Assembly (NCBI GenBank): GCA_027484125.1 | Contig: JAIXUI010000074.1 | Location: 63,791 to 127,790 of the forward strand | DNA length: 64,000 bases | Source of the DNA: Bacteroidota bacterium | Lineage (GTDB): Bacteria > Bacteroidota > Bacteroidia > UBA7662 > JAIXUI01 | Reading direction: 5' to 3' | Part shown: piece by piece, positions 1 to 64,000 of the stretch | Layout: the number at the start of each line of letters is the position of its first letter | Numbering within the stretch: the first letter of the stretch is position 1 | Notes under the pieces: generated by a model | Database searches by the model: none | What the model saw: the letters and a program-made list of their open reading frames with translations, nothing else | What the model was told of the DNA's origin: nothing | Program-made: the position numbers and the translations under genes

Positions 1-654
1 AACATGACTATCTTCAATAAGGTCAGAGGTTAAAATAGAAGATGGATAAACCATAACACCATCTATCTTCTTGTTTACCTTGCCTGAATTGTCATCTACA
101 AAGCCAACGATGTTGTAAAGCACACTACGGTCGTGCAAGAGCGAATTCTTAGTGATAATCCCACTTTGTCCGGCACCATAAATCAAAACATTGGTCCTTT
201 TTCCTTCCTCCCGGCTGAATTTGAAATACGCCATCCTGATTAGCACTCTTCCACTGATCAACATGGTGTTGGCAATGAAAAGATAAATCACCAAAACAGA
301 GTTAGGCATCAACTGCCGCTCTTCGGTACCGGTAAACTCATAAACGGTATTGATGAGAATGAGGGTAATACAGGCAAAAAATACAGACTTGCTAATGCTT
401 ATCGCATCTGATATACCAGTGTGGCGAATGATTCCTCTGAAAGAGTTGAACACCACGAAAAAAACCGTTTGAATAAGCAAAACGGTTGGAAGACTTTTGA
501 AAAAGATGCTCAAATCGAGCATCTGTATGTCCAAGCTGAACCTAACGATGTAAGCAGCCAGCAAGGATGCAGCAACGGTCAGGATATCGAATCCTAATAC
601 TATCCAACGCGACAAAATCTTGTCAGCGTAACTCCTCACAAATCGTCTGACCAT
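1..654 (-). CDS. polysaccharide biosynthesis protein, CapD/PglF/WbpM-like (N-terminal membrane and linker part only; 3' end of gene lies beyond window start)
   Basis: Open frame runs off the window edge with ATG at 652-654. Translation MVRRFVRSYADKILSRWIVLGFDILTVAASLLAAYIV... has four hydrophobic segments followed by a VLIYGAGQSG dinucleotide-binding-like motif, as in membrane-anchored UDP-sugar 4,6-dehydratases. Confidence 0.55.
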   Translation of the reverse strand, partial: MVRRFVRSYADKILSRWIVLGFDILTVAASLLAAYIVRFSLDIQMLDLSIFFKSLPTVLLIQTVFFVVFNSFRGIIRHTGISDAISISKSVFFACITLILINTVYEFTGTEERQLMPNSVLVIYLFIANTMLISGRVLIRMAYFKFSREEGKRTNVLIYGAGQSGIITKNSLLHDRSVLYNIVGFVDDNSGKVNKKIDGVMVYPSSILTSDLIEDSHV

Positions 655-786
655 ACACAATCTTGGTTTTTGTTACCATTATCACCTCAAAGAAAGGAGA
701 ATTTCGCTCTCCGAACAAGTTAAATTTAACAATATTTTAGAATCCACCAACCTCAATCAATGAATTTTTAATCTGCATTCGAAAAT

Positions 787-1110
787 TTAATAAACTTTTA
801 TTTGTTTGATGTAATCTCCACCCAAAGCCTCATTCAATTTATCACAAAGCTGAGACTCCGCAAGTTTAAGTTCATATCGTAGTGCAGCTGAATCGACCGA
901 AATCTGAAGCAATCCTTCGTTTAAACTGATTTTTCGGGTATTTCGCGCAACAGAAGTACCCATAAGCTTTTCCCAGCACGTAGCTACCTGAGCTTCAGCA
1001 AAGGACTTATTCAATCCGTACGCTTCAAGAAACTCCTTAATCACGGCCCCTAATGAGGCACCCTGATGATATTCTACCTTGCCTATTTTTTTATGAAAGT
1101 GCCTTTGCAT
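787..1110 (-). CDS. DUF721-like small protein (putative nucleic-acid-binding)
   Basis: 107-aa ORF with ATG at 1108-1110. Size and sequence resemble the small DUF721 proteins common in Bacteroidota. Confidence 0.45.
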   Translation of the reverse strand: MQRHFHKKIGKVEYHQGASLGAVIKEFLEAYGLNKSFAEAQVATCWEKLMGTSVARNTRKISLNEGLLQISVDSAALRYELKLAESQLCDKLNEALGGDYIKQIKVY

Positions 1111-1188
1111 GATATTTTCTTCAAAATAAAAAGATTTCTCAACAGAAACGCTTTTTAGGTCTTTAAACTAAAGAAGTTCTTTTGAAGA

Positions 1189-3396
1189 CTAGCTCAAGAT
1201 ATTCTCTAGAGAATCTTCATGTAGGGATCGAAAATCTTCTATGCTGCCATAGCTTTTTCCATTTATTAGAATTTGACCTTCGGTAACTTGTCCAAGTTTC
1301 AAAAAGGGCAGTCCCGAACGAACGGCTTCTTTAAGGAAAGAGTCTTCTTGTTCAGGAGCCACGCTCACTACTACCCTGCTTTGAGCTTCACCAAACAGAA
1401 AAGCATCTGATCGGAAAGATTCTGGCAATTGAATATCAAAGCCATAGCTACCTACCAACGCTGATTCCAGCAAGCAATTCCAAAGGCCGCCATCGGAAAC
1501 ATCGTGAGCTGATTCCAGATGCTGTCCACGAATCAAGGCAGAAACGAGCTTTTGAATTTGTATTTCAGTTTCCAAATTGAACTCCGGACAAGGTGAAAAT
1601 TTAACGCCGTGATAGCCATACAAATACTGGGAGCTTCCCATATCCTCCGATTGTGGGCCCAAGAGGTAAAGAAGATCGCCGGCTTGCTGAAAATCAAGGT
1701 TCATCGTACGACTCAACTCTTCCACAAGCCCCAGCATCCCAATAACAGGCGACGGAAAAACCGGTCCTTCAAAAGAGCTTTGGTTGTAAAAACTTACATT
1801 TCCGCCAGTAACAGGAGTATCAAGTGCGCGGCAGGCTTCACCCATACCTTGAATGGCTTCTACAAATTGCCAATACACTTCGGGGTTATACGGATTACCA
1901 AAGTTTAGGCAGTTAGTGATGGCCAAAGGGGTTCCTCCCGAACAAACAATGTTTCTGGCAGCTTCTGCCACTGCGATGGCCGTACCTTTTCGAGGATCAG
2001 CGAATACATACCTACTGTTGCAATCGACGCTCAAGGCAAGGGCTTGTCCTGACTCTTTCACATAAACCAATGCGGCATCAGTAGGCGCATTGGCATTCAT
2101 ATTGACCGTTCCGATGGTACTATCGTATTGCTGAGAAATCCAGCGCTTCGAGGCCAAATTTGGATGCCCTGCGAGGTAACCCATAACCGGAAGCAAGTCT
2201 TCAGGTTGACGAACGTCCTCCGGTGAATAAGCTGCAATTTTTTGCAAATAATCAGGTTCACGGTATTCACGCTCATACACAGGAGCACCGCCACCAAGCA
2301 CCAAGCTATCAGCCGGGACTTCTGCTTCCAGCGTTCCATTCATGAAAAATCTCAAGTTCGGGCCTTCAGTAACTTCTCCGATTTGAACGCAGTTGAGGTC
2401 CCATTTCTCGAACACTTCCAGCACTTTATGCTCCTCACCTCTTTTTGCTACGATGAGCATACGCTCCTGAGATTCAGAAAGTAAAATTTCCCAGGCTTTC
2501 ATATTGGCTTGGCGAGTCGGAACGCGGTCAAGATGTATATCCATGCCAGCTTCTCCTTTAGCAGACATTTCTGAGGTGGAACAGATAATTCCTGCAGCAC
2601 CCATGTCTTGCATACCTATAACCGCTCCAGTTTGAATGACTTCCAGACTGGCTTCCAGCAAAAGTTTTTCTTGAAAAGGGTCACCAACCTGAACGGCAGG
2701 CAAATCTTTTGCAGAATCTTCTGTGAGGTCACCGGAGGCAAACGTGGCACCGTGAATGCCGTCTTTCCCGGTATGTGAGCCTACAATAAACACTGGATTA
2801 CCTTTTCCACAGGCAATAGCTGATACAGTTTTACCGTGCTCTACAATCCCCACGCTCATGGCATTTACCAGCGGATTCACGGTAAAGGAGTCGTCGAAAA
2901 AAACCTCACCACCAACGGTTGGAACCCCAAAAGCATTACCATAGTCACCAATGCCTTTTACGACACCACGAATAATCCACCGGGTTCTTTCTTCCTCCAA
3001 CTTACCAAAGCGCAAAGAGTTTAACTGTGCTATTGGGCGAGCTCCCATGGTAAAAATATCGCGGTTGATACCTCCTACGCCGGTAGCCGCACCCTGATAG
3101 GGCTCGATAGCCGATGGATGATTATGACTCTCTATCTTAAATGCGCATCCTAAACCATGGCCAATATCTACAAGGCCCGCATTCTCCTCTCCAGCTTTAG
3201 CGAGCATACGCTCACTTTCTTTAGGTAAAGTTTTTAACCAACGGATGGAGTTTTTATAGGAGCAATGTTCACTCCACATCACTGCATAAATGCTGAGTTC
3301 TGTGAAATTCGGAACACGACCTAAATAGTTACAAATCGCATCGTATTCTTCCGGCAATAACCCGAGCTGCCGGGCGGTATCAAGGAGTGCAGTCAT
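1189..3396 (-). CDS. purL: phosphoribosylformylglycinamidine synthase subunit PurL (FGAM synthase II)
   Basis: 735-aa ORF. The N-terminus (...RVPNFTELSIYAVMWSEHCSYKNS...) and the duplicated AIR-synthase-related domains are typical of PurL. Confidence 0.93.
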   Translation of the reverse strand: MTALLDTARQLGLLPEEYDAICNYLGRVPNFTELSIYAVMWSEHCSYKNSIRWLKTLPKESERMLAKAGEENAGLVDIGHGLGCAFKIESHNHPSAIEPYQGAATGVGGINRDIFTMGARPIAQLNSLRFGKLEEERTRWIIRGVVKGIGDYGNAFGVPTVGGEVFFDDSFTVNPLVNAMSVGIVEHGKTVSAIACGKGNPVFIVGSHTGKDGIHGATFASGDLTEDSAKDLPAVQVGDPFQEKLLLEASLEVIQTGAVIGMQDMGAAGIICSTSEMSAKGEAGMDIHLDRVPTRQANMKAWEILLSESQERMLIVAKRGEEHKVLEVFEKWDLNCVQIGEVTEGPNLRFFMNGTLEAEVPADSLVLGGGAPVYEREYREPDYLQKIAAYSPEDVRQPEDLLPVMGYLAGHPNLASKRWISQQYDSTIGTVNMNANAPTDAALVYVKESGQALALSVDCNSRYVFADPRKGTAIAVAEAARNIVCSGGTPLAITNCLNFGNPYNPEVYWQFVEAIQGMGEACRALDTPVTGGNVSFYNQSSFEGPVFPSPVIGMLGLVEELSRTMNLDFQQAGDLLYLLGPQSEDMGSSQYLYGYHGVKFSPCPEFNLETEIQIQKLVSALIRGQHLESAHDVSDGGLWNCLLESALVGSYGFDIQLPESFRSDAFLFGEAQSRVVVSVAPEQEDSFLKEAVRSGLPFLKLGQVTEGQILINGKSYGSIEDFRSLHEDSLENILS

Positions 3397-3476
3397 GGCA
3401 GTGCAAAAGTACCTTTTTAAGCTTACTTACCGGAAATCTGCTTAGGAATTAAAAGAATGATTACATATCTAAGGCT

Positions 3477-3503
3477 AAAAAACCGGAAACAATTGTCTTT
3501 CCG
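3477..3503 (-). terminator. putative intrinsic terminator downstream of selO
   Basis: A 6-bp stem (cggaaa/tttccg) with an 8-nt loop is followed on the minus strand by a U-run (plus-strand A-run at 3477-3482). It lies 26 nt after the selO stop. Confidence 0.35.
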
Positions 3504-3528
3504 AATTTCAACCGGTTATTCTAACTGT

Positions 3529-5013
3529 TTAAGTTCCGCAAAATGTACAATAGTCACCATCCCCACCTTCCGGTGGGAGCATCAAGGCTGATTTATCTTC
3601 TTTATACGCAAAAGGATTTTGAAGCACTTCAGTAAGATTCATCCATTTATTCCAGTTACCGAAATCGGCTGCATCTGTCAGAGCTTCTTCTACACGATGA
3701 TTGCGTGGTATGTAAACGGGATTCGATTTAATCATTTCCTTGGTAGTAGCTTCCAAGATGTCAAGGGAAGTTCCTCTTCGTTCTTTCCAAGTTATCATCC
3801 ATTGGCTCAAGACGTCGGAGGCGGGCTGTTCAGGGACCGGAATTCCGGTAAGAAGAAGAAAAGTGTTGGTATAATCACGTCCTTCTTTCTCCATAATCGC
3901 TAAAAAATCGTGAATCAATGCAGCATCTTGTGGTTCCATTCCAGGCAAACCGAGCTTGCTTCGCATTTTGACCAACCATTGCTGTTCATACCTAGCAGGA
4001 ATTTGATTGATAGCGTCTTGTGCCAACTCTAAGGCCTTCTGCTTTTCCTCAGCCAGAAGAGGCAATAAGGCAGAAGCCAAGCAAGCCAAATTCCATTGTG
4101 TGATGTAAGGTTGATTGCCAAAGGCATATCTTCCTTGCGTATCGATTGAGCTAAAAACCGTTGCTGGTGAGTAGGCGTTCATGAATGCACAAGGCCCATA
4201 ATCAATGGTAATCCCGGCTAGGCTCATGTTATCGGTATTCATCACCCCATGGATAAAGCCAACGCCCATCCATTCTACCACCAAGTTTATTTGTTGCTGA
4301 ATAACCGTTTCAAGCAGCGCAAGAGCTGGATGGTGGGCATCTTCAAGTTCAGGATAATGGCGCTTGATGGTATAGTGAACCAATTGCTCAAGCGCCTGAG
4401 GATTGAGCAAATGGGAAGCATACTCCACGGTTCCTACGCGCAGATGGCTTTGGGCTATTCGGGTAAGCACCCCACCAGGAAGTGCAGTTTCACGAAAAAC
4501 TGGTTGACCGGTAGCCACTACCGCTAAACTTCGGCTGGTTGGAATTCCTAGGGCATGGATTGCCTCTGAAATGAGGTATTCTCTAAGCATAGCCTTCAAG
4601 GTTGCTTTACCATCACCACGCCGAGACCAGGCCGTTGGCCCTGAACCTTTAAGCTGAATGTCATACAACTGTTGCTGAAGATCAAGACCTTCCCCTAACA
4701 ATAAGGCACGACCGTCACCTAGTTTATTGAATTGACCAAATTGATGGCCTGCATAAGCTTGAGCAAGAGGCTGACTACCAGGAAGCAGCGCTTGACCGGA
4801 CAACACAGACGCCCAAGCTGCTGAAGACCAATCAGTTCGTTCACCGATAATACCCAGTTCTTTGGCCAATGCCTCGTTAAATAAAATTAGTTGTGGTGCT
4901 AAAAAGTGCTGCGCATGTTCATTGGAATAGAAATTATCTCCGAGCGACCGATAGTCTTGTTGAAGTTTCCAATCGGGTAATAATCGGAGCGAGTCGATAT
5001 CGAATGAAGTCAT
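3529..5013 (-). CDS. selO: protein adenylyltransferase SelO (YdiU/UPF0061 family)
   Basis: 494-aa ORF with the conserved HQFGQFNKLGDGRALLLGE kinase-like core of SelO/YdiU. Confidence 0.88.
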   Translation of the reverse strand: MTSFDIDSLRLLPDWKLQQDYRSLGDNFYSNEHAQHFLAPQLILFNEALAKELGIIGERTDWSSAAWASVLSGQALLPGSQPLAQAYAGHQFGQFNKLGDGRALLLGEGLDLQQQLYDIQLKGSGPTAWSRRGDGKATLKAMLREYLISEAIHALGIPTSRSLAVVATGQPVFRETALPGGVLTRIAQSHLRVGTVEYASHLLNPQALEQLVHYTIKRHYPELEDAHHPALALLETVIQQQINLVVEWMGVGFIHGVMNTDNMSLAGITIDYGPCAFMNAYSPATVFSSIDTQGRYAFGNQPYITQWNLACLASALLPLLAEEKQKALELAQDAINQIPARYEQQWLVKMRSKLGLPGMEPQDAALIHDFLAIMEKEGRDYTNTFLLLTGIPVPEQPASDVLSQWMITWKERRGTSLDILEATTKEMIKSNPVYIPRNHRVEEALTDAADFGNWNKWMNLTEVLQNPFAYKEDKSALMLPPEGGDGDYCTFCGT

Positions 5014-5035
5014 GAATGCGAATTAGTTAAAAAGA

Positions 5036-5332
5036 TAAACCCACCGGATAATAAAATGTTCCGAGTGGGAATAGTAAGTTAAATGATGCATTTGTTATGA
5101 GAAAAACAACCATGCGTGGATTCCTCCTGCGTGAGGGGCCTGAGGGCGCGCTTGCGCGGTATGCCGGAGGCGGGATGAAAGCAAATATAGAAAGTGAATG
5201 CCCTGCTGAAGTGACGGTAAACCCGCCTTCCGGCATACGGAACCCCTAAGGGGCCCGACCCCTGGCCGTTGCGCTGTTTCATTTTGAAACCAAACATCAC
5301 ACCGGCCAGGGGGCACGCCCAAAAAAAATTGG
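5036..5332. other. GC-rich, highly structured intergenic element of unknown type (candidate ncRNA or cis-regulatory RNA)
   Basis: About 60% GC in a 48% GC genome with no plausible protein. Nested inverted repeats include cggtatgccggaggcggg (5157-5174) paired with cccgccttccggcatacgg (5222-5240), and cccctggccg (5261-5270) paired with cggccagggg (5297-5306). Small GC hairpins gcgcgcttgcgcg and cccctaagggg are also present, and the element ends in an A8 run. Confidence 0.25.
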
Positions 5333-6568
5333 TTACTGGCGCGAAACCTTAAGCTGAAAGCTAGCTTGTTCGTCGAAGAATCTTACTAAGTATATGCCCT
5401 TGGGCCAATGGCTTGTTTCGATGGTTTGCAAACCAGCAACCTGGATGCTGCGACGTTCTAGGAGGCGGCCATCAAGGCCTAGAATTTCAAGCTCACCGAT
5501 TTTGGGTAATTGGAGATTAAGTTGGCCATTGCATGGAACAGGCCAAGCACGAAACGTCTCTTGACCTAGCTCTTGGCTGGCAACCGTAGTGACTTGTACC
5601 GGTTGAGATTCAGGGCTTCTGCACCCGGCAGTATCGGTGTGATCTACCGTATAAGTTCCATTTTGGGTCACCACAAGTTGTTGTTGAGTAGCTCCTTGGA
5701 TAGGCGCACCATTGCGATACCACTGATTACCGGTGGCATAGCTAGAAGATAGGGTGAAAACTGCGGTGAGGGTGATAGACGGTGGCTGTGGCAATTGTAC
5801 ATTGAATGGGACATTCACATCCCAATTTCCAGAGATAATATTTACAGTTTGGCCATTGCCCGAAGCATCGTAGCTGCTGGTGCCGGTATTTTCATTGAAT
5901 CTCCAATACCCCCCCAAGCCTTGTACAGAGAGGCTATCAAGCTCCTTGGTGGAGTTAGCAAGAAGTTCTGCGCCATCCAAAGCACGATTCCAAATTCGAA
6001 CTTCATCAATCAGTCCGTTGAAGTACCGCCGTGCAGTTTGAGAGGGGTCAGCAAGCCTTCCTATGGTCATAGGATAGGCACTTGGGCTATTAGCAATTGT
6101 TCCTGCAAAAGCGGTAGCTGCAACCTGGTTTCCATTTACGAATAGTTTGAGACTATCTCCATCAAAAGTTCCAGCAACATGTTGCCAAGTAGCAAGACTG
6201 AGTACATTGGGTCCAGAAAAAACCTCCCGCCATGCGCCGGTGCTAGCGCCAGTGGTAGTACCGGCAATATTGAATGACAAAACACCAGTACCACCACAAC
6301 GAAGTACAAACCCTTGCTGGCCGCCAGAACTCCAGCCGTGGTTGCAAACAATAGACCCATTGTCTTTGGTTGTAGCAAAGGCAGCTGGTCTGATCCAAGC
6401 CTCTACCGTAATGGCATTAGAAGGATTAACGTTGGCTTCTGAAGCAAGTACCGCATAGTTGCTGGTACCATTTAATGACAAAGCGCTGGTATTTGGTCTG
6501 CAAGGCTGAGCATGAGCCAAAGAAAAATGAGCCAAAACAGCTAAAAGTGAGAGTATGGATTTACGCAT
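5333..6568 (-). CDS. secreted LamG-like (concanavalin A-like lectin/glucanase) domain protein with C-terminal T9SS sorting domain
   Basis: Signal peptide MRKSILSLLAVLAHFSLAHA with ATG at 6566-6568; the ORF track's upstream extension is not used. A LamG_3-like core (...LKLFVNGNQVA...IDEVRIWNRAL...) precedes a C-terminal Por_Secre_tail-like segment (...GIYLVRFFDEQASFQLKVSRQ). Confidence 0.7.
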   Translation of the reverse strand: MRKSILSLLAVLAHFSLAHAQPCRPNTSALSLNGTSNYAVLASEANVNPSNAITVEAWIRPAAFATTKDNGSIVCNHGWSSGGQQGFVLRCGGTGVLSFNIAGTTTGASTGAWREVFSGPNVLSLATWQHVAGTFDGDSLKLFVNGNQVAATAFAGTIANSPSAYPMTIGRLADPSQTARRYFNGLIDEVRIWNRALDGAELLANSTKELDSLSVQGLGGYWRFNENTGTSSYDASGNGQTVNIISGNWDVNVPFNVQLPQPPSITLTAVFTLSSSYATGNQWYRNGAPIQGATQQQLVVTQNGTYTVDHTDTAGCRSPESQPVQVTTVASQELGQETFRAWPVPCNGQLNLQLPKIGELEILGLDGRLLERRSIQVAGLQTIETSHWPKGIYLVRFFDEQASFQLKVSRQ

Positions 6569-6703
6569 GTGCTTGAAATATTTAAGTAAATTAAGAAGGA
6601 TAATTGATATACGTATCTGAATGTTAGCACGTTGACAAAGAATAGGATTAACATTAAAATAGCACGAGGTGCAAACATAGAAAACGGAGCCTCGCCCTGG
6701 TAC

Positions 6704-6739
6704 AAAACAAAAATGCCGCAGTAGCAATAACTGCGGCAT
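6704..6739 (-). terminator. intrinsic terminator downstream of the DUF124 gene
   Basis: A 9-bp stem (atgccgcag/ctgcggcat) with a 9-nt loop is followed on the minus strand by a U-run (plus-strand aaaacaaaaa at 6704-6712). Confidence 0.6.
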
Positions 6740-6759
6740 TGTGAATACGATTCTAAAGG

Positions 6760-7551
6760 CTATTCGAACAAATTGCCCAACAAGCTGCCTCCCTCACGAG
6801 AAGAAGAGCCGTTTCCATGGCCACCACCCATAGCCACAATTTCTTGTGCTAATTTACTGATCGGCATAGATTGCAGCCAAACCCTTCCGGAGCCTCGTAA
6901 AGTTGCGAGAAACAAACCTTCTCCACCAAAAAGCATGGTTTTAAGGCCACCAGCGCGCTGAATGTCGAAGTCGATTTGACCTTCGAAAGCTACAACACAT
7001 CCGGTATCTACACGAAGCGTTTCATTATTCAGCGTTCGTTCAATAACGGTTCCACCGGCATGAATGAACGCTTTTCCGTCGCCTTGTAATTTCTGCATGA
7101 TAAAACCTTCACCACCGAAGAAACCAGCGCCTAAACGCTTATTCAACGTAATGGAAACTTTGGTACCTAAAGCGGCGCAAATGAAGGAATCCTTTTGGCA
7201 AATAAGTTGATTGCCGGGCATAGCGGCTAAATCAATCGGAATTATAGTACCTGGATAGGGTGCCGAAAAAGCGACTTGCTGCTTTCCATAACCACCATTG
7301 GTAAAATGAGTAAGGAAAAGCGACTCACCCATAAGTGCCCGAGCACCTGCTTTGAAAAGCTTTCCCAGGATACTGTCACTCGCATTAGAGCCATCACCCA
7401 TTTTAGTTTCGAAGCGAATACCTTCCGTCATGTAAACCATGGCACCAGCTTCAGCAACAATGGTTTCCTGAGGATCCAGTTCAACTTCTACAAACTGAAT
7501 ACTCTCTCCATAGATTTTATAATCTACCTCGTGGCTATTCATAGGTGGCAT
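6760..7551 (-). CDS. TIGR00266/DUF124 (AIM24) family protein
   Basis: 263-aa ORF. The N-terminus (...[20 protein letters not shown]...) and glycine-rich beta-repeats are characteristic of the AIM24/DUF124 family. Confidence 0.7.
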
Positions 7552-7748
7552 TATTTACCGGCACGCTCTTGGTCAATAGACTCAAAAGCCCCGAAAATGA
7601 TGAAAAGGCTGGCTGCTGTCATCAATGCACACATGATATACATCTGGGTGTAATGAATAGAGTCAGGGTTAGTAAAGCCCAGGAAAACCACGTACAAGGT
7701 GTAGATGATGGCCAAGGCAGAAAAGAGGATGCTGAGAGTCTTTTTCAT
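7551..7748 (-). CDS. small hydrophobic membrane protein (65 aa), probably co-transcribed with the DUF124 gene
   Basis: Two predicted TM helices. Its stop overlaps the downstream ATG, suggesting translational coupling. Confidence 0.35.
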
Positions 7749-7777
7749 AAGCTGATTTTGACGGGTCGAAAATAGTC

Positions 7778-7809
7778 AAAAAAAAGCCGCACTGCATGAA
7801 CAGTGCGGC
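7778..7809 (-). terminator. intrinsic terminator downstream of the lipoprotein gene 7831-9879
   Basis: A perfect 9-bp stem (gccgcactg/cagtgcggc) with a 6-nt loop is followed on the minus strand by U8 (plus-strand A8 at 7778-7785). Confidence 0.75.
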
Positions 7810-7830
7810 TTATGACCCAAGAAAAACGTA

Positions 7831-9879
7831 TTAGTAAGTGTAAATGTTTGCAGGGTTGCGGTATCCTGGAAGGTTACGATACCAGTCGGTTGAATTAACA
7901 CCACCGGAAGTAACCCAATCCATGAATTTCAAGTGAGCAGTTTGAATCGCTGAGTATTCTTTTGGATAAACAAACGGCTCTGGGATGTTGATAGCCCAAG
8001 GTGCGCCGTTGGAAGTTTTGTAGTAACGACCAGCACCTGGGTTTGAAGTATCCTTGCCTTTTCCAAACCAAGTTGCATCATGCTTTTCGGTAGGAGCCAT
8101 ATCTGGGAGGTGGATCTCGCGATCACGACCTTGAACGAAGATGAATGGGTTGAAAGGAGCATCCCCAAAATCTGCGATGCGCTGTGGAGAGGTCAAAGTT
8201 ACCGCCATAGTAAGGGTGTCAGAAGAAGCACGTGGCGCACCGATGATGGTATTGATTAGGTTACCCACTGCACCATTCAACATGTCGTAGGCATTTTCAT
8301 AAACAATCATGGTTGCTTTGTTAACTCCGGCTTCAGTACCATTTGGGCGGCGAGTGGTAGTACCACGGCTCCATTCACCACCTGTTACAGAGGCAATGGC
8401 AGTATGAGGTACACCTAAGCTGATTCCAAATCCATGAGGAAGCGCTCCACCTTTACCTCCAATGTAGTGGCGGCTGAACATTTCAACTACGCGGCTGTTG
8501 GCGTTTAATACCATGCGGTACTCATTGCCAATGGTCAAGTCATTGAAATCGTAATCGCCAACAGAAGGCCAAAGATCTTCGAATGCGAGGTGTGACTGAA
8601 CGTTGCGGTTGTAAGCGCGAGCACCATCGCAAGGATACTCGTCAAGACTGTCTGGAATACCGTCATTATCGCAGTCAGGAAGTGGAGTTAATGGCCAAAC
8701 GTCGGTTGAATCGATCGCAGTGGAAGTGGCATAGAAAACAACGTCGTTAAAGTCGTGGTCACCACTTACAGGAAGTTTGCGGCGAATGTCTTCGAAACCA
8801 AATACAAAACGGCGAGAAGCAGGTTCCCAAGCCAACACCATGTGTTGACGAAGTCCAACCGGAGCAAATGTATTAAGTGCAGGTAAAGAGTAAATTAAAC
8901 CAAAGTCTTTGTGGATGGTATTGGTTCCAGCATTGTAACCATGAGTTGCAATGGCAAAACCAACAATAGTATCTTTTCCAACAACACCAATATTGACCGT
9001 ATTACCAGAAACAAGTCCACCGCCACCACCGAGGTAAGAAGCATTAGGAAATACTGCAATAATTGAATCAATATCACCAGGGGTTGCAGGAGGATTGTTT
9101 TTGTGATACTTGAAGTAATACAGAGAATTTCTGTAACCAGCGCCTTCGTGGAGGAAGGTTACATTTACCGAACCTGTTGAGGTCATCAGAATCTCATGGC
9201 GGTAAGTACCATCAAACAAGAATGGACGCGCTACGGTCTGATTGGTAGATTCAGGAAGCGTTGAACCGATTAAGGTTCCAAATGGAACGCCAACAACCTG
9301 ATTCGGACCTAAGTAATTGGGAACTCCAACGCCATTCCATGTTCCCAAACGGGTAGAAATATAAGGCGCTGATAAAGTTCCGGAAGTACGAGCTGCTGCT
9401 GGAGCAGGTAGGTTGAATTCGTAATTTGGAAGATTGGTTGGATTAGTTCCACCAATAGTAGCCACAATGTTGTTGGCTGACATTGGGATCATCAAATCCT
9501 GTGGGAAGCCATAAGCGGAGGTTTCCATGACCAAGTTTTTAACTCGGGTTGGAATCGCTACAGGCATTTCAATTTTACCGTTATCGTCGGTGAAGGCTGT
9601 GAAAATTAATTCACCACCTAGTTTGGAAGGCTTATCAAAAAACTGAACACGAACCTTGCGGGCGACTGAATTATCAGAAGAACGGAAAGTAAGATCAAAA
9701 TTTTTGGTTTTAACCATCTCAAAGTTGAAGCCTGCCGGAATGGAAGCTTTATCGAGGCTTACTGCTGAATCGATGGTATCCATAGGCTGGTCGTCTTTAC
9801 GACAAGAGCTCACAGAGACCGCTCCGGCTAGCAATGCTAAACCCATTAATCGGGTATAGCGGCTTTTTAGGTTGAACAT
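7831..9879 (-). CDS. large secreted lipoprotein, LruC-domain-like (function unknown)
   Basis: The 699-aa ORF is trimmed to the Met of MFNLKSRYTRLMGLALLAGAVSVSSC (lipobox; ATG at 9877-9879). It contains repeated DFND/DYDFNDL acidic motifs. Assigning it to the LruC/DUF4842 family is from memory and is tentative. Confidence 0.5.
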   Translation of the reverse strand: MFNLKSRYTRLMGLALLAGAVSVSSCRKDDQPMDTIDSAVSLDKASIPAGFNFEMVKTKNFDLTFRSSDNSVARKVRVQFFDKPSKLGGELIFTAFTDDNGKIEMPVAIPTRVKNLVMETSAYGFPQDLMIPMSANNIVATIGGTNPTNLPNYEFNLPAPAAARTSGTLSAPYISTRLGTWNGVGVPNYLGPNQVVGVPFGTLIGSTLPESTNQTVARPFLFDGTYRHEILMTSTGSVNVTFLHEGAGYRNSLYYFKYHKNNPPATPGDIDSIIAVFPNASYLGGGGGLVSGNTVNIGVVGKDTIVGFAIATHGYNAGTNTIHKDFGLIYSLPALNTFAPVGLRQHMVLAWEPASRRFVFGFEDIRRKLPVSGDHDFNDVVFYATSTAIDSTDVWPLTPLPDCDNDGIPDSLDEYPCDGARAYNRNVQSHLAFEDLWPSVGDYDFNDLTIGNEYRMVLNANSRVVEMFSRHYIGGKGGALPHGFGISLGVPHTAIASVTGGEWSRGTTTRRPNGTEAGVNKATMIVYENAYDMLNGAVGNLINTIIGAPRASSDTLTMAVTLTSPQRIADFGDAPFNPFIFVQGRDREIHLPDMAPTEKHDATWFGKGKDTSNPGAGRYYKTSNGAPWAINIPEPFVYPKEYSAIQTAHLKFMDWVTSGGVNSTDWYRNLPGYRNPANIYTY

Positions 9880-10287
9880 ATTACACATAGGTCGGTGTTT
9901 AGTCCTCGCAAATTGCACCAGTTGCCGCAAGTATTAATGATAAGGGTGTAATGTCGATAAGCGTCAAGATTTGCTCGACGAAATTGCCATCATATATATT
10001 TTTTACTAATGTATAAAAGCCTGTATATCCAGACTTTCAAATCCAAAGCTCTCAAATAAATAAATGCTGTCTATCAAATATTTGGCAAAAGTATAACTTT
10101 TTAAAAACATCCAAAAACTTCACTTGCAAAATGAGCACGTTAGATGCTTTTTGAATGATTTCCCATTCAGGAGACGTATCAGGAGCCAAGTTATTTAAAC
10201 CTTTTCAATGACTTAGGTGACCACTAAACACCAGAACGCGCCGCCGAATACTTCCGACGACGCGCAGTTGTTTCGATTTTATTCGAC

Positions 10288-10707
10288 TTAGAAACGCTCG
10301 AAATGAGAGAAGAAGAATGAAGCTTCAATAGCGGCATTCTCATCAGAGTCGGAGCCATGCACTGCATTCTCACCGATAGAGCGTGCATACAATTTACGAA
10401 TGGTTCCTTCCTCTGCTTGAGCTGGATTGGTAGCACCAATAGTCTTACGGAAATCTTCTACAGCATTATTTTTTTCAAGTACTGCTGCAACGATTGGTCC
10501 GGAAGACATGAAGCTAACAAGCTCGCCGTAAAAAGGACGCTCGCTGTGAACCGCGTAGAAAGCACCTGCTTGTTCGGGTGTTAAACGCGTGTATTTCATC
10601 GCTTTAATGGTGAATCCGGCTTGGATGATATGCGCCAGGATATTGCCAATGTGGCCGTCCTGTACTGCATCCGGTTTGATCATCGTGAAGGTGATATTCC
10701 CTGACAT
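10288..10707 (-). CDS. ndk: nucleoside-diphosphate kinase
   Basis: 139-aa ORF with the NDK active-site region (...[14 protein letters not shown]...NAVHGSDS...). Confidence 0.93.
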
Positions 10708-10760
10708 TTGGTAAAATTTGGCGCAAAAATAATTTTTCGCCCTTTAGTTTTGAGCCCATT

Positions 10761-11771
10761 GTGTTAACTCCTGAAAATAGTGCAGCCTGGAAGGCTCTTT
10801 TAGCCGACCCAGGACCTGTAGTTGTAACCACCCATTACAAGCCGGATGGCGATGCCCTCGGTTCCATCCTAGGGTGGAGCAGCTATCTTAGAAAAAAAGG
10901 ATTCCAGGTTTCGATGATTGCACCATCAGACTGGCCTGACTTCCTTAATTTTCTTCCCGGATACGACCAAATTCTGAATTACGAAACTGCGACTCGTACT
11001 GCCTGGAAATTGCTTCGCGAAGCAAAAACCATATTCTGTCTCGATTTCAATGACCTCGATCGGGTACATGGCATGAGGGAAGACATTGAAAAATCGGGAG
11101 CACAACTCGTGATGATTGACCATCATCTTGATCCCAAGCCTTTTGCTGCTCTCATGCTCAGCGATACATCCGCAGCTGCAACCTGTGAGTTAGTTGCGAG
11201 GTTAATACAAGAGTTAGGCGATTGGCATTTGGTTGACTTAGACATGGCCGCACACCTTTACACGGGTATCATGACTGATACCGGTTCATTCAGGTTTGCA
11301 TCCACTACCGCTCGCTTGCACAGGCTTGTGGCCGATCTTATGGAGCTTGGTCTTCAACCTACCGCCTTACACGAGGCCATCAACGATCAATATACAGAAG
11401 TGAAGTTGCGCTTTCTAGGCCACTGCTACAGCCATTGCTTAAGGTTACTGCCTGAGCAAAAAGCAGCCTACTTCATTCTTTCAGCCGCCGATTTACGCGC
11501 CTTCAACACCACCACCGGCGACACAGAAACCCTTGTAAATACGGCCTTAGGCATCAGAGGCATTCGATTTGCCGCTTTGCTTACCGAGCGAGAAGATCGA
11601 ATCAAGATGTCATTTCGTTCTAAAGGCCGCATTCCGGTTAATGAGTTTGCAAGCCAATTTTTTGACGGAGGCGGACATTTTAACGCTGCGGGTGGTCACA
11701 GTAAACTATCGCTTACTGAAACTGAAGCCTTACTGCTTCAACATCTTCCTTTCATTCAACAATTTCTTTAA
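10761..11771 (+). CDS. DHH-family phosphoesterase (NrnA-like oligoribonuclease / pAp phosphatase)
   Basis: DHH motif (MIDHHLD) and DHHA1 GGGH motif ([13 protein letters not shown]). The start codon is GTG at 10761. Confidence 0.75.
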
Positions 11772-11773
11772 AT

Positions 11774-12601
11774 ATGAACAAATCCCTGGTTCTCACCACG
11801 TTTGCCGCGATTGCACTATTCACTAGCGCTTGCGACAACAAAACAACCGGATTCAAACAAACGGAGACCGGACTTGAGTACTCCATTGTCCGTGATTCTG
11901 GCAATACCAAAGCCACGCTTGGCGATGTTGTTTTGGTAAATCTTACTTATGGCATCGGAGATTCGATGTTTTTTAGCACCAAACAAATGGGCGCTCCTAT
12001 TCCAATACCGGTATCAGACCCACCTTTCAAAGGCTCATTCGAAGAAGGTTTGCAGCTTTTGGGAGTAGGTGATAGTGCGGCCTTTCAAGTTTCTGCAGAT
12101 TCTGTTTACAAAAATATCTTCATGACGCCACTTCCCGGGAATTTTAAACCAGGGCAGAAATTCACCTTCCATGTAGGTGTGGTAAGTATTAGCAATGAAT
12201 CAAAAGACATCGCTAATTTTTTGAAAAAGAATAACATCACTACAAAGCCACAGCCTTCAGGCTTGGTTTACATTCAAGAGCGTCCCGGGACAGGAGCTCA
12301 AGCTTTAGCGGGCCAAAAAGTACGTGTTCACTATACCGGTATGCTGATGAACGGTATGAAATTCGATTCTTCATTAGATAGAAAAGACCCAAAAACCGGA
12401 AAAGCAGAACCCTTCCAATTTACCTTAGGTGCACGCCAGGTTATTCCAGGTTGGGACGAAGGCATTGCCTTGATGAAAGTCGGCGAAAAAGGCAAACTCA
12501 TCATCCCCTCCAAACTCGGATATGGCCCTCGTGGAGCTTCTGACGTGATTCCTCCTAATGCGACTTTGATTTTTGAAGTTGAATTAGTGGGTGCTGAATG
12601 A
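11774..12601 (+). CDS. FKBP-type peptidyl-prolyl cis-trans isomerase, lipoprotein
   Basis: Lipoprotein signal (…LFTSAC). C-terminal FKBP domain (...[17 protein letters not shown]...[18 protein letters not shown]...). Confidence 0.82.
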
Positions 12602-13410
12602 TTCGCATTCTCTCCATTTTCCTCATTAGCCTCTTGCTTGGGGCTTGTAATGGCGGCACATCTTCCACCAAACAAGCCCAAAGCGAAGCGGTAGATTTTG
12701 CCGCTCTAGGGTTCAACCCCGACAGCTCCGGCCTATGGTGGAGAATTTCGGAAAGCCTAAGCCAGGGCGATAGCATTCGACTTGGCGACTCTGTGCGCTT
12801 TCTGATGAAAGTCAATTTGGTTGACGGCAGCCCTGTTTCTACCCCTCAAAGTGAGAAAATCATGCAATCCATCAAAATTGGAAAAGGGCAAGTGGTTAAA
12901 GGGGTAGAACTAGGCCTGTGTAAGATGAAACAAGGTGAAAAAGCGGAACTTATCCTTCCCCCTCATTTAGCTTACGGCAGTGCCGCTTTCGGGGCTATAC
13001 AACCCAACAGTACTTTACGCTATACCATTGAAGTTAAGTCTCACATTCCGAGTTGGAACCAACCAGAAGTCGGTCGTTATCCGGAAATTCAATCAGCAGG
13101 TGTTACCCTATACCTCTTAAAAGAGGGGATAGGACCAACCTTAACCGATGGCGATAGTGTAAAACTTAGCTTTGCTGGTTTTTTGGAAAACGGACAGCTT
13201 TTCGACCGCAGCCTAAACGAAGCCGGTCCGGTTATTTTTCCCATAAAAAAAGACCGCTTGATGCCCGGACTTTATCAGGCATTGAAAAAAATGAAGCGCG
13301 GAAGCACAGTAAAAGCCATAATTCCTCCCCATTTAGGTTTCGGGAAAGCAGGATTACCGCCTAAAATTCCTGCCAATAGCACTTTATACTTCGATTTAAC
13401 CGTAGAGTAA
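12598..13410 (+). CDS. FKBP-type peptidyl-prolyl cis-trans isomerase, lipoprotein (second paralog, two FKBP-like repeats)
   Basis: Signal peptide ending LLGAC. FKBP motifs (...[28 protein letters not shown]...). Its ATG overlaps the previous stop (ATGA). Confidence 0.8.
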
Positions 13411-13469
13411 ATCCTGTAATCGCGCTGTATAGCGAAAAGCCTGTGCCGCATAAGCTGTATCTTGCAGCC

Positions 13470-14075
13470 ATGCGTGCACAGGTTTATTTTCATCATTGTC
13501 ACACCTTATCCGATGCGCGGTTTGCTGCGGCTGAAGGCTTCGAATTTCTGGCATTTGCTATTGACCCTTCATGGGCCAGCTTTCCGGGAATGGCTAAGCT
13601 TAAAGAAATTTCCGGTTGGGTGAGTGGGCCCCGTTTAGTTGGGCAATTTCCTGCCGGAACCCCTGTTTCAGTTATTCATGATGCAGTAAATTTTCTTGGG
13701 CTGGAAGCCGTTGAGCTTGCGCATCCTATAGAATCTTCCTTACGCGAAAAGCTAGATTTACCGATCATTGTTCGTGTCCCATGGGAGCTACCGTCGGATG
13801 TAGCTTCGGCCTACTTGCAAGAAAGTATGCTTGTGCTTTTGGAAAGTGATATGCCGTTTCACCTTTTGGCTCAAATGCCTCATGCATCTGAATTTCAAGC
13901 GCTTTGTCAACAATACGACATGATTCTCTCTTGTAATTTCAATCCAGAAAATTTAACACAGGCACTTGAAGATTGGGCCCCTTATGGAATTGCCTTACAT
14001 GGAGGTGAAGAAGAAAGACCAGGTTGGTACAATTACGAACAATTACAAGAGATCACCGAAATTTTGGCAAGTTAA
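13470..14075 (+). CDS. phosphoribosylanthranilate isomerase (TrpF)-like TIM-barrel protein, orphan
   Basis: The alignment pattern MRAQVYFHHCHTLSDARFAAAEGFEFLAFAIDPS...VGQFP...LGLEAVELAHPIESS...VLLESD resembles TrpF. The ORF track starts at GTG 13443; ATG 13470 is preferred here. No other trp genes are nearby. Confidence 0.35.
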   Translation: MRAQVYFHHCHTLSDARFAAAEGFEFLAFAIDPSWASFPGMAKLKEISGWVSGPRLVGQFPAGTPVSVIHDAVNFLGLEAVELAHPIESSLREKLDLPIIVRVPWELPSDVASAYLQESMLVLLESDMPFHLLAQMPHASEFQALCQQYDMILSCNFNPENLTQALEDWAPYGIALHGGEEERPGWYNYEQLQEITEILAS

Positions 14076-14182
14076 CCTAGATGCAGCATACAGCATCTTT
14101 TATCAGAAACCAGCAAGCGCGGTAGGTGCTTATTCCAATTTGAGCTTAAACTCTTCAGCACATCCCCTTAGATCACCTCAAA

Positions 14183-14926
14183 ATGAAGCGCCGTCCAGCT
14201 CCCAAATTCTTTAGCGAATACCATTATGAAAGGAAAATGGTAGCAGATGCGGTACGGTTAGGGGCCATGTTTCCCAATATATGGATGAGCTTTCAACTTG
14301 ACGTAACTGGATTAGTAGAGGTACATCAGCAAAAGAAACTCAAGCAGGAAAGTCCAGGTCTGCCTGCTTACTTTTTATTAGCTACAGCAAGGATACTTAG
14401 TGAGCACCGTGGTTTTATTGGTCACATAAGCGGCGAAAAAATAAAGCTGCCAGCAAATGTTAGAATGCGAATAACCAGTAGAAATGTTTTAGGCCGAATG
14501 GTTAGTCATATTCTTACGAATCCTCAAGAGCTAGAAGTGTCATCTATCAAGGCAACCTTAAATTGGCTACTGGCTACAGAGGATGAATTGATTTTACCGC
14601 GTCAAAAGCGGTTTTTCTCGCTGCCATGGTGGTTAAGAAAGGTATTCTACAAATTTTGGTTACGCTCAGCTGAAAAAAGAGACTTGATTTTCGGCAATTG
14701 TTATTTCGCTTGCAATGGATTTTCTTCGCTAAGTGGCTCCTTTACAACCCATACGAACAGTTTATGGGGAGTACACCTCTATTATTCAGATGTTTATAAC
14801 AAGGATGAACGATACTTTGTAACCCTTTCTGTGTCAGCCGATCACCGAATGTTGGATGCCTATCACCTTACTTTTCTAGCTGAATGTTTGGAGATAGAAT
14901 TCCATAAAATTGCGCAGGAATCCTAA
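14183..14926 (+). CDS. hypothetical protein with a 2-oxoacid dehydrogenase acyltransferase (E2/CAT-like) catalytic-domain signature
   Basis: The C-terminal ...SVSADHRMLDAYHL... resembles the DHRxxDG catalytic motif of E2/CAT-fold acyltransferases. There is no lipoyl domain. Confidence 0.35.
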   Translation: MKRRPAPKFFSEYHYERKMVADAVRLGAMFPNIWMSFQLDVTGLVEVHQQKKLKQESPGLPAYFLLATARILSEHRGFIGHISGEKIKLPANVRMRITSRNVLGRMVSHILTNPQELEVSSIKATLNWLLATEDELILPRQKRFFSLPWWLRKVFYKFWLRSAEKRDLIFGNCYFACNGFSSLSGSFTTHTNSLWGVHLYYSDVYNKDERYFVTLSVSADHRMLDAYHLTFLAECLEIEFHKIAQES

Positions 14927-15073
14927 GAATATGGGTATTCTGATTCAACCACTTTAATAATTTGAAACGAACAGAGCCCTACTAAAGTCAAGAAATTAAC
15001 CCAACTCATTAACGAAAATTCTTCAAAGCAAACACCACTCTGCCATTTGGCAGAATCAACTATAAGTTAAACG

Positions 15074-16117
15074 TTAATCGACATTGACTGACGAGTCGTT
15101 TTCGTTCATCACCTTTGAAGCGCTAATCAAGTCGAGTTTACATTGATTGAATAACTCAACCCATGTTTCAGAATTTTCCAAGCCAGAAATGGCTGGAATA
15201 AAATCATTGATATCGTTAAGCAGTTGTTCCAATTGCTTATGGATGGTTCTACTTTCCTCTGAATTAATTTCTTGTAGCAATTTGCGAGTTAAAAGTAGCT
15301 CTTGTTCCACTTTCTTTCTATCGGTAATATCAAACAACATGCAATGGGTTTGCAGTTGATTTGTTTCTATATTTTGAACTGCACGACCAGCAAGTACCAC
15401 CTGCTTCACAAGGCCATCGGCGCGTTTTAATGGCACCTCGCAAACGATAGAACCATTAGACAGTAAAACTTCAAATTTAGAGGTGAACTGAGCAATTTCT
15501 TCTTCAAGCCAAACCATAGTAAATGGTTCACCTATCAATTGTTTATAAGAATATCCCAACAACTCCGAGAGCGCTTCATTCACGAACAGAAAGCTACCTT
15601 TTTCATTAAGAGACTGATAAGGAATAGGTGCTTTTAGCAACAAATCTCGAAACTTAAATTCGCTATCATAGAGGTTAAGAAATAAGGTGTGTTTATCGGT
15701 TATATCTTGAGTTATTCCTACGGTAAAAAGCGGTTTCCCATTATCATCATACTCCGTTTCACAAATCTGCTCCATGTATTTGATTTCACCATCAGGCAAT
15801 ACAGCTCGATGAGTTAGGCGATAGGGCTTTTTTTCCCTTATCGCGTCGAGGTAGCGATGACGAACCATTTCTCTATCATCAGGGTGTATAAAAGGTAAAA
15901 CACCTTGGTCTTTAATCAAATCATTGGATTCCTCTATTTTGTACAATCGATAGAGTTCCGCAGACATCCATACCTTATTTGCTACCCAGTCATGTTCCCA
16001 TAATCCAGAATAAGTAAACCGTTGAAGCTCTTGCAGTTTTCGCTCAGCATCGAACCAAGCCTCCTCGAGTCGCTTCAATTTTTCTCCTAACACTTCCGAT
16101 GTATTATCTTGATTCAT
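15074..16117 (-). CDS. PAS domain protein (N-terminal coiled coil plus two PAS-like domains, no recognisable output domain)
   Basis: 347-aa ORF. The PAS pattern (...WEHDWVANKVWMSAELYRLYKIE...) is repeated twice. Confidence 0.65.
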   Translation of the reverse strand: MNQDNTSEVLGEKLKRLEEAWFDAERKLQELQRFTYSGLWEHDWVANKVWMSAELYRLYKIEESNDLIKDQGVLPFIHPDDREMVRHRYLDAIREKKPYRLTHRAVLPDGEIKYMEQICETEYDDNGKPLFTVGITQDITDKHTLFLNLYDSEFKFRDLLLKAPIPYQSLNEKGSFLFVNEALSELLGYSYKQLIGEPFTMVWLEEEIAQFTSKFEVLLSNGSIVCEVPLKRADGLVKQVVLAGRAVQNIETNQLQTHCMLFDITDRKKVEQELLLTRKLLQEINSEESRTIHKQLEQLLNDINDFIPAISGLENSETWVELFNQCKLDLISASKVMNENDSSVNVD

Positions 16118-16130
16118 GGCGATACTTTAA

Positions 16131-17162
16131 TCAAACCTTAGTTTTTACTGAACTGCATTTATTAACAATGCGATGAATTGAAGTATCGAGATTCAGTAGG
16201 TCAACTTGAATCTTGTCTGCCAGTGAAATTTGAGCTTTATTTAAACTCAATTCTTCTTTTACAAGGGGTAAAATTCCCAACAAATTAGTTACCGGGTGAC
16301 GAAGAATATGCGACTGGCTCCAAGCTATATCTAAAAGTCGCTGATTTTGTTCCTTAATTTTCTCCTGATGGGTATTGATGTAAGTGATATCTAGCAAAAT
16401 TCCATGAAATTCATCAATCTGATGAAGACTTGAAGTGTAACGTTTCACAGTCATTGCCACGATAATCGGCCCCAACTTTGGCCTAACCAAAGTAAAATCG
16501 GCAGTTAGCTCTTCCGCATTTTTCGAATTAGCAATGCTCTTTTTGAAAGCTTCAACTTGATCTTTATTGAGAAATTGATGAAAATGCTTGCCTACAAGTG
16601 ATTCTGACGACTCCCCAATCAACTCGCAAAATCTTTCATTAACCATCGTTATCCTGCATTCTTGGTCAAAACTTACATAAGCTAATGGAGCTTTCGCTAC
16701 CATATCTTGAAACCGATTCGCACTTTCCTCGATTAGTTGAATGGCATTTTGCTTTTCAGTAATATCCTGGCAAGTTCCTATCGAGTACATAGGCTTACCA
16801 TCTGCATTAAAACGTGTTTCACAATGCTCTTCTACAAAACGAATTGAACCGTCATTAAGTACAATGCGATGAACGATGTTGTAGGTGGCTCTACTGTCTA
16901 AAGAATAAAGATAAGCCTTCTTTACTCGCTCCACTTCGTCTTCCGGAATACATGCAAGAAAGGAGGCAAAGCTAGGCTGAAACTCGAGCGGATCTTTCCC
17001 AAAGATTTTGTATATCTCTGAAGACCACCAAAGCTTGTTCTTGACCAAATCAAACTCCCATATTCCGGCTTTGGCAAACTGCTGCAAAACCTGCGTCTTT
17101 CGTTCCGTGTCATGCAAGGCCTGCTCTAAACGAGATATTCTTTCTTGCACCAAATGAAGCAT
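16131..17162 (-). CDS. PAS domain protein, tandem paralog; C-terminal HisKA-like H-box-like segment without ATPase domain
   Basis: 343-aa ORF with the same N-terminal coiled coil and PAS organisation as the neighbouring gene (...IWEFDLVKNKLWWSSEIYKIFG...). The C-terminus (...AWSQSHILRHPVTNLLGI...) resembles a histidine-kinase dimerisation box. Confidence 0.65.
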   Translation of the reverse strand: MLHLVQERISRLEQALHDTERKTQVLQQFAKAGIWEFDLVKNKLWWSSEIYKIFGKDPLEFQPSFASFLACIPEDEVERVKKAYLYSLDSRATYNIVHRIVLNDGSIRFVEEHCETRFNADGKPMYSIGTCQDITEKQNAIQLIEESANRFQDMVAKAPLAYVSFDQECRITMVNERFCELIGESSESLVGKHFHQFLNKDQVEAFKKSIANSKNAEELTADFTLVRPKLGPIIVAMTVKRYTSSLHQIDEFHGILLDITYINTHQEKIKEQNQRLLDIAWSQSHILRHPVTNLLGILPLVKEELSLNKAQISLADKIQVDLLNLDTSIHRIVNKCSSVKTKV

Positions 17163-17920
17163 GTATATTGAATTAAAAGGCCAAAGTATAACCTACTTGT
17201 TTAACTTTCTCAACCCCTATGTTACTTATTGACCAACCGGCACCTTTATTATGCTTTTTTAAGAACTTATCAACAAATATTCCATGAATTTTTTATGCTC
17301 AAGTTCTTTTTATTTTAATTATCTCATAAATGGTATTTTTTCCATTTATTGATAATAATTAAACGAAGTTTTAAGCCGCCTCTACCAAAAACTTTTCTGA
17401 CACAAATTGCCTTAAAATGACTGTTTGAAACATTTTAAACCGAAATAACTATTTTATGTTTAATTATTTAAATATTTCAATAATTATAAATCGCCTAATT
17501 TTTTTGTTTTTACTTAATTATTTATGTTTTTAAATAGCACAATATTCCATCGGCTACTCTGCAAAAATACAGATATGAATTTTCTATATATTTGATAAAA
17601 CAATATGTATAACACCCGTAGCTACTCAGGTTTATACGTTTCCTCGTCAATGATATCCACTTTCATTGAGGCATTCCAAGTTCAAGCCAGGCTACAGCCA
17701 GCCATTCAACCATTAAATTGATTGAAAAAAAGTATATGAAACCACCCTATGCGTATGATTTTAAGACGCCTGTGTCAGTTTCATTAAGCACATTCCACAA
17801 AAATACGTACGGGATAGCAAGGCTAGAAGGAGCTGGTAATGCACAAACTAAGGAAGGTTGTCAAAGATTCAATCACACTAAAGACGCCCTTCTTCATGGT
17901 GATGACCAACGTGACTTAAC

Positions 17921-17950
17921 AAAAAAGGCTGCCTGTGGCAGCCTTTTTTT
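17921..17950. terminator. bidirectional intrinsic terminator (serves the gldH-like gene on the minus strand)
   Basis: aaaaaaggctgcc-tgt-ggcagccttttttt: a 7-bp GC stem flanked by A6 and T7. The minus-gene stop codon lies at 17950-17952. Confidence 0.75.
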
Positions 17951-18426
17951 CACTTTGACATCAACTTGGCCTCAAAGCCAACATCCTCAATGCCGAGTAA
18001 TGGATTGTCACGCATGTTTTGTTCTATTTCAAGCGTATAGGTGCCTGCCATAGGAAGTGTCCAGTACGAAGTAAGCCGACTGCGAAGTGTTATGGTAGCT
18101 CCAGACGTTTTTCCAAGCCATTGACCATTTTCATCAGCCAATTGAAGACTAACACGAAATCGCTGTATGCGGCCATTGGGTTGCTTAAGCCTGAGCATCA
18201 AATACAGATTCTCATAGGCATAATCATCAGCATGGCGCAGCTGAAGTGTAATCTGCACTTTCTTGTTGGGCTCAGTTACAACCAGCTCATGAGAAACTCG
18301 TTGGTTCCAGTTCCACTTTTCATCTTCTATCGACTCAAACACCTGTGCCAGTTGATTAGGGTCACGGTTACAGGCAGTGAGGGAAACAAACAGGCCAAGA
18401 CTTAGAGAAAACACCAGTTTACGCAT
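17950..18426 (-). CDS. gldH: gliding motility lipoprotein GldH-like
   Basis: Trimmed to the Met of MRKLVFSLSLGLFVSLTAC (lipobox; ATG at 18424-18426), giving a 158-aa lipoprotein. It overlaps the stop of the upstream PSP1 gene by 8 nt. A PSP1-gldH arrangement is, as I recall, conserved in gliding Bacteroidota. Confidence 0.55.
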   Translation of the reverse strand: MRKLVFSLSLGLFVSLTACNRDPNQLAQVFESIEDEKWNWNQRVSHELVVTEPNKKVQITLQLRHADDYAYENLYLMLRLKQPNGRIQRFRVSLQLADENGQWLGKTSGATITLRSRLTSYWTLPMAGTYTLEIEQNMRDNPLLGIEDVGFEAKLMSK

Positions 18427-20230
18427 CACCGGAAGTAGGTTTGTCTGGCCCTTTACCTGGATTGTTGGGGCGGTTATTATCTCTACGGTTGTCGCCACGT
18501 TGATCTCTTCGGTTGCGGTCAAATGGCTTTTTGCCTTCCTGAGGAGGATTGCTGCGAGGAGCATCCGCTTGTGGAGACTGCGGTTTAGGCCCACCTTCTG
18601 GTCGGTTTTCCTTAAATGGAGGGTTTTGCGGACGCTCACCACGCTCTTGACGTGGTTGTTGAGGCTTATTTTCGCCATCCTGGCGTTGTTCCCTAAATGG
18701 TGGTCTTTGTGGACGATCGCCTCGTTCATTGCGAGGTGGATGTTGTGGCTTGCTTTGGCCTTCACCACGTTGCTCCTTGAAGGGCGGCTTCTGCGGCCGT
18801 TCACCACGCTCAGCCTGAGGCTGCTGAGGATTTACAGGCGGTTGTCCGCTTGGCCTTTGTTCTTTGAAAGGCGGCCTTTGCGAACCCTCTCTACGTTCAC
18901 CTTGTGGCTGTTGTGGTTTCGGGCCCTCCTTTCTTTCCTGAGGACGGCGGTCTTCGGGCTTGCGAGGCGGCATTCCACCACGACGGGCATCGCCTTCGCT
19001 ACGCATTCGAACTTCTTGAGGTGCAACCTCTGACTTTGTAACCATGGTTGGAGGAGCTCCGGATTTAGCAGGAAGCGTAGCAACGGCATCGCCTGGCTTC
19101 TTCTTCTTTTTCTTCTTCTTTTTCCGGTCAAATCGGTTGAGGTCGCCCTCTATTACCGCTTCGAATTCTGGCTCTTCGTCCTCTTCTTCCTCCTCAGCTA
19201 AAGCCAGCAGCAAGTACTCATCTTCTGCCTTCTCCGGATGAATTCCGGATTCGTTCATGGCTCTAATTTCCTTTACACGCTCTGGAGAAAGGGGAATCAT
19301 GGTATTGTCACCGGGGCCTGCAGGAGTGTAGTACATGATGCGACGGAAAATGTCCGTTTTCATGAGCTCCAGCTTGCCCGTTTGAATCATGAGGTATTTG
19401 CAATCAGTAGGCAAATCCTTGAGTGCATCGAGGTAGGTGTCCAGCTCGTAATTAAGGCAGCATTTCAAACGGCCGCATTGCCCTGCCAGCTTAAGCGGGT
19501 TCAAAGACAAGTTCTGGTAACGGGCGGCTGAGGTGGTGACCGACTTGAAATCCGTTAACCAAGTGGAACAGCAAAGTTCTCTTCCACAAGTACCAATACC
19601 ACCAATGCGCCCTGCTTCCTGACGAGCCCCAATTTGACGCATTTCAACGCGAGTTTTGAAAGTCTCCGCCAGCACTTTGATGAGCTCACGAAAATCCACC
19701 CGGTCTTCAGCGGTATAATAGAAAATAATTTTTCCACCATCAGCTTGATATTCCACATCACTAAGTTTCATATCAAGCTTGAGTTCTTGAATCAACTCAC
19801 GGCTTTTGTAGATTACCTCAGGTTCTTTTTCCTTCAACGCGAAGTACTTATCGAGTTCTTCCTGACTAGCCTTTCTGAGAATACGCTTGAGGGTATTGTC
19901 GTCTTCTTGAATGCCCTTCTTCTTGAGTTGAAGACGAACGAGTTCGCCTTTAACTGAAACCTGTCCGATGTCGTATCCGGAGTTACCTGCCTCTAGAATG
20001 ATGTATTCGTTATTGAACAAATCGAGGCCGTCTTCATTACGGAAAAACTCCTTTCGAGTTCCCTTGAAACGTATCTCTACAATATTGAAAGCTGGCTGTT
20101 CGCCGGGCATAGTCATACCCGAAAGCCAGTCATATACATTCAGTCTGTTGCAACCTCCGGAACTACAATGGCCTTGGTCTCCGCAGCCGGCAGGCGAACA
20201 GCCTCCGCTTCCACAGCTTCCACATCCCAT
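18419..20230 (-). CDS. PSP1 C-terminal domain protein (RicT/YaaT-like) with a long low-complexity repeat tail
   Basis: Cys-rich N-terminus MGCGSCGSGGCSPAGCGDQGHCSSGGC (ATG at 20228-20230). PSP1 core (...LCCSTWL...CGRLKCCLNYELD...), then an acidic run, K9 and four roughly 28-aa P/Q/E/R-rich repeats. Confidence 0.8.
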   Translation of the reverse strand: MGCGSCGSGGCSPAGCGDQGHCSSGGCNRLNVYDWLSGMTMPGEQPAFNIVEIRFKGTRKEFFRNEDGLDLFNNEYIILEAGNSGYDIGQVSVKGELVRLQLKKKGIQEDDNTLKRILRKASQEELDKYFALKEKEPEVIYKSRELIQELKLDMKLSDVEYQADGGKIIFYYTAEDRVDFRELIKVLAETFKTRVEMRQIGARQEAGRIGGIGTCGRELCCSTWLTDFKSVTTSAARYQNLSLNPLKLAGQCGRLKCCLNYELDTYLDALKDLPTDCKYLMIQTGKLELMKTDIFRRIMYYTPAGPGDNTMIPLSPERVKEIRAMNESGIHPEKAEDEYLLLALAEEEEEDEEPEFEAVIEGDLNRFDRKKKKKKKKKPGDAVATLPAKSGAPPTMVTKSEVAPQEVRMRSEGDARRGGMPPRKPEDRRPQERKEGPKPQQPQGERREGSQRPPFKEQRPSGQPPVNPQQPQAERGERPQKPPFKEQRGEGQSKPQHPPRNERGDRPQRPPFREQRQDGENKPQQPRQERGERPQNPPFKENRPEGGPKPQSPQADAPRSNPPQEGKKPFDRNRRDQRGDNRRDNNRPNNPGKGPDKPTSGDA

Positions 20231-20578
20231 ATTAAATTCCTTTTTTGGTTTCCTGCAAAAATGCGGAAAAAAAGGAATACCAGCACCCAAGCTTAAGGAG
20301 CAGTAATTCGAGTAAAGACAAGCTTAATTAAATTTACAACAAGTGATCATTTGAAAAATCCTCCCAGAAAAAACCAGATTGAATTGTTCTTCAACTTAAG
20401 TTGAGGAATGGTTCACTAGTTGATTCAAAGTAGAAGGCTGTTTTAAAGTAAAATTTACACTTGCAAACGCTTTAAACAACCATTACCACTCAAAACATGC
20501 GGGAAGCGTAAAGAGAAAAGAAATAGATTTCACATTGCCCCATGCAACCTTGAACCATAAAATTTCGTCACCTTCGCA

Positions 20579-20986
20579 ATGACCATGGAACCTAAAAAGT
20601 TGCTTTTCCTTCTATTTCTCACCTGCTTCACTTCAGCAGGGCCCTTGTTTGCACAGGATGCAGCATCATTTCTGAAAAAAGGGCAAACTTCAATGAAGGA
20701 AGGGCAATACGAGGAAGCCTTGGTTTACTTCAGTGTTAGCATAGGGCTCAATGATAAACTTTATCTGGCATGGATAGGGCGTGCAGAAGCGCGAATTGCC
20801 CTAGAAGAAGATGAAGCTGCTATGGAAGATTTCAACAAGGCCATAGCATTAAACCCGGAAGAGTCTTCGGCATGGTTAGGAAGAAGCGCATTAAAGCGAA
20901 AATCGGGAGATTTGATTGGAGCAGCACGCGACTTCAATGAAGGAGTAGCCGCCAAAGCGCGAGCCTGGAAAAAGAAGTGGTTTTAG
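20579..20986 (+). CDS. secreted tetratricopeptide-repeat protein
   Basis: Signal peptide. TPR-like helices (...GQYEEALVYFSVSIGLNDKLYLAWIGRAEARIALEEDEAAMEDFNKAIALNPEE...). Confidence 0.55.
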   Translation: MTMEPKKLLFLLFLTCFTSAGPLFAQDAASFLKKGQTSMKEGQYEEALVYFSVSIGLNDKLYLAWIGRAEARIALEEDEAAMEDFNKAIALNPEESSAWLGRSALKRKSGDLIGAARDFNEGVAAKARAWKKKWF

Positions 20987-22131
20987 TATTTCACCAGCTT
21001 GCCAGATAATCCAGCAGGATGGTTGGTGCTGTAACTGTAAAAACCCGCCGGAAAGCTTTCTAGGTTGAGTTCATTTCTACCTGGTTTCAGTTCTACGCTT
21101 CCACATTTTTTCGCTTGTGCATTCCAAAACTCTAACCTCACCGGAGATTCGCCTTCCCAGTTTACTTGAAAAAGCCCGTGTCCGGGGTTTGGCCAGAAAG
21201 CAATCGCTGGGGACAGTAGTTCTTCTTTAACGCTTACAACTGCATTTCTAGTAAACTTCCGGAAGAATTCCCAGGTAATGCGGCTGGCGTTAATATCCTG
21301 ATTGGTTGTAGCAGTAGGAGATGAAAAAGCAGAACCAGGCCAGGTATGCCCACCACCAAGAATCTTATATAGCACCACTTCGCTTCCGCCTCTTCCTTGT
21401 GTCCAAGTGTATCGATTGACAGTGGAATTGTCGTTGACGTTAACATTGGGGAGTGCTATGGTTGCAGGCATTGGATTGCAGGCGTTGTTGCGAATCCAAA
21501 ACTGCATGAGGCTATCTACAGGTACAAAAGGCAAAGCGCCACCTACTCCACTGTAGGGAACTGTGGCATCATTGGTTCCATGAAAATGTAAAACAGGCAT
21601 AGCTCTCCCTGGTTGACAAGCAGAAAGATGATCTGGAACCATGGTCCCAGTAACAGAAGCTACTGCTGCAAACCGCTGGTTCATGAAACAGGCAACATCG
21701 TAAGTCATAAATCCACCGTTGCTCATGCCTGTACTATAAAAACGATCAGGATCAAGCGTAAACCGGCGTGTCAGGGTATCCATGATGGCAGTGATAAATG
21801 ACATATCGCCTTGTATTTGTGCTACATCAAAAAAAGAAAACCAGCCTGTGGTACCGTTTAGCGATAGACCCTGCGGATGAACAATGATAAATCCAGCCGT
21901 GTCAGCAATAGGCCTGAAATCGCCGTAGTTTTCTTGATTAAGGGCATTGGAGCCCAGGCCATGAAAGTTGAAAACTAAAGGAGCAGGCGTTCCTTGTTGG
22001 TAGGAAGCAGGCACATAATATCGAAAGGCTCTTCTTAAACCCCCAATGAGCATGGTATCTACAACAGTAGTTTGGGCAAAAGCCAACCATGAAAATGAGG
22101 TAAAGAGTGCTACGAATAAAAAACGAATCAT
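20983..22131 (-). CDS. secreted esterase / PHB-depolymerase-family alpha/beta hydrolase with T9SS C-terminal sorting domain
   Basis: Start at MIRFLFVALFTSFSWLAFAQ (ATG at 22129-22131). Nucleophile elbow GMSNGG. C-terminal Por_Secre_tail-like segment (...PGRNELNLESFPAGFYSYS...). Confidence 0.7.
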   Translation of the reverse strand: MIRFLFVALFTSFSWLAFAQTTVVDTMLIGGLRRAFRYYVPASYQQGTPAPLVFNFHGLGSNALNQENYGDFRPIADTAGFIIVHPQGLSLNGTTGWFSFFDVAQIQGDMSFITAIMDTLTRRFTLDPDRFYSTGMSNGGFMTYDVACFMNQRFAAVASVTGTMVPDHLSACQPGRAMPVLHFHGTNDATVPYSGVGGALPFVPVDSLMQFWIRNNACNPMPATIALPNVNVNDNSTVNRYTWTQGRGGSEVVLYKILGGGHTWPGSAFSSPTATTNQDINASRITWEFFRKFTRNAVVSVKEELLSPAIAFWPNPGHGLFQVNWEGESPVRLEFWNAQAKKCGSVELKPGRNELNLESFPAGFYSYSTNHPAGLSGKLVKY

Positions 22132-22210
22132 AAGGTAAGGTAGCGGTTTAATGGCAAAATCCAGATGCAGCCTATGCAAGGGATTGAAAGCATTTTAAGC
22201 AAGTTTTCGA

Positions 22211-22990
22211 TTAACCCAAGACCCATTCTCGCATCAACGCCAGCACTTCTCCAGGTTTTTCTGCATGTATCCAGTGCCCGGCGCCATCTACAGTATGCAA
22301 TTGAATTTGTGGGAAATGGCTTCGTAAAGCTTCCTTATTTTCCTCTCGCACATAACCTGAATTTCCTCCTCGAACTAACCAAACCGGTTTGTTAAAAACA
22401 TCTTCCAAATGAATAGGCTGTCCAACTTCCGGGAGTTTTTCTTTCAACACGGGCAAGTTGAGCCGCCATGCAAACTGCCCTTGATCGTCTCTGTAAAGAT
22501 TTTTTAAAAGAAACAATCGGATATCTGCTTCAGGAATACGCTCTTGCATCCATGATTCCAAGGCAGTTCTGCTCTGAAATGCGGTTGGATCGAGTTCCTG
22601 CATCACCGAGAGGTAGTACTTCTGGTGTTCCATGTGATAGGAACGATTGGCGATATCTAAAATCATCAAAGATTTTACCCATTCGGGATAACGATCGGCA
22701 AACATCATGGCCACTTTTCCACCCATTGAGTGACCTGCAAGAAAGAAAGCCTCGCCCACAGTTTCTTTTGCCCATATCATTAATTGCTCGGTCATAAACT
22801 CATAGTTAAATGCTTCTGTATGAGGAGAACGACCGTGATTGGGCATGTCAACCAGAAAAACCCTGCATTGCTGAGAAAGCTGCCTGGCGAGGGTAATCCA
22901 ATTATCTGCGGTGCCGAAAAGCCCGTGCACAATCACAACTGCAGGGCCTGATTCTCCGAGTTTGTGGAAAAAGAGCGGATTAGAAACCAT
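22211..22990 (-). CDS. alpha/beta-fold hydrolase
   Basis: HGLFG oxyanion motif and GHSMGG nucleophile elbow. Confidence 0.8.
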   Translation of the reverse strand: MVSNPLFFHKLGESGPAVVIVHGLFGTADNWITLARQLSQQCRVFLVDMPNHGRSPHTEAFNYEFMTEQLMIWAKETVGEAFFLAGHSMGGKVAMMFADRYPEWVKSLMILDIANRSYHMEHQKYYLSVMQELDPTAFQSRTALESWMQERIPEADIRLFLLKNLYRDDQGQFAWRLNLPVLKEKLPEVGQPIHLEDVFNKPVWLVRGGNSGYVREENKEALRSHFPQIQLHTVDGAGHWIHAEKPGEVLALMREWVLG

Positions 22991-23066
22991 AATTAGTCAA
23001 CAAATCTACATGGCCTTTGTTAGGTTAATAGTGATTGGGTGCTACTACAGCAACCCGACTCCGGAC

Positions 23067-23819
23067 ATGAAGCAGTTGACCGTTCAACATACACTGGAAG
23101 ATTTCCTGACCACCTCTCCATTAGCCTTTCGCGTTTTGGAGCAGCATGGGTTATCTATCAAGCGATTCGACAACCTCGACCTTTCTTTGGATGCCGCATG
23201 TATGCTAACTGATACTCGCGTTGAAAAGGTTTTAGAAGATTTACTCGCTATTGGCGAGCCCGTACGCATGAATGAAAGAGGAGCTGAAGCGCTTTCCACG
23301 GAGGAAATCCTTCGGTTGCTCCATCAAAATCACCATGAGTTCCTCGCAAGGCTCTTTCCACGGATTGAGCTACTGCTCTATCATTTAGCTAAGCATCCCC
23401 AAGACGACCAAATTAACTTACAGGCACTCACTGAAGCCTTTTTACAGCTTAAAGCCGACTTTGCTCAGCATGTGATGGAAGAAACGGAAAGTTTATTTCC
23501 CTACGTGGAACTGCTACTTCGTATTGAGCGCGGCGAAGGCCGCCCGGATGCGATACTCGCTTTAATGGAGCAAGGCCTCGCCGGTAGCATGGTTGAAAAC
23601 GATTGCGACATTCACCAGTTTGTCCTTCGCTTGAGGCTTTCTTCCAACCATTACGAACCTGCTGATACCAACAACATCATGCTCAACTCTCTTTGCAGGG
23701 CACTGAAAGAACTAGAAGAATCGCTGTATCAGCATGAGTACATCGAGTTTGAGATTTTACTGAAACGGATTTTGGAACTCGAAAACAACGCCATGGAACG
23801 AGTTCGTCGAGAAGGATAA
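23067..23819 (+). CDS. hemerythrin-like di-iron protein (ScdA/YtfE-like N-domain plus HHE cation-binding motifs)
   Basis: The N-terminus (MKQLTVQHTLEDFLTTSPLAFRVLEQHGL) resembles ScdA_N. H-HxxE motifs (HQNHHEFLARLFP, HVMEETESLFPYVE) follow. ATG 23067 is preferred over the ORF-track extension at 22911, which overlaps the divergent hydrolase gene. Confidence 0.45.
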   Translation: MKQLTVQHTLEDFLTTSPLAFRVLEQHGLSIKRFDNLDLSLDAACMLTDTRVEKVLEDLLAIGEPVRMNERGAEALSTEEILRLLHQNHHEFLARLFPRIELLLYHLAKHPQDDQINLQALTEAFLQLKADFAQHVMEETESLFPYVELLLRIERGEGRPDAILALMEQGLAGSMVENDCDIHQFVLRLRLSSNHYEPADTNNIMLNSLCRALKELEESLYQHEYIEFEILLKRILELENNAMERVRREG

Positions 23820-24061
23820 ACCTCGTTTCAAACTACATTTCAGAATTTCCGGCAACTTCTTTCCAACAAAACGACCTTGCTTAAGGTGGAGCATGCAATA
23901 CTGCATGGATATAATTTTTTGGCTATCCCTCATTAAAGGTTAACGATAGCATTCTTAATCGTCTTAATTGCTTCGAAATAAGTTGAAATGGATTTCAACT
24001 TATGCCCCAATGGGTGGTGGTTCAGTACGGCTTTCGTGTAACTTTGGGTCAATTTCAATTC

Positions 24062-25138
24062 ATGCCGATGAAAGTGCACAACTTTAGCGCAGGCCCGGGC
24101 ATTTTACCCGCCGAGGTGCTGCAACAGGCTGCGGAAGCCGCGATTAATTTCAAGGGGATGGGGCTCTCCCTCCTCGAAATCTCTCACCGAAGCAAAGAGT
24201 ATGTCGCTGCCATCGACGAGGCTATGGATGTGGTTCGCCGCCTCCTCCACCTCTCTGACGACTACGCCGTGGTGTACCTTCAAGGAGGTGCAAGCCTGCA
24301 ATTCAGCATGGTACCTTTCAACCTATTACGTCCTGAGGGTTATGCTGCTTACGTAAATTCCGGCGTTTGGGCTACTAAAGCGACTCAGGAAGCCGAAAAA
24401 CTGGGTAAAACTAAAGTTATCGCTTCTTCAAAAGACGCCAACTTCAGTTATGTGCCGAAGGGATATGACATTCCGTCGGATGCAGACTACCTCCACATTA
24501 CTTCAAACAATACCATTTACGGTACCCAGATGAAGGATTTTCCTCAATCTCCGGTGCCTTTGGTTTGCGACATGTCTTCTGACATCTTCTCCCGCGTTTT
24601 CGACCCGAACCAATTCGGTCTGATTTACGCAGGAGCACAGAAAAACATGGGGCCTGCCGGTGCCACACTCGCCATCATCCGCAAGGATTTGCTCGGCAAG
24701 AGCGGTCGCAACATGCCTACCATGCTCAATTATGCTCCGCATATCGAGAATGGCTCGATGTACAACACCCCTTCAGTATTCTCTGTGTATGTATGTATGC
24801 TCACGCTACAATGGCTGGAACGCAATGGCGGTGTGCCGGCAGCTGAAACGCGCAACCGTGCTAAAGCAGATTTACTTTACAATGAAATCGACAGAAATGG
24901 CTTGTTCAAAGGCACTTGTGCTACCGAAGACCGTTCTGATATGAACGCAACTTTCGTGCTTACGGATGAAAGCCACGCTGCTGATTTCGAAAAGATGCTC
25001 AAAGACGCCAACATCAGCGGACTGAAAGGGCACCGCTCGGTTGGTGGATACCGCGCTTCTATTTACAACGCTATGCCTATTGAAAGCGTACAAGTGCTGG
25101 TCGATGTGATGAAAACCTTTGAAAAACAGCGCGGATGA
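24062..25138 (+). CDS. serC: 3-phosphoserine/phosphohydroxythreonine aminotransferase
   Basis: MPMKVHNFSAGPGILPAEVL... followed by the PLP-binding region. Confidence 0.9.
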   Translation: MPMKVHNFSAGPGILPAEVLQQAAEAAINFKGMGLSLLEISHRSKEYVAAIDEAMDVVRRLLHLSDDYAVVYLQGGASLQFSMVPFNLLRPEGYAAYVNSGVWATKATQEAEKLGKTKVIASSKDANFSYVPKGYDIPSDADYLHITSNNTIYGTQMKDFPQSPVPLVCDMSSDIFSRVFDPNQFGLIYAGAQKNMGPAGATLAIIRKDLLGKSGRNMPTMLNYAPHIENGSMYNTPSVFSVYVCMLTLQWLERNGGVPAAETRNRAKADLLYNEIDRNGLFKGTCATEDRSDMNATFVLTDESHAADFEKMLKDANISGLKGHRSVGGYRASIYNAMPIESVQVLVDVMKTFEKQRG

Positions 25139-26061
25139 GGATTTTAGCCAACGACGGCCTGGAAAAAAGTGCCATTGAGCGCCTTACCGCAGCCGGACAT
25201 GAAGTGGTTACCGATAAAGTAGCCCAAGACCAGCTTTCTGCTACCCTTGCCCAGTTTGATGGCATCATCGTTCGCTCCGCCACAACTGTGCGTAAAGACG
25301 TTATCGCCGCCAACTCTCACCTGAAGTTTATTGCTCGTGCAGGAGTAGGCATCGACAACATCGACCACCAGGACGCTAAAGCTGCCGGAATTCCTGTGAT
25401 AAACACACCCGCAGCAAGCTCTATCTCTGTAGCAGAACTGGTTTTCAGCCATTTGTTCAGCGGTGTTCGCTTCCTTCACCAATCGAATAGGTCCATGCCA
25501 GACCGTGGTATCGAAGCCTTCAATCAGCTTAAAAAAGACTATGCCGGTGGCGTCGAGCTTTTCGGCAAAACCCTCGGAATTGTAGGCCTTGGCCGAATTG
25601 GTAGAGAAGCTGCCCGCATCGCATTGGGTGTTGGAATGAGTGTGCTTGCGTTCGATCCATTTATTGAAGGAGAAGCCCAAAAAGCCATTGAAGCCGATTT
25701 CCCAGGACTTAAGTTCGCTGATTGGGATCAGATTGTTGCGAATTCACACTTCCTGAGTCTTCATGTACCAGGTGGAAAGGAAGCCTTGTTTGGAGCGAAG
25801 GAATTCGCTGCTGCGAAGCATCTGATTGGCATAGTCAACTGTGCCCGTGGTGGCGTTATCGACGAAGCAGCACTTCTCGAAGCGCTCAACAACGGACAGC
25901 TCCTCTTCGCCGGCCTCGATGTTTTTGTTGGCGAGCCTAAACCCAAAGTAGAATTGCTCCAACATCCTCGCATTTCTCTCACTCCTCATATCGGCGCCTC
26001 TACCAATGAAGCCCAGCAACGTATTGGCGCTGAACTGGTTGACAAAATTCTTTCGCTTTAA
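25135..26061 (+). CDS. serA: D-3-phosphoglycerate dehydrogenase (D-isomer-specific 2-hydroxyacid dehydrogenase family, short form)
   Basis: NAD-binding GIVGLGRIG motif and catalytic R/E/H. Its ATG overlaps the serC stop. Confidence 0.8.
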   Translation: MRILANDGLEKSAIERLTAAGHEVVTDKVAQDQLSATLAQFDGIIVRSATTVRKDVIAANSHLKFIARAGVGIDNIDHQDAKAAGIPVINTPAASSISVAELVFSHLFSGVRFLHQSNRSMPDRGIEAFNQLKKDYAGGVELFGKTLGIVGLGRIGREAARIALGVGMSVLAFDPFIEGEAQKAIEADFPGLKFADWDQIVANSHFLSLHVPGGKEALFGAKEFAAAKHLIGIVNCARGGVIDEAALLEALNNGQLLFAGLDVFVGEPKPKVELLQHPRISLTPHIGASTNEAQQRIGAELVDKILSL

Positions 26062-26064
26062 ACT

Positions 26065-27270
26065 ATGCCTGAGATTCGCCCTTTCTGCGGATTACGTCCG
26101 CATCCTTCCTGCATTGTCCAGACTGTTCTCGATAAAAACAGCTTGCCAGATGGTTTTGGTGGGTTGAAGGAAGGGGCGAATCCTATTTCGTTCATGCACA
26201 TTCTTGAGCAGGCCAAACCGGCTGCTGATGTGGAACCGAACTACGACATTGCGCGTCATGAGCTTGAACGCTTTGTGCGTGAAGGCATCCTTATTCAGGA
26301 TAGTTCTCCGTGTTACTACTTGTTTTCCGTCACTTACAGGCAGTTTATTCAGCATGGTTTAGTGGCTAGTGTTGCCATCGCCGACTATGAGGCTGGGCTG
26401 ATAAAAAAGCACGAGAAAACACGTACAGAAAGAGAAATTCACTTGGGAAAGTTCATCGGAACACTTGGTCATGACGCCACTCCAGTTATGTTGGCCTATC
26501 GGGCTCGGCCTGAAATTGACAACCTTTTATTCGAAGTTCGTCATCAGGAGGAGCCTATTTACGATGTACGACTCACTGGCGAAGTATGGTTGAAATGCTG
26601 GAAAATTCAACAGCCTGCCATGATAGAGCGTATAGGCGCTGCTTTCAACCGAGTTGAAAGTTTCTACATCGCCGATGGCCATCACCGTGCTGCAGCTGTG
26701 GCAAGGCTGGCGGCTGAAGGCCATGGCTTGAGTCGGTTTAGTGCGGTTCTTTATCCAGACAATGTGCTCAAGGTGTTTCCCTTTTATCGCCGTATCAAAA
26801 AAGGTAATAGCATTGGATTTCACGATGCTTTTCGAGCGCTAAATGGCAGTTTCCACTTACAGGAAATCAATCTGGATATGATGTTTTACCAGTTTCTTCC
26901 TGAACATCATTTTCTATTGTGTACTGCGGCTCATAGCTTTTTATTGACTCCACGAATTCCTTTTCAACCGGGTGAAGACCCTGTTAAGAAGCTGGATGTC
27001 TCCATTCTTCAAGACGAAATCCTTGCTCCATATTTCGGGGTTCATGATCCAAAAACGCATCCTTTTATTGACTTTGGCTCATTGAATATCAGCCTGGCAC
27101 AACTTAAGTCGCTCCTACTTCAGGACGATACCGAATGTTTATTTATTTCCCGTGCGCCGTTGGTTTCCTCTTTATTCGAGGTGGCGGATGCTGGCGAGGT
27201 GATGCCGCCTAAGAGCACCAGCTTCGAGCCGAAGGTTAAAAGTGGAATAGTGCTTCACCCCCACGAGTAA
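26065..27270 (+). CDS. DUF1015 domain protein
   Basis: 401-aa ORF in a serC-serA-DUF1015 arrangement. That linkage is a conserved gene neighbourhood in Bacteroidota, as I recall. Confidence 0.7.
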   Translation: MPEIRPFCGLRPHPSCIVQTVLDKNSLPDGFGGLKEGANPISFMHILEQAKPAADVEPNYDIARHELERFVREGILIQDSSPCYYLFSVTYRQFIQHGLVASVAIADYEAGLIKKHEKTRTEREIHLGKFIGTLGHDATPVMLAYRARPEIDNLLFEVRHQEEPIYDVRLTGEVWLKCWKIQQPAMIERIGAAFNRVESFYIADGHHRAAAVARLAAEGHGLSRFSAVLYPDNVLKVFPFYRRIKKGNSIGFHDAFRALNGSFHLQEINLDMMFYQFLPEHHFLLCTAAHSFLLTPRIPFQPGEDPVKKLDVSILQDEILAPYFGVHDPKTHPFIDFGSLNISLAQLKSLLLQDDTECLFISRAPLVSSLFEVADAGEVMPPKSTSFEPKVKSGIVLHPHE

Positions 27271-27272
27271 AC

Positions 27273-27423
27273 TTCGCGGTTTTCACGCAAGGGTTTTCAC
27301 GCAGGGGGCGCTAAGTTTACGCAAGGTTCGCGGAGAATATTTTAAAACCAGCCGTGAACTTTGAGTAGTCCTAGGGGATTTTGCGTGAAAAACCCAGCCG
27401 CGAACTTTGCGTGGAAAAACCCT
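27273..27423 (+). promoter_or_regulatory. cluster of TTTCACGCA-like motifs (both orientations) plus CGCGAAC-containing direct repeats upstream of uvrA
   Basis: ttttcacgcaa at 27280-27290, ttttcacgcag at 27294-27304 and tttacgcaa at 27316-27324. The inverse form ttgcgtgaaaaa is at 27381-27392 and ttgcgtggaaaaa at 27407-27419. The direct repeats are agccgtgaactttgagt and agccgcgaactttgcgt. Confidence 0.3.
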
Positions 27424-27488
27424 TTTTTCAAAAATACTTAGACCCTTAGCGGTTTAGTGGCTACCACCCTTCTACCTTTGCGGCGTTC

Positions 27489-30302
27489 ATGAAGCAGGAG
27501 CCCACCCTTGACGTTCTCGGAGCCCGGGAACACAATCTCAAAAACATCGATTTGAGCCTCCCAAGGGAGAAACTCATTGTACTTACAGGCCTTAGTGGCA
27601 GCGGAAAATCATCCCTGGCATTTGACACCATCTATGCCGAAGGCCAACGCCGCTACATGGAGAGTTTTTCGGCTTATGCCCGTCAGTTTATAGGCGGAAT
27701 GGAGCGCCCCGACGTGGATAAAGTTGAAGGACTAAGCCCCGTCATCTCCATAGAACAAAAAACCACCAGCAGAAACCCCCGCTCCACCGTAGGCACCATC
27801 ACCGAGATCTACGACTTCCTTCGCTTACTCTACGCACGCGCCTCGGACGCTTATTCCTACGCCACCGGCAAACCCATGATCCGCCTCAGCGATGACCAGA
27901 TCATGCATCACCTACTTCAGCATTACAACGGCAAAAAAGTCATCATCCTCGCGCCCCTCGTGCGGGCAAGAAAAGGACACTACCGCGAACTCTTTGCCCA
28001 GCTCTTGAAAAACGGCTTCTCCAAAGTTCGTGTGGATGGCGAAATCCGGGAGTTGACCTCTAAAATGCAGGTAGATCGTTATCAAACCCACGATATCGAA
28101 CTCGTCATCGACCGCCTCGAAGTGGATGAAGCCTCAAAAACCCGCATGTCGCAGTCGATACAGGCAGGGATGAAACAAGGCAAAGGCGTCATCCTGATTC
28201 AAGACTACGAAACCGGCGAACTGTCCTTCTTCTCCAAGTTCCTCATGGATGCAGAAAGCGGCATCGCCTACGACGAGCCTCAACCTAACACCTTCTCCTT
28301 CAACTCTCCTTACGGCGCTTGCCCCAACTGCGAAGGCTTAGGCGAAATAGGCGAAGTGGACCCCCAGCTTATCGTTCCGGACCCCACCAAATCGGTGCAT
28401 GGCGGCGCCATTGCGCCCTTGGGAGAATACCGCGACATCTGGTTCTTCCGCATCCTCAAAGCCCTCGCAAAACGACATAAATTCAGTCTATCGGTTCCAT
28501 TTTCTTCCTACAGCGAGGAAGTGCGCAACCTCATTTTCCATGGTCACGACGAGCCCCTACTGATGGAATCGAATACCGGAAGCTCCTATCACCATGTATT
28601 CGAAGGCATCATCAACGTACTCCGTAAAAATCTGCATGAACCCGGTAGCGAAAATCTCCAGGAATGGGCCGAAGAATTCGTTACACGGGTTGAATGTCCG
28701 GAATGCCAGGGCAATCGGCTAAAGAAGGAAGCCCTGCATTTTAAAATCGACGGAAAAAACATCTCCGAGCTTGCTCGCATGGAACTTTCCACCTTGCAAA
28801 CATGGATGCAGGGGCTAGAATCGCGGATGAGCGAGCGGCAGCAGCTTATCGGAGCTGAAATTCTCAAGGAAATCCGTAAGCGACTCGGCTTCCTCCTCGA
28901 CATCGGTCTTGCCTACCTCGATTTGAACCGACCCTCCGGCACCCTGTCGGGAGGCGAAGCCCAGCGAATCCGCTTGGCTACCCAGATAGGCTCACAACTC
29001 GTAGGCGTACTCTACATCCTCGACGAACCCAGCATTGGCTTGCACCAGCGCGACAACAGCCGCTTAATTGGTTCACTTAAGCAGCTCCGCGACCTGGGCA
29101 ACACCGTTTTGGTAGTAGAACACGACAAAGACATGATTCTTGAAAGCGACTACGTGGTGGACATTGGACCAGGCGCTGGCCTTTATGGCGGGCAAGTAGT
29201 GGCCCAAGGCACGCCAGAGCAGTTTATGAAGCAGGATTCCCTCACCGCCCGCTACCTCAGCGGCGCAATGGAAATCCCTATTCCCGCCGAGCGCCGCGCC
29301 GGCAGTGGCCAATTCCTGCATTTACACGGTGCAAGCGGCCATAACCTACGCAACGTTAGCGTGCGCTTTCCGCTCGGCACCCTCATCGCCATAACGGGCG
29401 TTTCCGGTTCTGGGAAGTCAAGCTTAGTAACAGAAACCCTCTATCCCATCCTGCGACAACACTTCTACCACAGCCGCCAGAAACCTTTGCCCTACGAAAA
29501 GCTGGAAGGGATGGCGTGGGTGGATAAAGTCATAGAGATAGATCAGGCTCCGATTGGGCGAACACCCCGTTCCAATGCCGCTACTTACACAGGGGTCTTC
29601 AACGACATTCGCGCCTTATTTGCCGAGCTACCCGAAGCCAAAATCCGCGGTTATAAACCAGGGCGTTTTTCCTTCAATGTAAAAGGCGGAAGGTGTGAAA
29701 CTTGCGGCGGCGCCGGGGTGCGCGTGGTGGAGATGAACTTCTTGCCCGACGTGGAAGTAAACTGCGAAGACTGCCAAGGTAAACGATACAACCGCGAAAC
29801 CCTGGAGTTGCGCTACAAAGGCAAGAGCATCGCTGACGTACTCAACATGCCCATCAGCGAAGCCGTCAGTTTCTTCGCCCATGTGCCTGCTATTGTACGG
29901 AAAATCGACACCCTCAACAGCGTGGGCCTCGGCTACCTCACCCTCGGACAGAGCTCCACCACCCTTTCCGGAGGTGAAGCCCAGCGCGTGAAACTGGCCA
30001 CTGAGCTCAGCAAGCGCGACACCGGCAAAACCTTCTACATCCTCGACGAGCCTACCACCGGATTGCACTTCGAAGACATCCGCATTCTGATGGAAGTACT
30101 GCAACGCTTGGTAGATCGCGGCAATACCGTACTCATCATCGAGCACAACCTCGACGTCATCAAAGTGGCCGATCACGTCATCGACATGGGGCCCGAAGGC
30201 GGGAAAGAAGGCGGAATGGTGGTGTTTGAAGGCACCCCGGAAGGCCTATGTGAGCATCCGGGAAGCTTCACCGGGCATTTTCTCAAGCTGGAAATGCAGT
30301 AG
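27489..30302 (+). CDS. uvrA: excinuclease ABC subunit UvrA
   Basis: 937-aa ORF with two ABC ATPase modules (GLSGSGKSSLAFDT... and GVSGSGKSSLV...) and zinc-finger CxxC pairs. Confidence 0.95.
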   Translation: MKQEPTLDVLGAREHNLKNIDLSLPREKLIVLTGLSGSGKSSLAFDTIYAEGQRRYMESFSAYARQFIGGMERPDVDKVEGLSPVISIEQKTTSRNPRSTVGTITEIYDFLRLLYARASDAYSYATGKPMIRLSDDQIMHHLLQHYNGKKVIILAPLVRARKGHYRELFAQLLKNGFSKVRVDGEIRELTSKMQVDRYQTHDIELVIDRLEVDEASKTRMSQSIQAGMKQGKGVILIQDYETGELSFFSKFLMDAESGIAYDEPQPNTFSFNSPYGACPNCEGLGEIGEVDPQLIVPDPTKSVHGGAIAPLGEYRDIWFFRILKALAKRHKFSLSVPFSSYSEEVRNLIFHGHDEPLLMESNTGSSYHHVFEGIINVLRKNLHEPGSENLQEWAEEFVTRVECPECQGNRLKKEALHFKIDGKNISELARMELSTLQTWMQGLESRMSERQQLIGAEILKEIRKRLGFLLDIGLAYLDLNRPSGTLSGGEAQRIRLATQIGSQLVGVLYILDEPSIGLHQRDNSRLIGSLKQLRDLGNTVLVVEHDKDMILESDYVVDIGPGAGLYGGQVVAQGTPEQFMKQDSLTARYLSGAMEIPIPAERRAGSGQFLHLHGASGHNLRNVSVRFPLGTLIAITGVSGSGKSSLVTETLYPILRQHFYHSRQKPLPYEKLEGMAWVDKVIEIDQAPIGRTPRSNAATYTGVFNDIRALFAELPEAKIRGYKPGRFSFNVKGGRCETCGGAGVRVVEMNFLPDVEVNCEDCQGKRYNRETLELRYKGKSIADVLNMPISEAVSFFAHVPAIVRKIDTLNSVGLGYLTLGQSSTTLSGGEAQRVKLATELSKRDTGKTFYILDEPTTGLHFEDIRILMEVLQRLVDRGNTVLIIEHNLDVIKVADHVIDMGPEGGKEGGMVVFEGTPEGLCEHPGSFTGHFLKLEMQ

Positions 30303-30310
30303 GGGGAGTA

Positions 30311-30660
30311 TCACCAAGTGCACTACGGTGTCACCAAGCACACGAGGTAGAATTGAATAGCTTTTATAAAAACCTAGTGCTCCTTGTGAAACCCTAGAGA
30401 ACCTTGTGATAACCCCGCGCGCCGTGTTTCACCAAGGACACAGGGAACGTCACAAAATACACGAGATAGAATTAATTAGCTTTTATAAAAACTTAGTGCT
30501 CCTTGTGAAACCCTTAGAGAACCTTGTGATAACCCCGCGCGCCGTGTATCACCAAGCACACGAGGTAGAATTGAATAGCTTTTATAAAAACCTAGTGCTC
30601 CTTGTGAAAACCTAGAGAGCTTTGTGATAACCCCGCGCTACGTGTATCTTGGGAATAGAT
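30311..30660. repeat. tandem direct repeat, about 3.3 copies of a 98-119-nt unit, between uvrA and the exonuclease gene
   Basis: The unit is tcaccaagcacacgaggtagaattgaatagcttttataaaaacctagtgctccttgtgaaaccctagagaaccttgtgataaccccgcgcgccgtgt. Copies lie at about 30331-30428, 30429-30547 (with a 20-nt insertion) and 30548-30647, with a partial copy at 30311-30330. Copies 1 and 3 are near-identical. Confidence 0.85.
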
Positions 30661-30682
30661 ATCAAATAACCGCAAAATAACG

Positions 30683-31159
30683 ATGGAGGTAAACAGGTTT
30701 ACAGCCTTTGATGTAGAGACTGCGACAAATGAGTCGAGCAGTATCTGCCAGATTGGAATCGTAGTTTACGAAGACGGCGAGGAGTTTTACCATTTCCAAT
30801 CGAAGGTGCAGCCACCCGGCAATCGCTACCATTGGAACAACATCCGTGTTCACGGCATAGAACCACGCCAAACCCTCCACAGTCCAACCTTTGGCGAAAT
30901 ATATCCCAACATCCGGCAATTCTTCGAAGGACAAAACGTAGTAGCCCATAATATCCCCTTCGATAAGCGCTGCCTCGCTAAAACCCTTCAATACTACGGC
31001 CTTGAAACACCGAGTTTCACCTCATACTGCACCTACAAACTCTACCGAAAGAAACTCTCCGAACTCGCCACCGACTACGGAATCTCCCTCCAGCACCATG
31101 ACGCCCTCAGCGACGCCAGAGCCTGCGCCGAACTATTTACTCGGTGGTTAAAGCGGTAA
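30683..31159 (+). CDS. DEDDh-family 3'-5' exonuclease (DnaQ/epsilon-like domain, stand-alone)
   Basis: Exo I motif FDVETA, Exo II VAHNIPFDKRCL and Exo III HHDALSDARACAELF. Confidence 0.8.
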   Translation: MEVNRFTAFDVETATNESSSICQIGIVVYEDGEEFYHFQSKVQPPGNRYHWNNIRVHGIEPRQTLHSPTFGEIYPNIRQFFEGQNVVAHNIPFDKRCLAKTLQYYGLETPSFTSYCTYKLYRKKLSELATDYGISLQHHDALSDARACAELFTRWLKR

Positions 31160-31231
31160 GGGTGGGGATAACTTTAGCAAGACCATTTAGCAAGAAATCG
31201 ATCTTCCATAAACATTCGAATATAAGAAACT

Positions 31232-34200
31232 ATGAATCAAGGCATTTACGAAGAGCTAGTGACAAAATTGGTAGCTCAAAAAATAAATGAATTAGATAAA
31301 AACGCATATCATATCAATAAAACAAAGATTGATAAGGCAGAAGCCTCTATTATTCTAGCCAAGCATTTATCAAGCACCATAAAACGAGCTTTAGAACTAG
31401 TTAGTGGCGAAAATCAATTAGAGCTACAAATAGCCATTGCGAATAAAATTATTCAGTTCTTAAAAGAGGAACTACACAAAGAAGATTTCACAAACGATTT
31501 AATTGAGGTAGAAGGCGAACTATTAAAAGCTGTTTTCACCAAAGTAGACGCCTTTTTTTCTGATTTTGAATTGCATCTTAAAGAAATTACTCCCTATACA
31601 AGACTCACGCACAGTGAACTATTTACGGGAGGAAACGTGGGATTATCACTAGAAAGTGAGTTAAAAAAAGAAATTCTATCTGCAAATAGAATAGACTTTC
31701 TTGTATCATTTATCAAATTTAAAGGAATTATTATTCTCGAAAAGGAACTACAAGAGTTTACTAAACGAGGCGGAAAACTTCGTGTAATTACGACAACCTA
31801 CATGGGTGCTTCTGATTACAAAGCAATTCAATTGCTTTCAAAAATGGAAAACACCGAAGTGAAAATTTCTTATAACACAGGAAACGAACGACTTCATGCA
31901 AAAGCTTATTTGTTTTACCGAGAAACAGGATTTCATACTGGATATATTGGTTCATCGAACTTTTCCAGGTCTGCACTTACGGATGGTTTAGAATGGAATA
32001 TAAAAATTACCACCAAGGAAGTCAGCCATATTATTGACAAATTCCAGAAAACGTTTGACTCCTATTGGCAGAGTGATGACTTTGAAATTTTTGACGATTC
32101 TCTTCACAAAGAGAAATTAGTTGCTTCTTTAAATCAAGGTAAAATTTCGAAAACTACGGAAATCAATCACTCCTTTTTTGAAGTAAAACCCTATCCCTTT
32201 CAACTCGAAATTTTAGAGCAACTAGAAGTAGAACGTTCAGTTCATGAAAGAAATAGAAATTTAGTTGTTGCTGCAACAGGTACAGGAAAAACAGTAATTT
32301 CTGCATTTGACTACAAACGTTTTAAGCAAAAAAATAAATCTTCCAAACTTTTATTTTTAGCTCATAGGAAAGAAATCTTAACGCAAGCAATAGCCACATT
32401 TCGAGGTGTATTACGAGACAATAATTTTGGTGAGCTTTGGGTGGATAGAATGGAACCTTCTAATTATGAGTATGTATTTGCCTCTGTTCAAACATTGAAC
32501 AACAGAATTGATAACTTGACTTTAACTCCGGAATATTTCGATTTTATTATAATTGATGAATGTCATCACTTAACCGCAGATACCTATAGGGCTACAATCC
32601 ATTACTTTAAGCCAAAAATTCTTTTAGGATTAACAGCTACTCCAGAAAGAATGGATGGCGGAGATATTCAGGAAGATTTTCATAACAAAATTGCAGCAGA
32701 AATACGTTTGCCAGAAGCTTTAAACAGAAAACTTCTTTGTCCTTTTCAATATTTTGGCATATCAGATAGCATTGATTTATCCAATGTTGATTGGGAAAGA
32801 GGAAGATATGTAGCTAGTCAGTTAACCAATATTTATACGGCAAATGACAGAAGAGTAAGTGAAATCATTCAAGCGCTTGAAAAGTACACCAAAGACTCCA
32901 CAGATGTTCGGGCGCTAGGTTTTTGTGTTTCAATAGAACATGCCAAATTTATGGCAGAAAAATTTTCACTTGCAGGTTTTAAAACAGACTATTTAACCAG
33001 TGCCAATAATGAAAATAGAGAATCAATAAGAAGTAAATTGCTGAACAAGGAAATTAACTACTTATTTGTTGTGGATATTTTTAATGAAGGGGTAGATATT
33101 CCGGAAATTGATACTGTATTGTTCTTAAGACCCACAGAAAGTTTAACCATTTTCTTACAACAGCTCGGAAGAGGACTTAGGTTGGCAGAAAACAAAGACT
33201 GTCTTACAGTATTAGATTTTGTAGGTAATGCAAGACCTGAATATAACTTTGAAAATAAATTTAGGGCTTTAATTGGCAAAACCACAACGACCGTACATAA
33301 AGAAGTTGAGGATAATTTTCCTCACTTGCCACTAGGATGTTCTATTGTATTAGAAAAAAAGGCAAAAGAAATTATTTTAGAAAATATTAAATCTGCCACA
33401 ACGCTGAATCGAAATCAGATTATCAGTAAAATCAAGAATTTCAAGCACCAAACCACATTACCACTTACCTTAAAAAACTTTATAGAGTTCAATAACCTTA
33501 CAATTCAAGCCCTATACAAAAGAGGCTCTTGGAAAAGATTGTGTCAAGAGGCGGGAGTTATTGACAATTTTGAGTCAGTCAACGAAAAAGAAATTTATTC
33601 TGCTATTTCCAATAAATGGCTATCTACGAGTTCAACCAGTTATTTCAAATTCATTCTAAAGCTAGCAACGTATAATTTTCAAGTCAGTGTTTCTGACTTA
33701 AATTCCAAAGAAAGAACGATGCTATTGATGCTTCATTACGATGTTTGGCAAAAAGCAGGAGGTTTTGATTCGATTGAAGAAAGTATTAGAGCCATTGGTA
33801 AAAACAAGGTTTTTGTGGAGGAAATGATTGAAGTTCTTGAAATATTAGAAGACAAAATCGATTTCAAAGAAATTGACATTCAACTCCCTTACCATCAGCC
33901 CTTAAAAGTTCATGCTCGATACACAAGAGATCAAATTTTGTCGGCGTTTGGATTTAGTACCTTCGATAGAAAATCCTCAAGCCGAGAAGGCGTTGCAGAA
34001 AATACTGATTTAAACACTGAATTATTATTCATCAACTTGATAAAATCAGAGGAAAACTTTTCTCCTACCACCATGTATGACGATTACGCCATCAACGAAT
34101 ACTTGTTTCATTGGCAAAGTCAAAATACGGCTGGACCTGAAACTCCAAAAGGGTTATCATACATCAAACATCAGGAAAACAAAAAGAAAATACTGTTATT

Positions 34201-34372
34201 CATAAGAGAAAAAACTAAGGACGAGCACGGAAATACAATGGGATATGTGTTCGTTGGAGAAGGTAATCTCCAAGAATACTATGGAGCAAAACCGATGAAT
34301 ATTAAATGGAAGCTTAGCGTACCTTTACCACATTATTTGTGGAATGATGCTGCCAAATTGAGGGTTGGTTGA
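31232..34372 (+). CDS. PLD-family nuclease – SF2 (ResIII-type) helicase – DUF3427 fusion protein; SauUSI-like putative modification-dependent (type IV) restriction endonuclease
   Basis: 1046-aa ORF. Single HKD motif HAKAYLFYRETGFHTGYIGSSNFS. Helicase motif I AATGTGKT, motif II IIIDECHH, motif III LTATP and motif VI QQLGRGLR. The C-terminal 350 aa are DUF3427-like. GC is about 33-35% against about 48% in the flanks. Confidence 0.75.
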   Translation: MNQGIYEELVTKLVAQKINELDKNAYHINKTKIDKAEASIILAKHLSSTIKRALELVSGENQLELQIAIANKIIQFLKEELHKEDFTNDLIEVEGELLKAVFTKVDAFFSDFELHLKEITPYTRLTHSELFTGGNVGLSLESELKKEILSANRIDFLVSFIKFKGIIILEKELQEFTKRGGKLRVITTTYMGASDYKAIQLLSKMENTEVKISYNTGNERLHAKAYLFYRETGFHTGYIGSSNFSRSALTDGLEWNIKITTKEVSHIIDKFQKTFDSYWQSDDFEIFDDSLHKEKLVASLNQGKISKTTEINHSFFEVKPYPFQLEILEQLEVERSVHERNRNLVVAATGTGKTVISAFDYKRFKQKNKSSKLLFLAHRKEILTQAIATFRGVLRDNNFGELWVDRMEPSNYEYVFASVQTLNNRIDNLTLTPEYFDFIIIDECHHLTADTYRATIHYFKPKILLGLTATPERMDGGDIQEDFHNKIAAEIRLPEALNRKLLCPFQYFGISDSIDLSNVDWERGRYVASQLTNIYTANDRRVSEIIQALEKYTKDSTDVRALGFCVSIEHAKFMAEKFSLAGFKTDYLTSANNENRESIRSKLLNKEINYLFVVDIFNEGVDIPEIDTVLFLRPTESLTIFLQQLGRGLRLAENKDCLTVLDFVGNARPEYNFENKFRALIGKTTTTVHKEVEDNFPHLPLGCSIVLEKKAKEIILENIKSATTLNRNQIISKIKNFKHQTTLPLTLKNFIEFNNLTIQALYKRGSWKRLCQEAGVIDNFESVNEKEIYSAISNKWLSTSSTSYFKFILKLATYNFQVSVSDLNSKERTMLLMLHYDVWQKAGGFDSIEESIRAIGKNKVFVEEMIEVLEILEDKIDFKEIDIQLPYHQPLKVHARYTRDQILSAFGFSTFDRKSSSREGVAENTDLNTELLFINLIKSEENFSPTTMYDDYAINEYLFHWQSQNTAGPETPKGLSYIKHQENKKKILLFIREKTKDEHGNTMGYVFVGEGNLQEYYGAKPMNIKWKLSVPLPHYLWNDAAKLRVG

Positions 34373-34432
34373 GAGGGTGGCTGTGTAGGTTGACCCAAAA
34401 AACCTTTACCTCGTTTAGTTGTTTTGTTGCCT

Positions 34433-34954
34433 ATGGCAGAGCCGCTGGTGATTTTGGTTGATGAGCATGACCGCCCTACGGGGACTATGGGAAAGATGGA
34501 AGCCCATGAGAAAGGGGTGCTACATCGGGCGTTCTCGGTGTTTGTCATCAATAACCAGGGCGAATGGCTCATGCAGCAACGCGCTTTCTCTAAATACCAT
34601 TCCCCCGGCCTCTGGACGAATGCTTGTTGTAGCCACCCTGCTCCGGGCGAGACCGTGCAGGAAGCCGCAGTACGAAGGATGCAAGAAGAGTTAGGAATTG
34701 CTATTGAAGCACCAGAAACTTTGTTCACTTTCCAATATCAAGTGGAGTTCAACAACGGCTTGTTCGAACATGAACTTGATCATGTACTGCTTTGCAGGCT
34801 GCCGGCGCAGGAGTTTAACCTCAACGAAGAAGAAGTAGCCTCCGTAAACTGGCTATCCTCAACTGCAATTGCTGAACAATTAGAACAGCATCCAGAACAT
34901 TTCACCCACTGGTTCCGCTTGGTGTTTGATCGAGTTCGCGAACTTATAGGCTAA
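34433..34954 (+). CDS. idi: isopentenyl-diphosphate delta-isomerase, type 1 (Nudix family)
   Basis: ...GVLHRAFSVFVINNQGEWLMQQRAFSKYHSPGLWTNACCSHP...EE... The ORF track starts at TTG 34424; ATG 34433 is preferred here. Confidence 0.85.
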   Translation: MAEPLVILVDEHDRPTGTMGKMEAHEKGVLHRAFSVFVINNQGEWLMQQRAFSKYHSPGLWTNACCSHPAPGETVQEAAVRRMQEELGIAIEAPETLFTFQYQVEFNNGLFEHELDHVLLCRLPAQEFNLNEEEVASVNWLSSTAIAEQLEQHPEHFTHWFRLVFDRVRELIG

Positions 34955-35247
34955 GATTCACAGAGCTTCCGTAAGCTTCGCTTGTAAGCTCCAGTCAACA
35001 CTAACCGGCCTTTCATTCCTCTTTGGCGTTTACAATGCTTCTTAGGCCAATAATCAAAGCCTCGTCTTCCCAGAAGAAAAGAAGCTTGGGCCACAACTTT
35101 CTATCACGATTTATCATTTACCATCACTTATTCATTCATCAACTTCATGATATGCTTAAAAAGCCCATACCAAAAGTTAAAGTCAGAAAGTGAGTGTCTG
35201 ATATTCAATCAAATGTATAAGTTTACTATACAATCAAACCCGAGCGC

Positions 35248-36678
35248 ATGAAAAAACTTTTTACCCTCCTACTTCTTGTAACCGCCGGACTATCGGCTTC
35301 TGCCTCCCACTTGATGGGTGGTCAGATTCATGCTCGTCAAATCCCGGGTACGGCTTTAACTTACGAAGTAACCATCCGCCTGTTTCGTGATGTACTAGGT
35401 ATTAATATGTCGGCCCCACAACTAAGGGTATATAGCGGCAATAGTACCCAATACACCAGCAGCATGACCACACTGGCAGGCTCAGGCATCGTCAATGGCT
35501 TTCAGTATCCTACGGAGTGGTATGTTTACAAAGATACCATCACCTTCGCGGCTCCTGGTCAATACAGACTGGCGTACAACGAGTGCTGCCGAAATGCAGC
35601 CATTGTGAATGCAGGCAATAGCCAAACCATGTTCCTTGAAACCAACTTGACGGTTTTTCCCAATGGAACATTCAATTCCAGCCCTGAATTCCTGTTAGAT
35701 CCAGTAGGCTTTGTGCCTCTCAACCAACAGTGGCTCAGCAATCCATTAGCATTCGACGCAGATGGCGATTCACTCGTTTTTAGAATTGACACACCTTTCG
35801 CAAACTTGAATGCCAATGTGACCAACTATGTATTTCCTGCGTCAGCAGCTGGCGGCTTGCTCAATGTTAATTCCTTCACCGGAGAAATCCGCTGGACACC
35901 TTCTACAGTAGGCAACTACATCTTCTCTTATGTGGTAGATGAATACCGCAATGGACAGTTGATTGGTAGCGTAGTGCGTGATTACCAGTACGTGGTGATG
36001 ATGTCGAGCAATACACCTCCTGTGCCTTTAGCTACTTCTGTCAACGGGCCAGTTATCAGCACAGTAAACGGCGTTACTACCGCAAACTTCCCAGCGGGCC
36101 AAGCAGGTTCTATCACACTTACCTACACCGACAACAACAACGACAGCTTAGTGATGCAGGCATTTGGCCGCCACTTCCTTCCCGGAAGCAGCTTGCCAGC
36201 CAACTTCAACTTTGTCCAACTAGACGCACAACCTGGCGTTAGCACCACACGTTTTGTTCGAGGCACCCTCAACTGGACACCTTCGGCTATCGCCAATGAC
36301 CCAGCAAACGACTGGACCTGTGTGTTCCGTGTGTCAGATGTTACCAATGGCATCCGTTTCTTCCGCGATGAAACCATGCTCATTCGTGCAACTACTACCA
36401 CCAGTGTCAACAACCCAAGCCTCTCTCCTCTAAGTCTTTATCCTAATCCGGCGTCAAGTGGCAACTGGAATATGGGCTTCAGCTTGAATGAGCAAGCGAA
36501 TATTCGGGTTAGAATCGCAGACCTTCAAGGCCGTTTGCTCCACAATGACTATTATGGAAACTACCCTGTAGGCCAACACCTGATTGTTCGTCAGGACGCC
36601 TTGCCACAAGGTTTGTATCTGGTAGAACTAGAAGCTAATGGACAAGTTATTGCCAAAGAGAAACTGCTGATTAAGTAA
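35248..36678 (+). CDS. secreted protein of unknown function with C-terminal T9SS (Por_Secre_tail) sorting domain
   Basis: Signal peptide MKKLFTLLLLVTAGLSASA. The C-terminus (...LSLYPNPASSGNWNMGF...GLYLVELEANGQVIAKEKLLIK) matches the T9SS type A tail. Confidence 0.7.
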   Translation: MKKLFTLLLLVTAGLSASASHLMGGQIHARQIPGTALTYEVTIRLFRDVLGINMSAPQLRVYSGNSTQYTSSMTTLAGSGIVNGFQYPTEWYVYKDTITFAAPGQYRLAYNECCRNAAIVNAGNSQTMFLETNLTVFPNGTFNSSPEFLLDPVGFVPLNQQWLSNPLAFDADGDSLVFRIDTPFANLNANVTNYVFPASAAGGLLNVNSFTGEIRWTPSTVGNYIFSYVVDEYRNGQLIGSVVRDYQYVVMMSSNTPPVPLATSVNGPVISTVNGVTTANFPAGQAGSITLTYTDNNNDSLVMQAFGRHFLPGSSLPANFNFVQLDAQPGVSTTRFVRGTLNWTPSAIANDPANDWTCVFRVSDVTNGIRFFRDETMLIRATTTTSVNNPSLSPLSLYPNPASSGNWNMGFSLNEQANIRVRIADLQGRLLHNDYYGNYPVGQHLIVRQDALPQGLYLVELEANGQVIAKEKLLIK

Positions 36679-36703
36679 GAAGCTTCCCATTGATTTCATT
36701 TCG

Positions 36704-36737
36704 AAAAAGGTCTGATGTTATCCATCAGACCTTTTTT
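36704..36737. terminator. bidirectional intrinsic terminator between convergent genes
   Basis: aaaaa-ggtctgatg-ttatc-catcagacc-tttttt: a 9-bp stem flanked by A5 and T6. Confidence 0.75.
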
Positions 36738-37581
36738 ATTGGAAGAAAATGCGAGCTTCCACTGGATAATGATCCGAAAGTTGGCGTCCGTTGCTTCTTT
36801 TGGGTTGAATGACGTGATATGAATGGGTGATAAAACCGCGAGTGAGGATAAAATCGATGAGTTTATGCCGGGCTTTTGGCCAGGTAAAGCCATTGAAGGT
36901 TGGAGTAGTATCCAGGGAAGGACGTGTTTCAGTTAGGCCGCCTTCGCGAAGTATTTTTAGCGGTTGCTCGTGATATTCACAGTTGAAGTCACCCATTACA
37001 ATTACCGGCTGAGCTTGTTGGCGCACCCAAGCTGCAAGCTGTCTGGCCGACTCTGCTCGTGCTTTCACCCCTATATGGTCAAAGTGAGTGTTGAGTACCA
37101 AGAAGATTTTCTTGTTTTCCTTAAGTTTAACCCAGCTAGCGATGCGTGGCAGTGCAGCATCCCAACCTTTATTGGGAAAGTTGGGCTGCTCTGAAAGCCA
37201 AAAAGTGCCGGAGTCTAAGAGACTAAAACGGTCAGTTCGCCAATAAATGGCTGCGTGTTCACCGGCAGTTTGTCCATCATCGCGCCCACGGCTGTAGCGG
37301 GAATAGCCTTGCATCACGATATCTAAAAATTGGAGTTGAGAATTAAGTGCTTCTTGAACCCCTAAAATATCGGGTGCTTCACAAGAGGCATAGAGCCCTT
37401 TTCCCATCAGGAAACTGCCTACCTCAGCCCTTCTTTCCTTCCAAGCATCCTGCCCATCCGCTGGATTGTCGTAGCGAAGGTTGTAGGTCATCACATGAAG
37501 AGCTTGGAGCGTATTTTGGCTGTTTGCAACAGAAGTCAAAAGAGAAAATAAGAAGGCCAACAGTAAAGAATAAAGTTTCAC
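36736..37581 (-). CDS. secreted endonuclease/exonuclease/phosphatase (EEP) family protein
   Basis: Signal peptide. EEP motifs (...VMTYNLRYD..., ...NTHFDH..., ...GDFNC..., ...SDHYPV...). The start is GTG at 37579-37581. Confidence 0.8.
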   Translation of the reverse strand: MKLYSLLLAFLFSLLTSVANSQNTLQALHVMTYNLRYDNPADGQDAWKERRAEVGSFLMGKGLYASCEAPDILGVQEALNSQLQFLDIVMQGYSRYSRGRDDGQTAGEHAAIYWRTDRFSLLDSGTFWLSEQPNFPNKGWDAALPRIASWVKLKENKKIFLVLNTHFDHIGVKARAESARQLAAWVRQQAQPVIVMGDFNCEYHEQPLKILREGGLTETRPSLDTTPTFNGFTWPKARHKLIDFILTRGFITHSYHVIQPKRSNGRQLSDHYPVEARIFFQ

Positions 37582-37721
37582 ACTGAAAATTAAGGAACTG
37601 ACGCATTATTAAAGAATTGACAAGTCTGCAAACAACCATTCCAATAAATATTTGTAAAAAAGGCCCTTGCAAAATTTTAAGTAAAAACTAAATTTGTATC
37701 CAATTGAATACAATTTCACCA

Positions 37722-38021
37722 ATGTTCTTTATTGAGAAAACCTATGAATTTGATAAATGGCTTAAGAGATTAAGTGACTTACGAGCAAAGGCAAAAATTT
37801 TAATCAGGATACAAAAACTGGAACAAGATGAACACTTTGGAGACTGCAAATCAATAGGTAATGGAATCAGAGAATTGAGGATTGATTTTGGGAAAGGCTA
37901 CAGAGTGTACTTTGTAAAATCAGGTGAAAAGATAATCCTTCTTCTAATTGGCGGAGATAAATCCAGTCAAGAGCAAGACATAAGAAAGGCTAACGAGATT
38001 CTAAAAAAGTTAAATGAATAA
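37722..38021 (+). CDS. type II toxin-antitoxin system toxin, RelE/ParE superfamily (HigB-like; addiction-module killer, HI1419 family)
   Basis: 99 aa: MFFIEKTYEFDKWLKRLSDLRAKAKILIRIQKLEQ...GNGIRELRIDFGKGYRVYF... The ORF track starts at TTG 37704. Confidence 0.72.
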   Translation: MFFIEKTYEFDKWLKRLSDLRAKAKILIRIQKLEQDEHFGDCKSIGNGIRELRIDFGKGYRVYFVKSGEKIILLLIGGDKSSQEQDIRKANEILKKLNE

Positions 38022-38313
38022 AGAAATGGGAACCTCAAAATTTGACATTGCTGATTACTTAGACAGTGAAGCAATGATTGCAGAATACCTCAATGCTGCA
38101 TTAGAAGAGGGAGACGACCGTGCTATTGTAATAGCAATTGGCCATGTGGCTAAAGCTATTGGGATGACGAAAATTGCAGAAGAAACAGGCCTCAGCAGGC
38201 CAAGTTTGTATAAAGCCCTCTCGGAAGGCGCGAAGCCACAATTTTCAACGATTCTTAAAGTGCTTCGAGCAATTGGGGGCGAAATCAGAATTACACCTGT
38301 CTCTGCTTCTTGA
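38014..38313 (+). CDS. addiction-module antidote protein, HigA family (HI1420-type HTH antitoxin)
   Basis: 99 aa with HTH (...MTKIAEETGLSRPSLYKALSEGAKPQFSTILKVLRAIG...). It overlaps the toxin stop by 8 nt. Confidence 0.72.
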   Translation: MNKEMGTSKFDIADYLDSEAMIAEYLNAALEEGDDRAIVIAIGHVAKAIGMTKIAEETGLSRPSLYKALSEGAKPQFSTILKVLRAIGGEIRITPVSAS

Positions 38314-38425
38314 AATTGAACTAAGAACCCCTCAAACACCATAAAACTGCCAAATTAAAGGCGTTTTCGTGAGTGAATGAGGGGTTTTGTTTGGAGTATC
38401 TTGAAACCGCTAATTACGATTTCGT

Positions 38426-39877
38426 TCAATACCCTTCAATCTTCACACAAACATTTTGGGCTTCGGTAAAGAAATCGAAGCTTTTGAAGCCTCCTTCGCG
38501 GCCCACGCCACTGTCTTTCATGCCTCCAAAAGGGGTTCGTAAATCACGAAGGTTCCAGGTATTTACCCATACGAAACCGCTATGCAAGCGCGCTGCTACA
38601 CGGTGCGCCCGATGGATGTTTTCGGTCCAAACGCTTCCGGCTAAGCCATAACGCGTACTGTTGGCTAGCGCAAGCGCTTCTTCCTCTGTATCAAAAGGCG
38701 TAAGCGTAGCCACAGGTCCAAATATCTCCTCTTGGTTGGTGCTGCAATCCATGCTCAGATTTTCAATTAGCGTTGGTGCAACATAATAGCCCCCTTCGGC
38801 TTCGCCACCAGGATATGCTCTTTCTCCTCCGCACAACACTATTCCACCTTCCTGTTTAGCCGTTTCAATCTTAGCCAAGATTTTCTCCATATGAGGCTTC
38901 GATACCACCGCTCCCATGAACACCTCCGGATTGGAAGGATGGCCGACTTTGATTTTCTTGGCTTCAGCCACCAAACGATCCCGAAACTCGTTGTAAACCG
39001 AGCGTTCTACCAAGATTCTGGAGCCGCACAAGCAGATTTGTCCTTGATTAAGGAAAGAAGAACGAACACTCATTCTAACCGCTTCATCCAGATTGGCATC
39101 CGCAAAAATGATATTGGGGTTTTTACCTCCTAATTCGAGCGAAAGCTTCTTAAACATAGGCGCAGCAGTACGCGCAATTTGAGCGCCTGTGGCGGTTCCT
39201 CCAGTAAAGGAAATCGCCGGGATGCCTGGATGTTCGGACAATGCTTGACCAACCTTTCCACCTAAACCATGAACAATATTGAGCACACCAGCAGGAAGAC
39301 CGGCTTCTGCCACAATTTCACTCAGAAGATAAGCAGTGTAAGGCGTAACTTCTGATGGTTTGCCAATCACACAATTGCCGGCAGCCAATGCTGGGGCAAT
39401 TTTCCAAGTGAACAGGTAGAGAGGCAGATTCCAAGGAGAGATACAACCAACTACGCCCAATGGATGCCGCAAGGTGTAGTTGAGCGCCTGACCTTCCATG
39501 CTGTGCACTTGAGCATCGAAGTGAAGCAAGGCGGTAGCGAAAAAGCGGAAGTTGGCTGAAGCGCGAGGAATATCAACCTCACGAGTTAGCCATAGTGGTT
39601 TCCCGTTGTCTTTGCTTTCCGCCTCAGCCAGTTCATCGAATCGGCGCTCAATACCATCCGCGATGCGCATGAGCATTTCATAGCGAAACTGCTTGCTGCT
39701 TCTTCCCCAATCTTGGAAAGCGCGAGCAGCAGCTTGGTATGCTTCTTCTACATCGCGTTGGTCAGAATCCGGCACTTCACTGTACACTTGCCCGTTGGCA
39801 GGACTATCATTAGGCAAATATTGACCGGAGGCCGGCGCCTGAAATCGGCCATTGATGAAGTTATGCAGACGAATCAT
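38426..39877 (-). CDS. NAD(P)-dependent aldehyde dehydrogenase family protein
   Basis: 483-aa ORF with an ALDH catalytic Cys context (...GQICLCGSR...) and a Glu motif (...LELGGKNP...). Confidence 0.88.
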   Translation of the reverse strand: MIRLHNFINGRFQAPASGQYLPNDSPANGQVYSEVPDSDQRDVEEAYQAAARAFQDWGRSSKQFRYEMLMRIADGIERRFDELAEAESKDNGKPLWLTREVDIPRASANFRFFATALLHFDAQVHSMEGQALNYTLRHPLGVVGCISPWNLPLYLFTWKIAPALAAGNCVIGKPSEVTPYTAYLLSEIVAEAGLPAGVLNIVHGLGGKVGQALSEHPGIPAISFTGGTATGAQIARTAAPMFKKLSLELGGKNPNIIFADANLDEAVRMSVRSSFLNQGQICLCGSRILVERSVYNEFRDRLVAEAKKIKVGHPSNPEVFMGAVVSKPHMEKILAKIETAKQEGGIVLCGGERAYPGGEAEGGYYVAPTLIENLSMDCSTNQEEIFGPVATLTPFDTEEEALALANSTRYGLAGSVWTENIHRAHRVAARLHSGFVWVNTWNLRDLRTPFGGMKDSGVGREGGFKSFDFFTEAQNVCVKIEGY

Positions 39878-39880
39878 GGC

Positions 39881-40195
39881 CTATCTAACCACTTCACCCG
39901 GCCAAGCCATAATTCCACCCAGCATATTGAACACCTGTTCGTGCCCTTGCTCGGCAATAAAGTTGGAAGCAGTAGCCGAACGTGCGCCTGAGCGGCAATA
40001 AACGTAATAGTTTTTACCGCTTTCGAGGTTCATGATTTGATCGAAGAAGTCGCCGGAGCGGATGTCGATGTTGCGAGCACCAGCCAAATGGCCTTCTGCA
40101 TACTCTTCCGGGGTTCTTACATCAAGGAGGACCGCGTTAGGGTCGTTGGCTAAGCCTTGTGCAAAAGCTGCACAATCGATATTCTGAAAACTCAT
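39881..40195 (-). CDS. rhodanese-like sulfurtransferase (single domain)
   Basis: 104 aa with active-site loop YCRSGARS. Confidence 0.8.
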   Translation of the reverse strand: MSFQNIDCAAFAQGLANDPNAVLLDVRTPEEYAEGHLAGARNIDIRSGDFFDQIMNLESGKNYYVYCRSGARSATASNFIAEQGHEQVFNMLGGIMAWPGEVVR

Positions 40196-40282
40196 GGATA
40201 CTGATTTGAAGTTGAAGTTAAAGGAAGGATTTTAATCCAGTAAACGACTTTTAATTAGGGTAAAAAGTTTGGTCAAAAAACG

Positions 40283-40309
40283 AAAAAGCCGCAAAAAAAG
40301 CGGCTTTTT
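40283..40309. terminator. intrinsic terminator (serves the MBL-rhodanese gene on the minus strand; bidirectional-looking)
   Basis: aaaaagccgc-aaaaaaa-gcggcttttt, lying 18 nt after the stop at 40327. Confidence 0.6.
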
Positions 40310-40326
40310 GAAAATTGGAAGAAGAA

Positions 40327-41709
40327 TTAGGCCAAGGTTTCTGTAACAACAGGAGCCGAGGTTTTTTGGATGGCACCCATTCCACCTTTTACATTCACAA
40401 TTTGGTTAAAACCATGTCTGCGAAGGATAGAACAAGCAATCACCGACCTGTATCCGCCTGCGCAATGTACCAGCCAAGTGTCATTAGCATTAAGTCCACC
40501 AATGTATGATTCCAGATCCCTTAATGGAGCAAGATGGGCATCAGGAACATGACCATCCGCATATTCACCAGCGCGACGAACGTCGAGAACAGGATGCGAT
40601 TGCCACTGCTCCGCAAAAGCCTCTGCTTCCATATTCGGAATATGATCTACCACTTCTCCGGCATTTTTCCAGGCTTCGAATCCGCCTACCAAGTAGCCGG
40701 CAATATTCTCAATGCCTACACGCGCCAAGCGCAAAATAGCTTCCTGTTCTTTACCAGCATCTGCTACAATAACAAGGCGTTGTTTGATGTCCACCAACGT
40801 GCCGACCCAAATTGCATAAGAGCCGTTAAGACCAACGTTGATAGCACCGGGAATAAAGCCTTCGAGGAAGAGATCTGGGTCGCGACTGTCTAAAACAATA
40901 GCGCCTTCTGCCATTTCCTGCTTCACTTCGCTGATATTAAGACCGCGATTGTTTCGAGCAATCACTTCTTCAACCGGATCATAACCATGGCGGTTAATTA
41001 GGGCGTTTTTCACGAAGTATTTAGGAGCTGGAAGTTGTCCATCAAGCAAAACAGAGGCAAACTCTGACTTACTCATTGGCTGTAAAGCATAATTACTTTG
41101 CTTTTCAGCTCCAATGGTAGAGACCTTTTCTTTACCAATGGTTTTGCCGCACATAGAACCAGGCCCATGACCAGGATAAACCAGTAAGTGATCAGCCAAA
41201 GGCATAATTTTATGCTGAATGGTCTCGTAGAGATTAGCGACTTGCTCTTCTTTGGAGATGATCACTCCGTCGAGTAAATCCGGACGACCTACATCTCCTA
41301 CGAACAAAGTATCGCCGGTGAAAATGCTGTGTTCTTGGCCATTTTCATCAGAGAGCAGGAAACAGGTAGACTCCGGCGTATGTCCAGGAGTGTGAATGGC
41401 TTTGATGGACAGCTTACCGAGGGTGAAGACTTCGCCATCAGCGGCATTATGGATGGGGAATTGAGCTACTGCACCCGGTCCATAAACAATGGTTGCACCC
41501 GTAGCTTTAGCCAAGTCTACATGTCCTGAGACAAAGTCTGCATGAAAGTGTGTCTCGAAGATGTACTTGATGCTTGCACCACGAGATTGGGCGAGATTAA
41601 GGTAAACGTCGATATCACGGATTGGATCCACAACCGCAGCCTGTCCTTCAGATTCCAGGTAGTAAGCGGCTTCTGCAAGGCAGTTGGTGTAAAGCTGTTC
41701 GATGTACAT
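40327..41709 (-). CDS. MBL-fold metallo-hydrolase fused to two rhodanese domains (persulfide dioxygenase-sulfurtransferase, CstB/ETHE1-like)
   Basis: HFHADFVSGH metal-binding motif. The C-terminal rhodanese has the CAGGYRS active site. Confidence 0.8.
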   Translation of the reverse strand: MYIEQLYTNCLAEAAYYLESEGQAAVVDPIRDIDVYLNLAQSRGASIKYIFETHFHADFVSGHVDLAKATGATIVYGPGAVAQFPIHNAADGEVFTLGKLSIKAIHTPGHTPESTCFLLSDENGQEHSIFTGDTLFVGDVGRPDLLDGVIISKEEQVANLYETIQHKIMPLADHLLVYPGHGPGSMCGKTIGKEKVSTIGAEKQSNYALQPMSKSEFASVLLDGQLPAPKYFVKNALINRHGYDPVEEVIARNNRGLNISEVKQEMAEGAIVLDSRDPDLFLEGFIPGAINVGLNGSYAIWVGTLVDIKQRLVIVADAGKEQEAILRLARVGIENIAGYLVGGFEAWKNAGEVVDHIPNMEAEAFAEQWQSHPVLDVRRAGEYADGHVPDAHLAPLRDLESYIGGLNANDTWLVHCAGGYRSVIACSILRRHGFNQIVNVKGGMGAIQKTSAPVVTETLA

Positions 41710-41748
41710 AGGGAGGCAGTTTTTTGTTTTTTAACCAGACTTAAAAGT

Positions 41749-43017
41749 CTAAAGTTCCATGTCTAATTTTTCTACTTTAACTGTGTTTATTCTGGTATCT
41801 GATACCGATAAAACAGTGAGTAAGCAGGTACCGGATTCCATTCGGGCATTCACTTCAGGAATAGCACCAAAAGCGTCCATCAGCAGGCCGCCAAGTGTCT
41901 CATAATCTCCTTCCGGAAGGTTAAGGCCATACTTTTTATTCAAATAGTCAACCTCAAGCCTTGCAGAGAAAATCCAAAGATTGTCTTTGAGTGAGCGCTC
42001 ATCTTGATCATCCACATCGTATTCATCTTCAATTTCACCGAAGATCTCTTCGAGTAAATCCTCACGTGTAACAATACCGGAAGTTCCACCAAACTCATCA
42101 ACAACTAAAGCAATACTTCTATGCTCTTTACTGAATTTATTGAAAAGCTGAAGGGCCGGCATGCTCTCAGGCACAATCATCAATTCATGCATCAAATCAC
42201 GGAGATTGGCCTTGGGTTCGAGTAAGGCAGAGAAATGAATGAAGCCCGTGCAATTATCGATTTCTTCTTCATAAACCACTATTCGGCTGTGGCCACTTTC
42301 CATAAACACCTTGCGTAGCTCTTCCAGAGACTCATTCACTTCAATGGAAACGATTTCGGTTCTGGGAACCATGCATTCCTTCACTTTAACTTGGTCAAAC
42401 TGAAGAGCGTTTTGGAAATAGTCAATATCAACCGGATGGTCGTCAGTTTTGGTTTTAGAGGAAGTTTCGCGAATGAATTGGTCAAGGTCAATTTTCTGAA
42501 AAACGGGCGTATTCACTTCAAGAGGCAGCCTAAAAACACGAGTAATGAGGAATTCAGAGGTTTTCACTATTACCCATACCAACGGAAAAAGCAGTACATA
42601 CGCAATATTGAGAGGGATGGCGAAAAGCAGTAGTGCTTTATCGGCCATTAGGCTAAAAGCTAGTTTGGGAAGAAATTCTCCTAAAATGAGCACCACGCCA
42701 GTTGAAACAAGGGTTTCCAGGAGAATAGTGAGCAGTTCGTTTTCAGGGGAAATATGAAAAGTTTGCTGAATGAGGGGTTGCAATTGGCTGGCCATCAGCG
42801 AGCCATAAATTACAATAGAGATGTTAACGCCAATGAGGATGACCCCGATAAACCGAGAAGGATGTTTGATAAACTTGGTAAGGAGCATGGCAGAAAAATT
42901 GCCTTGCTTGCTTTTGAGCTCCAATCGGAGGCGGTTTGCCTGAAAGAAGGCAATCTCGATTCCGGAGAAGAATGCAACCCCTACTAAGGTTAATAAAATG
43001 AGGAGTACGGTGCTCAC
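41749..43017 (-). CDS. hemolysin-family CNNM/CorC-HlyC transporter-associated protein (DUF21 + CBS pair + CorC_HlyC; GldE-like)
   Basis: 422-aa ORF with an N-terminal 4-TM DUF21 domain, CBS pair and C-terminal CorC domain. The start is GTG at 43015-43017, and its start overlaps the upstream small ORF stop. Confidence 0.8.
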   Translation of the reverse strand: MSTVLLILLTLVGVAFFSGIEIAFFQANRLRLELKSKQGNFSAMLLTKFIKHPSRFIGVILIGVNISIVIYGSLMASQLQPLIQQTFHISPENELLTILLETLVSTGVVLILGEFLPKLAFSLMADKALLLFAIPLNIAYVLLFPLVWVIVKTSEFLITRVFRLPLEVNTPVFQKIDLDQFIRETSSKTKTDDHPVDIDYFQNALQFDQVKVKECMVPRTEIVSIEVNESLEELRKVFMESGHSRIVVYEEEIDNCTGFIHFSALLEPKANLRDLMHELMIVPESMPALQLFNKFSKEHRSIALVVDEFGGTSGIVTREDLLEEIFGEIEDEYDVDDQDERSLKDNLWIFSARLEVDYLNKKYGLNLPEGDYETLGGLLMDAFGAIPEVNARMESGTCLLTVLSVSDTRINTVKVEKLDMEL

Positions 43018-43250
43018 GAATGATTTTTACGGTTGAGGAAACGCCTTCGGGCACGCCGGAGGCTAAAAGTGAACGCTGCAAGGAAAGACACTACGAATAG
43101 CATCAGCGGCGTACGCTGAAGTCCGCCAAGTTTCTCGGCTTGCCAGGTTCCGGCAGCAGCAGCACCGATGGCTACAATAAGCCAAAGTGCATCGCTGAAG
43201 GTCATCCAGCGGCTGCTTTTTTGTTGATGATTGGCAGGTTGGTCCGGCAT
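43014..43250 (-). CDS. small membrane protein (78 aa, two TM helices), translationally coupled within the operon
   Basis: Its ATG overlaps the upstream stop and its stop overlaps the downstream start. Confidence 0.4.
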   Translation of the reverse strand: MPDQPANHQQKSSRWMTFSDALWLIVAIGAAAAGTWQAEKLGGLQRTPLMLFVVSFLAAFTFSLRRARRRFLNRKNHS

Positions 43251-43786
43251 TACTTCAAACTTACAACTCCTTTAACATTCAAAATACGATAGCGACTGAA
43301 ATCCTGATTGGATTCAAGACCGTCGCCATAGATAATTTCATCTTTAGTTTTAATACGTACTGGCTGATCGGTGTATAACCGATCTTGATTTTCATACCAT
43401 ACCAGCTTTTCGGTATTGAGGCTGTCCCCTTTTTCATTAACTACAAGTACCCGGCCTCTCACTTCCATCATTTGACTGAGGGTGAAACGTTTGCCATAAT
43501 CAGCTTTGAGGAAAGCATTTTGTTGTTCCCTGCTGTCAAAAAAACGTGCTTGCAGCCCTTTGGGCATTTCGGTGTAGCTTTCGCCCATGGTCACACGCAC
43601 CACCACAGGCGCATTCACCTTGGCTTTCAGTTTAGCGGAATCGGTATAAAGAATTTCTACTATTTCCGCTAATTCTCGATTTAGATTTTTTACGTCAGCA
43701 AAGAGCTGAATTTTCTTAGGCTCATTGGTGCACGCAGAAAGTGCAAGTAGCAGGATAAAACTTGCTTCTAATGCGCGTTTAATCAT
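43250..43786 (-). CDS. periplasmic lipoprotein, LptC-like (LPS export system protein C family, tentative)
   Basis: Start at MIKRALEASFILLLALSAC (ATG at 43784-43786). The C-terminal pattern ...YENQDRLYTDQPVRIKTKDEIIYGDGLESNQDFSRYRILNVKGVV... resembles LptC. Confidence 0.4.
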   Translation of the reverse strand: MIKRALEASFILLLALSACTNEPKKIQLFADVKNLNRELAEIVEILYTDSAKLKAKVNAPVVVRVTMGESYTEMPKGLQARFFDSREQQNAFLKADYGKRFTLSQMMEVRGRVLVVNEKGDSLNTEKLVWYENQDRLYTDQPVRIKTKDEIIYGDGLESNQDFSRYRILNVKGVVSLK

Positions 43787-45074
43787 ACTTACGTTGAACA
43801 AACCACAAATCATTCAAGGTAAATCCTAAAGTTAACCTTAGGAAATTCTCTTGAATGAGAGAATTACTAGTGGTACCACGCTGGCCATATTCAGCAGCAA
43901 AATGAATTTGCGAAAAAGATTTCCGAATGGGAAGACTCATGCCAAAGCTGAAGGCCCACTCATTAATAGGCGTTTCTCTTAGCTGCAAATAAGTTTCATG
44001 GTAACGAAATCCTGCCCGATAGCGAACCAGTTTGAAGTAATTCCAACCTTTCATGGTAGCAGAAGGGTTAGGTATCCATTGTCCGCCGAGTGAAAGTTGG
44101 AAACTATTACGCAGCGAATCAGAGAATCCGAAAGAGCGAAAATCGGCCCAGTTTTGCATGCGCATTTCGGCACCAACCAACCAATTACCCTCCTTTTCAT
44201 AACCAATACCAAAACCAAAACGAGAAGGCAAACGATAATCTGGATCTGAGTTCTGAACCTTGACAATAGTATCAGATACCAACGGAACCCCGGTAGAAGA
44301 AAGATTGCGGAAGCGAATTCCAAAGAGTGAGCGATCAGCGTTGAGGCTCAGAGGCAAATCGTAGAAAGCCCCTAATGTAAGGAATCGGTCTTTTGACTTG
44401 CTGGTAAAAATGCGGTATTGAGCGCCACCTGTAATTAACATCTGACGAAGGTTTACCCCATCTGAAATAAGGGTATTGAGTGCGAACGTAGTATCGGGAA
44501 AGAAGATGTATTGTTGTTGGGTAATGCTTCCAAACAAATAAGTGGCTTTCACACCGATGCTCATGTTTCTTCCTAAGCTAAAGCCATTGGCGATGTACGC
44601 CTGATTCAACCCCCCATTTCCGCTAAACCTAGAAAAATAAGGAGCGAGGCCAGTATCGGTGGTGCTAGTTACCGCATAAGAAGCATTAGAATAGGGCAGC
44701 AAACCAGCAGAAAATCCCCAAAACTTGGTGAGTGGAAAAGACAAAGCACCATAAGCGAAATTTGTATTCTGTTTAAAAAGCGACCCTTCGCTATTTCTTG
44801 CAGTTCCTATTTGGCTATTTACTGCAAAATCATAAGCCGTAAGACGAAGTCTCGCCAAACTTGCAGGATTCAATAGAGAAGGAACCGTTCCATCGGCGAG
44901 AACAATACCGAGATCGCCCATGCCTCGTTGCATGGTAAAAGTAGAAGGCGTTAAGTCGCCTAAACCAAAGCGGGCGTAGGCGGTACCTCCTGGAATTACC
45001 TGGCTGAAACCGTTAAAAGAGAGGAGTGATCCAAAGAAAAGGAGAACAAAAGTGAGCCTAAGGCGTATTATCAT
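43779..45074 (-). CDS. predicted outer-membrane beta-barrel protein (porin-like, unknown family)
   Basis: Start at MIIRLRLTFVLLFFGSLLSFNGFSQ (ATG at 45072-45074). Alternating amphipathic strands, with a C-terminal aromatic-rich end ...NDLWFVQRKYD. Confidence 0.5.
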   Translation of the reverse strand: MIIRLRLTFVLLFFGSLLSFNGFSQVIPGGTAYARFGLGDLTPSTFTMQRGMGDLGIVLADGTVPSLLNPASLARLRLTAYDFAVNSQIGTARNSEGSLFKQNTNFAYGALSFPLTKFWGFSAGLLPYSNASYAVTSTTDTGLAPYFSRFSGNGGLNQAYIANGFSLGRNMSIGVKATYLFGSITQQQYIFFPDTTFALNTLISDGVNLRQMLITGGAQYRIFTSKSKDRFLTLGAFYDLPLSLNADRSLFGIRFRNLSSTGVPLVSDTIVKVQNSDPDYRLPSRFGFGIGYEKEGNWLVGAEMRMQNWADFRSFGFSDSLRNSFQLSLGGQWIPNPSATMKGWNYFKLVRYRAGFRYHETYLQLRETPINEWAFSFGMSLPIRKSFSQIHFAAEYGQRGTTSNSLIQENFLRLTLGFTLNDLWFVQRKYD

Positions 45075-45783
45075 GGTGGAGAATAATTGCCGCAAGTCCT
45101 TGCAAGACAAGATGCGGCCGGGCAAATATCGGTTTTTCGAATGCGTTTTCAAAAATGGGAGCGTCACCGCCACACAAAACGACCAGAACATCGGGGTATT
45201 GTAGCGCGGCCTGAGCTAAAAAAGCCTTCATTTCTGCCAGAATTCCTTGCCGAGCTCCTTCTTGCATGGCCTCGGCGGTATGTCGACCAGGCCAAACTGC
45301 ATGACCAGAAGGAGGGTGAAGCAGGGGCAGTTTACCCGTAAAACGGTGCATAGCTTCAAGGCGCATGGTTAAACCAGGGGAAATAAAACCACCTAAGTGG
45401 ATACCTTCCGCGCAAAAATCCATAGTCAGGCAGGTACCTAAGCTAAGAATCACCAATGGTTTTGGGCCAAACTCGTGCAAAGCTCCGGCAATCAAAGCAA
45501 AGCGGTCTGGGCCGAGCTCTAGTAAATTATAATGGCTGTTCACCAAGCCATCCGGAAAAGGTGCAGCAAGTCGGAAATGATTTATTCCAAGCTTTTCAAC
45601 AAACGCTTGAATTTGATTTTCCGCCTTGCTCACACAAAGCCAACCAATAGCATCAAGGTTCGTTGGAGGACACCAAACAGAAAGGGCCTGGTAATCAACC
45701 AGGCCACTTTCTATCCACTGGTTTTGTACCACCAGTGCCCATTTTATTCGGGAATTGCCACCGTCAATCAACAAGCATCGCAT
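45058..45783 (-). CDS. coaX: type III pantothenate kinase
   Basis: MRCLLIDGGNSRIKWAL... followed by an ASKHA fold. Confidence 0.85.
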   Translation of the reverse strand: MRCLLIDGGNSRIKWALVVQNQWIESGLVDYQALSVWCPPTNLDAIGWLCVSKAENQIQAFVEKLGINHFRLAAPFPDGLVNSHYNLLELGPDRFALIAGALHEFGPKPLVILSLGTCLTMDFCAEGIHLGGFISPGLTMRLEAMHRFTGKLPLLHPPSGHAVWPGRHTAEAMQEGARQGILAEMKAFLAQAALQYPDVLVVLCGGDAPIFENAFEKPIFARPHLVLQGLAAIILHHDNTP

Positions 45784-45807
45784 GGAATGCGGCAGACAGG
45801 TTAAAAG

Positions 45808-47646
45808 TTATTCAACGGTAACAGACTTCGCCAAGTTCCTTGGCTGATCCACATTACAACCACGTAAAGTGGCGATATGGTAAGAAAGAAGTTGCAGTGG
45901 AACAGAGTTAATCAAAGGAGAGAGCGCATCGTGTGTTTCCGGCACCTCAATAACGAATTCGGCCAGCTTACTCACTTCAGTATCGCCAGGATTAACAATA
46001 GCAATTACGCGACCTTTACGCGCACGAACTTCTTGAATGTTACTAACCACCTTGTCGTACTGGTTATTTTGAGTAGCGATTACCACAACCGGCATCTTAT
46101 CATCAATCAATGCAATAGGACCATGCTTCATTTCAGCAGCAGGGTAACCTTCAGCATGGATGTAAGAGATTTCCTTAAGCTTCAATGCACCTTCGAGGGC
46201 AACTGGGAAATTCACACCACGACCAAGGAAAAGAAAATCCTGAGCATCTTTAAACTCTTCAGCGAGGGATTGAATTTGTTCATTAAGCTTCAGGGCAGCT
46301 TCTACCTTAGCTGGAATTGTTTCCATCTCGATAAGAATCTTACGGAGTTCACCTTCGCTAATGGCACCTTTACGATGACCCACCCATAGGGCCATTTGAA
46401 TCAATACCGTTACTTGAGCAGTGAAAGCTTTTGTAGAAGCCACACCAATTTCAGGGCCGGCATGAGTATAGGCTCCGGCATGAGTAGCGCGAGGAATAGA
46501 GGAGCCTACTACATTACAAACTCCGAGAACAGTAGCGCCTTTTTGCTTAGCCAGTTCGATAGCAGCTAGCGTATCGGCTGTTTCACCACTTTGAGAGATT
46601 GCAATTACAATATCATCGTGATGTACGATAGGATTACGATAGCGGAATTCGGAAGCATAATCTACTTCTACCGGAATTCGTGCTAAGTCTTCGAAAAGAT
46701 ATTCAGCTACAAGGCCGGCATGCCATGAAGTACCACAAGCGATGATGAGAATACGTTTCGCATTCATAAGCTTGTACTGATACTCGCTCATACCACCCAT
46801 GAAGATGGTGCCATTTTTGGGGTCAATTCGACCACGCATTGAATCAAAGATAGAGCGAGGCTGTTCGAAAATCTCCTTCATCATGAAGGTATCGTAGCCG
46901 CCTTTCTCGATCATCTCGAGTTGTAGTTCCAACTCCTGCACTTTGGCAGATTTGACTACATTCTCGATGGTTTTAATAGAAAGTTCATTATTGGCGATGA
47001 TGGCGATTTCACCGTCATTTAAATAAACCACACTCTTGGTGTATTCGATAATTGGAGAGGCATCGGAGGCAAAGAAGAACTCTTGATCGCCTAAACCAAC
47101 AACCAAAGGGCTTCCTTTACGAGCAGCCACCAACATACGAGGTTCATCTTTAGCCATTACAACGATAGCGTAAGCGCCATGAACTTCAGCCAGCGCTAAA
47201 CGTACCGCTTCATCCAAAGAAACATTCTCAGATTCTCGGATAGAGTCGATGAGGTGAGCGAGCACTTCTGTGTCCGTATCACTTTCGAATACATGACCTT
47301 CGCTCATCAATTGCTTTTTCAGAGACGCATAATTCTCGATAATACCATTGTGGACAATCACCATGTTGCGGCTTTGGCTGTAATGCGGATGCGCATTTAC
47401 ATCATTTGGCTCACCATGAGTTGCCCAGCGAGTATGTCCTATACCAATTGTTCCTTCGGTATTGCTGACATCAAGTATTTCTTCCAGTTTGCTGACCTTT
47501 CCCACCGTTTTGTAAACGCTGAGATGGCCTTTGTTAATCAGTGCAATACCGGCACTATCATATCCACGATATTCCAGGCGCTGTAGGCCCTTAATAAGAA
47601 TAGGTTTCGCTTGACGAGTGCCGATGTAGGCTACAATTCCACACAT
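45808..47646 (-). CDS. glmS: glutamine--fructose-6-phosphate aminotransferase (isomerizing)
   Basis: MCGIVAYIG... N-terminal nucleophile, two SIS domains and a C-terminal ...VTVE. Confidence 0.95.
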   Translation of the reverse strand: MCGIVAYIGTRQAKPILIKGLQRLEYRGYDSAGIALINKGHLSVYKTVGKVSKLEEILDVSNTEGTIGIGHTRWATHGEPNDVNAHPHYSQSRNMVIVHNGIIENYASLKKQLMSEGHVFESDTDTEVLAHLIDSIRESENVSLDEAVRLALAEVHGAYAIVVMAKDEPRMLVAARKGSPLVVGLGDQEFFFASDASPIIEYTKSVVYLNDGEIAIIANNELSIKTIENVVKSAKVQELELQLEMIEKGGYDTFMMKEIFEQPRSIFDSMRGRIDPKNGTIFMGGMSEYQYKLMNAKRILIIACGTSWHAGLVAEYLFEDLARIPVEVDYASEFRYRNPIVHHDDIVIAISQSGETADTLAAIELAKQKGATVLGVCNVVGSSIPRATHAGAYTHAGPEIGVASTKAFTAQVTVLIQMALWVGHRKGAISEGELRKILIEMETIPAKVEAALKLNEQIQSLAEEFKDAQDFLFLGRGVNFPVALEGALKLKEISYIHAEGYPAAEMKHGPIALIDDKMPVVVIATQNNQYDKVVSNIQEVRARKGRVIAIVNPGDTEVSKLAEFVIEVPETHDALSPLINSVPLQLLSYHIATLRGCNVDQPRNLAKSVTVE

Positions 47647-47652
47647 TTTCCT

Positions 47653-48957
47653 TCAGTTTTTGTTCAGATAAGTGAAAGTTACAACAAGTTTGGGTTTTAA
47701 GGCAACATGAGTACCGTTGCCTATCACGAGACGCTCAGCTCTAACTGAGCTGATGTTTGGGAGTAAGTAAAGACCGTATTGGCGATCTCCTCGTAAGTAT
47801 CGCTGAATTTCCCGTGTTATCACGAATCGATATTGACGATTAGCCTCGTTAAATTGACCACCAAGATAGCTTTCTGTTGCATCTGCTACCAACGAGTTAG
47901 CGCCGGTAGAATCAGAAGCAAGAATTACAAGGCTAGCTGGGCGGGTAAATAAACTAGGAAGAAGGCCCTCTACAGGGCTTAACACCAATTCAGCTTTATT
48001 TATTAAGATTTTATTATTTCTGGAAAGAGAATCCAGATATGGGAAGAGCAGCTTGGTTTTATAGCCCGCCAAACCCGACATAAAAGAATTTCCAGAAGCT
48101 GGGTTTACTTGTCCGAGGATTGATTCTATGGAGCCATTACGTTCCGAGCGATAAATGTTGGCCGTAGCACCATTGGGGGCTAAAACAAAATCGAAGCGTT
48201 TACGACTACTTCCCTGTTTGTAATACAAACTCACCACGGAGTTCACGTTTCGCAGGTTAAAACCGAGCATACATCCTTCTCCTGAGGGCGGACAGTTAGG
48301 CGACTTCACCATAAAACCTTTGAAGAAATCCCAGAAGTTGGCATTGTTTGCTATGCCTGGTTTACCACTTTCAGAAAGAATTTTTTGGCCAAAAGCATCA
48401 CTAAGCCTAATTCTTTCAGCAGCAGGTATCGTAACCACACTGTCTTTACCGCCCAACCATTCATTGGAAGTGATAGCGGAAAGAGGTCTTGGTTTAAACT
48501 GTTTGCTTCCTAAAAGAGTAGAAGAAACAGAGGGATTGAAAGTGTTGAAATAAACAGAATCCTTACTGAGTTTGGTATTCAGTTCATATACTTCTAGAGA
48601 AAAATCGCGGCTGGTATCGCCGTAGAAATAGTCATATTTAAGACTAAGCACAACAGAATCGAGGGTGAGCGTGTCACCGAAGTTGATGTTTTCGGTGACT
48701 AGTGCCGCTTGGGCAACAAAAGAAGAAGTCGTTAATCCAAAAATGGGATCATAGATACATCCCACCAAGTTGGAGGATGAATTACTGGTTCTTAACGAAT
48801 CTTCCCTAAGGGTTGTGGATTCAACAGAAGAAGTATCAACCTGATAGACCCCTACGCCATTTACATTGGGCAGGAGACCAGCGCCAAGCGTCCCTTCTTC
48901 GCTGCATGCACTAAGGATGAGAAGCCCTGCAAGCAGCCCTAACAGCCAATACCTCAT
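47653..48957 (-). CDS. DUF4270-family lipoprotein
   Basis: Start at MRYWLLGLLAGLLILSAC (ATG at 48955-48957). In Bacteroidota this family typically sits next to the glycogen-synthase-like gene, as here. Confidence 0.5.
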   Translation of the reverse strand: MRYWLLGLLAGLLILSACSEEGTLGAGLLPNVNGVGVYQVDTSSVESTTLREDSLRTSNSSSNLVGCIYDPIFGLTTSSFVAQAALVTENINFGDTLTLDSVVLSLKYDYFYGDTSRDFSLEVYELNTKLSKDSVYFNTFNPSVSSTLLGSKQFKPRPLSAITSNEWLGGKDSVVTIPAAERIRLSDAFGQKILSESGKPGIANNANFWDFFKGFMVKSPNCPPSGEGCMLGFNLRNVNSVVSLYYKQGSSRKRFDFVLAPNGATANIYRSERNGSIESILGQVNPASGNSFMSGLAGYKTKLLFPYLDSLSRNNKILINKAELVLSPVEGLLPSLFTRPASLVILASDSTGANSLVADATESYLGGQFNEANRQYRFVITREIQRYLRGDRQYGLYLLPNISSVRAERLVIGNGTHVALKPKLVVTFTYLNKN

Positions 48958-49811
48958 ATCAGGACTGACTGATTCGATAAAATTCTTTGATACAAGTCGA
49001 AGTAATGATCGGCCCATTGTTCATTTTCCTGATGCATTAAAATGGGCTTATCAGATAAACTATGAACGTGAGAAAGCACTGTAGGGTCGATATTGTCTTG
49101 GCCAATCACGATAGCATCAGCGAAAGTGGCCCCACCACGGTACATAGCATTACAATCCAAATCCGTGAAAAGACTTAAATCAGACTCAGTCATATCCTCA
49201 TAGCAAGCCTTTGAAATAAAGTCTTCCGGCAAACGCTCCTCAAAATGACTTCCATATACAGAATAAACCACCTTTGTATCCTTAAAAATAGGATTATCGT
49301 GGTATAGCTTCCGGATATAGAGAGGGATAAGAGAAGTCATCCATCCATTGCAATGAATGATATCAGGTGACCATCCGAGTTTAACCACAGTGTCGAGGAC
49401 GCCTTTATTAAAGAAAATCATGCGTTCATGATTGTCTTCAAAGAATTTTTCATTGGCATCTCTCAAGGAATACTTACGCTGAAAATAATCTTCATTATCA
49501 AGGAAATACACCTGCATTTTAGCCTGCGGAAGGGATGCTACCTTGATTATGAGTGGATTATCGTTATCGCCAATCACAACATTGATGCCTGACAAACGTA
49601 CAACTTCATGAAGGCGATGACGCCTTTCATTGATAAGGCCATAACGGGGCATCAACACCCTGATTTCCATTCCTTTTTCTTGGATGGCTTGTGGCAGGGC
49701 ACGTGCTATTCTAGCAACATCGGTCAGCATCACGTAGGGGTCCATCTCGTGCGCCACAAACAGGATGCGGTGTTTTCTCATCTCAAAAAGCGGTTCAGTC
49801 TTAAAAATCAT
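48954..49811 (-). CDS. glycogen/starch synthase-like protein, short form (GT5 N-terminal domain only)
   Basis: ...KHRILFVAHEMDPYV... resembles the glycogen synthase N-terminus. An alternative start is the Met at 49778. Confidence 0.6.
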   Translation of the reverse strand: MIFKTEPLFEMRKHRILFVAHEMDPYVMLTDVARIARALPQAIQEKGMEIRVLMPRYGLINERRHRLHEVVRLSGINVVIGDNDNPLIIKVASLPQAKMQVYFLDNEDYFQRKYSLRDANEKFFEDNHERMIFFNKGVLDTVVKLGWSPDIIHCNGWMTSLIPLYIRKLYHDNPIFKDTKVVYSVYGSHFEERLPEDFISKACYEDMTESDLSLFTDLDCNAMYRGGATFADAIVIGQDNIDPTVLSHVHSLSDKPILMHQENEQWADHYFDLYQRILSNQSVLI

Positions 49812-49888
49812 GCAAAATTAAGGCATAAACTCTTAATCTTGAAAGTAATCTATTAGTTTGGCTGTCTTGTTAAGTATTTTAAGGCCTC

Positions 49889-50722
49889 TTGAAAGTATTT
49901 CGGCACATTTCTGCTTTAACGGCCTGGCGTGAAAGCCTCTCCAAAAACGCCAAGGTGGGGTTTGTTCCGACTATGGGAGCACTTCATGAAGGCCATGAAT
50001 CGTTAATGCGTGCCTGTAAAGAGGGGTCTGAAGTTTCTGTACTCAGCATTTTCGTGAATCCAACCCAGTTCAATGACCCTGAAGACTTCCGAAAATACCC
50101 AACAACACCAGATTTAGACTTAGAAATGGCCTATCGGAGTGGCATGGAAGTGGTGTTTATGCCTGAAGCTCATGAGATATATGCAGAGGACGTACAAGCT
50201 TTCGACTTTGGAGCCTTGGAGCAAGTCATGGAAGGCAAAGAGCGCCCTGGCCATTTTCGCGGCGTTGGACAAATTGTCAATAAACTGCTTGACCTTGTAA
50301 AGCCTCATCAGCTGTACATGGGGCAGAAAGATTTTCAACAGTGCGCCATCATTGCTTCCTTACTTCAACAAACTCGTAAAACTGAAACTGAACTAAAGAT
50401 TTGTCCAACAGTAAGAGAAGCTTCCGGGCTAGCAATGAGTTCAAGAAACAGGAGATTAACAGAGGAAGCGCTTAAAAACGCCGCTTATCTCTCGGAGATT
50501 CTCTTTAAACTGGAAAAACTAGAAAACAGAAGCTTGCTATTTGAGCAGCTTTACGGCGCAAAAGCGGCCATTAATGCTATACCAGGGGTTGAGCTTGAGT
50601 ACCTTGAAGTGGCCGATCGGCATGATTTACAGCAGCCAAGACCCGATAGTAAGCTTGTGATTTGTGCTGCAATTTGGATAGAAGGCGTGCGGCTTATCGA
50701 TAACGTGCTTCCTAACTATTAA
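49889..50722 (+). CDS. panC: pantoate--beta-alanine ligase
   Basis: ...VGFVPTMGALHEGHESLM... HIGH-class motif. TTG start at 49889, with no in-frame ATG upstream of the conserved core. Confidence 0.88.
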   Translation: MKVFRHISALTAWRESLSKNAKVGFVPTMGALHEGHESLMRACKEGSEVSVLSIFVNPTQFNDPEDFRKYPTTPDLDLEMAYRSGMEVVFMPEAHEIYAEDVQAFDFGALEQVMEGKERPGHFRGVGQIVNKLLDLVKPHQLYMGQKDFQQCAIIASLLQQTRKTETELKICPTVREASGLAMSSRNRRLTEEALKNAAYLSEILFKLEKLENRSLLFEQLYGAKAAINAIPGVELEYLEVADRHDLQQPRPDSKLVICAAIWIEGVRLIDNVLPNY

Positions 50723-50755
50723 TTTCCACTAACTTCGCCGCGCCAATTGCGCAAC

Positions 50756-51103
50756 ATGCAAATTCAGGTTCTCAAATCAAAAATCCACCGGGCAGTAGTA
50801 ACACAGGCTGAGCTTCATTACGTAGGAAGCATCACCATCGATGAAGCCCTTATGGAAGCCGCCAACCTTATCGAAAACGAAAAGGTCCAAGTGGTCAATA
50901 TCAACAATGGCGAACGCCTTGAAACTTATGTCATCAAAGGCGAGCGAAACTCCGGTATCGTTTGCTTAAACGGGCCTGCAGCTCGTAAAGCTCAGGTTGG
51001 CGACATCGTAATTGTAATTGCTTACGCATTGATGCCGTTTGACGATGCGAAGCACTTCAAACCCATTACGGTTTTCCCAGATTCCAACAACCGCGTAGTC
51101 TGA
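50756..51103 (+). CDS. panD: aspartate 1-decarboxylase
   Basis: [29 protein letters not shown]... The ORF track starts at TTG 50747; ATG 50756 is preferred here. Confidence 0.9.
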
Positions 51104-51108
51104 GCATC

Positions 51109-52116
51109 ATGAAAATGCTCCTGCGCTTCTTTCTTCCACTGGTGTTAGGCATTTTCCTGATGTGGTGGGTGTTTAAAGAGCAGGATTTTCAACTTCTTGC
51201 CGATAACCTCGCCAAGGCAGATTACTCTTGGCTACTCATTTCGATAGGTTGCGGACTTCTGAGCCATCTGGTTCGCGCTATGCGTTGGAAAGTGCTGATG
51301 CAACCACTGGGATACCAACCTACCCTTTGGAACACCTTCCATGCGGTGATGGTAGGCTATATCGCCAACCTGGCTTTCCCCAGGATGGGAGAAGTTTCGA
51401 AATGCGGCAGTCTTGCAAAGAAAGAATCCTTAGCCGTAGAAAAACTCTTGGGTACAGTAGTCGTGGAACGATTGTGGGACCTTATCAGCTTACTCATTAT
51501 TTCAGCGGCAGTTGTAGTTATCAACCTTACGCTTTTTGCAGATCCAATCATGGAATTTGTGGAGTCCAAATCCGGAACCATCAACTGGTGGATTCCAGCC
51601 ACATTAGGCGTTATTGGAGTATTAATGCTCGCTTCCCTCCCTTGGTTTTTAAGGCAAATTCGCCAAAAAGCAGGCAGTAAATCCTGGTTTATCAAAATAA
51701 ACGACTTTATAAAAGGTGTAGTTGAAGGCCTCGCAGCATTCAAAAAAATGGAACGTAAGGGCCTATTTCTTCTGCTTACTGCGCTGATTTGGCTGCTCTA
51801 TTGGCTGATGGTTTATCTGTGTGTTTTCTCTATAGAAGCCACCTCCAACATGGACTTTAATGACGGTTGGATGCTATTAGTTGTAGGAAGCTTCGGAATA
51901 GTAGCTCCGGTTCAAGGAGGAATAGGCGCCTACCATGCCATCATGGTTGCCTTTTTAACTCATTTACCTCACAGAACCATAAATGGTGACGATGCTTTAG
52001 TTTTTGCGACACTTAGTCATGCCAATCAAACCATCATGATCATTGTAGTAGGATTTATCTCCCTGTTGGTGATGTTCTTTACCCCTAATCGCAAAGGCCA
52101 TGTCGCTAAGAGATAA
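51109..52116 (+). CDS. lysylphosphatidylglycerol-synthase-TM-like (UPF0104 / flippase-like) membrane protein
   Basis: 335 aa with 8 predicted TM helices and the conserved ...RAMRWKVLMQPLG... region. Confidence 0.65.
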   Translation: MKMLLRFFLPLVLGIFLMWWVFKEQDFQLLADNLAKADYSWLLISIGCGLLSHLVRAMRWKVLMQPLGYQPTLWNTFHAVMVGYIANLAFPRMGEVSKCGSLAKKESLAVEKLLGTVVVERLWDLISLLIISAAVVVINLTLFADPIMEFVESKSGTINWWIPATLGVIGVLMLASLPWFLRQIRQKAGSKSWFIKINDFIKGVVEGLAAFKKMERKGLFLLLTALIWLLYWLMVYLCVFSIEATSNMDFNDGWMLLVVGSFGIVAPVQGGIGAYHAIMVAFLTHLPHRTINGDDALVFATLSHANQTIMIIVVGFISLLVMFFTPNRKGHVAKR

Positions 52117-52576
52117 GATTGTAACCAAGGAAGAGGCTATTCGTTTAGCTAAGCAATGGCGTGACCAAGGCAAGCATTTGGTATTTACCAACGGATGCTT
52201 CGACATACTCCACAAGGGCCATGTATTGAATTTAGAACAAGCGGCACATTTAGGCGATTGCCTCATTGTAGGGTTGAATTCTGATGATTCTGTGAAACGA
52301 CTTAAAGGCTCTTCAAGGCCCTATCAAAGTCAGGATAGCCGTGCTACTGTATTGGCAGCATTAGCTTCTGTTAATTTGGTGGTGATGTTTGAGGAAGACA
52401 CACCAGAAGCATTAATAGCTTCTTTGAATCCGCATGTACTTGCTAAAGGTGGAGATTATACCCTTGAGGCCATTGCGGGCGCGAAGCATGTAATTGCCCA
52501 TGGCGGGCGTGTGGTAACCCTTCCGCTTTCTGAAGGGCATTCAACCACTTCTGTACTTGAGCGGATGCGAATTTGA
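52100..52576 (+). CDS. D-glycero-beta-D-manno-heptose 1-phosphate adenylyltransferase-like cytidylyltransferase (RfaE domain II-like)
   Basis: ...HLVFTNGCFDILHKGHVLNLEQAA... (H/T-x-GH nucleotidyltransferase motif) and ...LAKGGDY... Confidence 0.78.
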   Translation: MSLRDKIVTKEEAIRLAKQWRDQGKHLVFTNGCFDILHKGHVLNLEQAAHLGDCLIVGLNSDDSVKRLKGSSRPYQSQDSRATVLAALASVNLVVMFEEDTPEALIASLNPHVLAKGGDYTLEAIAGAKHVIAHGGRVVTLPLSEGHSTTSVLERMRI

Positions 52577-52664
52577 AGCCCTGGGTGAAGCGTTTACACC
52601 ACCATTTAGTTAAAATTAACGTAATCCCTTTAGGGTTAGCGTATTTTTGCGCTCTTTGTAGGAT

Positions 52665-55001
52665 ATGAGGCTATCATTGACATTCGCGCTAATGTTGCTG
52701 ACAACATTTGGCATCCATGTTACACTTCAAGCACAGAACGGAAGTCACTGGCGATTTGGGCAGTCTGCTGGGGTAGTTTTTAGTGGTGGAACAGCCACTG
52801 GTGTTGTAGGTAGTGCTATGCAGTCTATTGAGGGTTGTGCTACGCAAAGTGACGCAGCCGGCAACTTGCTGTTCTATACCAATGGAAGTACCATTTGGAA
52901 CCGAAATAATCAGGTAATGCTGGACGGTAGCGGTCTATTAGGAGAAGAAGGCGCTTCACAAAGTGCTTTAATTATTCAAAGGCCTAATCTTCCCAACCAG
53001 TATTATGTGATTACCATTTCAGCTTCGGCCAATACTGCTGCGTATTCAGTGGTTGATATGACCCTCGATGGTGGCAATGGAGGTGTAGTAGCTGCTACCA
53101 AAAACACCTTGTTTGCTTTTGATGTATTGCCAAAAATTACAGGCACTAGACATTGCAGCAGCTCCAATTTCTGGATTATACTTCAAAACGCATTAGGCCC
53201 AGGCTTTAGCTCTTATTTAGTGACCACCACCGGAATTAGTGGTGCTCCCGTCATCTCGTCAGCCGGTTTTTCTGCAAATGGAAACGTGGGTGGATACATG
53301 AAAATGTCTCCCAATGGCCGTCAGTTGTTTACTACTTTAAACAATAATTCCGGAAACTTGATGGGGATTTTCAACTTCAATAATACCAACGGACAGATTA
53401 CCCTCAACACACTTTTGCCTACATCCGGAGGAGAATATGGCGCTTCTTTTTCACCTGATAATCGCCGACTTTATGTTTCCGCTTCGAGAGATTCTGTCAA
53501 TTCACTCGTGAGAAATGAGCTCTATCAGTTTAACCTTATGGCAGCAAACATCGGCCAATCCAAGCAGGTTATTTTTAGTGAATTGGATACGGCCAGAAAG
53601 TTTGGCGCCTTGCAAATAGGGTTAGATAAACGCATCTACATGGTACAGCGGTTCAAAGACCGCTTACATGCGATCCTTCAACCCAATGAATTAGGTGCTG
53701 CCTGTAATTTCCAGGATAGTGTCATCTTCTTACCCAACTCTACCGGCCGGTTAGGACTTCCCAACTTTATGGACCATATCTTCAACGACGGGGTACAAGC
53801 CAAGTTTGGATTTACGGCAGGTTGCGTAAACGCTCCGGTTAACTTTATAGACTCTTCTTATGTGGGTGTTTCAACCTATAATTGGAACTTCGACCTCACA
53901 GGCGTGGGATCCCCTGGAACCAGCACCGCAGCCAGCCCAACCCATACCTTTGTCACAGGCGGAACCTATACGGTAAGACTTATTGTTTTCGATGGTTGTG
54001 TAAGTCGGGATACCTTGGATAGGCAAATTTCTATCAGTACCACCATTCCTGTAGATATCGGTCCAGATTCTACTCGTTTGTGCGTAGGCACACCATTTAC
54101 GTTAAGTTCGACCCAAATTGGCAGCTACGACTGGCAATTTGGTCAGCCTGGAAACTTTGTTTCTAATGGAAACACCACCTCTTCTCAACCAGTAAACAAT
54201 TCCGGTTGGTACAAACTGGTTGTAAATGCCTCCGGATGTACTGGCTCTGATTCAGCCTTTGTGAACATCAATACAACTCCACCTATCATCAACCTCGGTG
54301 GCAACCGAACCCTTTGTTTTGGACAATCTGTCACGTTAGATGCAGGCAATCCAGGCTCAAGATATACCTGGAGCAATGGGTTGAACACCCAAACTATCAG
54401 CGTTAGCACTTCCGGGACTTACCGCGTTAGGGTTGAGCAAGATGCTTGTGAAGCCATAGACTCCGTAACTATCGCCATTGGAACTCCAGTTACCGTAGAA
54501 ATAGGAGATGATAAAGCCGCTTGTGACGGCCAACTAGTTGAAATCATTCCAACAGTTTCATCTAATGTGACCGGTTATCGCTGGTCAAATGGAGCTACAA
54601 CTCCAACGATAGTAACATCCGATACTGGCAAAGTAGTCCTGACTGTGGTGGATGCCAACAATTGTCCGGCATCAGATAGCTTGATGATACGCAATGCTTG
54701 TCCACAAATTGTTGCACTTCCTAATGCCTTTACTCCTGACGAAAATGGGTTGAATGATAGCTTCCGACCAACTGGACTTGACACTTCTATTAGCAATCCG
54801 GCCAATAAAGTATATCTGCTAGAAGTTTACAACCGCTTTGGTGAGTTAATGTTTTCCTCGGTTGCACCAGGTATTGGCTGGGACGGAAATTACAACGGCA
54901 ACCCGATGTCGGAAGGCCGTTATGCCTATTTTATTCGCTACACAGACCCTCAAACCGGAAATGTAATTGAAAACAGAGGTACGGTTCATTTACTTCGCTA
55001 A
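52665..55001 (+). CDS. large secreted Ig/PKD-repeat protein with T9SS type B (gliding-motility-associated C-terminal, CHU_C) sorting domain
   Basis: Signal peptide. Repeated ...C.G....SAFVNI/ISV... beta-sandwich repeats. The C-terminal ...ALPNAFTPDENGLNDSFRP...YLLEVYNRFGELMFSS...GWDGNYNG...Y.YFIRY... matches TIGR04131. Confidence 0.8.
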   Translation: MRLSLTFALMLLTTFGIHVTLQAQNGSHWRFGQSAGVVFSGGTATGVVGSAMQSIEGCATQSDAAGNLLFYTNGSTIWNRNNQVMLDGSGLLGEEGASQSALIIQRPNLPNQYYVITISASANTAAYSVVDMTLDGGNGGVVAATKNTLFAFDVLPKITGTRHCSSSNFWIILQNALGPGFSSYLVTTTGISGAPVISSAGFSANGNVGGYMKMSPNGRQLFTTLNNNSGNLMGIFNFNNTNGQITLNTLLPTSGGEYGASFSPDNRRLYVSASRDSVNSLVRNELYQFNLMAANIGQSKQVIFSELDTARKFGALQIGLDKRIYMVQRFKDRLHAILQPNELGAACNFQDSVIFLPNSTGRLGLPNFMDHIFNDGVQAKFGFTAGCVNAPVNFIDSSYVGVSTYNWNFDLTGVGSPGTSTAASPTHTFVTGGTYTVRLIVFDGCVSRDTLDRQISISTTIPVDIGPDSTRLCVGTPFTLSSTQIGSYDWQFGQPGNFVSNGNTTSSQPVNNSGWYKLVVNASGCTGSDSAFVNINTTPPIINLGGNRTLCFGQSVTLDAGNPGSRYTWSNGLNTQTISVSTSGTYRVRVEQDACEAIDSVTIAIGTPVTVEIGDDKAACDGQLVEIIPTVSSNVTGYRWSNGATTPTIVTSDTGKVVLTVVDANNCPASDSLMIRNACPQIVALPNAFTPDENGLNDSFRPTGLDTSISNPANKVYLLEVYNRFGELMFSSVAPGIGWDGNYNGNPMSEGRYAYFIRYTDPQTGNVIENRGTVHLLR

Positions 55002-55807
55002 TGCCTTACGACTTTCATTCCGACTCTAAAGCATACCTTGATTTGCTCATCCGTAACTCGGAAAAGAGCATAGTTCCGTTTATTGAGCAACATCTGCCCA
55101 AAGGAAAAACTATACGAGGCTTACGAATTTTAGAGCTAGGCTGCGGAGAAGGTGGCAATTTGAAGCCATTTGCAGAGCGTGGCGCCCTTTGTACAGGCTT
55201 CGACCTCAACGGTGACAAAATTGTAAAAGGCCGGGAACTTATGGCTCCTCATATTGCCGATGGAACGTTGGAGCTCTTTCACGACAACATCTTCAATGAA
55301 GCATTAAGCACTCGATTTCAGGGTCAGTTTGACCTGATTATCTTGAAAGATGTCATCGAACATATTCCTGATAAAGCACAAGCCATGAGGAATATGAGCA
55401 CCTTTTTGAACGAAGACGGCTTGTTTTTCGTAGGTTGGCCACCGTGGGCTATGCCGTTCGGCGGCCATCAGCAAATCTGTCATTCAGGCCTACTTAAGAA
55501 ACTTCCTTGGTTTCACTTGTTGCCAAAAAGACCGTATGTGGCTTTACTGAAAGCATTTGGAGAGCCTGAGGAAGTGTGGAAAGAGCTCGCTGAAGTACAT
55601 GACTATAAAGTTCCTTTAGGACTCATGCATCGCTTGATAAGAGAAGCCGGATTGAAAAAGGAAGCTGAAGTCTATTACCTCATCAACCCTATTTACGAAG
55701 ATAAATTTGGCTTTAAAACACGTCTTCAATTTGGATGGGTAAACGCCCTTCCAGGACTCCGAGATTTGCTGACTACAAGCGTTTATTATTTGCTTAAAAA
55801 AGCCTGA
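55001..55807 (+). CDS. class I SAM-dependent methyltransferase
   Basis: Motif I LRILELGCGEGGNL. Motif post-I GFDLN. Motif II/III ...LIILKDVIEHIPD. Its ATG overlaps the upstream stop (TAATG). Confidence 0.8.
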   Translation: MPYDFHSDSKAYLDLLIRNSEKSIVPFIEQHLPKGKTIRGLRILELGCGEGGNLKPFAERGALCTGFDLNGDKIVKGRELMAPHIADGTLELFHDNIFNEALSTRFQGQFDLIILKDVIEHIPDKAQAMRNMSTFLNEDGLFFVGWPPWAMPFGGHQQICHSGLLKKLPWFHLLPKRPYVALLKAFGEPEEVWKELAEVHDYKVPLGLMHRLIREAGLKKEAEVYYLINPIYEDKFGFKTRLQFGWVNALPGLRDLLTTSVYYLLKKA

Positions 55808-55817
55808 TAAAACGCGC

Positions 55818-56648
55818 ATGAAAGCGCTTTTGATTAGTAAACATCAGAAAGAGCAAAGCCTGTTGAAACCGCTTTTAGATGTTGGTATTGAACTTAGCGT
55901 TTGGCACGATTTCGACACCGACCAACTCGGGACATTTTCTGGAACCATAACCAGAACGCTTTCGCCAATAGACGCTGCAATAGCCAAAGCACGGGCAGGA
56001 CGCGCATCTACACCGGGCTTCGACTGGTATATTGGTAGTGAAGGAAGCTTTTTTTCCGACCCAACAGTGCCTTTTATTACTCGACATCACGAACTATTGG
56101 TTGCGCTTCCTTCCCAACATGAAATTCCGGTAGTTACGGAAGTCAGTCAGTTGATAAGCTGGGCAATAGACCAAGAGGTAAGTTCGGAAGAAGCGTTTCT
56201 TCAATTGATTGATGGAGATTTATCTGAAGGAAAAGAACATGCATTTCTTTCTTTACCCGGAGCGCCACCACAGGAGCGGATTGAAGTAGCCTCAGGAAGG
56301 GAAGCCTTGGTGAAGGCCTACCAACAGCTATCGCGAAATGGGGAGTTGCCGATACAGGTAATGTCCGATTTACGAGCACACCGCAGCAAAAACCGACGAC
56401 AGCTTATTGAGCAAGCTGCACAAGCCTTAGCTGCAAAACTTGCGACTCAATGTCCTAATTGTGGACAAAAAGGATTTGGAATAAAGCGATTACTTCCAGG
56501 GCTTCCATGCGCTTGGTGCTTAAATCCAACCGGAGCAGTTAGAGCTCAATTTTGGTCATGTCCATTTTGTAATTATCAGGAAGAAAAAAGCGATTCGGGG
56601 TCAGGACCCTTCGCAGATCCGGGGATGTGTGGGATTTGCAATCCCTAG
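55818..56648 (+). CDS. hypothetical protein with C-terminal multi-Cys zinc-ribbon region
   Basis: 276 aa with C-terminal CPNCGQKG...CAWC...CPFC...CGIC. No family recognised. Confidence 0.45.
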   Translation: MKALLISKHQKEQSLLKPLLDVGIELSVWHDFDTDQLGTFSGTITRTLSPIDAAIAKARAGRASTPGFDWYIGSEGSFFSDPTVPFITRHHELLVALPSQHEIPVVTEVSQLISWAIDQEVSSEEAFLQLIDGDLSEGKEHAFLSLPGAPPQERIEVASGREALVKAYQQLSRNGELPIQVMSDLRAHRSKNRRQLIEQAAQALAAKLATQCPNCGQKGFGIKRLLPGLPCAWCLNPTGAVRAQFWSCPFCNYQEEKSDSGSGPFADPGMCGICNP

Positions 56649-56691
56649 AAGTAGAACGTTGGCGTGAAAATGACATCAGGACATTTCTAAA

Positions 56692-58869
56692 TTACAACAC
56701 ACGTACACCGCAATTAATCCAAAACGAACGGCCTTCGCCTGGCAGAATACCAGGCCCGGGGTAGCCACCCGCAAAGCGGCTGATGTAGCGATGATTGGCT
56801 AGGTTTTGAATTCCCGCTTGAACAGAAAAGCGTTTAACCTCATAGCGAATACTTAGATCGAGGACAGCCCAAGCGGGCATATATCCTGAAGTAGCAGCTA
56901 CTGTCTGGATGGCATTAGTAGCATCACCATATTGACTTCCAGTGCCACTACCTATGAGCATGAGCTGCCATTTTTTCCAAGAGATGCCAAATCCGGAACG
57001 AAGCATCCAGGACGGCGCATACTCGACCACATTGCCGACGACTTCTGCTACACCTCCGGTGTAGCGGGCATAGTTGACACTTCCCGAAAGGAACCAGTCC
57101 GTTTTAAAGGCACCAATGCGATTTTCCACCTGCGCACTGAATTCCGCGCCTACGGCGCGGGACCCTCCTATATTCGTACGAAAGCGATATTCCGTAAAAA
57201 CACGAGGATCCAACTTTATTAAAGTGCCGATTCGATTCGAATACCACAACCCGAATACACTTACCTCATATCGCCAACTTTGCTTTTTTCTTCGCCAACC
57301 CAAGTCAAAACTCCAGCCTCGCTCATCCTGAATAAGTGAGTCTGTCACGAAGTTTGGATTCACAATTCTTAAATCGCTGAACGTGACCGGACGATAATTG
57401 GCGCAAAACGAAGTGTACAGCTCGTTGTCAGCTCCAAGCTGATAACTCAATCCTAATCCATACAACCAGACCGTACGATTTCGGTTAAGTTGGTCCTCCT
57501 GTCGCAGTCTCGATATCAAATTGCCAGCATCATCGCGAACCAGCAACTGATAGAATCCATCAGCACCAGTGCGTATTTGCTCACGACGTAAACCCGCCGT
57601 TGCAGACCATTTGGAAGTAATCCGCCAGAGGTATTCAGTGAAAAAAGCAACGTTCCTCCCAGGATTTTGGTAATCGTTAAGCGTGTCTCCAACCGCTGAA
57701 AAGTTCGCATCTGAACCACGAGAACCTTCAGCCTGAAACTGACGGGCGTCGCCACGATAAAGACGAATGCCAGTCAACCAGAACGCAGGCCGACCAGATA
57801 GCTCATGGCGCCACAACAGCCGACTTTCGTGACCGATATTGAAAAAACGACCATCCAACAATTGACGAACCGACTCCGGACGGTCGAACTCAAAAATGCG
57901 GCTCAGGTTTCCCACCGCTTGACGCTGTGCGAGCGTTAGAAACGTTCTGCCTTGGTAGTTCAAGTTACCAAAAGACTTATTAACCTGAACACTTCCCAAC
58001 TGCCAGTTGATAGCAAACCAATTTCTGGAGCGAACACTCTGGCGAGGATCCTCATCAAAACCAGCGAAAGTGAGACCACCACTTTGCTGAGCCAAATAAC
58101 GCTGATAAGTGTAAGAAGCCTCCCACTGCCAACCCCTATTGGTGTGGTGTTTAAAAGCCAAATAAGCAGTTCCCTGGCGGTATTGACTGTTAGCACGCCA
58201 ACCATCACCAGCGCGCCACTGACCAAATACCAGCAAGCCCGTTTTATTCCAACCTTTTTCAAAAAAGAGATGTCCATTAGCCTGATTGAAAGAAGCTAAG
58301 CCCGTAGCAGCCTCAAGCCTAAAACCGGTACCTAATGATGGCGACTTCAGCACAAAATTGACCAAGCCACCAAGCTGTGGCCCAAACTGTAGAGAAGCAG
58401 CGCCCTTGATCCATTCTATACGATCCACCAAAACAAGCGGAGGAGTATAATAACTCTCCGGATAACCAAGCGCATCAGCACTCATATCCACCCCATTCTG
58501 ACGCAGATTCATGTGTTCGGAGCGATTCGGATTGAGCCCGCGAGTGCTGATATTGAGTTGTAAGCCATTCCCATCATTCTCCGCTATTTGCAAACCCGTA
58601 AACCCAGCCAAAGCTGCCCTGGCCTGGTTGCCCTGTAAATTCACATTCATATTGGAAAGCTTCAAAACCTCCGTTTTCCTTGCCGCATTCAGACCATCTT
58701 GAGTCACATCCCTGAGCTTATCCTGACGCTTTGCTTCCTCAGTAACCTGAATCTCCTTCAAAGACTTTTTCAGCCGAAGACTGTCATTCCTTTGGGCGTT
58801 TAGGCTAGTTGAACTCAGAACAAGAAGAAAGTAAGCAATTAAAAATTTGGATTCCACGGATTGAGCCAC
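56692..58869 (-). CDS. TonB-dependent outer-membrane receptor
   Basis: Signal peptide, plug domain (...LQGNQARAALAGFTGLQIAENDGNGLQ...) and a roughly 600-aa barrel. The start is GTG at 58867-58869, and the 5' end overlaps the HTTM gene by 31 nt. Confidence 0.8.
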   Translation of the reverse strand: MAQSVESKFLIAYFLLVLSSTSLNAQRNDSLRLKKSLKEIQVTEEAKRQDKLRDVTQDGLNAARKTEVLKLSNMNVNLQGNQARAALAGFTGLQIAENDGNGLQLNISTRGLNPNRSEHMNLRQNGVDMSADALGYPESYYTPPLVLVDRIEWIKGAASLQFGPQLGGLVNFVLKSPSLGTGFRLEAATGLASFNQANGHLFFEKGWNKTGLLVFGQWRAGDGWRANSQYRQGTAYLAFKHHTNRGWQWEASYTYQRYLAQQSGGLTFAGFDEDPRQSVRSRNWFAINWQLGSVQVNKSFGNLNYQGRTFLTLAQRQAVGNLSRIFEFDRPESVRQLLDGRFFNIGHESRLLWRHELSGRPAFWLTGIRLYRGDARQFQAEGSRGSDANFSAVGDTLNDYQNPGRNVAFFTEYLWRITSKWSATAGLRREQIRTGADGFYQLLVRDDAGNLISRLRQEDQLNRNRTVWLYGLGLSYQLGADNELYTSFCANYRPVTFSDLRIVNPNFVTDSLIQDERGWSFDLGWRRKKQSWRYEVSVFGLWYSNRIGTLIKLDPRVFTEYRFRTNIGGSRAVGAEFSAQVENRIGAFKTDWFLSGSVNYARYTGGVAEVVGNVVEYAPSWMLRSGFGISWKKWQLMLIGSGTGSQYGDATNAIQTVAATSGYMPAWAVLDLSIRYEVKRFSVQAGIQNLANHRYISRFAGGYPGPGILPGEGRSFWINCGVRVL

Positions 58870-60158
58870 GATTTAGGCGCGAAAGAATCGCGCAAATTCA
58901 TCAAGTTGAGGTGAGGAGAGAAAAGCAACTGCCCGCGACGGCCATTCAAAGTAACCCAGACTTCTGCACGAACAATCGGCGTACTCCCATCCGGCAGAAG
59001 GTGACGCTTACCCAGGTAATGAGCAAACTGAAGCAACAGATCCGGCTGAAACGACATCTGTTTTTCTTGGGTATCGTTGAGGTAGTCCCGATTTCGGACC
59101 TGCCATTCCTTTCCACTTTTAGGATCTCGAATATAGAACTGGGCCGTTCCTGCCTTTTCCATCAACATTACACGCCAAGAAAAGCGGTAACCTTCTTCCT
59201 TCCAGAACAATGGCCCCGGATAAGCCAGGTAACGCCACGGCCAAACCAGTTGAAAAAGAATCAATAAATGTGTGAAACGAAATAAGTAGCGGTGTTGAAG
59301 TGCCAATTCAGCAGGCTTAACTCCATGCCACTGCCATATACGAGCATGAAACTGATCAGAGAAAAACACGAGAGCCGAAATCGACATCACTACTGGAAAT
59401 ATGCCAATAGGAAACATCAAACCAGTGAGCAAGTGGAAAGCCAGTAACATCAGATAAGCAAGAGGACGAATTCGCTTATTCAGTAACAGAAAGGGAATGC
59501 TGACATCGAATAACATCCCAGCCCAAGAAAAAACCAGCGCAGTTTCCGGCTTAGTCATCCAAGAACCAACAACAGGCCAGTGAGAAAAGGCTGGTAACCA
59601 CATGCGCAAAGGAAGTCCGTGATGCAGCCAGTCAGCGTTTATTTTCGCCAGACCAGCATAGAAATAAACCATTCCGAGCCAAAACGCAGGCAATGCGCGC
59701 ATCCAAAACGGAACACAGCCAGCAGCCTTAACGCGCCTCCATTTAACATCAACAGAAAACGCCCGATGCGCAGGTAAAATCAGCAACGTAAAAGCCATAA
59801 GACTCACGAAGTAGTAATGATTGAGGTAGTAAGCCGCGTCCAGCAACTCGATGTAGCTGAACGTAAGCAAGAAAACAGCACACGACCAACGGTAAAATGC
59901 GCCTAAAGCGACGCCCAAGGCTGCAATACCCATCAACGCCATTACCGCGTGAATACCGAAAGCCGGAAGTGGTTTCACCCACTCCCAGCCATAATAGTTA
60001 AAATGAAAATCAGGCTGAAGGTATTGTGCTTCCACAAACCCCATCCAGTAGGAGCGAACCACTGCAGCAACCATCATAAGTCCAAAAGCAACACGTAGCG
60101 TTACCAACGGACGAATGTCGGCTGCCTCAAACAGCCGTTGTCTCCAGCTACTAATCAC
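58839..60158 (-). CDS. HTTM (vitamin K-dependent gamma-carboxylase-like) domain membrane protein
   Basis: ...DIRPLVTLRVAFGLMMV... HTTM N-terminus with multiple TM helices. GTG start at 60156-60158. Confidence 0.75.
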   Translation of the reverse strand: MISSWRQRLFEAADIRPLVTLRVAFGLMMVAAVVRSYWMGFVEAQYLQPDFHFNYYGWEWVKPLPAFGIHAVMALMGIAALGVALGAFYRWSCAVFLLTFSYIELLDAAYYLNHYYFVSLMAFTLLILPAHRAFSVDVKWRRVKAAGCVPFWMRALPAFWLGMVYFYAGLAKINADWLHHGLPLRMWLPAFSHWPVVGSWMTKPETALVFSWAGMLFDVSIPFLLLNKRIRPLAYLMLLAFHLLTGLMFPIGIFPVVMSISALVFFSDQFHARIWQWHGVKPAELALQHRYLFRFTHLLILFQLVWPWRYLAYPGPLFWKEEGYRFSWRVMLMEKAGTAQFYIRDPKSGKEWQVRNRDYLNDTQEKQMSFQPDLLLQFAHYLGKRHLLPDGSTPIVRAEVWVTLNGRRGQLLFSPHLNLMNLRDSFAPKSWLNPWNPNF

Positions 60159-61227
60159 CGTCGTTGGAACTATACGTAATGGTCAAGCCCAACAAAGAAG
60201 CCATCTCACTTTTATAAAAGCGCGTCATTCGGGTTAACGCATCATTCAGCGAACGTAATTCCGGCTGCTGATTTCTTACCAGATCATCCAATGGCGCAGG
60301 AGGAAGCACCTGCATAGCAGAAATAACCCGTGCCCATTGATTTGAAGTACTGTCAAATAAAGTTTGACCATTGAAAGAAGCCAGTACATAGTCATCGAAT
60401 CCCAAACCACTTCCACCTGAATACACCCGATGAATAGACTGAAGATGCGTTATAAGCCCTTCTCTCCCTGCCTTACTATGCAGTGCCTCCACTTTATCTG
60501 GCTCTGGCTGCTGCTGACCAGGCCGTAATCCCATGGGTAACCCTAGTCGGAAGTTTTTACTAAACTCATAACTCATCAAAAAAGCATTATACATCTGCGT
60601 AATCGAGCTACCTGCATCAGTTCCTGCAGAAGCAACAAAATCATTTCGGTAAGAAATCCACCGTTGTTTCACGTTCGCAACCTGCGATTGAAAGTGCTTA
60701 CCCAAGGCTCTCAGATAAGCCGCTCTCCCGGGATTGGCCAAGGCAGCAATGAGTTGATTGTCCGATTTCGAGCGGTCAAAAAGCAAGTAATCCAAGGCAA
60801 ACAAGCCACGCGTATCACGCTCAAAGTTCTGAAAGCTAGTGTCAGAAGCCTGAATAAACTGCTCAATTCGAGCTTCATTGGCAGGAAAAGTGCCGGTAAG
60901 CTCCCGCAAACTGCCTAAGCTTGTTTCAGCCGGGCCAAACATCCAAACAGAAGCCTTCAGCCAAAGTCGGTAGGTGCTGTTCCATTGAATACGTGCTGCG
61001 GAAAGCGTTTGGACATCCGGTTGAAAGCTTAATGCCTCGAGCTGAAGTGAAAGCTGCTGTGAAGCACGATGCAAACTATCGAAGTCGGGCTGAATCAGGC
61101 TGTCTGCATAGTGCCGAAGCATGGCAGAACGGTCAAAAGACCCCGACTTTGTCGGCTGTTGATCATCAGTACAACCGACAAGTGTAAACGTCCAGAGAAT
61201 TAAAAAACCTGCCAGTAATCCCCTCAT
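60151..61227 (-). CDS. imelysin-family (peptidase M75 / EfeO-like) lipoprotein
   Basis: Lipobox ...FTLVGC. Imelysin-like helical domain (...LWLKASVWMFGPAE...). Confidence 0.7.
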   Translation of the reverse strand: MRGLLAGFLILWTFTLVGCTDDQQPTKSGSFDRSAMLRHYADSLIQPDFDSLHRASQQLSLQLEALSFQPDVQTLSAARIQWNSTYRLWLKASVWMFGPAETSLGSLRELTGTFPANEARIEQFIQASDTSFQNFERDTRGLFALDYLLFDRSKSDNQLIAALANPGRAAYLRALGKHFQSQVANVKQRWISYRNDFVASAGTDAGSSITQMYNAFLMSYEFSKNFRLGLPMGLRPGQQQPEPDKVEALHSKAGREGLITHLQSIHRVYSGGSGLGFDDYVLASFNGQTLFDSTSNQWARVISAMQVLPPAPLDDLVRNQQPELRSLNDALTRMTRFYKSEMASLLGLTITYSSNDGD

Positions 61228-62351
61228 CGGTTTTGAACATTTACCCAGTTCTGACGGAAATCCGTGAGGTCAGCTTGGCTAAAACCATAAATTGACTTCA
61301 GCAATCCAACCGCACCTTGGTTATCATCCAGCTTTGGCAATTCTTGAAAAGCATTCGTTGCGAATTTGTAAACCGTGGCATTGCCGTTGAAAGGAGCATT
61401 GAGCAAGCTTAAAATAGCATCAATTTGAGCATCGGTAATGATTCTGTCAGCGGCTGGAATAGCTTTCATCCCGAGTGTAAATCCGATGGCTTCACCAATG
61501 GCATGTAACGCCCTTGCAGAAGCGTCTGCACCTGGGTTGGCTACCGACAATGCACTGGTTGCTGAATAACAATAGTTAATCACCGTCGCCATCAAAGCCT
61601 TTTCCCAGTTCGCTTTCAGGCTGTTTAATGCCGCCTGATATTCTGCATCGTAAGCAGCTCCAGCCTTGGCCGCCGCTTGAAGCTCCAAAAAGTTTCTTTT
61701 GATTCGTGTGTACAAGCCTTGACCATCATTCTTATCTCTTCGAGCCGCATAGGCTGCTGAAAAACGGTCAGGAGTGCTGACTTTGTCGCTATTGGGAAAG
61801 CTGGCAGGCGCTCCAAACAACACCACAGCCTTCTGAACGCGGGCGATCGATGGGGTACTCAACAGCTCAAGTGCCAGGCGAAATTGCGTTCCGGCAAACT
61901 GACTCTTCTCAACCATCTGCTCCATCTCAACACCGTTTTCATCAAACAAATAGGCCGAAGAACCCGAGCCATAAACCCCTCCTTCGCCGGTAGTAACTCC
62001 GGGAGTCCAGCTATTCCCTGAAGATTTAGACAGTTCCGATAACCAAAAAGGATAACGACTCTTCAGTGGAGCCACAGCTCTATTTCCCGGAACACTGTCT
62101 CCGCTTCCCCCTTGCCATAATGCCAGCAATTCACTCTCCAACACTTGCTGACCTAACCTGCCGGCCTTCATTTTTCCTGTTAGGGTTGAAATGCGTCGGT
62201 TTAAGGCATCTTCCAAGGCGGTATTGGCGCTCATGCCGTTTGTATCCAACTCGGCATTGAGGTTGAGAGGCTGCCTGACAGGCGCGTCATCTTTTTGGCA
62301 TGAGGCCAATAGTATAGCTCCAAAGAGCAGGATGGATAAAGTTGATTTCAT
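61224..62351 (-). CDS. DUF4856-like lipoprotein
   Basis: Lipobox LLASC. A position upstream of imelysin-HTTM is typical of DUF4856. Family assignment is from memory. Confidence 0.5.
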   Translation of the reverse strand: MKSTLSILLFGAILLASCQKDDAPVRQPLNLNAELDTNGMSANTALEDALNRRISTLTGKMKAGRLGQQVLESELLALWQGGSGDSVPGNRAVAPLKSRYPFWLSELSKSSGNSWTPGVTTGEGGVYGSGSSAYLFDENGVEMEQMVEKSQFAGTQFRLALELLSTPSIARVQKAVVLFGAPASFPNSDKVSTPDRFSAAYAARRDKNDGQGLYTRIKRNFLELQAAAKAGAAYDAEYQAALNSLKANWEKALMATVINYCYSATSALSVANPGADASARALHAIGEAIGFTLGMKAIPAADRIITDAQIDAILSLLNAPFNGNATVYKFATNAFQELPKLDDNQGAVGLLKSIYGFSQADLTDFRQNWVNVQNR

Positions 62352-62590
62352 GATGGATGCAAATTTAAAACCCTTATTTATATTCAGTCTAATTAAATTG
62401 AATATAATTATATCTAATATTCTTTCATCTGACTCAAAAACTGCTTTCTGGGCTCTGATAACCCAATCCTAGTCTTTCTACAGTTTCACTTTTACAGTAT
62501 TTTGACAAATACCCTTAGAAGTTCTCTGGTGTAAAAGCTCAAAAGATTGACGAACACGTCCTTCATCCCCTATTTTTGGAGAGCGGAATC

Positions 62591-63445
62591 ATGAAAAATT
62601 TGTTCTACCCGGCCATCGTGGCCCTCAGCCTATTAAGTTGTAAAGAGATAGGCCCTATGATTGACATGGGTCAAACTACCTTAGCCGGCGACACATTATA
62701 TCAAGAGGCTTCTCCTGATGTAGTGAAAGGACGAAATGTGCTAATCGAAGAATTTACAGCTGTTCGATGTAACAACTGTCCACTCGGGCATAGCGATTTA
62801 AAGAACCTTGAAAATCAACATGGAGAACGTGTAGTAGTGGTCGGCGTTCATTCCGGCCCACTTTCAACACCCTATCCAAATCCTCGTTACGACTTCCGCA
62901 CACCAGAGTCCACCTTCATCGATAGTTATTTGGGTGGTGTATTGCTTCAGCCTTCCGCTTCTATCAACCGCACCCGATTCCCTGCTGAAACCAGCCTTAT
63001 CCTCGACCGCCCAAAATGGACCGGATACATCGAAAGCGAGCTCGCACAAAACGCTCCTGTCAACATCTACCTCACGTCAGAGTATGACCCTGCGACCAGA
63101 ATTGTGAAGTTAAACATGCGCAACCGCTTCAGCCAAGACCTAACCGACACCCTGGCGATCACGGTGGCCATCACTGAAAGCAACATGGTAGAAGACCAAA
63201 AGCTCCCCGATAACAGTGTAGATACTGCCTACGTACACAAACACGTGCTCCGTAAAATCATCACCCCATTCAGCGGTAGAACCATCACCAACTACAACTT
63301 CCCAAGAGGCACCGTCCTGGTACGCAACTTTGTGGACACCCTGCGTAGCGGGTGGATTCCCGAAAACTGCCAATTAGTGGCCTTCATCCATAAAACAGGC
63401 CAAGTCAAAAACGTGATACAAGCGGCGGAGGTGAAAGTTAAATGA
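62591..63445 (+). CDS. lipoprotein with thioredoxin-like CxxC motif (Omp28-related family, tentative)
   Basis: Lipobox ...SLLSC. ...EEFTAVRCNNCP... resembles the thioredoxin WCxxC context. The ORF track starts at TTG 62576; ATG 62591 is preferred here. Confidence 0.4.
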   Translation: MKNLFYPAIVALSLLSCKEIGPMIDMGQTTLAGDTLYQEASPDVVKGRNVLIEEFTAVRCNNCPLGHSDLKNLENQHGERVVVVGVHSGPLSTPYPNPRYDFRTPESTFIDSYLGGVLLQPSASINRTRFPAETSLILDRPKWTGYIESELAQNAPVNIYLTSEYDPATRIVKLNMRNRFSQDLTDTLAITVAITESNMVEDQKLPDNSVDTAYVHKHVLRKIITPFSGRTITNYNFPRGTVLVRNFVDTLRSGWIPENCQLVAFIHKTGQVKNVIQAAEVKVK

Positions 63446-64000
63446 GTTTACCGTTCAAGCCTGTTGTAATTGTAGGCGCCGGCCCCGGCGGTGCAACCAC
63501 TTCCTTGTTTCTATCAAAAAAGAAAATCAACCACCTCATTCTCGACAAAGCCACCTTCCCAAGAGATAAAATCTGTGGAGATGCCTTATCCGGAAAAGTG
63601 GTAGAGATTGCCGGATATTACGATACCGACCTCATTCGCGAATTTGCTGAACAACAGGAAACCTTCATCGGCTCTTGGGGTGTGGTCTTTGTTGCGCCTA
63701 ACGGCAAACAACTCCCAGTACCCTTCAGCTTAAATCCTGAAAAGCGCAAGTACGCTCCAGGTTTCATCAGTAAGCGCATTCATTTCGATGATTTTCTGGT
63801 GAAAAAACTCAACCCAGCATTCGCTGAAATCCGCCTGGGAACAAGCCTCGAACGGATTGAAAAATCAGAAAAAGGCTACATCCTTACCCTCAAAGGCCCT
63901 CATGGAGAGGAAAAACTCGAAACTTCCCTGTTAATCGGAGCTGAAGGCGAGCGCTCGATCGTAGCCAAACAGCTAGCTGGTTTCAAAAAGGAGCTTCCTA
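63442..64000 (+). CDS. FAD-dependent oxidoreductase (geranylgeranyl-reductase family), 5' part; continues past window end
   Basis: MSLPFKPVVIVGAGPGGATTSLFL... Rossmann GxGxxG dinucleotide-binding N-terminus, plus ...ICGDAL... Confidence 0.7.
   Translation, partial: MSLPFKPVVIVGAGPGGATTSLFLSKKKINHLILDKATFPRDKICGDALSGKVVEIAGYYDTDLIREFAEQQETFIGSWGVVFVAPNGKQLPVPFSLNPEKRKYAPGFISKRIHFDDFLVKKLNPAFAEIRLGTSLERIEKSEKGYILTLKGPHGEEKLETSLLIGAEGERSIVAKQLAGFKKELP

Follow-up and report, generated by a model that had tools for sequence, protein, structure and literature searches.

A structured element at the boundary between a LamG gene and selO in a Bacteroidota genome, with relatives in a phage and in an IS91-type insertion sequence

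Introduction

Structured RNAs that are shared by phages, insertion sequences (IS) and chromosomes have been a repeated source of ribozymes and guide RNAs. Such orphan RNAs of mobile elements and phages, known from comparative genomics, include the HEARO/omega RNA of IscB and the IS605-orfB RNAs and, among the ribozymes, twister, hatchet, pistol and the HDV-like class. The element described here is like them in its patchy cross-phylum spread, with phage, transposase-adjacent and chromosomal copies, and in its build, comprising a short invariant core and varying peripheral hairpins with stable loops, placed between genes and co-oriented. Unlike them, it has no match in Rfam 15 and no IscB, TnpB or recombinase partner, and about five independent copies of it are at hand.

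With riboswitches and other 5′ leader RNAs, the element has in common its size, a closing P1 stem, multi-way junctions and conserved junction nucleotides. However, it precedes unrelated genes (selO, an IS91 transposase and a small phage ORF), is located upstream of the selO promoter motif, and lacks a conserved expression platform. Intrinsic terminators and structured 3′ untranslated regions share with it the position, 8–15 nt after a stop codon, and the very stable GC-rich stems, whereas the element lacks a U-tract, conserves unpaired bases across phyla, and is also found away from gene ends. REP, BIME and REPIN sequences are likewise GC-rich imperfect palindromes just after a gene, with a presence that varies between strains; the element differs from them in being single in the DNA analysed, in forming a multi-helix junction with a long-range closing stem, and in having a cross-phylum core.

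The last group for comparison comprises the ends (terIS and oriIS) of the IS91 family and single-strand origins. IS91/ISCR transposons move by a rolling-circle mechanism and spread antibiotic-resistance genes, and we know of no RNA partner for them. One full and two partial copies of the element lie in the 5′ non-coding part of IS91-family elements, and, like IS91 ends and single-strand origins, the element is strongly folded as single-stranded DNA. Unlike terIS, it is internal to the IS, is missing from other IS91-type copies and has no tnpA near its Bacteroidota or phage copies; unlike single-strand origins, it has no consistent CS-6-like motif.

Results

Position, composition and folding strength

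In a stretch of 64,000 nucleotides from a Bacteroidota genome (the window), the element is found in the 319-nt spacer between two minus-strand genes, a LamG/T9SS open reading frame (5333–6739; Pfam Laminin_G_3 and Por_Secre_tail) and selO (3529–5013; Pfam SelO at 9e-107). An earlier, sequence-only reading had placed the end of the LamG stop at 5333 and the selO start at 5013, and these boundaries are correct. It had also called the entire interval 5036–5332 GC-rich, which holds for the core (5129–5320; 0.61) and not for the full interval (0.52 only), because the low end is AT-rich selO promoter DNA. The highest GC content over 150 nt is 0.633, at 5127–5276, against a window mean of 0.45. Comparable peaks occur only inside the uvrA coding sequence (27489–30302), leaving the element as the sole non-coding peak in 64 kb. 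The lowest 90 nt of the interval, rich in A and T, are assigned to the selO promoter region.

The inverted repeats listed in the sequence-only reading are present. The arms at 5159–5168 and 5229–5238 are complementary at 10 of 10 positions, the long arms at 5251–5284 and 5287–5320 (34 nt each) are 76% complementary, short GC hairpins lie at 5239–5256 and 5147–5158, and the A8/T8 run is located at 5321–5328. The impression of strong structure is borne out by folding: folded as RNA, the 192-nt core reaches a minimum free energy of −94.9 kcal/mol, compared with −71.4 ± 4.5 kcal/mol in 200 dinucleotide shuffles (z = −5.2; 0 of 200). With DNA parameters, the core gives z = −6.2, and the entire 319-nt spacer gives z = −5.2 and −5.35 for its two strands.

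A coding role is rejected. The short ORFs overlapping the element have no match in a Pfam search, and the hairpin lengths across homologues (55/50/64/50/72 nt and 80/56/81/57/35 nt) differ by non-multiples of three; there is therefore no conserved reading frame.

The description of the element as unclassified holds for Rfam 15, no family of which reaches its gathering threshold anywhere in the window; under permissive settings the best match, to a miRNA model, scores 19.6 bits where 105 would be needed. The same 4227 models find nothing relevant or near threshold on the related loci L088, L089, L091, L105, L106, L108 and L231–L233 (described below), and on these Rfam results the known self-cleaving ribozyme classes are excluded. 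ARAGORN was run on L082, whose copy of the locus is 99.8% identical to that of the window, and on L088, L089, L100, L106 and the IS loci; it detects neither a tRNA nor a tmRNA in any of them. In L231, a sequence next to the IS resembles a tRNA but is not one by either ARAGORN or Rfam. Literature searches for an IS91-linked or selO-linked RNA motif found none.

Copies in relatives, a phage and an insertion sequence

Identical or near-identical loci exist in the metagenome-assembled genome GCA_027485865.1 and in several Logan assemblies. Judging by the T9SS sorting domain and the nearest named relatives of its selO, the host is probably a Cytophagia-like bacterium within the Bacteroidota. More distant LamG homologues were examined past the stop codon in L091 (LamG 83% identical), L087 (80%), L088 (74%) and L089 (69%). 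The element follows the LamG stop in L088 and L089, a plain terminator takes its place in L087, and in L091 a terminator is followed by a degenerate version of the element, within which the contig ends. The LamG and selO proteins of the hosts that keep the chromosomal locus are only 66–74% identical. The locus is thus kept across deep divergence yet lost in some relatives, and outside it the element occurs in one phage and one IS lineage.

A rearranged locus, L085, carries an element identical to that of the window between flanks of about 98% identity. It matches the window over 5120–7936, after which 3.8 kb replaces window positions 4935–5119; the 3.8-kb segment contains, on the opposite strand, a gene for a T9SS protein with a beta-lactamase fold, together with a PQQ_2 gene and a selO 5′ end that has diverged. 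The GC-rich block therefore stays with the LamG gene end. The boundary of the exchange (5119/5120) lies 9 nt downstream of P1, the closing stem of the element, a position compatible with recombination in which the conserved element served as the tract of homology.

The phage copy (L100) was found in IMG/VR with a DNA pattern made from the two most conserved blocks; 13 stretches matched this pattern, and the element was present in a single phage contig. This contig of 38.7 kb encodes a terminase large subunit (phrog_2, 1e-40) and an ArdC-like protein. IMG/VR scans with three DNA patterns, followed by regular-expression and covariance-model screening, gave no real match beyond L100, and a search for relatives of the phage with a neighbouring protein found none. 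A three-block pattern run on JGI metagenomes retrieved L105, which is the same as L100, and L106–L109, which represent one locus in an organism of 65% GC. The host of L106 is certainly of a different lineage. There, the element lies in a 5′ non-coding region, about 90 nt upstream of an IS91-family transposase (Zn_Tnp_IS91, 1e-14). Comparison of the window and L100 copies with PLSDB plasmids and GenBank phages by blastn gave no relevant match.

Five independent sequences are thus compared (the window, L088, L089, L100 and L106). A covariance model scores 81.5 bits for the locus in L082 and L085, 70.3 for L089, 62.8 for L088 and 50 for L100; these scores are circular, as the training set held all of them but L085, whose element is that of the window. 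L106 was assigned to the family by manual block alignment only. A trimmed covariance model (R1) misses the L106 copy, which has long inserts, and is a weak search tool.

Parts of the element

By comparison of these sequences, window positions 5129–5320 on the minus strand represent one member of a small, hitherto uncatalogued family of structured elements that are about 165–205 nt long. In all five copies, the parts follow one another on the LamG-sense strand in the order P1a, H1, UC, GGGCC-loop-GGGGUUCC, H3, H4, tail and P1b. Every block of the proposed family pattern, P1a–H1–UC-GGGCC..GGGGUUCCGU–H3–H4–CCYN2-4RGGYCCCU–P1b, is present in the window copy. About 45 near-invariant core bases are common to the members, namely GGGCGUG, GUCGGGCC, GGGGUUCCGU and CCCUYCAGGYCCCU-CACGC. 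The coordinates that follow all refer to the minus strand.

Directly 5′ of the element, 8 nt past the LamG stop codon, a U8/T8 run can be read in the sequence (5321–5328), and L089 also has T8 before GGGCGTG. As neither the window nor L089 has a hairpin ahead of it, the run is not the tail of a terminator. The 5′ strand of P1 (P1a; 5314–5320), GGGCGUG, is identical in the window, L088, L089 and L106, and reads GGAGCUU in L100. It leads into H1 (5259–5313), a long variable hairpin recognized as an inverted repeat, with 22 bp here and a conserved base of CCCC/GGGG (CGCC/GGCG in L088); its sequence is different yet paired in L089, L100, L106 and L232, the last of which is a further IS copy. The linker UC and the conserved core GGGCCCCUUAGGGGUUCC (5239–5258) come next and form either hairpin H2 or the 5′ strands of two stems, P2 and P3; within the family, GUCGGGCC and GGGUUCCGU are invariant in all five members.

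H3 (5159–5238) is a second variable hairpin, with GU at its opening and AC at its close. Its outer arms pair at all 10 positions in the window, and six of eight outer pairs change on both sides across members. H4 (5147–5158), defined by folding and alignment, reads CGCG-CAAG-CGCG and has a GCAA (GNRA-type) loop on the minus strand; it is the same in L100, is replaced by CGUGCUUCGCACG in L089, and is an extended hairpin of 33 nt in L106, so that across the family it takes the form of a GCAA loop, a UUC loop or a long version. The conserved tail CCCUCAGGCCCCU (5134–5146) is either unpaired or provides the 3′ strands of P3 and P2, and its pattern CCYN2-4RGGYCCCU is found in all members. The 3′ strand of P1 (P1b; 5129–5133), placed by alignment, is CACGC, with AAGC as the partner in L100. 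Beyond it, a 3′ flank read in the sequence, AGGAGGAAUCCACGCAUGGUUGUUUUUCUC (5099–5128), contains CAUGG-YU-R-U5, which is common to the window and L089 only; a terminator scan of this flank yields no canonical terminator.

Covariation and two folds of the core

The predicted pairing is kept in the relatives, with compensatory changes. The P1 closing stem of 5 bp (GCGUG/CACGC) shows three double compensatory changes in L100. In the first arrangement (fold A), where the core forms hairpin H2 with two invariant G·U pairs, 91.5% of the alignment cells pair and 13 of 26 pairs are changed on both sides, a result equalled by none of 500 shuffles; versions of the fold slid by 1–3 columns pair in only 28–49% of cells. 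In the second (fold D), proposed by RNAalifold, the tail pairs with GGGCC and (A)GGGG instead of H2 forming. The resulting stems, P2 (GGGCC/GGYCC) and P3 ((A)GGGG/CCCU), close a three-way junction of UUCC, H3 and H4. Fold D likewise pairs in 91.5% of cells, with 15 of 31 pairs changed on both sides, and is supported by G–C to G–U changes in L089 and L100 and by one A–U to U–A swap. It is also exactly the minimum free energy structure obtained with DNA parameters. The two folds score equally well, and the core may alternate between them.

The alignment used (A2) contains five sequences that were cut back by hand to the bases of the hairpins, a step that biases H1, H3 and H4 towards pairing and leaves P1 and the core unaffected; because of this sample and trimming, the covariation statistics are indicative and not proof. 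In sum, the distribution, the invariant core and the peripheral helices that vary freely while staying paired argue for a structured nucleic acid that is portable, self-contained and under selection.

The minus strand as the probable RNA strand

Both core folds need G·U pairs on the LamG-sense (minus) strand, which on the opposite strand become A·C mismatches, and in the outer stems of the variable hairpins the ratio of G·U to A·C is 7:3 on the LamG-sense strand. The GCAA loop of H4 recurs in three lineages, and the tip of H1 in L106 is a cUUCGg loop. Most stem pairs (126 of 145) are Watson–Crick, so that a hairpin of DNA or single-stranded DNA fits those pairs equally well. For the whole element, the minimum free energy is slightly lower on the antisense strand in four of the five members. 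From these sequence features we infer that the element is transcribed and that the minus strand is the RNA; a minus-strand RNA of either kind, acting in cis or as a small RNA in trans, is on balance the probable form of the element.

The end of the LamG gene bears on how such an RNA would be made. A canonical hairpin terminator follows the LamG stop in L087, L088 and L091, whereas the window and L089 have no stable structure before the U8 run, and the element is the first to come after the stop. With no terminator between the LamG stop and the element, transcription of the LamG gene is expected to enter it. In L088, the 5′ strand of P1 is also one half of the canonical terminator hairpin, which is followed by U7 and would compete with P1.

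In every context, the element has the orientation of the downstream gene. The copies in the phage intergenic region and in the 5′ untranslated region of the IS91-type element, always co-oriented with the next gene, suggest a portable cis-acting module. The downstream genes are plausibly under their own control; these are selO with its ECF-type promoter, the transposase gene, and a phage operon whose ribosome-binding site is strong. Taken together, the element could well be a horizontally spread structured RNA of the minus strand, read through from the LamG gene and cis-acting at a transcript boundary, a tentative reading of the sequence comparisons to which we give somewhat less than an even chance.

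A possible role as single-stranded DNA

The alternative is that the element works as folded single-stranded DNA or as a cruciform of mobile DNA, for example as an sso/ssi-like signal for lagging-strand priming or as a structure recognized by rolling-circle HUH enzymes, and that the chromosome of this genome has captured the module or retains it as a relic. Any such role of the DNA itself we regard as unlikely, and it is the alternative that deserves most weight. The full element resides in an IS of the IS91 family (HUH Y2, rolling-circle), and further IS copies of the L106 type are found in different genomic contexts in L232 (tnpA 85% identical) and L231 (76%). What these two copies have in common with L106 is a stretch of ~35 nt immediately ahead of tnpA and the 5′ portion of the element. 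In L232, this portion comprises P1a and an H1 whose stem has another sequence but still pairs, and in L231 it comprises P1a and the 5′ arm of H1; the core is absent from both, which makes the core dispensable, at least there. The phage copy lies in a non-coding region beside three 9-nt direct repeats. The stems are almost entirely Watson–Crick, the two strands fold about equally well, and the best structure under DNA parameters, again fold D, is the one with z = −6.2. Finally, GCGAAGC, the antisense H4 of L088 and L089, is a very stable DNA mini-hairpin.

Several observations are difficult to reconcile with this role. The conserved core needs G·U (or G·T) pairs on one and the same strand in all members, and its retention at one chromosomal locus, despite host proteins of 66–74% identity, would be hard to explain for a relic. 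By tblastn, no tnpA or IS91-type transposase is found in the window, L088, L089 or L100, nor is there a transposase, Rep or relaxase remnant near the Bacteroidota copies. The ssoA CS-6 motif TAGCG(A/T) is met in the H3 loop of L089 only, where it reads TAGCGA, and in no other member. More distant IS91-type transposases (L233, L234–L239) have nothing similar upstream. The homology between L106 and L231 runs at least 60 nt upstream of P1a, and the element is therefore internal to the IS and not its terminus. Instead of a multi-helix junction, published terIS ends have one subterminal palindrome next to the cleavage tetranucleotide (PMC13181058). On these grounds, together with the comparison of L231–L239, an IS91 terIS end is rejected as a full explanation; the element is thus a module of one IS lineage and not a defining part of the IS91 family.

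Less likely readings: a small RNA gene, a terminator or a neutral spacer

An independently transcribed, trans-acting sRNA gene, with its own promoter and 3′ end and acting by base pairing or protein binding, would agree with the compact closed structure and the variable peripheral hairpins. L100 has a sigma-70-like sequence, TTGAGC-N18-TAAGAT, about 25 nt upstream of P1a, and a T-rich box, TTTTTTTG, which comes immediately before the element in the window and L089, is loosely similar to the −7 box of Bacteroidota (TAnnTTTG). However, a scan for promoters and terminators at the ends of the element gives no convincing site, the only call being a weak 6-bp terminator inside H1, and the conserved bases belong to helices and junctions and do not form an exposed seed. 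Within the window, a single match of 15 nt stands out, between 5200–5214 and 20628–20642. It has the same sense as the mRNA if the RNA is of the minus strand, and its chance expectation is about 0.04; a target at 20628–20642 is rejected as being of the wrong sense and near chance. We consider a trans-acting sRNA very unlikely.

Equally improbable, in our view, is an elaborate factor-independent terminator, or a neutral structured spacer, that merely marks the end of the LamG gene and has no sequence-specific function. The element is GC-rich and very stable, occupies the same position as the ordinary terminator hairpins of L087, L088 and L091, and is followed by U-rich tracts 20–30 nt further downstream in the window and L089. 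But no U-run comes directly after H1, H2, H3, H4 or P1, and copies exist away from gene ends, in a 1-kb ORF-free region of L100 and inside the IS of L106. About 45 core nucleotides are near-invariant across Bacteroidota, the phage and the 65%-GC organism, and we know of no terminator or neutral spacer that preserves the sequence of its junctions.

Least likely readings: a dispersed repeat or a selO leader

The sequence-only reading had also allowed for a REP-like element. A repetitive extragenic palindrome or MITE dispersed in this genome would fit a GC-rich cluster of intergenic palindromes that is patchy in relatives (absent in L087, degenerate in L091) and linked to a transposase in one lineage. 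Within the 64 kb, however, neither blastn-short, which returns only chance matches of 11–15 nt, nor the covariance model with filters off, whose next-best hit has E = 1.5, finds a second copy. REPs are species-specific, whereas the core of the element is conserved across phyla. Database matches are few: the strict core pattern matched only six stretches in 241 million metagenome records, and one phage contig bears the element. Terminal inverted repeats or target duplications are not evident in the flanks, as judged by eye, the filled and empty sites having diverged too far for a comparison. Such a repeat is hardly credible here.

The selO gene appears to have its own ECF-like promoter, as suggested by conservation of a motif downstream of the element. 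This motif, GGAACATTTT-N11-13-GGGTTTA, lies outside the element at 5034–5062 (minus strand) and recurs in L085, L087, L088, L089 and L111, with GGAAC beginning 48–52 nt before the selO ATG, the same distance in the six relatives; the GGAAC box is similar to the −35 box of ECF-sigma promoters. The motif overlaps a terminator-looking hairpin, CCCACTCGG..CCGGTGGG. No species representative in a genome scan with selO exceeds 52% identity.

The weakest explanation, that the element is the 5′ leader or a riboswitch of selO, as the sequence-only reading had it for the minus strand, draws on its position upstream of and co-oriented with selO in the window, L088 and L089 and is largely refuted, with next to no probability left to it: the promoter-like motif separates the element from the ATG, so that it is not between promoter and start codon, two genes (3.8 kb) intervene in L085, where the element stays beside LamG, selO is present without the element in L087 and L111 (L112 also lacks the element), the element is missing from all 80 selO loci examined in other phyla, and the genes downstream in L100 and L106 are unrelated to selO.

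Discussion

The element is rare, cross-phylum, linked to mobile elements and, as far as comparison of its few members can define it, structurally well defined. For the reading we tentatively favour, a cis-acting RNA of the minus strand, the function is inferred from sequence comparison, and the course of events would be as follows. The LamG/T9SS transcript would read straight into the element, which, being upstream of selO's own promoter, would mark the boundary between two transcripts. As a portable and context-independent module at such a boundary, it could process, end or stabilize the upstream RNA, and could insulate a downstream gene that is separately controlled. One concrete version would be an RNA fold that cleaves itself or is self-contained in some other way.

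A more far-reaching version sees in the element the first member of a new class of functional RNA borne by mobile elements, either a self-cleaving ribozyme or an RNA partner of IS91/HUH Y2 transposition and of phages that became fixed in the Bacteroidota chromosome, where it would shape the LamG/selO boundary. We regard this version as quite unlikely. If it were true, an RNA link to IS91/ISCR transposons would be new.

Whichever molecule acts, the idea of a selO leader can be dropped. If single-stranded DNA is the active form, different phyla would share a portable module for priming or recognition. A functional RNA, in turn, would be a new and rare class among the structured RNAs that are shared by phages, insertion sequences and chromosomes.

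Loop motifs and repeats around the element

In the element copy carried by the tailed-phage contig L100, the loops of the two variable hairpins, H1 and H3, contain a common motif of ~25 nt, CGACRKTCGGATGCACTCMYTTAC, on stems that are unlike each other (~6890–6920 and 6815–6845, minus strand). A third occurrence of the 11-mer CGGATGCACTC lies 1.8 kb off on the same strand (about 5000–5010). In the distant relative L089, where the element follows the LamG gene, the H3 loop sequence AATTCAACTWWAGCGAWAC (7335–7365) is found again ~165 nt downstream of the element, where another hairpin with a different stem has it in its loop (7502–7535). In L100, the 9-nt repeat CAACTTGCT (plus strand) stands three times in tandem at 6968–6993, immediately upstream of the phage copy and within a 1-kb ORF-free region flanked on either side by divergent gene blocks; these repeats look like iterons or operators.

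Within the window, the H3 loop (5200–5214) has an exact 15-nt inverted match at 20628–20642, for which the chance expectation is ~0.04, in the signal-peptide region of the ORF at 20579–20986 (plus strand). Pairing of the loop with the mRNA of this ORF would be possible only if the element were transcribed from the plus strand.

Neighbouring and distal features

In the locus L231, the stretch TGGAGCTAGCGGGAGTCGAACC (~235–260), which adjoins the IS91-family element, resembles a tRNA 3' end in reverse complement; neither ARAGORN nor Rfam called a tRNA there, so the stretch may be an att-site remnant. The LamG ORF (window 5333–6739, minus strand) encodes 468 residues at longest, versus 410–411 in its four closest homologues, and translation probably begins at an internal ATG near 6568. 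Elsewhere in the window, a 1046-residue protein (31232–34372, plus strand) has a PLD-type nuclease domain (RE_NgoFVII/PLDc_2) together with a ResIII/DEAD helicase and DUF3427, a domain content that looks like that of a restriction or defence-type enzyme.

The selO side of the element

In L085, a strain ~98% identical, window positions 4935–5119 are replaced by 3.8 kb (2818–6619) with a beta-lactamase-fold T9SS gene, a PQQ_2 gene and a selO 5' end that has diverged; this strain-level replacement has its breakpoints 9 nt past the element and 79 nt inside selO.

A promoter-like motif, GGAACATTTT-N11–13-GGGTTTA, is located at window 5034–5062 (minus strand), and comparison of six relatives shows it conserved 48–52 nt before the selO ATG. 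The motif resembles an ECF-sigma promoter. selO has a reported role in stress, which an ECF-sigma-like promoter would fit.

Follow-up and report, generated by a model that had tools for sequence, protein, structure and literature searches.

The closest described system to the locus analysed here is RicT (YaaT) of Bacillus subtilis, the Fe-S subunit of the RicAFT or Y-complex, which is handed to RNase Y. In Bacillus, RicA (YmcA) and RicF (YlbF) form a ternary complex with RicT and supply ligands for cluster 2, and the spacing CX4CCX30CX4CC has been defined as that of the cysteines that ligate the Fe-S clusters (PMC6751060). Bacillus RicT also forms a stable complex with RNase Y and has a role in mRNA maturation (PMC10470536). 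Bacteroidota homologues are filed as 'PSP1 domain-containing protein', alias 'Signal peptidase-like protein' or 'cell fate regulator YaaT', and are found in Hymenobacter, Pontibacter, Rufibacter, Adhaeribacter, Mucilaginibacter and many metagenomic sequences. In Riemerella, a transposon mutant of the PSP1 gene was less haemolytic, perhaps through a polar effect on a gene downstream. RNase E and similar RNA-decay scaffolds carry disordered basic RNA-binding arms. Our search of the literature returned no description of a Bacteroidota form of RicT with a Cys-rich N terminus, linear motif, polybasic cluster and tail.

The window, a 64,000-nucleotide stretch of a Bacteroidota bacterium contig, encodes such a protein on its minus strand. 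The ORF listing gives the frame as 18419..20290; we set the start downstream, at the ATG at 20230, because the homologues all begin MGC(G/S)SC. The gene and its folded core comprise the following features.

18419..20230, minus strand: PSP1/RicT-like coding sequence, 603 aa plus stop (ATG at 20230, TAA at 18419-18421).
19346..20005, minus strand: RicT_YaaT_fam core, aa 76-295, from the NCBIfam match.
19631-19888, minus strand: Pfam PSP1 domain, aa 115-200, from the Pfam match.
19457..19588, minus strand: Fe-S ligand motif CX4CCX30CX4CC (C215, C220, C221, C252, C257, C258), spacing read from the translation.

The PSP1/RicT-like identity given in a first-pass annotation of this DNA is borne out by two family models, both matched above their cut-offs: Pfam PSP1 (PF04468) at 111 bits (gathering cut-off 27, E 3e-32) and NCBIfam NF041131, RicT_YaaT_fam, at 258.4 bits (cut-off 70), covering model positions 2-213 of 213. 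All six cysteines of the ligand motif are invariant in 120 homologues. AlphaFold2 predicts the core with pLDDT above 90 at aa 50-205 and 270-340, and confidence stays high up to about aa 345 and has fallen below 50 by aa 354; Foldseek matched the folded core to a small, common alpha/beta fold, with all E-values at or above 0.03 (KH-type modules were considered). By its sequence, the protein is thus a member of the PSP1/RicT family with an intact Fe-S motif, that is, a RicT-like Fe-S protein. It shares with B. subtilis RicT the PSP1 domain, the RicT_YaaT_fam match and the exact CX4CCX30CX4CC spacing, but differs in its 603-aa length, in a Cys-rich segment at aa 1-40, in a basic disordered tail of 258 aa and in the gene that lies downstream, gldH. 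In the close relatives L131-L133 the upstream gene encodes DNA_pol3_delta2, giving a holB-ricT order like that of Bacillus. With the other Bacteroidota homologues the likeness extends to the whole architecture: the N terminus running from MGCxxC to GGCNRLNV(F/Y)DWL, the core, the motif, a K/R cluster and a disordered basic tail.

Three features lie at or upstream of the N terminus.

20111..20230, minus strand: Cys/Gly-rich N-terminal extension, aa 1-40, with seven Cys, outside the family models.
20207-20224, minus strand: perfect 9-nt tandem duplication, TGTGGAAGC x2, found by TRF inside the N-terminal extension.
20256..20263, minus strand: candidate Bacteroidota-type -7 promoter box, CATTTTTG, 25 nt 5' of the ATG; TAnnTTTG in relatives.

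The extension has no Pfam match and is modelled at a pLDDT of about 41-54. Among 120 homologues, C3, C6, C22 and C27 never vary and C16 almost never does. The Cys-rich segment ends in GGCNRLNV(F/Y)DWL, and aa 1-36 of the window protein fit the pattern of Bacteroidota-type PSP1 proteins; the remainder of that pattern is present too, as L-x-x-[LF]-[DE]-[KR] followed by a K/R cluster and then a hydrophobic-poor, net-basic tail. In seven loci the promoter-box columns A-T-x-T-T-T-G are invariant while the remaining upstream DNA is unalignable; the assignment of CATTTTTG as a -7 box is our assumption from the general picture of Bacteroidota promoters. Separately, the window's species and its two sister species, which are 82% (L001) and 69% (L002) identical, have a near-identical 5' block in common. 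RNA structure was considered as the reason for this block and found no support (folding z = -1.1, no Rfam matches).

The tail is made up of the last 258 residues, encoded by the 3' 774 nt of the gene, and is laid out as follows.

19160..19195, minus strand: acidic run EEEEEDEEPEFE, aa 346-357, translated as EEEEEDEE(PEFE).
19124..19165, minus strand: conserved short linear motif FEAVIEGDLNRFDR, aa 356-369, consensus F-V-D-V-V-G-Q-x-S-L-K-S-L-E-K.
19097..19123, minus strand: K9 tract, aa 370-378, AAA AAG AAG AAG AAA AAG AAG AAG AAG.
18914..19096, minus strand: disordered variable linker, aa 379-439, pLDDT below 50, aligning poorly with L002.
18575..18913, minus strand: four imperfect repeats of 27-29 aa, aa 440-552, with units starting at aa 440, 469, 497 and 524.
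18422..18574, minus strand: R/N/D/P/K-rich C-terminal end, aa 553-603, defined by composition and pLDDT.

The translation confirms the acidic run, nine lysines and four repeats that had been reported for this low-complexity tail. The tail also lies outside canonical RicT, as had been proposed: the RicT model stops at aa 295, and Bacillus RicT has no such tail. Net charge per residue is -0.41 in the linker at aa 336-369 and +0.13 at residues 566-603, and hydrophobic residues make up a fraction of 0.06 of the tail compared with 0.35 of the core. AlphaFold2 gives aa 354-603 a pLDDT below 55 and no secondary structure; the C-terminal tail is accordingly predicted to be intrinsically disordered from about aa 354. 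The tail is coding sequence: in three species the reading frame stays open up to the gldH overlap, with every indel in frame, and between the window and L001 the tail has a pN of 0.26 against a pS of 0.84. The linear motif is conserved. In a set of 85 proteins, Leu occupies position 364 in 99% and position 367 in 94%, an acidic residue position 368 in 99% and a basic one position 369 in 94%; in a set of 120, L364, R366 and D368 are each at least 90% conserved. Searches of the tail against PDB sequences and against Pfam (E up to 10) gave no match to a characterised RNA-binding segment, and a homologue search with the repeat region, in which composition filtering took out even the self-match, was equally empty. 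We favour, with no great margin of confidence, the reading that the 3' 774 nt encode a real, translated, intrinsically disordered extension in a layout shared across Bacteroidota homologues, which probably serves as an electrostatic tether for RNA or a partner. That layout runs from an acidic linker through a short motif (hydrophobic-x-x-hydrophobic, then L-x-x-[LF]-[DE]-[KR]) and a polybasic cluster to a fast-evolving, net-positive stretch that is rich in Pro, Gln, Arg, Glu, Lys and Gly and nearly devoid of hydrophobic residues.

How widespread this layout is was assessed in two samples of homologues, both picked without regard to the tail: one from a core-only search and one from a degenerate DNA pattern for the GGCNRLNV(F/Y)DWL motif, which found 120 metagenome loci and supplied 85 distinct proteins. 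Among the cluster representatives from the core-only search, 84 of 116 complete-core matches have at least 100 aa beyond the core, and some homologues are almost tail-less. All 85 proteins found by the N-terminal pattern have a net positive tail, and the median fraction of hydrophobic residues in these tails is 0.01. A disordered basic tail is therefore the norm for Bacteroidota-type PSP1 proteins and not the lineage-specific extension that the first-pass annotation had taken it to be. Tail length among homologues ranges from 18 to 234 aa; with 234 aa beyond the motif the window's tail stands at the upper end, as does its K9. Elsewhere in the family the position of K9, after the conserved motif, is occupied by a K/R cluster, and runs of 7-10 lysines are found in Pontibacter, Adhaeribacter and a homologue filed as Microvirga sp. 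STS03. K9 enlarges a basic cluster that is found throughout the family, and within the tail only the sequence of the repeats and this growth to nine lysines are specific to the clade. A search for related loci among genome contigs returned only eight distant ones and was dominated by the low-complexity peptide pattern EEEEEDEE.

The four repeats follow the consensus QQPxxERGERPQxPPFKEQRxxGxxKPQ, with PPF(K/R)E anchors at aa 453, 482, 510 and 537, spaced 29, 28 and 27 aa apart (87/84/81 nt). Four copies of PPF[KR]E were observed, whereas at least one arose in only 75 of 20,000 composition-preserving shuffles of the tail, and residue identity at lags of 27, 28, 29 and 55 gave z = 4.0, 3.4, 2.8 and 6.3. 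The four imperfect tandem repeats of about 84 nt described at first reading thus stand at the protein level, beyond what chance would give. Their DNA copies are 58-68% identical, most codons for identical residues differ, and because of this divergence TRF called no 84-nt repeat, reporting in the tail only the CTT/AAG tract and short repeats within the acidic run. The repeats are old, kept at the protein level and diverged at synonymous sites. The PPFKE family is common only to the window protein and its 82% relative; L002 has a different, younger repeat of 38 aa (114 nt, 2.4 copies, 87% identity).

A 27-nt purine trinucleotide tract and tandem repeats are classic substrates for contingency loci, and the presence of a different repeat array in a sister species would fit such a locus. 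The pure (AAR)9 tract reported for the nine lysines is present, although 8 nt away from the position first given for it (19105-19131), and TRF placed CTT x9.3 at 19097-19124. The tract had been called slippage-prone and treated as possibly hypervariable, which the data contradict: 11 conspecific contigs from several samples, carrying five distinct protein sequences, show no variation in length, and K9 is exact in both L001 and L002, with a different order of AAA and AAG. Tract length polymorphism among close relatives, a mark of contingency loci, was thus absent from these 11 contigs and three species. Cluster members of 563 aa were considered as a truncation polymorphism and rejected; their DNA encodes the full N terminus, so they reflect start choices by the gene caller. 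Copy number is likewise constant within the species and in its nearest relative, and the earlier suggestion that it might vary among orthologues is borne out only in that the 69% relative has another repeat architecture.

The composition of the tract points the same way. AAG is used in seven of the nine K9 codons, against 29% of lysines in the window's genes (P = 0.003), and in 18 of 27 when three species are pooled (P = 6e-5); through this over-use of AAG, runs of A are held to five or fewer, the longest being five. The tail has no long perfect homopolymer and no short-unit repeat through which the frame could shift: the unit is 3 nt with AAG and AAA interspersed, and the 84-nt copies are too diverged for efficient slippage. 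Since the unit of the repeats is a multiple of three, they could not switch the frame in any case. Selection acts on the length of the tail, and the make-up of the lysine run protects it against slippage. Nor does the opposite strand offer a case for a pseudogenised tail with a genuine gene antisense to it.

18377..19033, plus strand: spurious antisense ORF, 218 aa, in the codon register opposite the sense frame.

This ORF exists as described, and its dismissal as spurious was sound. Read in codon register against the tail, where TTA and CTA codons are lacking, it ends at the complement of the tail's sole TCA codon (Ser400, 19033); it stays open because the tail is short of those Leu and Ser codons, so that codon usage explains it. 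We regard a hypervariable tract or repeat array, or a decayed tail opposite a real gene, as extremely improbable.

A tail that is stable in length could nevertheless be largely neutral, with the distal P/Q/R/E-rich repeats being tolerated debris of slippage and duplication, or an entropic spacer, and only the motif and basic cluster mattering. Evolution in the distal tail is about 10 times faster than in the core (dN 0.31 against 0.028), and at an overall identity of 69% the segment can hardly be aligned; together with the range of tail lengths, the almost tail-less homologues and the different repeats of sister species, this speaks for such a view. Set against it are a tail pN well below pS, the net-positive, hydrophobic-poor composition of all 85 tails, the retention of the repeat consensus despite synonymous divergence, and the equal tail lengths of the window protein and its 82% relative. 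We consider this account possible but doubtful. The sequence of the distal tail is barely conserved, as would be expected under relaxed constraint no less than under a 'fuzzy' function.

Downstream, the gene overlaps a gliding-motility gene that is followed by a terminator.

17950..18426, minus strand: gldH, gliding-motility lipoprotein GldH, 158 aa (Pfam GldH_lipo, E 1e-30; TIGR03511, 92 bits).
17921..17949, minus strand: intrinsic-terminator hairpin with a 13-bp stem and U-run, directly 3' of the gldH stop.

The gldH ATG overlaps the PSP1 stop by 8 nt (ATGCGTAA), and the overlap is 4 nt in L131-L133; the two genes are also adjacent in L001, L002 and L131-L136. The terminator was found by direct folding, a scan with a consensus pattern having missed it. 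It has a G+C-rich core, GGCUGCC/GGCAGCC, at 17927-17943 and a folding energy of -19.4 kcal/mol (z = -4.2; 0 of 200 shuffles match it), and because the hairpin is symmetric it could terminate both strands. The PSP1 gene and gldH form a two-gene unit, as seen from the stop/start overlap and the terminator 3' of gldH. Across metagenome loci, a phmmer search with the window's GldH placed GldH downstream in 8 of 76, a lower bound because GldH diverges fast; in many, other genes lie 3'.

This linkage bears on two further explanations of the tail. In one, stalling or sliding on K9, together with tail length, would tune the output of GldH at the level of translation. The conserved overlap speaks for it, and Bacteroidota are described as not using Shine-Dalgarno initiation (PMC7797042), which makes coupling between the PSP1 gene and gldH plausible. 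An AAG-rich tract with A-runs of at most five is the opposite of what promotes sliding, however, basic tails are found in lineages without gldH downstream, and what is conserved in the lysine run is the amino acid, its codons having changed synonymously; we think control of this kind very unlikely. In the other, the motif and K9 would attach to anionic phospholipids and so keep the protein at the inner membrane, for example beside a membrane-anchored RNase Y or the gliding/T9SS machinery encoded with gldH. Co-transcription and apparent translational coupling with a lipoprotein gene would suit a membrane tether, as would the moderate amphipathicity of aa 356-373 (hydrophobic moment up to 0.48-0.51) and the attachment of Bacillus RNase Y to the membrane. 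Acidic residues (E355, E357, E361, D363, D368) line the polar face of the putative helix, which is unfavourable for anionic membranes, AlphaFold2 gives no helix at the motif, which is internal and not terminal, and the gldH linkage is missing from most of the Chitinophaga-like loci that retain a basic tail (the lower bound given above applies). A membrane tether is in our judgement unlikely.

The reading that we prefer is of an ordinary, family-typical disordered arm that probably tethers RNA or a partner. The conserved motif would dock a partner, the polybasic cluster and basic disordered arm would bind RNA or another polyanion electrostatically, and the arm would tether substrate at the folded Fe-S core or raise its concentration there, with the repeats adding valency and length and not a specific fold. 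In Bacillus, mRNA processing is directed by loading the homologous core onto RNase Y, and the complex of Bacillus RicT with RNase Y lends weak support to a link with RNA. An analogy is offered by the Arg-rich segments in the C-terminal half of RNase E: they too have low hydrophobicity and mixed charge with a net positive balance, and carry short conserved motifs in fast-evolving sequence attached to an RNA-processing factor, but they have no sequence relationship to this tail, and the analogy is one of mechanism only. The nucleic-acid- or membrane-binding role suggested for the tail at the outset remains the most reasonable guess. A bolder version, which we hold to be a long shot, is a self-contained Y-complex in one polypeptide, in which the invariant N-terminal cysteines would replace the cluster-2 ligands that RicA and RicF donate in Firmicutes, the motif, polybasic cluster and tail would tether RNA or an RNase, and tight coupling to gldH would link RNA processing to the gliding/T9SS envelope machinery; tethering might then proceed by condensate formation.

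These results show that the lysine run and repeats are the normal, length-stable tail of a widespread subfamily, and the locus should therefore not be flagged as hypervariable or phase-variable. They also set out how Bacteroidota RicT differs from that of Bacillus, namely in the Cys-rich N terminus, the motif, the polybasic cluster and the disordered tail, and these four elements would be the first to mutate in studies of RNA processing in Bacteroidota.

The PSP1/RicT-like gene lies on the minus strand, and its ORF call runs up to a TTG at 20290. Because homologues all start with MGC(G/S)xC, we place the start at the ATG at 20230, which gives a product of 603 amino acids. This protein matched Pfam PSP1 over aa 115-200 (E 3e-32) and, over aa 76-295, NCBIfam RicT_YaaT_fam (258 bits; cut-off 70). 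Six cysteines (C215, C220, C221, C252, C257 and C258) stand in the exact CX4CCX30CX4CC arrangement, the published RicT spacing (PMC6751060), and all testable hallmarks of the RicT/PSP1 family were present. Searches of solved structures gave no sequence match to core or tail.

Features of the PSP1 gene and of gldH, the gene downstream
20111-20230, minus strand: Cys/Gly-rich N-terminal extension, MGCGSCGSGGCSPAGCGDQGHCSSGGCNRLNVYDWLS, with seven cysteines and low pLDDT
20207-20224 (codons 3-8), minus strand: perfect 9-nt tandem duplication, TGTGGAAGC twice, coding for CGSCGS
18419-18426, minus strand: overlap of PSP1 stop and gldH ATG, ATGCGTAA, 8 nt in the window
17921-17949, straight after the gldH stop: hairpin with U-run, -19.4 kcal/mol, z = -4.2

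As the first-pass annotation had proposed, the tail (the last 258 aa) lies outside canonical RicT: compared with the Bacillus protein, the window protein adds this tail and the Cys-rich N-terminal segment, and neither has a Pfam match. Across 120 homologues, C3, C6, C22 and C27 of the N-terminal segment do not vary, and the TGTGGAAGC duplication is unchanged in L001 and L002, the loci of two sister species. Three of the five distinct sequences in the public cluster (P0122-P0124; conspecific loci L135 and L136) are 40 residues short, at 563 aa. We rejected them as a real short form: the DNA codes for the full Cys-rich N-terminus, and the length arises because the gene caller chose Met41 as start.

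AlphaFold2, run with a 120-sequence alignment, predicted a confident core (pLDDT above 90) and a disordered tail, with values below 55 and no secondary structure from residue 354 to the end. Hydrophobic residues make up 6% of the tail versus 35% of the core; the charged fraction of the tail is 0.36 and its net charge slightly positive. The acidic run noticed at first pass is present at aa 346-357, and a strongly acidic linker precedes the lysines. These do number nine (aa 370-378; hereafter K9), in a tract that TRF also detects, although their true position, 19097-19123, is 8 nt from that first assigned. The four repeats were likewise recovered, with PPF(K/R)E anchors at aa 453, 482, 510 and 537. 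They exceed chance: only 75 of 20000 tail shuffles contained the anchor motif, against four copies observed, and positional identity peaks at lags of 27-29 and 55 (z 2.8 to 6.3). At DNA level the copies share only 58-68% identity, which is why TRF misses the 28-aa repeats, and identical residues mostly use different codons. Judged from their sequence, these repeats arose long ago and are preserved as protein.

In the window, L001 (82% identical) and L002 (69%), the frame is uninterrupted as far as the overlap with gldH, and indels among the three are all in frame. Tail pN between window and L001 is 0.26, far below a saturated pS of 0.84, and the tail protein is therefore under constraint. Over longer times the distal tail does change, dN there exceeding the core value about tenfold (0.31 vs 0.028 for L001, 0.80 vs 0.049 for L002); a rival reading holds this segment to be largely neutral. 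The L002 tail lacks the 28-aa repeats and has instead 2.4 copies of a 38-aa (114-nt) unit (L002 4385-4652), whose 87% DNA identity indicates an independent, more recent duplication.

TTA and CTA codons are absent from the tail, and TCA is used once, for Ser400. An antisense ORF does exist at 18377-19033 but is spurious, as first supposed: it lies codon for codon opposite the sense frame and stops at 19033 because that is the complement of the lone TCA. A 285-aa ORF at 17950-18807 on the minus strand is gldH prolonged at its 5' side through the PSP1 tail, read there in a different frame. Because the tail sequence is stop-poor, ORFs are inflated in more than one frame.

The lysine tract had been described as slippage-prone, with a tail that might be hypervariable. 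Neither description held. A 90%-identity cluster contained five distinct sequences on 11 contigs, with constant tail length and point substitutions only, and when two independent assemblies were compared with the window, the whole gene was free of indels. L001 and L002 have exactly nine lysines each, in differing orders of AAA and AAG, which implies synonymous change while the lysine count was held. AAG fills seven of the nine K9 codons, compared with 29% of lysine codons in the window's large genes (P = 0.003), and 18 of 27 when three species are pooled (P = 6e-5); the longest A-run is at most five. This codon choice works against slippage. That the tract is a contingency locus is thus largely refuted by the absence of length change among the five conspecific sequences and by the exact count in both sister species.

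The suggestion that the tail is lineage-specific also failed, since three samples of homologues agree that tails occur elsewhere. In the best 120 matches of a full-length search, a biased sample whose candidates were picked by shared words, the tail measures 47-258 aa and is rich in P, K, R, E, Q and N; many of these proteins, including Pontibacter and Adhaeribacter homologues, carry 6-10 consecutive lysines. When only the core (aa 1-345) was searched against 1.84 billion cluster representatives, 84 of 116 complete-core matches had a tail of 100 aa or longer (median 140), in most cases poor in hydrophobic residues, and 48 had a dense K/R patch. The third sample was selected without reference to the tail, using a degenerate nucleotide pattern that encodes the N-terminal GGCNRLNV(F/Y)DW; 120 metagenome loci yielded 85 distinct complete proteins. 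The tail was net-positive in all 85, with a median hydrophobic fraction of 0.01. The last conserved protein element in this sample spans window residues 356-375 and comprises a short motif (Leu in 99% at 364 and in 94% at 367, acidic in 99% at 368, basic in 94% at 369) and, after it, a K/R cluster whose positions 372-375 are basic in 72-95%; beyond the motif, tails run from 18 to 234 aa. Since the cluster is family-wide, K9 is its enlarged version. In tail length and in number of lysines alike, the window's clade stands at the upper extreme.

The next gene downstream encodes the gliding-motility lipoprotein GldH (Pfam GldH_lipo, E 1e-30). PSP1 stop and gldH start overlap in the window, L001, L002 and L131-L136 (4 nt, ATGA, are shared in L131-L133), an arrangement that hints at coupled translation. 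The hairpin beyond gldH is symmetric and G+C-rich, with A-runs and T-runs on its flanks, and looks like a bidirectional intrinsic terminator; a consensus terminator scan did not detect it. Weak Rfam sRNA matches at 17902-17963 are probably merely this hairpin. Given the overlap and the strong hairpin, PSP1 and gldH form one unit. The tail might on this arrangement tune gldH translation, but the AAG-rich K9 tract argues against it. Among seven loci compared, the sole conserved upstream sequence is a candidate -7 box, which we take to match the Bacteroidota -7 promoter element. The order holB-PSP1-gldH in closer relatives (L131-L133) resembles holB-yaaT in Bacillus; upstream of the window's PSP1 gene, a divergent TPR gene takes the place of holB. 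Between PSP1 and this TPR gene the conspecific contig L136 has a 15-nt deletion (window 20359-20373), and three assemblies compared over the 2.7-kb operon region differ by no other indel. Many Chitinophaga-like metagenome loci have another gene downstream, often for a Bax-inhibitor-like membrane protein.

The 5' end of the PSP1 gene is near-identical in nucleotides across window, L001 and L002 (window 20055-20279, minus strand, leader plus about 58 codons); the block begins about 46 nt before the ATG and extends to about codon 45, with three-way identity of 97-100% from +12 to +101. Binned pS climbs over about 100 codons (0.00, 0.11, 0.39, 0.56, 0.59, then about 0.8-0.9); outside the block, synonymous sites are saturated and upstream DNA is unalignable. 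The gradient is absent in the more distant L131-L134, where sites vary freely; RNA folding is unremarkable (z = -1.1), and Rfam has no match that would explain the block. An aminotransferase gene (24002-25138, plus strand) has the same gradient at its 5' end (0.08, 0.07, 0.29, 0.27, 0.45, then 0.70). Across the roughly 14 kb that L001 shares with the window, its block at 24017-24256 is the only other one to reach 93% identity. Conservation of this kind at the 5' end is thus not confined to PSP1. The gene that ends at 23819 has a weaker pS dip, and eight other orthologous pairs showed no gradient.

The family-typical layout on the RicT-type Fe-S core is an acidic linker, a conserved short motif, a polybasic cluster and, last, a basic, disordered arm that evolves fast. 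As the most likely role, we propose that the motif would be a docking site, that cluster and arm would hold RNA or some other polyanion by electrostatic attraction, and that the repeats may contribute length and valency. The polybasic patch could instead serve as a membrane tether, but the polar side of the putative helix is acidic and many lineages keep the tail without gldH linkage. Bacillus RicT is loaded onto RNase Y and directs mRNA maturation (PMC10470536), an observation that points toward, rather than proves, such a role for the arm. More speculatively, the N-terminal cysteines could supply the additional ligands for Fe-S clusters or metal that in Bacillus come from RicA and RicF; that the Bacteroidota protein unites in one chain roles split among RicA, RicF and RicT in Firmicutes seems improbable. 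A search of the literature yielded no paper describing the Bacteroidota form, and its sole mention was a Riemerella PSP1-gene transposon mutant with reduced haemolysis. The window protein is a further member of a known protein subfamily, and its disordered tail, though long, is ordinary.

Follow-up and report, generated by a model that had tools for sequence, protein, structure and literature searches.

Among the elements closest to the array described here are the REP, BIME and REPIN repeats of Proteobacteria and the RAYT genes that go with them. Like the array, they are short intergenic hairpin repeats of alternating orientation, often placed right after stop codons; they exist as many ORF-less copies next to a small number that flank a nuclease-type gene, itself small, and their presence is lineage-specific. 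The REP/BIME unit is described in PMC3733652 as an imperfect palindrome of 20-40 bp with a GTAG or CGTC end tag. The units of the present array are not palindromes and carry no GTAG/CGTC tag, tandem sub-repeats of 9-10 nt make up the arms, and the gene associated with such arms, a GxxExxY gene, has a PD-(D/E)XK fold and not that of an HUH tyrosine transposase. REP elements are dispersed through their genomes in high copy number; one array was seen in the ~76 kb of this genome that the analysis covered.

Intervening sequences (IVS) of 23S rRNA that carry an ORF, as in Coxiella burnetii (S23p; PMC4990558), provide a second precedent. Full GxxExxY cassettes resemble them in holding a small ORF of unassigned function in the loop of a long stem, and the IVS is deemed selfish. 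In contrast to the IVS, the cassettes lie outside rRNA (an Rfam family or rRNA gene was matched at 0 of 40 GxxExxY loci) and encode another protein family, and the copy studied here is ORF-less. Identity with a 23S rRNA IVS, which would sit in helix 25 or 45 of the rRNA gene, was rejected, as the window contains no rRNA and the array lies between protein-coding genes.

Within the Bacteroidota, the BrickBuilt or PgRS MITEs of Porphyromonas gingivalis (PMC4596501) are comparable in that they are always intergenic, consist of ~23-nt spacerless tandem repeats of variable unit number, and occur in many ORF-less copies. They differ in that no sequence similarity to the window array was seen and there is no IS5 link here. 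MITEs as a class have terminal inverted repeats, a target-site duplication and an autonomous IS relative with matching ends; the window array has inverted arms and no convincing target-site duplication, and the linked gene is GxxExxY, with no transposase. Bacteroidetes LexA operators (PMC8565304) share with the array the use of short repeated or palindromic sites upstream of DNA-repair genes, sometimes in multiple copies, but the array has no sequence match to them, lies off the core promoter and is unconserved in orthologues.

Anatomy and folding of the spacer array

The window, by which we mean the whole 64,000-nt stretch of Bacteroidota DNA that was analysed, contains a 218-nt spacer (27271-27488) between the DUF1015 stop codon at 27268-27270 and the uvrA ATG at 27489. 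The features of the locus are as follows.

24002-25138, + strand: class-V aminotransferase gene
25135-26061, + strand: 2-hydroxyacid dehydrogenase gene
26065-27270, + strand: DUF1015 gene, last of the aminotransferase / 2-hydroxyacid dehydrogenase / DUF1015 cluster (Pfam PF06245, E=5e-52)
27262-27279, + strand: unit U0, CACGAGTAAACTTCGCGG, forward, degenerate, over the DUF1015 stop codon; pairs with R1
27280-27293, + strand: unit U1, TTTTCACGCAAGGG, forward; unpaired in the MFE structure
27294-27315, + strand: unit U2, TTTTCACGCAGGGGGCGCTAAG, forward; pairs with R2
27316-27335, + strand: unit U3, TTTACGCAAGGTTCGCGGAG, forward, full A+B unit; pairs with R3
27336-27350: hairpin loop, AATATTTTAAAACCA, 15 nt, without an ORF; the position of the GxxExxY gene in full cassettes elsewhere
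27351-27368, - strand: unit R3, GCCGTGAACTTTGAGTAG, inverted
27378-27395, - strand: unit R2, ATTTTGCGTGAAAAACCC, inverted
27396-27422, - strand: unit R1, AGCCGCGAACTTTGCGTGGAAAAACCC, inverted, full unit; reverse complement GGGTTTTTCCACGCAAAGTTCGCGGCT
27473-27480, + strand: TACCTTTG, the only TAnnTTTG in the spacer; inside the segment conserved with orthologues and outside the repeat
27489-30302, + strand: uvrA, 937 aa (Pfam UvrA_inter and UvrA_DNA-bind)
30308-30648: second repeat array just downstream of uvrA, three tandem modules of ~100-119 nt

The initial annotation had described five motif sites in both orientations within this spacer, together with direct repeats upstream of uvrA, and both are present. 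TTTCACGCA occurs exactly at 27281(+), 27295(+) and 27382(-), and near-copies are found at 27408(-) (TTCCACGCA, one mismatch) and 27316(+) (TTTACGCA). GCCGYGAACTTTGMGT occurs twice, at 27351 and 27397, and the direct repeats 27344-27366 / 27390-27412 are 87% identical over 23 nt. The related TTTTCACGCA lies at 27280 and 27294 on the + strand, with TGCGTGAAAA / TGCGTGGAAAA at 27382 and 27408 on the - strand. All three window occurrences of the exact TTTCACGCA 9-mer fall inside the spacer, where chance would give ~0.5 over both strands of the 64 kb; the clustering of sites in the spacer is far beyond chance. Matches with at most one mismatch to TTTCACGCA are not enriched across the window (24 found versus 21 expected), which indicates that the signal is a local cluster and not a dispersed motif, and no second copy of the array was found within the 64-kb window by blastn-short or with a unit HMM.

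The sites are pieces of longer, degenerate units of ~14-26 nt, arranged as four forward units followed by three inverted ones, with a fullest form of GGGTTTTTC(C)ACGCAAAGTTCGCGGCT. These longer units, their forward-then-inverted order and the overlap of the first with the DUF1015 stop codon had previously been overlooked. Inverted repeats connect U0 with R1 (27269-27279 / 27398-27408, 91%) and U3 with R1 (27319-27333 / 27398-27412, 93%). Unlike REP/BIME units, the units TTTTCACGCAAAGTTCGCGG are not self-complementary, and pairing occurs only between forward and inverted units.

The whole array (27261-27414) folds into an imperfect 55-bp hairpin with 26 G-C, 21 A-U and 8 G-U pairs. Its MFE stem begins at 27261, and the outermost stretch on the 5' side is made up of the final codons of DUF1015 together with its stop. 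The + strand fold has an energy of about -65/-67 kcal/mol (z = -4.7, with 0 of 200 shuffles equally stable), compared with -58 kcal/mol (z = -2.35) for the - strand; the + strand, which is the strand of DUF1015, folds better because of the eight G-U pairs. The same array is present in three further contigs of the same species, which have identical UvrA and differ by two SNPs and one indel, giving four contigs in which the array was seen, all from one species. Both stem SNPs between strains preserve or improve pairing: 27364 A>C in R3 creates a sixth TTTGCGT site and restores a G-C pair in the other strains, and C27331>T, opposite a G, keeps pairing.

We do not believe that the hairpin is an intrinsic terminator, as there is no terminator site and no U-run directly after the stem. 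A promoter/terminator consensus scan returned 0 intrinsic terminators in 27100-27600, the T-run at 27423-27428 is preceded by an A-run and CCC and not by the stem, and the stem is edged by U-runs on its 5' side and by A-runs on its 3' side, opposite to the order in a terminator. The single sigma-70-like promoter match of the consensus scan falls inside uvrA.

Related arrays and their link to GxxExxY genes

A scan for two TTTTCACGCA sites at most 30 nt apart, using one genome per species, returned at least 120 loci; the genome of the window was not among the matches listed. The scan is conditioned on the window's own 10-mer, and the picture of the family that it gives is thus a sample. Among the matches listed, an extended grammar of TTTTCA-CGCA(A/G)AG-nn-CGCA(A/G)AG recurs in forward and inverted units of 24-26 nt, in arrays from Saprospiraceae, Flavobacteriales, Chitinophagaceae, Pedobacter, unclassified Bacteroidota, Ignavibacteria, Chlorobiota and Gemmatimonadales. 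Within this same set the grammar extends beyond the searched 10-mer at 13 of 30 FCB-group loci versus 9 of 90 others, most of these nine showing it at a single site of the two, and two MAGs have two separate loci each. Arrays elsewhere are intergenic, often abut start or stop codons, and neighbour aldo-keto reductase, glucokinase, YidC, cytochrome b/Rieske, DnaK and other unrelated housekeeping genes in every orientation. Judged from sequence, this distribution is the behaviour of a dispersed repeat and not of a regulon.

A locus from Saprospiraceae, L240, contains units (TTTCACGCAAAGTTCGCGGAG) near-identical to R1 and U3 of the window. The 21-nt unit finds this one match in 0.85 Mb, where 0.006 are expected, and the reverse complement of R1 given above is near-identical to the units that follow a GxxExxY gene in L240. 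Both the number and the orientation of units vary freely in related arrays. A BLAST search of the array against PLSDB plasmids gave no match; a consensus query brought up look-alike elements in Thiodictyon and Nostoc plasmids. When the arm sequences of loci selected by protein were compared with the window by blastn-short, only A/T-rich matches at the level of noise were obtained, and neither a second CACGCA-type array nor a GxxExxY gene was found within ~76 kb of this genome. Likenesses to the commonly known forms of DnaA boxes, parS half-sites (TGTTTCAC), P1 box A/B, PurR boxes and MuA/TniA ends were set aside because the arrays are multi-locus, the similarity extends over only 5-7 nt, and many candidates were viewed.

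GxxExxY genes form a large family (PDDEXK_3 / TIGR04256) that carries no annotation beyond a motif name and to which the literature searched assigns no function; PDDEXK_3 is listed as 'unknown' in PMC3424549. The ~126-aa products are assigned to the PD-(D/E)XK fold (Pfam PDDEXK_3, TIGR04256), with function unassigned, and a GxxExxY profile gave no match to PDB sequences. In L141, the 126-aa ORF between forward and inverted arrays encodes such a protein. By tblastn, a GxxExxY gene lies at most 100 nt from, or between, arrays in four loci (L141, L176, L240 and L151) and in none of the other ~240 loci searched. The gene of L240 has an in-frame stop; the other three proteins are intact and share the D...ExK nuclease residues without exception. 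A tblastn search with GxxExxY proteins found no such gene in the 64-kb window.

The link was also examined in reverse, at 80 metagenome loci picked by GxxExxY protein patterns alone. The 200-nt flanks are mutually inverted repeats at 52 of 71 of these loci versus 7 of 71 mismatched controls (Mann-Whitney p = 1e-14), with arms of median 34 nt located ~38 nt from the ORF on each side. At least three tandem sub-repeats of 8-12 nt are present in 67 of 79 upstream and 60 of 75 downstream flanks, compared with 14 of 114 distant controls. Exact TTCACGCA is ~14-fold enriched at the protein-selected loci, with 10 occurrences in the expected orientation (forward upstream and inverted downstream of the GxxExxY ORF) versus 2 in the other and ~0.7 by chance; a generalised boundary motif gives 27 in proper versus 4 in improper orientation (p = 3e-5). 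Arrays and GxxExxY genes are therefore statistically linked in both directions.

The arm sequence depends on lineage (CACAGAGnn, CACGAAGnn, CGCAGATnn or CGCAAAGnn, usually starting with (A/T)TTCAC), and the CACGCA variant is found in only ~10-15% of GxxExxY loci. In pairs of cassettes that share 74-80% identity but not their surroundings (L310/L324, L302/L334, L293/L328), similarity fades out 30-110 nt beyond the ORF. As homology stops just outside the arms, arms and ORF behave as one discrete unit. Wobble-compatible mismatches in GxxExxY arms show a trend toward strand bias (59 vs 40, p = 0.07) that is too weak to separate selection on RNA from selection on DNA. A full cassette comprises a 5' arm that opens with (T)TTTCAC and continues with 2-4 short tandem CGCA(A/G)AG-nn sub-repeats up to the ORF, and a 3' arm in which the sub-repeats appear inverted after the ORF and end in GTGAAA(A)-3'. 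Inverted around the ORF in this way, the two arms can form a long stem whose loop holds the ORF.

The window array shares the outer boundary of these cassettes, (T)TTTCAC(G/A)CA being forward on its 5' side and inverted on its 3' side, and its arms are mutually inverted and capable of forming the long stem described above. The arm resembles the 25-nt 'TTTTCA + 2 cores' unit type of L132 and L240. Its cores, CGCAAG / CGCAGG / CGCTAA / CGCAAG / CGCGGA at spacings of 14, 9, 12 and 9 nt, are degenerate; they do not reach three sub-repeats at a strict spacing of 8-12 nt, and the array is more degenerate than typical arms. No GxxExxY ORF (TIGR04256 / PF13366) lies between the arms. Given the 15-nt loop and the lack of a GxxExxY gene in the window, we class the array as a derivative lacking the ORF rather than a full cassette.

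On balance, we think it probable that the array belongs to a repeat family whose hairpin arms normally enclose GxxExxY genes, and that it is a solo copy of such arms with no ORF. The placement of forward units at 27262-27335 and inverted units at 27351-27422, only 15 nt apart, suggests a non-autonomous derivative or a remnant of ORF loss. Positioned directly at the DUF1015 stop codon in this species only, the array would have been acquired through insertion or gene conversion, a step that a GxxExxY nuclease may have promoted in trans through action on the hairpin or a cruciform, and the arms may spread as do REP/RAYT elements and ORF-bearing rRNA intervening sequences. Any local effect would concern the 3' end of the DUF1015 transcript, for which the 55-bp stem could be a processing, stability or read-through barrier.

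More tentatively, GxxExxY proteins and sub-repeat hairpin arms might together constitute an undescribed nuclease-plus-repeat system analogous to RAYT/REPIN, spread through the FCB group and also present in Gammaproteobacteria plasmids, in cyanobacteria and in phage contigs, in which the nuclease recognizes the arms as a DNA cruciform or an RNA stem and generates or maintains ORF-less arrays, including the two that flank uvrA. We regard this wider proposal as possible, though doubtful, and the family-level link to a GxxExxY nuclease as a modestly novel lead. No description of these arrays or of a GxxExxY-repeat link was found in the literature searched, which was incomplete, and curated family notes may mention one. 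GxxExxY genes have a stereotyped setting, a hairpin built from short sub-repeats in tandem, and arms that lack the gene are dispersed through intergenic DNA. A testable hypothesis for the family follows: its members would be nucleases specific for a structure or a repeat and tied to the repeats that flank them. The arms would also account for certain intergenic 'motif arrays', which a motif-finding pipeline might take for operators.

Host-protein and local-duplication readings

Direct and inverted sub-repeats about one helical turn apart are typical of cooperative binding by small repressors or partition proteins. The sub-repeats here have this spacing and both orientations, and it is conceivable, if unlikely, that the array is read by a host DNA-binding protein (nucleoid-associated, centromere-like or RHH-type) that recognizes the tandem 9-10-nt sub-repeats, and that GxxExxY genes merely insert there preferentially, with the array as their target site. 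The non-hairpin arrangement in L151 and L176, in which arrays lie on either side of the GxxExxY gene, is consistent with such a protein, as is the conservation of the motif TTTTCACGCAAAG-N-CGCAAAG over contigs of 35% to 64% G+C that include viral contigs and plasmids. However, homology between cassettes spans arms and ORF as one block that ends just outside the arms, and the arm sequence varies by cassette lineage (CACAGAG, CACGAAG, CGCAGAT and others), which fits co-inheritance with the ORF better than recognition by a single conserved host factor. The analysis yielded no candidate for such a binding protein.

It is likewise improbable that the array arose in place, with the CACGAGTAA end of DUF1015 seeding tandem and inverted duplications there, to give a 3' stem-loop (a terminator, RNase III site or mRNA stabiliser) that resembles GxxExxY arms by chance. 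The first unit is indeed the conserved end of DUF1015 itself, CACGAGTAA, and the array is single-copy in 76 kb; the better fold of the gene's own strand, with its eight G-U pairs, and the two strain SNPs that keep or improve pairing in the stem also count in its favour. Against a chance resemblance stand the near-identity of the 21-nt unit in the Saprospiraceae array beside a GxxExxY gene, at the frequency given above, and the boundary motif with its orientation bias at GxxExxY loci, which were found independently of the window. The terminator form of this proposal is further opposed by the reversed U- and A-runs and the lack of any intrinsic-terminator signature.

Orthologous uvrA loci, the core promoter and the flanking arrays

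Sampling of this lineage is sparse. Beyond its own species, the nearest DUF1015 homologues are at 94%, 86% and 86%, then 52% and ~40%, and UvrA identity runs to 96% and 90% before dropping to 68%. Neither of the two closest available relatives has the array. In L008 (UvrA 96%) DUF1015-uvrA synteny is kept and the spacer is 400 nt long and unrelated, the only segment in common with the window being ...CTGCTACCTTTGCGGCGTTCATG. In L347 (UvrA 90%, with a different upstream gene) the proximal segment alone is conserved. The array is also missing downstream of DUF1015 in L001-L004. Conservation with orthologous uvrA loci is limited to ~25 nt before the ATG, including the proximal ...CTACCTTTGCGGCGTTCATG. 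There is no convincing target-site duplication, since the best candidate, the 6-nt TTTTCA, belongs to the unit; neither a duplication nor a sharp insertion boundary can be defined because the entire spacer differs from that of relatives. In a sister contig a LytTR response regulator lies upstream and was considered as a candidate array binder; it was rejected, as the window does not have that gene at the corresponding place.

Promoters of Bacteroides and Flavobacterium follow the consensus -33 TTTG / -7 TAnnTTTG. We take TACCTTTG at 27473-27480 to be a Bacteroidota-type -7 box by this consensus, and the segment that contains it is likely the uvrA core promoter. Only this proximal segment is conserved, which places the array 50-210 nt upstream of the probable core promoter, with its end at 27422, and leaves it unconserved in orthologous promoters. 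With its own conserved promoter 50 nt downstream of the array, uvrA would be unaffected by it.

The initial annotation had suggested that the sites together could form an SOS or stress operator in front of uvrA, to be checked by conservation in orthologous uvrA promoters, and had offered a small repetitive element as the alternative. Sites repeated in either orientation ahead of uvrA, a classic damage-inducible gene, do suggest control by a LexA-like or other stress regulator. In addition, TGCGTGAA-N3/4-TTCACGCA palindromes at two Verrucomicrobiota loci resemble true operators, indicating that in some lineages the octamer can serve as the half-site of a transcription factor. Yet the array is missing from both orthologous uvrA upstream regions, L008 and L347, despite the conserved core promoter, its end lies 50 nt short of the -7 box, its first unit covers the stop codon of the preceding gene, and arrays of the same kind adjoin unrelated housekeeping genes in other genomes. 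LexA boxes of other lineages, drawn partly from established knowledge (TTAC-N5-GTAA, GAAC-N4-GTTC, CTGT-N8-ACAG, GTTC-N7-GTTC and TGTTC-N4-GAACA), gave 0 matches in 27271-27488. The same interval has 0 matches to GGA-N5-TCC and CTAA-N5-TTAG, the LexA motifs of Bacteroidetes (PMC8565304), and the word 'uvrA' occurs 0 times in the main text of that SOS paper. Within the 64-kb window the motif was not found adjoining exonuclease, helicase or other nucleic-acid genes, and no S24/LexA-like gene was found among the window ORFs scanned; the ~76 kb of this genome that the analysis covered contains none of recA, lexA, uvrB and umuDC. The operator reading is thus largely refuted and we consider it very improbable; the evidence favours the repetitive element, now in the more specific form of solo cassette arms. 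As regards uvrA the outcome is disappointing: upstream conservation is confined to a core promoter of the ordinary Bacteroidota type, and the array does not help to define the SOS operator of this lineage.

A structured cis-regulatory or small RNA in the uvrA leader, which the strong + strand fold might suggest, is just as far-fetched, since the conserved promoter box lies downstream of the structure, which is then probably not in the uvrA transcript, the structure is unconserved in orthologous loci, related arrays vary freely in unit number and orientation, and Rfam gave no match at gathering score in the whole window and only noise at E<10 in the spacer.

The second array, on the other side of uvrA, is composed of sub-repeats of the form GT(T/A)TCACCAAG in forward and CCTTGTGA(A/T)AAC in inverted orientation, and may belong to the same superfamily as the spacer array. 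Arrays of the GxxExxY-arm type may add to contig breaks in metagenome assemblies, though the sole break here is in this separate repeat downstream of uvrA. The copy number of the second array (30308-30648) differs between strains.

Repeats and conserved sequence flanking uvrA

Coordinates are given for the proximal upstream segment, in the window and at the nearest relatives' uvrA loci (L008 and L347), and for a second repeat array in the window.

Window 27464-27488; L008 9975-10000; L347 1475-1500: conserved segment before the uvrA ATG
Window 30308-30648: second repeat array, directly 3' of uvrA

The downstream array consists of three tandem modules of ~100-119 nt, each with forward sub-repeats GT(T/A)TCACCAAG and inverted sub-repeats CCTTGTGA(A/T)AAC. 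A single module is found in L130, another strain of the same species, where the spacer is 162 nt; contig L131 terminates within the array. Some GxxExxY cassettes have arms of a TTTCACCACAGAGG type to which these sub-repeats are similar, so ORF-less arrays of one superfamily may lie on either side of uvrA. On the upstream side, CT(N)CTACCTTTGCGGCGTTC is kept immediately 5' of the ATG in three species-level lineages, implying that the uvrA 5' leader is very short or absent.

Similar arms and motifs in other replicons

Similar elements and motifs were located on plasmids, viral contigs and Verrucomicrobiota genomes.

L260 2495-2640; L262 2001-2177: ~135-nt ORF-less hairpin element, Thiodictyon syntrophicum plasmids pTs417 and pTs485
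L256 1817-1850; L259 1639-1670: TTTTCACGCAAAG-N-CGCAAAG-N-CGCAAAG, viral contigs
L157 4650-4690; L193 2660-2700: TGCGTGAA-N3/4-TTCACGCA palindrome, Verrucomicrobiota

In the plasmid hairpins the arms read TTTTTCACGCAAAGACGCAAAGACGCAAAG / CTTTGCGTTCTTGGCGTCTTTGCGTGA. Identity between the two copies is 71%, and their G>A and C>T changes match each other in opposite arms. These elements show that the arm type is present outside the FCB group. The viral motif lies just 5' of terminase large-subunit genes, that in L256 being of the gpA type, and in L259 a ParB-HTH protein is encoded on the opposite side of the motif from the terminase gene. Six further viral contigs carry the motif in different contexts. 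The palindrome, with a third TTCACGCA after it, is conserved between two different Verrucomicrobiota genomes, and it looks like a true transcription-factor operator made from the octamer of the array upstream of uvrA. Adjoining the Saprospiraceae array at L240, the GxxExxY gene (1429-1806) has an in-frame stop codon, so that the cassette is decaying or the assembly is wrong at this point.

Variable gene content and low-G+C stretches

Two stretches of the window have a low G+C content.

15074-17162 (G+C 0.37-0.39): two neighbouring paralogous genes for proteins of 347 and 343 aa with PAS domains only
30683-34372 (G+C 0.34-0.43): genes for an RNase_T/DnaQ-like exonuclease and a 1046-aa protein

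The 1046-aa protein contains PLD, ResIII helicase and DUF3427 domains, and together with the exonuclease gives the stretch a defence-like look. This stretch is missing behind uvrA in the two relatives, where dnaK (L008) or a histidine kinase gene (L347) follows, and it is probably an inserted island. Compared with window 36678-36736, strain L130 has ~3.7 kb extra (18969-22701). The additional DNA lies between the Por_Secre_tail gene and the Exo_endo_phos gene and encodes HupE/UreJ_2, a T9SS-tailed DUF3500 protein and an AraC-type regulator.

Follow-up and report, generated by a model that had tools for sequence, protein, structure and literature searches.

A probable SauUSI-family type IV restriction enzyme encoded by a horizontally acquired, stand-alone gene in a Bacteroidota genome

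Within the window (the whole 64-kb stretch of DNA that was analysed), a single long AT-rich gene lies at a locus whose other genes are uvrA, an exonuclease gene, idi and a gene for a T9SS protein. The elements closest to it are as follows.

30328-30430, 30447-30549 and 30546-30648: tandem array of three units
30683-31159, co-oriented with the long gene and 72 nt upstream of it: DEDDh/RNase_T exonuclease, the left neighbour
31160-31231, + strand: AT-rich leader of 72 nt (GC 0.36), from the exonuclease stop codon to the ATG of the long gene
31232-34372, + strand: complete ORF of 1046 aa, predicted SauUSI-family type IV (modification-dependent, ATP-dependent) restriction endonuclease (REase)
34424-34954: idi, the right neighbour

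An earlier sequence-only reading of this DNA had placed a 3.1-kb ORF at 31232-34372 between an exonuclease gene and idi; the coordinates and the length of 1046 aa were reproduced exactly, on the + strand, and both neighbours were recovered. The assignment of idi is to an NCBIfam equivalog (175 bits against a cutoff of 127); its product has a Nudix fold, yet it is a true idi and is common to sister lineages without the REase. The base composition of the ORF (GC 0.339, GC3 0.28) departs from that of the remaining 64-kb window (GC 0.457): each 500-nt window from 31250 to 34250 has a GC fraction of 0.32-0.36, and both flanks reach 0.45-0.56. GC3 is 0.64 in uvrA, 0.60 in the exonuclease gene and 0.53 in idi, within a full neighbour range of 0.50-0.64. 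The earlier estimate of about 48% GC for the chromosome thus describes the adjacent genes well and is slightly high for the window.

A Pfam run bore out the proposal that the protein combines a single-HKD phospholipase-D (PLD) nuclease, an SF2 helicase and a DUF3427 region, and the domains stand in the order of SauUSI. The parts of the protein are given below.

31232-31591, + strand: helical N-terminal extension of about 120 aa, with no counterpart in SauUSI
31592-32131, + strand: single-HKD PLD-fold nuclease, aa ~121-300, with catalytic H222 and K224 and GSSN at 240-243
32132-32182, + strand: flexible linker between nuclease and motor, aa 301-317, of low pLDDT in the AF2 model
32183-33400, + strand: SF2 DExH helicase-like translocase, aa 318-723, with motifs I, II, III and VI intact
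33401-33910, + strand: all-helical coupler, aa 724-893, aligned to the SauUSI coupler 618-805
33911-34369, + strand: C-terminal target-recognition domain (TRD), aa 894-1046, with a DUF3427 core and homologous to the SRA-like TRD of SauUSI

All of the motifs named in the first reading (HKD, GTGKT, DECH, TAT and QxxGRGxR) were located in the protein, with HAKAYL starting at residue 222, GSSNF at 240, GTGKT at 350, DECH at 442, TATP at 468 and QQLGRGLR at 643. The nuclease region has a single-HKD PLD fold with both the catalytic His and Lys, and the motor matches ResIII (1e-39) and Helicase_C (2e-12) and carries motif I (GTGKT, 350-354), motif II (DECH, 442-445), motif III (TAT, 468-470) and motif VI (QQLGRGLR, 643-650). 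Neither the HKD nor the DECH residues have been lost; the catalytic His and Lys, GSSN, Walker A, D442, E443 and H445 of motif II, and motif VI do not vary among 76 homologues, whose lengths all lie between 1044 and 1052 aa. The linker, which holds the sole stretch of at least three residues with pLDDT below 50 (aa 307-315, AF2 model), corresponds to the SauUSI linker 192-220, unbuilt in its structure (PMC7913695). Coupler helices span 727-874 in the AF2 model, and the coupler is the least conserved part of the REase, the N-terminal extension excepted. The extension itself lies outside the coverage of both the PADLOC model and 7CLG, matched no Pfam family, and is modelled by AF2 as helices at 12-20, 38-55, 62-81, 84-89 and 109-119. 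Mean pLDDT per block in this model is 86-95 for residues 1-100 and 111-120, and 67 for 101-110. The extension is shared by most of the nearest clusters at 50% identity. An origin of the extension by internal duplication was ruled out.

Homology to SauUSI of Staphylococcus aureus extends over the full length of that enzyme. The best PDB sequence match is 7CLG (SauUSI; E 1.6e-84), which is also the best profile match (E 2e-167; profile 123-1014 against SauUSI 29-920, through coupler and TRD), and the whole chain is structurally similar to the SauUSI crystal structure. In addition, PADLOC mREase_IV (PDLC03659) is matched at 777 bits, query 119-1043 against model 15-942 of 945. The C-terminal third was recognised as DUF3427 by Pfam (aa 842-1039, E 7e-28), and a profile of the TRD alone matches only SauUSI, at residues 800-921 (E 2.4e-11). 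The earlier suggestion that DUF3427 is an SRA-like reader agrees with this result and with the crystal structure paper, in which the C-terminal TRD of SauUSI has an SRA fold (PMC7913695).

The REase is solitary at its locus. No C5-methyltransferase-like sequence, and so no candidate cognate methyltransferase, was detected within the 64-kb window (tblastn), and no NUDIX gene or NUDIX-like remnant lies in the window, only 72 nt separating the exonuclease stop from the ATG. Among related loci, an upstream NUDIX gene, MutT/NudG-like by NCBIfam, overlaps the REase start codon in 55 of 77 testable relatives (~70%), including all three closest ones (L004, L002 and L006; 88-90% identity), and its 3' end fills the space that the leader occupies here. 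The window copy has lost both the NUDIX gene and any promoter driving the two-gene operon of its relatives. Linkage of NUDIX genes to SauUSI-like genes was noted in 2011 (Xu et al., PMC3141236), and SauUSI itself has an upstream NUDIX gene.

These losses, together with 72 nt of unrelated sequence before the ATG and the lack of a prominent sigma-70-like promoter upstream of the REase in a scan not designed for Bacteroidota, raise the question of whether this is an orphan gene, silent or inactive, which reached the genome with neither NUDIX partner nor operon promoter and is still there solely on account of its recent arrival. We regard this as improbable, as the ORF is full-length with every catalytic motif intact, and the protein is 99.1-100% identical in at least five further assemblies of its species, diverging to the same extent as the flanks (99.4% nt). 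Copies without NUDIX are scattered through the family and all of their REases are intact, indicating that the NUDIX partner has been lost repeatedly in the clade without REase decay; moreover, deletion of nudix leaves SauUSI restriction in S. aureus (PMC3312211). As a co-oriented gene lies 72 nt upstream, read-through transcription is also possible. The leader, which had a homologue in 0 of 80 related loci, is presumed to be the site of the REase's own promoter and ribosome-binding region. The −7 promoter consensus of Bacteroidota is TAnnTTTG, and the leader contains TAACTTTA at 31169, a 7/8 match that may serve as the promoter element.

The horizontal acquisition proposed in the first reading is supported by base composition, phylogenetic incongruence and absence of the gene from two sister lineages. 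The REase shares 88-90% amino acid identity with copies from Moheibacter stercoris, Saprospira and UBA6161 and 71-83% with those of six Bacteroidota orders; the neighbouring idi, by contrast, reaches no more than 59% identity with that of any named taxon. DNA homology to the foreign copies is limited to the ORF, beginning 1-7 nt before the ATG. If the gene were instead an ancestral core gene with unusual base composition, this would explain why all recovered assemblies of the species carry it at one and the same locus; furthermore, no exact or clean empty site was recovered, with uvrA, exonuclease and idi directly adjacent as in the comparison suggested in the first reading. Such an origin is nevertheless hardly credible given the near-identity to copies in other orders and the contrast in GC3 with the neighbours, as well as the low GC (~30-36%) that the Bacteroidota-clade REases retain even in hosts with flanks of 45-56%. 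Instead of a host-like gene shared by all relatives, two sister lineages (L171 and L172) keep the idi-T9SS synteny and lack the REase gene. The exonuclease gene, too, is missing from this position in them, and the junction is therefore a synteny breakpoint rather than a clean insertion site. No integrase, transposase, plasmid or phage was associated with the clade copies. The 7-mer AGGGTGG, previously read as present at both insertion flanks, does occur in both, at 34374-34380 as reported and at 31159-31165 rather than at 31163; because shuffled sequences share a 7-mer in 13% of cases for two short intergenic stretches and in 33% for 100-nt flanks, the pair is not above chance and does not testify to insertion. 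A horizontal origin, judged from these sequence comparisons, is well supported.

Taken with the domain content, these observations make it very likely that the ORF encodes an intact, stand-alone SauUSI-family type IV restriction enzyme acquired horizontally by an ancestor of this Bacteroidota species. By analogy with SauUSI, for which alone ATP-dependent cleavage restricted to 5mC/5hmC DNA is established, we propose that two protomers would dimerise via their single-HKD PLD domains to form one joint nuclease active site, and that the SRA-like domain would flip out a modified cytosine of incoming DNA, 5mC or 5hmC most likely, and receive it in a pocket made up of F933, I934, D951 and W961. Recognition would activate the DExH motor, which would hydrolyse ATP and reel in double-stranded DNA; cleavage by the nuclease would follow, and over repeated cycles the DNA would be shredded. 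Host DNA would be spared because the modification is missing in the recognised context. The mechanism and specificity of SauUSI are described in PMC3141236, PMC7913695 and bioRxiv 10.1101/2025.10.16.682607, and our literature search found no biochemical or genetic test of any Bacteroidota-clade member.

As to the modification that is read, four of the six SauUSI pocket residues are kept (F841 as F933, I842 as I934, D858 as D951 and W868 as W961), F933, D951 and W961 being invariant in the 76 homologues, and two are changed, M829 to E919 and Y831 to V921. In SauUSI, Y831 is the proposed methyl contact and M829 fills the gap of the flipped base (PMC7913695); as both are replaced, the substrate may not be 5mC. 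Position 921 varies between V, T, I and A within the Bacteroidota clade, and E919 sits in a conserved R918-E919-G920 motif. It is thus possible, though we lean against it, that the clade shares the family's motor-nuclease mechanism and has a reader tuned to a modification other than SauUSI's 5mC, such as 5hmC, glucosyl-5hmC, N4-methylcytosine or another hypermodified base, which would make the enzyme mainly an anti-phage weapon and not a barrier to plasmids with Dcm-type methylation. Other DUF3427 enzymes restrict the 5hmC phage T4gt (PMC6765204). In addition, the Moheibacter homologue lies two genes downstream of a C5-cytosine methyltransferase, and C5-methyltransferase remnants are found upstream in L004, L007 and L015, a placement awkward for a general 5mC-dependent nuclease, although the Moheibacter methyltransferase may act in a context not recognised by the enzyme. 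On the other hand, the base-contacting D951, the stacking W961 and the hydrophobic wall F933/I934 are conserved, SauUSI already accepts both 5mC and 5hmC (PMC3141236), with a preference for S(5mC)NGS / 5hmC, and its pocket roles derive from a docking model, not a DNA complex (PMC7913695).

The type IV assignment itself is the one that standard defence annotation would give. Compared with SauUSI (PDB 7CLG; PMC3141236; Tumuluri et al., 2021, PMC7913695), an enzyme of Firmicutes, the window protein of a Bacteroidota host is ~24-31% identical, has the extra conserved N-terminal helical domain, and carries E919/V921 in place of M829/Y831. Its Bacteroidota-type subfamily is already in the defence catalogue as PADLOC mREase_IV, a sequence model only, which it matches nearly end to end apart from its first ~118 residues. 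The two-gene NUDIX modules of Xu et al. (2011) and of the Bacteroidota loci contain the same REase, of which the window holds the REase only. The enzymes McaZI, BwiMMI, EfaL9I and YenY4I, found in defence contexts (Lutz et al., 2019, PMC6765204), have the DUF3427 modified-cytosine reader in common with it but a PD-(D/E)XK nuclease instead of PLD and no helicase motor, and a need for ATP is not expected of them. CglI and NgoAVII also pair a PLD nuclease with an SF2 translocase, and the Type I and ISP motors (HsdR 3H1T, LlaBIII 4XQK) are the nearest structural relatives of the helicase core after SauUSI; however, these systems are multi-subunit or methyltransferase-bearing and read specific unmodified sequences, and none has a DUF3427 reader. 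We consider it rather unlikely that the Bacteroidota clade, with 71-90% identity over at least six orders, is a separate functional branch within the SauUSI family, one whose N-terminal helical domain and E919/V921 pocket might confer a different modified-base specificity or regulatory input, and whose very recent spread across orders might be due to strong selection from phages that carry modified DNA.

The gene belongs to a well-known family and to an ordinary type of defence gene, one that is already in the catalogues; its significance is modest and mostly practical, and knowledge of type IV restriction is unchanged by it. If active, the enzyme would bar DNA from Dcm+ E. coli from transforming this lineage, and the same would be expected in many Bacteroidota with near-identical copies; SauUSI does likewise in staphylococci, where the usual remedy is DNA from a dcm-negative host. 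The locus is, in addition, a neat small-scale case of a defence gene that entered a chromosome with barely anything besides its ORF, where synteny breaks next to housekeeping genes. It also adds a data point on the linkage between NUDIX hydrolases and modification-dependent nucleases reported in 2011, one in which the partner is gone and the nuclease has stayed intact.

No link of the exonuclease gene or the tandem array to the REase was seen. A two-gene defence system, in which the exonuclease would degrade fragments or act as effector, is suggested by the co-orientation and 72-nt spacing of the two genes and by matches of the exonuclease to PADLOC Cas-associated DEDDh (1.4e-26) and the candidate system PDC-S48 (7e-26). 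We think this very improbable: such an exonuclease is a recurrent neighbour in 0 of 80 related loci, NUDIX being the sole recurrent partner, its relatives elsewhere are unlinked to such a REase, homology to the foreign copies stops at the REase ATG, and the exonuclease gene is host-like in composition (GC 0.50, GC3 as above) where the REase is not. The tandem-repeat array reported earlier is real, with flank motifs from 30303 besides its three units; its core motifs have no further copies within the 64-kb window (0-0.04 expected by chance), and it is a separate, strain-variable minisatellite.

The open reading frame on the + strand of the window is present as the sequence-only reading had described it, and it encodes a SauUSI-family type IV restriction endonuclease (hereafter the REase), which is positioned among the following features:

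27489..30302, uvrA, left of the array
30303-30660, tandem array between uvrA and the exonuclease gene, with three repeat units (~100-119 nt each)
30683..31159, DEDDh/RNase_T exonuclease gene, left neighbour of the REase
31232..34372, + strand, REase, 1046 aa
34424..34954, idi (isopentenyl-diphosphate isomerase), right neighbour, scoring above the NCBIfam equivalog cutoff

The fusion of a PLD nuclease, an SF2 helicase and a DUF3427 region first read from the sequence was recovered by Pfam as PLDc_2 (residues 170-279), ResIII (318-473), Helicase_C (546-651) and DUF3427 (842-1039), each above its gathering score, and all the motifs picked out by eye are there (HAKAYL at residue 222, GSSNF at 240, GTGKT at 350, DECH at 442, TATP at 468 and QQLGRGLR at 643). 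The PADLOC type IV model PDLC03659 aligned with residues 119-1043 over model positions 15-942 of 945 (E 7e-234), and the top sequence match among solved structures was SauUSI of Staphylococcus aureus (7CLG; E 1.6e-84, query 145-1000 against chain 45-905), with E 2e-167 when a profile of 74 diverse relatives was used. A profile of the C-terminal domain alone matched only SauUSI residues 800-921 (E 2.4e-11). In addition, no variation was seen across 76 full-length relatives in the catalytic His/Lys, GSSN, Walker A, motif VI or D442/E443/H445 of motif II. Judged by sequence comparison, the assignment to the SauUSI family is secure. The main interpretation of the sequence-only reading is supported, and the REase is one more member of a type of enzyme that is known and has been catalogued before. 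Its domain limits, set from the published SauUSI boundaries (PMC7913695) and viewed on a structure predicted from a 74-sequence diverse alignment, are as follows:

aa 1-~120, helical N-terminal extension with no counterpart in SauUSI
aa ~121-300, PLD nuclease
aa 301-317, linker, in which 307-315 is the sole run of three or more residues with pLDDT < 50
aa 318-723, DExH motor
aa 724-893, helical coupler
aa 894-1046, reader (target-recognition) domain

The first ~118 residues fall outside both the PADLOC model and 7CLG, and no Pfam family was found for them; an internal duplication was looked for as their origin and none was found. This domain is predicted to be helical, with a block-mean pLDDT of 86-95 but of 67 over residues 101-110. 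The family comprises 3,383 clusters (50% identity) at E <= 1e-30, and most of the clusters closest to the REase have this extension; it is a subfamily trait and is not peculiar to the window copy. Within residues 1-120 (window 31232-31591), all members of the close family share G4, Y6 and E7, right at the N-terminus.

With respect to function, what the REase itself shows is its set of domains, their intact motifs and its homology to SauUSI; from that homology we infer every dynamic step and the substrate. Two single-HKD nuclease domains would hold a dimer together, and one reader domain would flip a modified cytosine into its pocket. The flipped base would then set off ATP hydrolysis, and double-stranded DNA would be translocated in one direction, forming a loop. 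The nuclease would cut at a DNA end, at preferred sequences or at a second, distant modified site, and repeated cycles would shred the DNA. On the whole analysis, the REase is probably a functional modification-dependent restriction enzyme of the SauUSI type. In SauUSI, six residues are the proposed ones for holding the flipped 5-methylcytosine or taking its place, with Y831 as the proposed methyl contact (PMC7913695). Four of the six are kept in the REase (F841 as F933, I842 as I934, D858 as D951 and W868 as W961), and two are changed (M829 to E919 and Y831 to V921); the family can therefore be assigned with confidence, the modified base cannot. Provided that the enzyme is functional and of the SauUSI type, a substrate preference other than that of SauUSI appears rather unlikely.

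Horizontal acquisition, as proposed from the sequence alone, is borne out by composition, by distribution and by the sister lineages. The REase gene has a GC content of 0.339 overall (0.32-0.36 in each 500-nt window across 31250-34250, against flanks of 0.45-0.56 and 0.457 for the remaining window), confirming the low GC first reported for it, and its GC3 is 0.28, compared with 0.64 in uvrA, 0.60 in the exonuclease gene, 0.53 in idi and 0.50 in the gene of the T9SS protein. The best 120 database relatives, all of 1045-1053 aa, are 77-100% identical to it, with Moheibacter, Arenibacter, Polaribacter, Psychroflexus, Spirosomataceae, Crocinitomicaceae and Chitinophagales among their named sources. 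A scan of one genome per species revealed 80 loci at 71-90% identity, distributed over Flavobacteriales, Cytophagales, Chitinophagales, Sphingobacteriales, Bacteroidales and Saprospirales, and in nearly all of them the gene stays at a GC of 0.28-0.37, even where flanks reach 0.45-0.56. By comparison with this order-crossing identity, homologues of the adjacent idi are 85%, 80% and 74% identical in sister lineages, and none beyond those exceeds 59%. At the nucleotide level, the nearest foreign copies (83%) match the window from 31225-31231 to 34368-34370, that is, over the REase ORF alone, and the 72-nt leader before its ATG had no counterpart anywhere.

In the two nearest sister-lineage contigs, L171 and L172, idi is followed by the same 476-aa T9SS protein, and homology to the window starts at 34431, just inside idi. 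Upstream of idi these contigs carry unrelated genes: L171 has a guanylate cyclase, L172 has a PDDEXK_2 'transposase-like' gene of the Rpn family (positions 3-569; GCA_943373175.1), and the REase and the exonuclease are absent from both. The L172 genome also has other genes after uvrA (on contig L088), its UvrA being ~90% identical. The PDDEXK_2 gene is consistent with the site upstream of idi being a recombination-prone breakpoint. The T9SS sorting domain and the gldH neighbourhood mark the host as a member of Bacteroidota. Within the species, every assembly found (L001 and L084-L087) has the REase, its protein being 99.1-100% identical, and nucleotide identity across the full 16-kb region is 99.4%. 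We conclude that the REase was acquired at a synteny break, after the split from the sister lineages and before the sampled strains diverged.

A clean empty site with uvrA, the exonuclease gene and idi directly adjacent, as the sequence-only reading had envisaged, was not observed: exact-protein look-ups for it returned only same-species contigs, all with the REase, and the idi-anchored sister lineages without the REase are also without the exonuclease. The contig of another relative, L170, stops inside the repeat array, and when metagenomes were scanned with the exonuclease, all the relatives recovered were at most 55% identical and unlinked to uvrA or idi. As for a vehicle, neither plasmids (best ~50% identity) nor viral contigs yielded a close relative of the REase, and no recurrent integrase, transposase or other mobility gene was observed beside it in the 80 loci. 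At the level of the Bacteroidota clade, not of the window locus, the order-crossing near-identity, the persistently low GC, the movement without visible mobility genes, the conserved N-terminal domain and the two altered pocket residues are mildly unusual.

The 7-mer AGGGTGG at both flanks (31159-31165 and 34374-34380), already noted in the sequence-only reading, lies in each case within a few bases of the end of a stop codon. A shared 7-mer arose in 13% of shuffles of the two short intergenic stretches and in 33% with 100-nt flanks; because of this chance probability of 0.13-0.33, the repeat is not evidence of insertion, and we do not count it as a target-site duplication. The tandem array reported near the exonuclease is real; L084 and L086 have a single unit, the window has three, and L170, whose contig ends within the array, has at least three. 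It had no Rfam match, and its two core motifs were not found elsewhere in the 64-kb window. Since copy number varies among strains with the same REase gene, the array was rejected as part of the REase system; it is a minisatellite that varies from strain to strain, and nothing visible ties it to the enzyme. Neither the 7-mer nor the exonuclease belongs to the system either. The exonuclease (30683-31159) matches the PADLOC models for a Cas-associated DEDDh protein (1.4e-26) and for the candidate defence system PDC-S48 (7e-26), is missing at the corresponding sister-lineage positions and yet has a host-like composition; it may itself be an accessory gene.

The sole widely recurrent neighbour of the REase in the 80 loci is a MutT/NudG-like NUDIX gene of 123-129 aa. 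In 55 of the 77 Bacteroidota relatives with enough upstream DNA, its end meets or overlaps the start codon of the REase. Examples directly upstream of foreign REase copies are:

L004:5633-6001, NUDIX gene
L003:7618-8004, NUDIX gene
L002:1894-2283, NUDIX gene

This linkage is not new, a MutT/NUDIX gene adjoining sauUSI and at least 60 SauUSI-like genes having been noted in 2011 (Xu et al., 2011; PMC3141236), and deletion of the NUDIX gene in S. aureus left restriction intact (Monk et al., 2012; PMC3312211). One idea is that the NUDIX protein clears modified dCTP from the nucleotide pool. The window contains no NUDIX gene or remnant, and the 72-nt leader retains no trace of one or of an operon promoter. 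The downstream idi belongs to the Nudix superfamily by coincidence; it is a bona fide idi, common to sister lineages without the REase. Copies without NUDIX are scattered in the family, all are full length, and the nearest relative is NUDIX-plus in 10 of 20, so NUDIX has been lost repeatedly and the stand-alone state is recurrent and apparently viable. In Moheibacter stercoris (L002:457-6381), a C5-cytosine methyltransferase, an 83-aa ORF, NUDIX and the REase are followed by an AIPR abortive-infection protein. Transposases of the IS110 and DDE kinds lie near this module, and short remnants of the methyltransferase C-terminus occur upstream of NUDIX in three other relatives (L004:5499-5582, L007:413-526 and L015:2260-2355). 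A C5 methylase beside a presumed 5mC-dependent nuclease is unexpected.

Elsewhere in the window, a second low-GC stretch (14000-18000; 0.34-0.40) contains a 247-aa ORF without a Pfam match (14183-14926) and, on the minus strand, two neighbouring ORFs that resemble each other and both have PAS domains (15074-16117 and 16131-17162). At 37704-38313, where GC is low (0.33-0.41), a 105-aa Gp49/HigB-like toxin and a 99-aa HI1420-type HTH antitoxin overlap by 8 nt. L171 lacks this toxin-antitoxin pair and has 177 nt there versus 944 nt in the window; like the REase, the pair was acquired, and it forms another small module ~3 kb away. The spacer that follows the T9SS gene has a weak Rfam match to the Salmonella sRNA STnc390 (36691-36742; 26.9 bits, gathering score 50, E 0.024), most likely due to chance or to a terminator-like hairpin. 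Between the T9SS protein gene and an Exo_endo_phos gene, the window (36674-36751) has ~3.75 kb less than L084 (15990-19739), and in the sister strains L084 and L085 this segment carries HupE_UreJ_2, a DUF3500/T9SS protein and an AraC regulator. As L171 also has HupE_UreJ_2 at that place, the window strain has probably deleted the ~3.75 kb.
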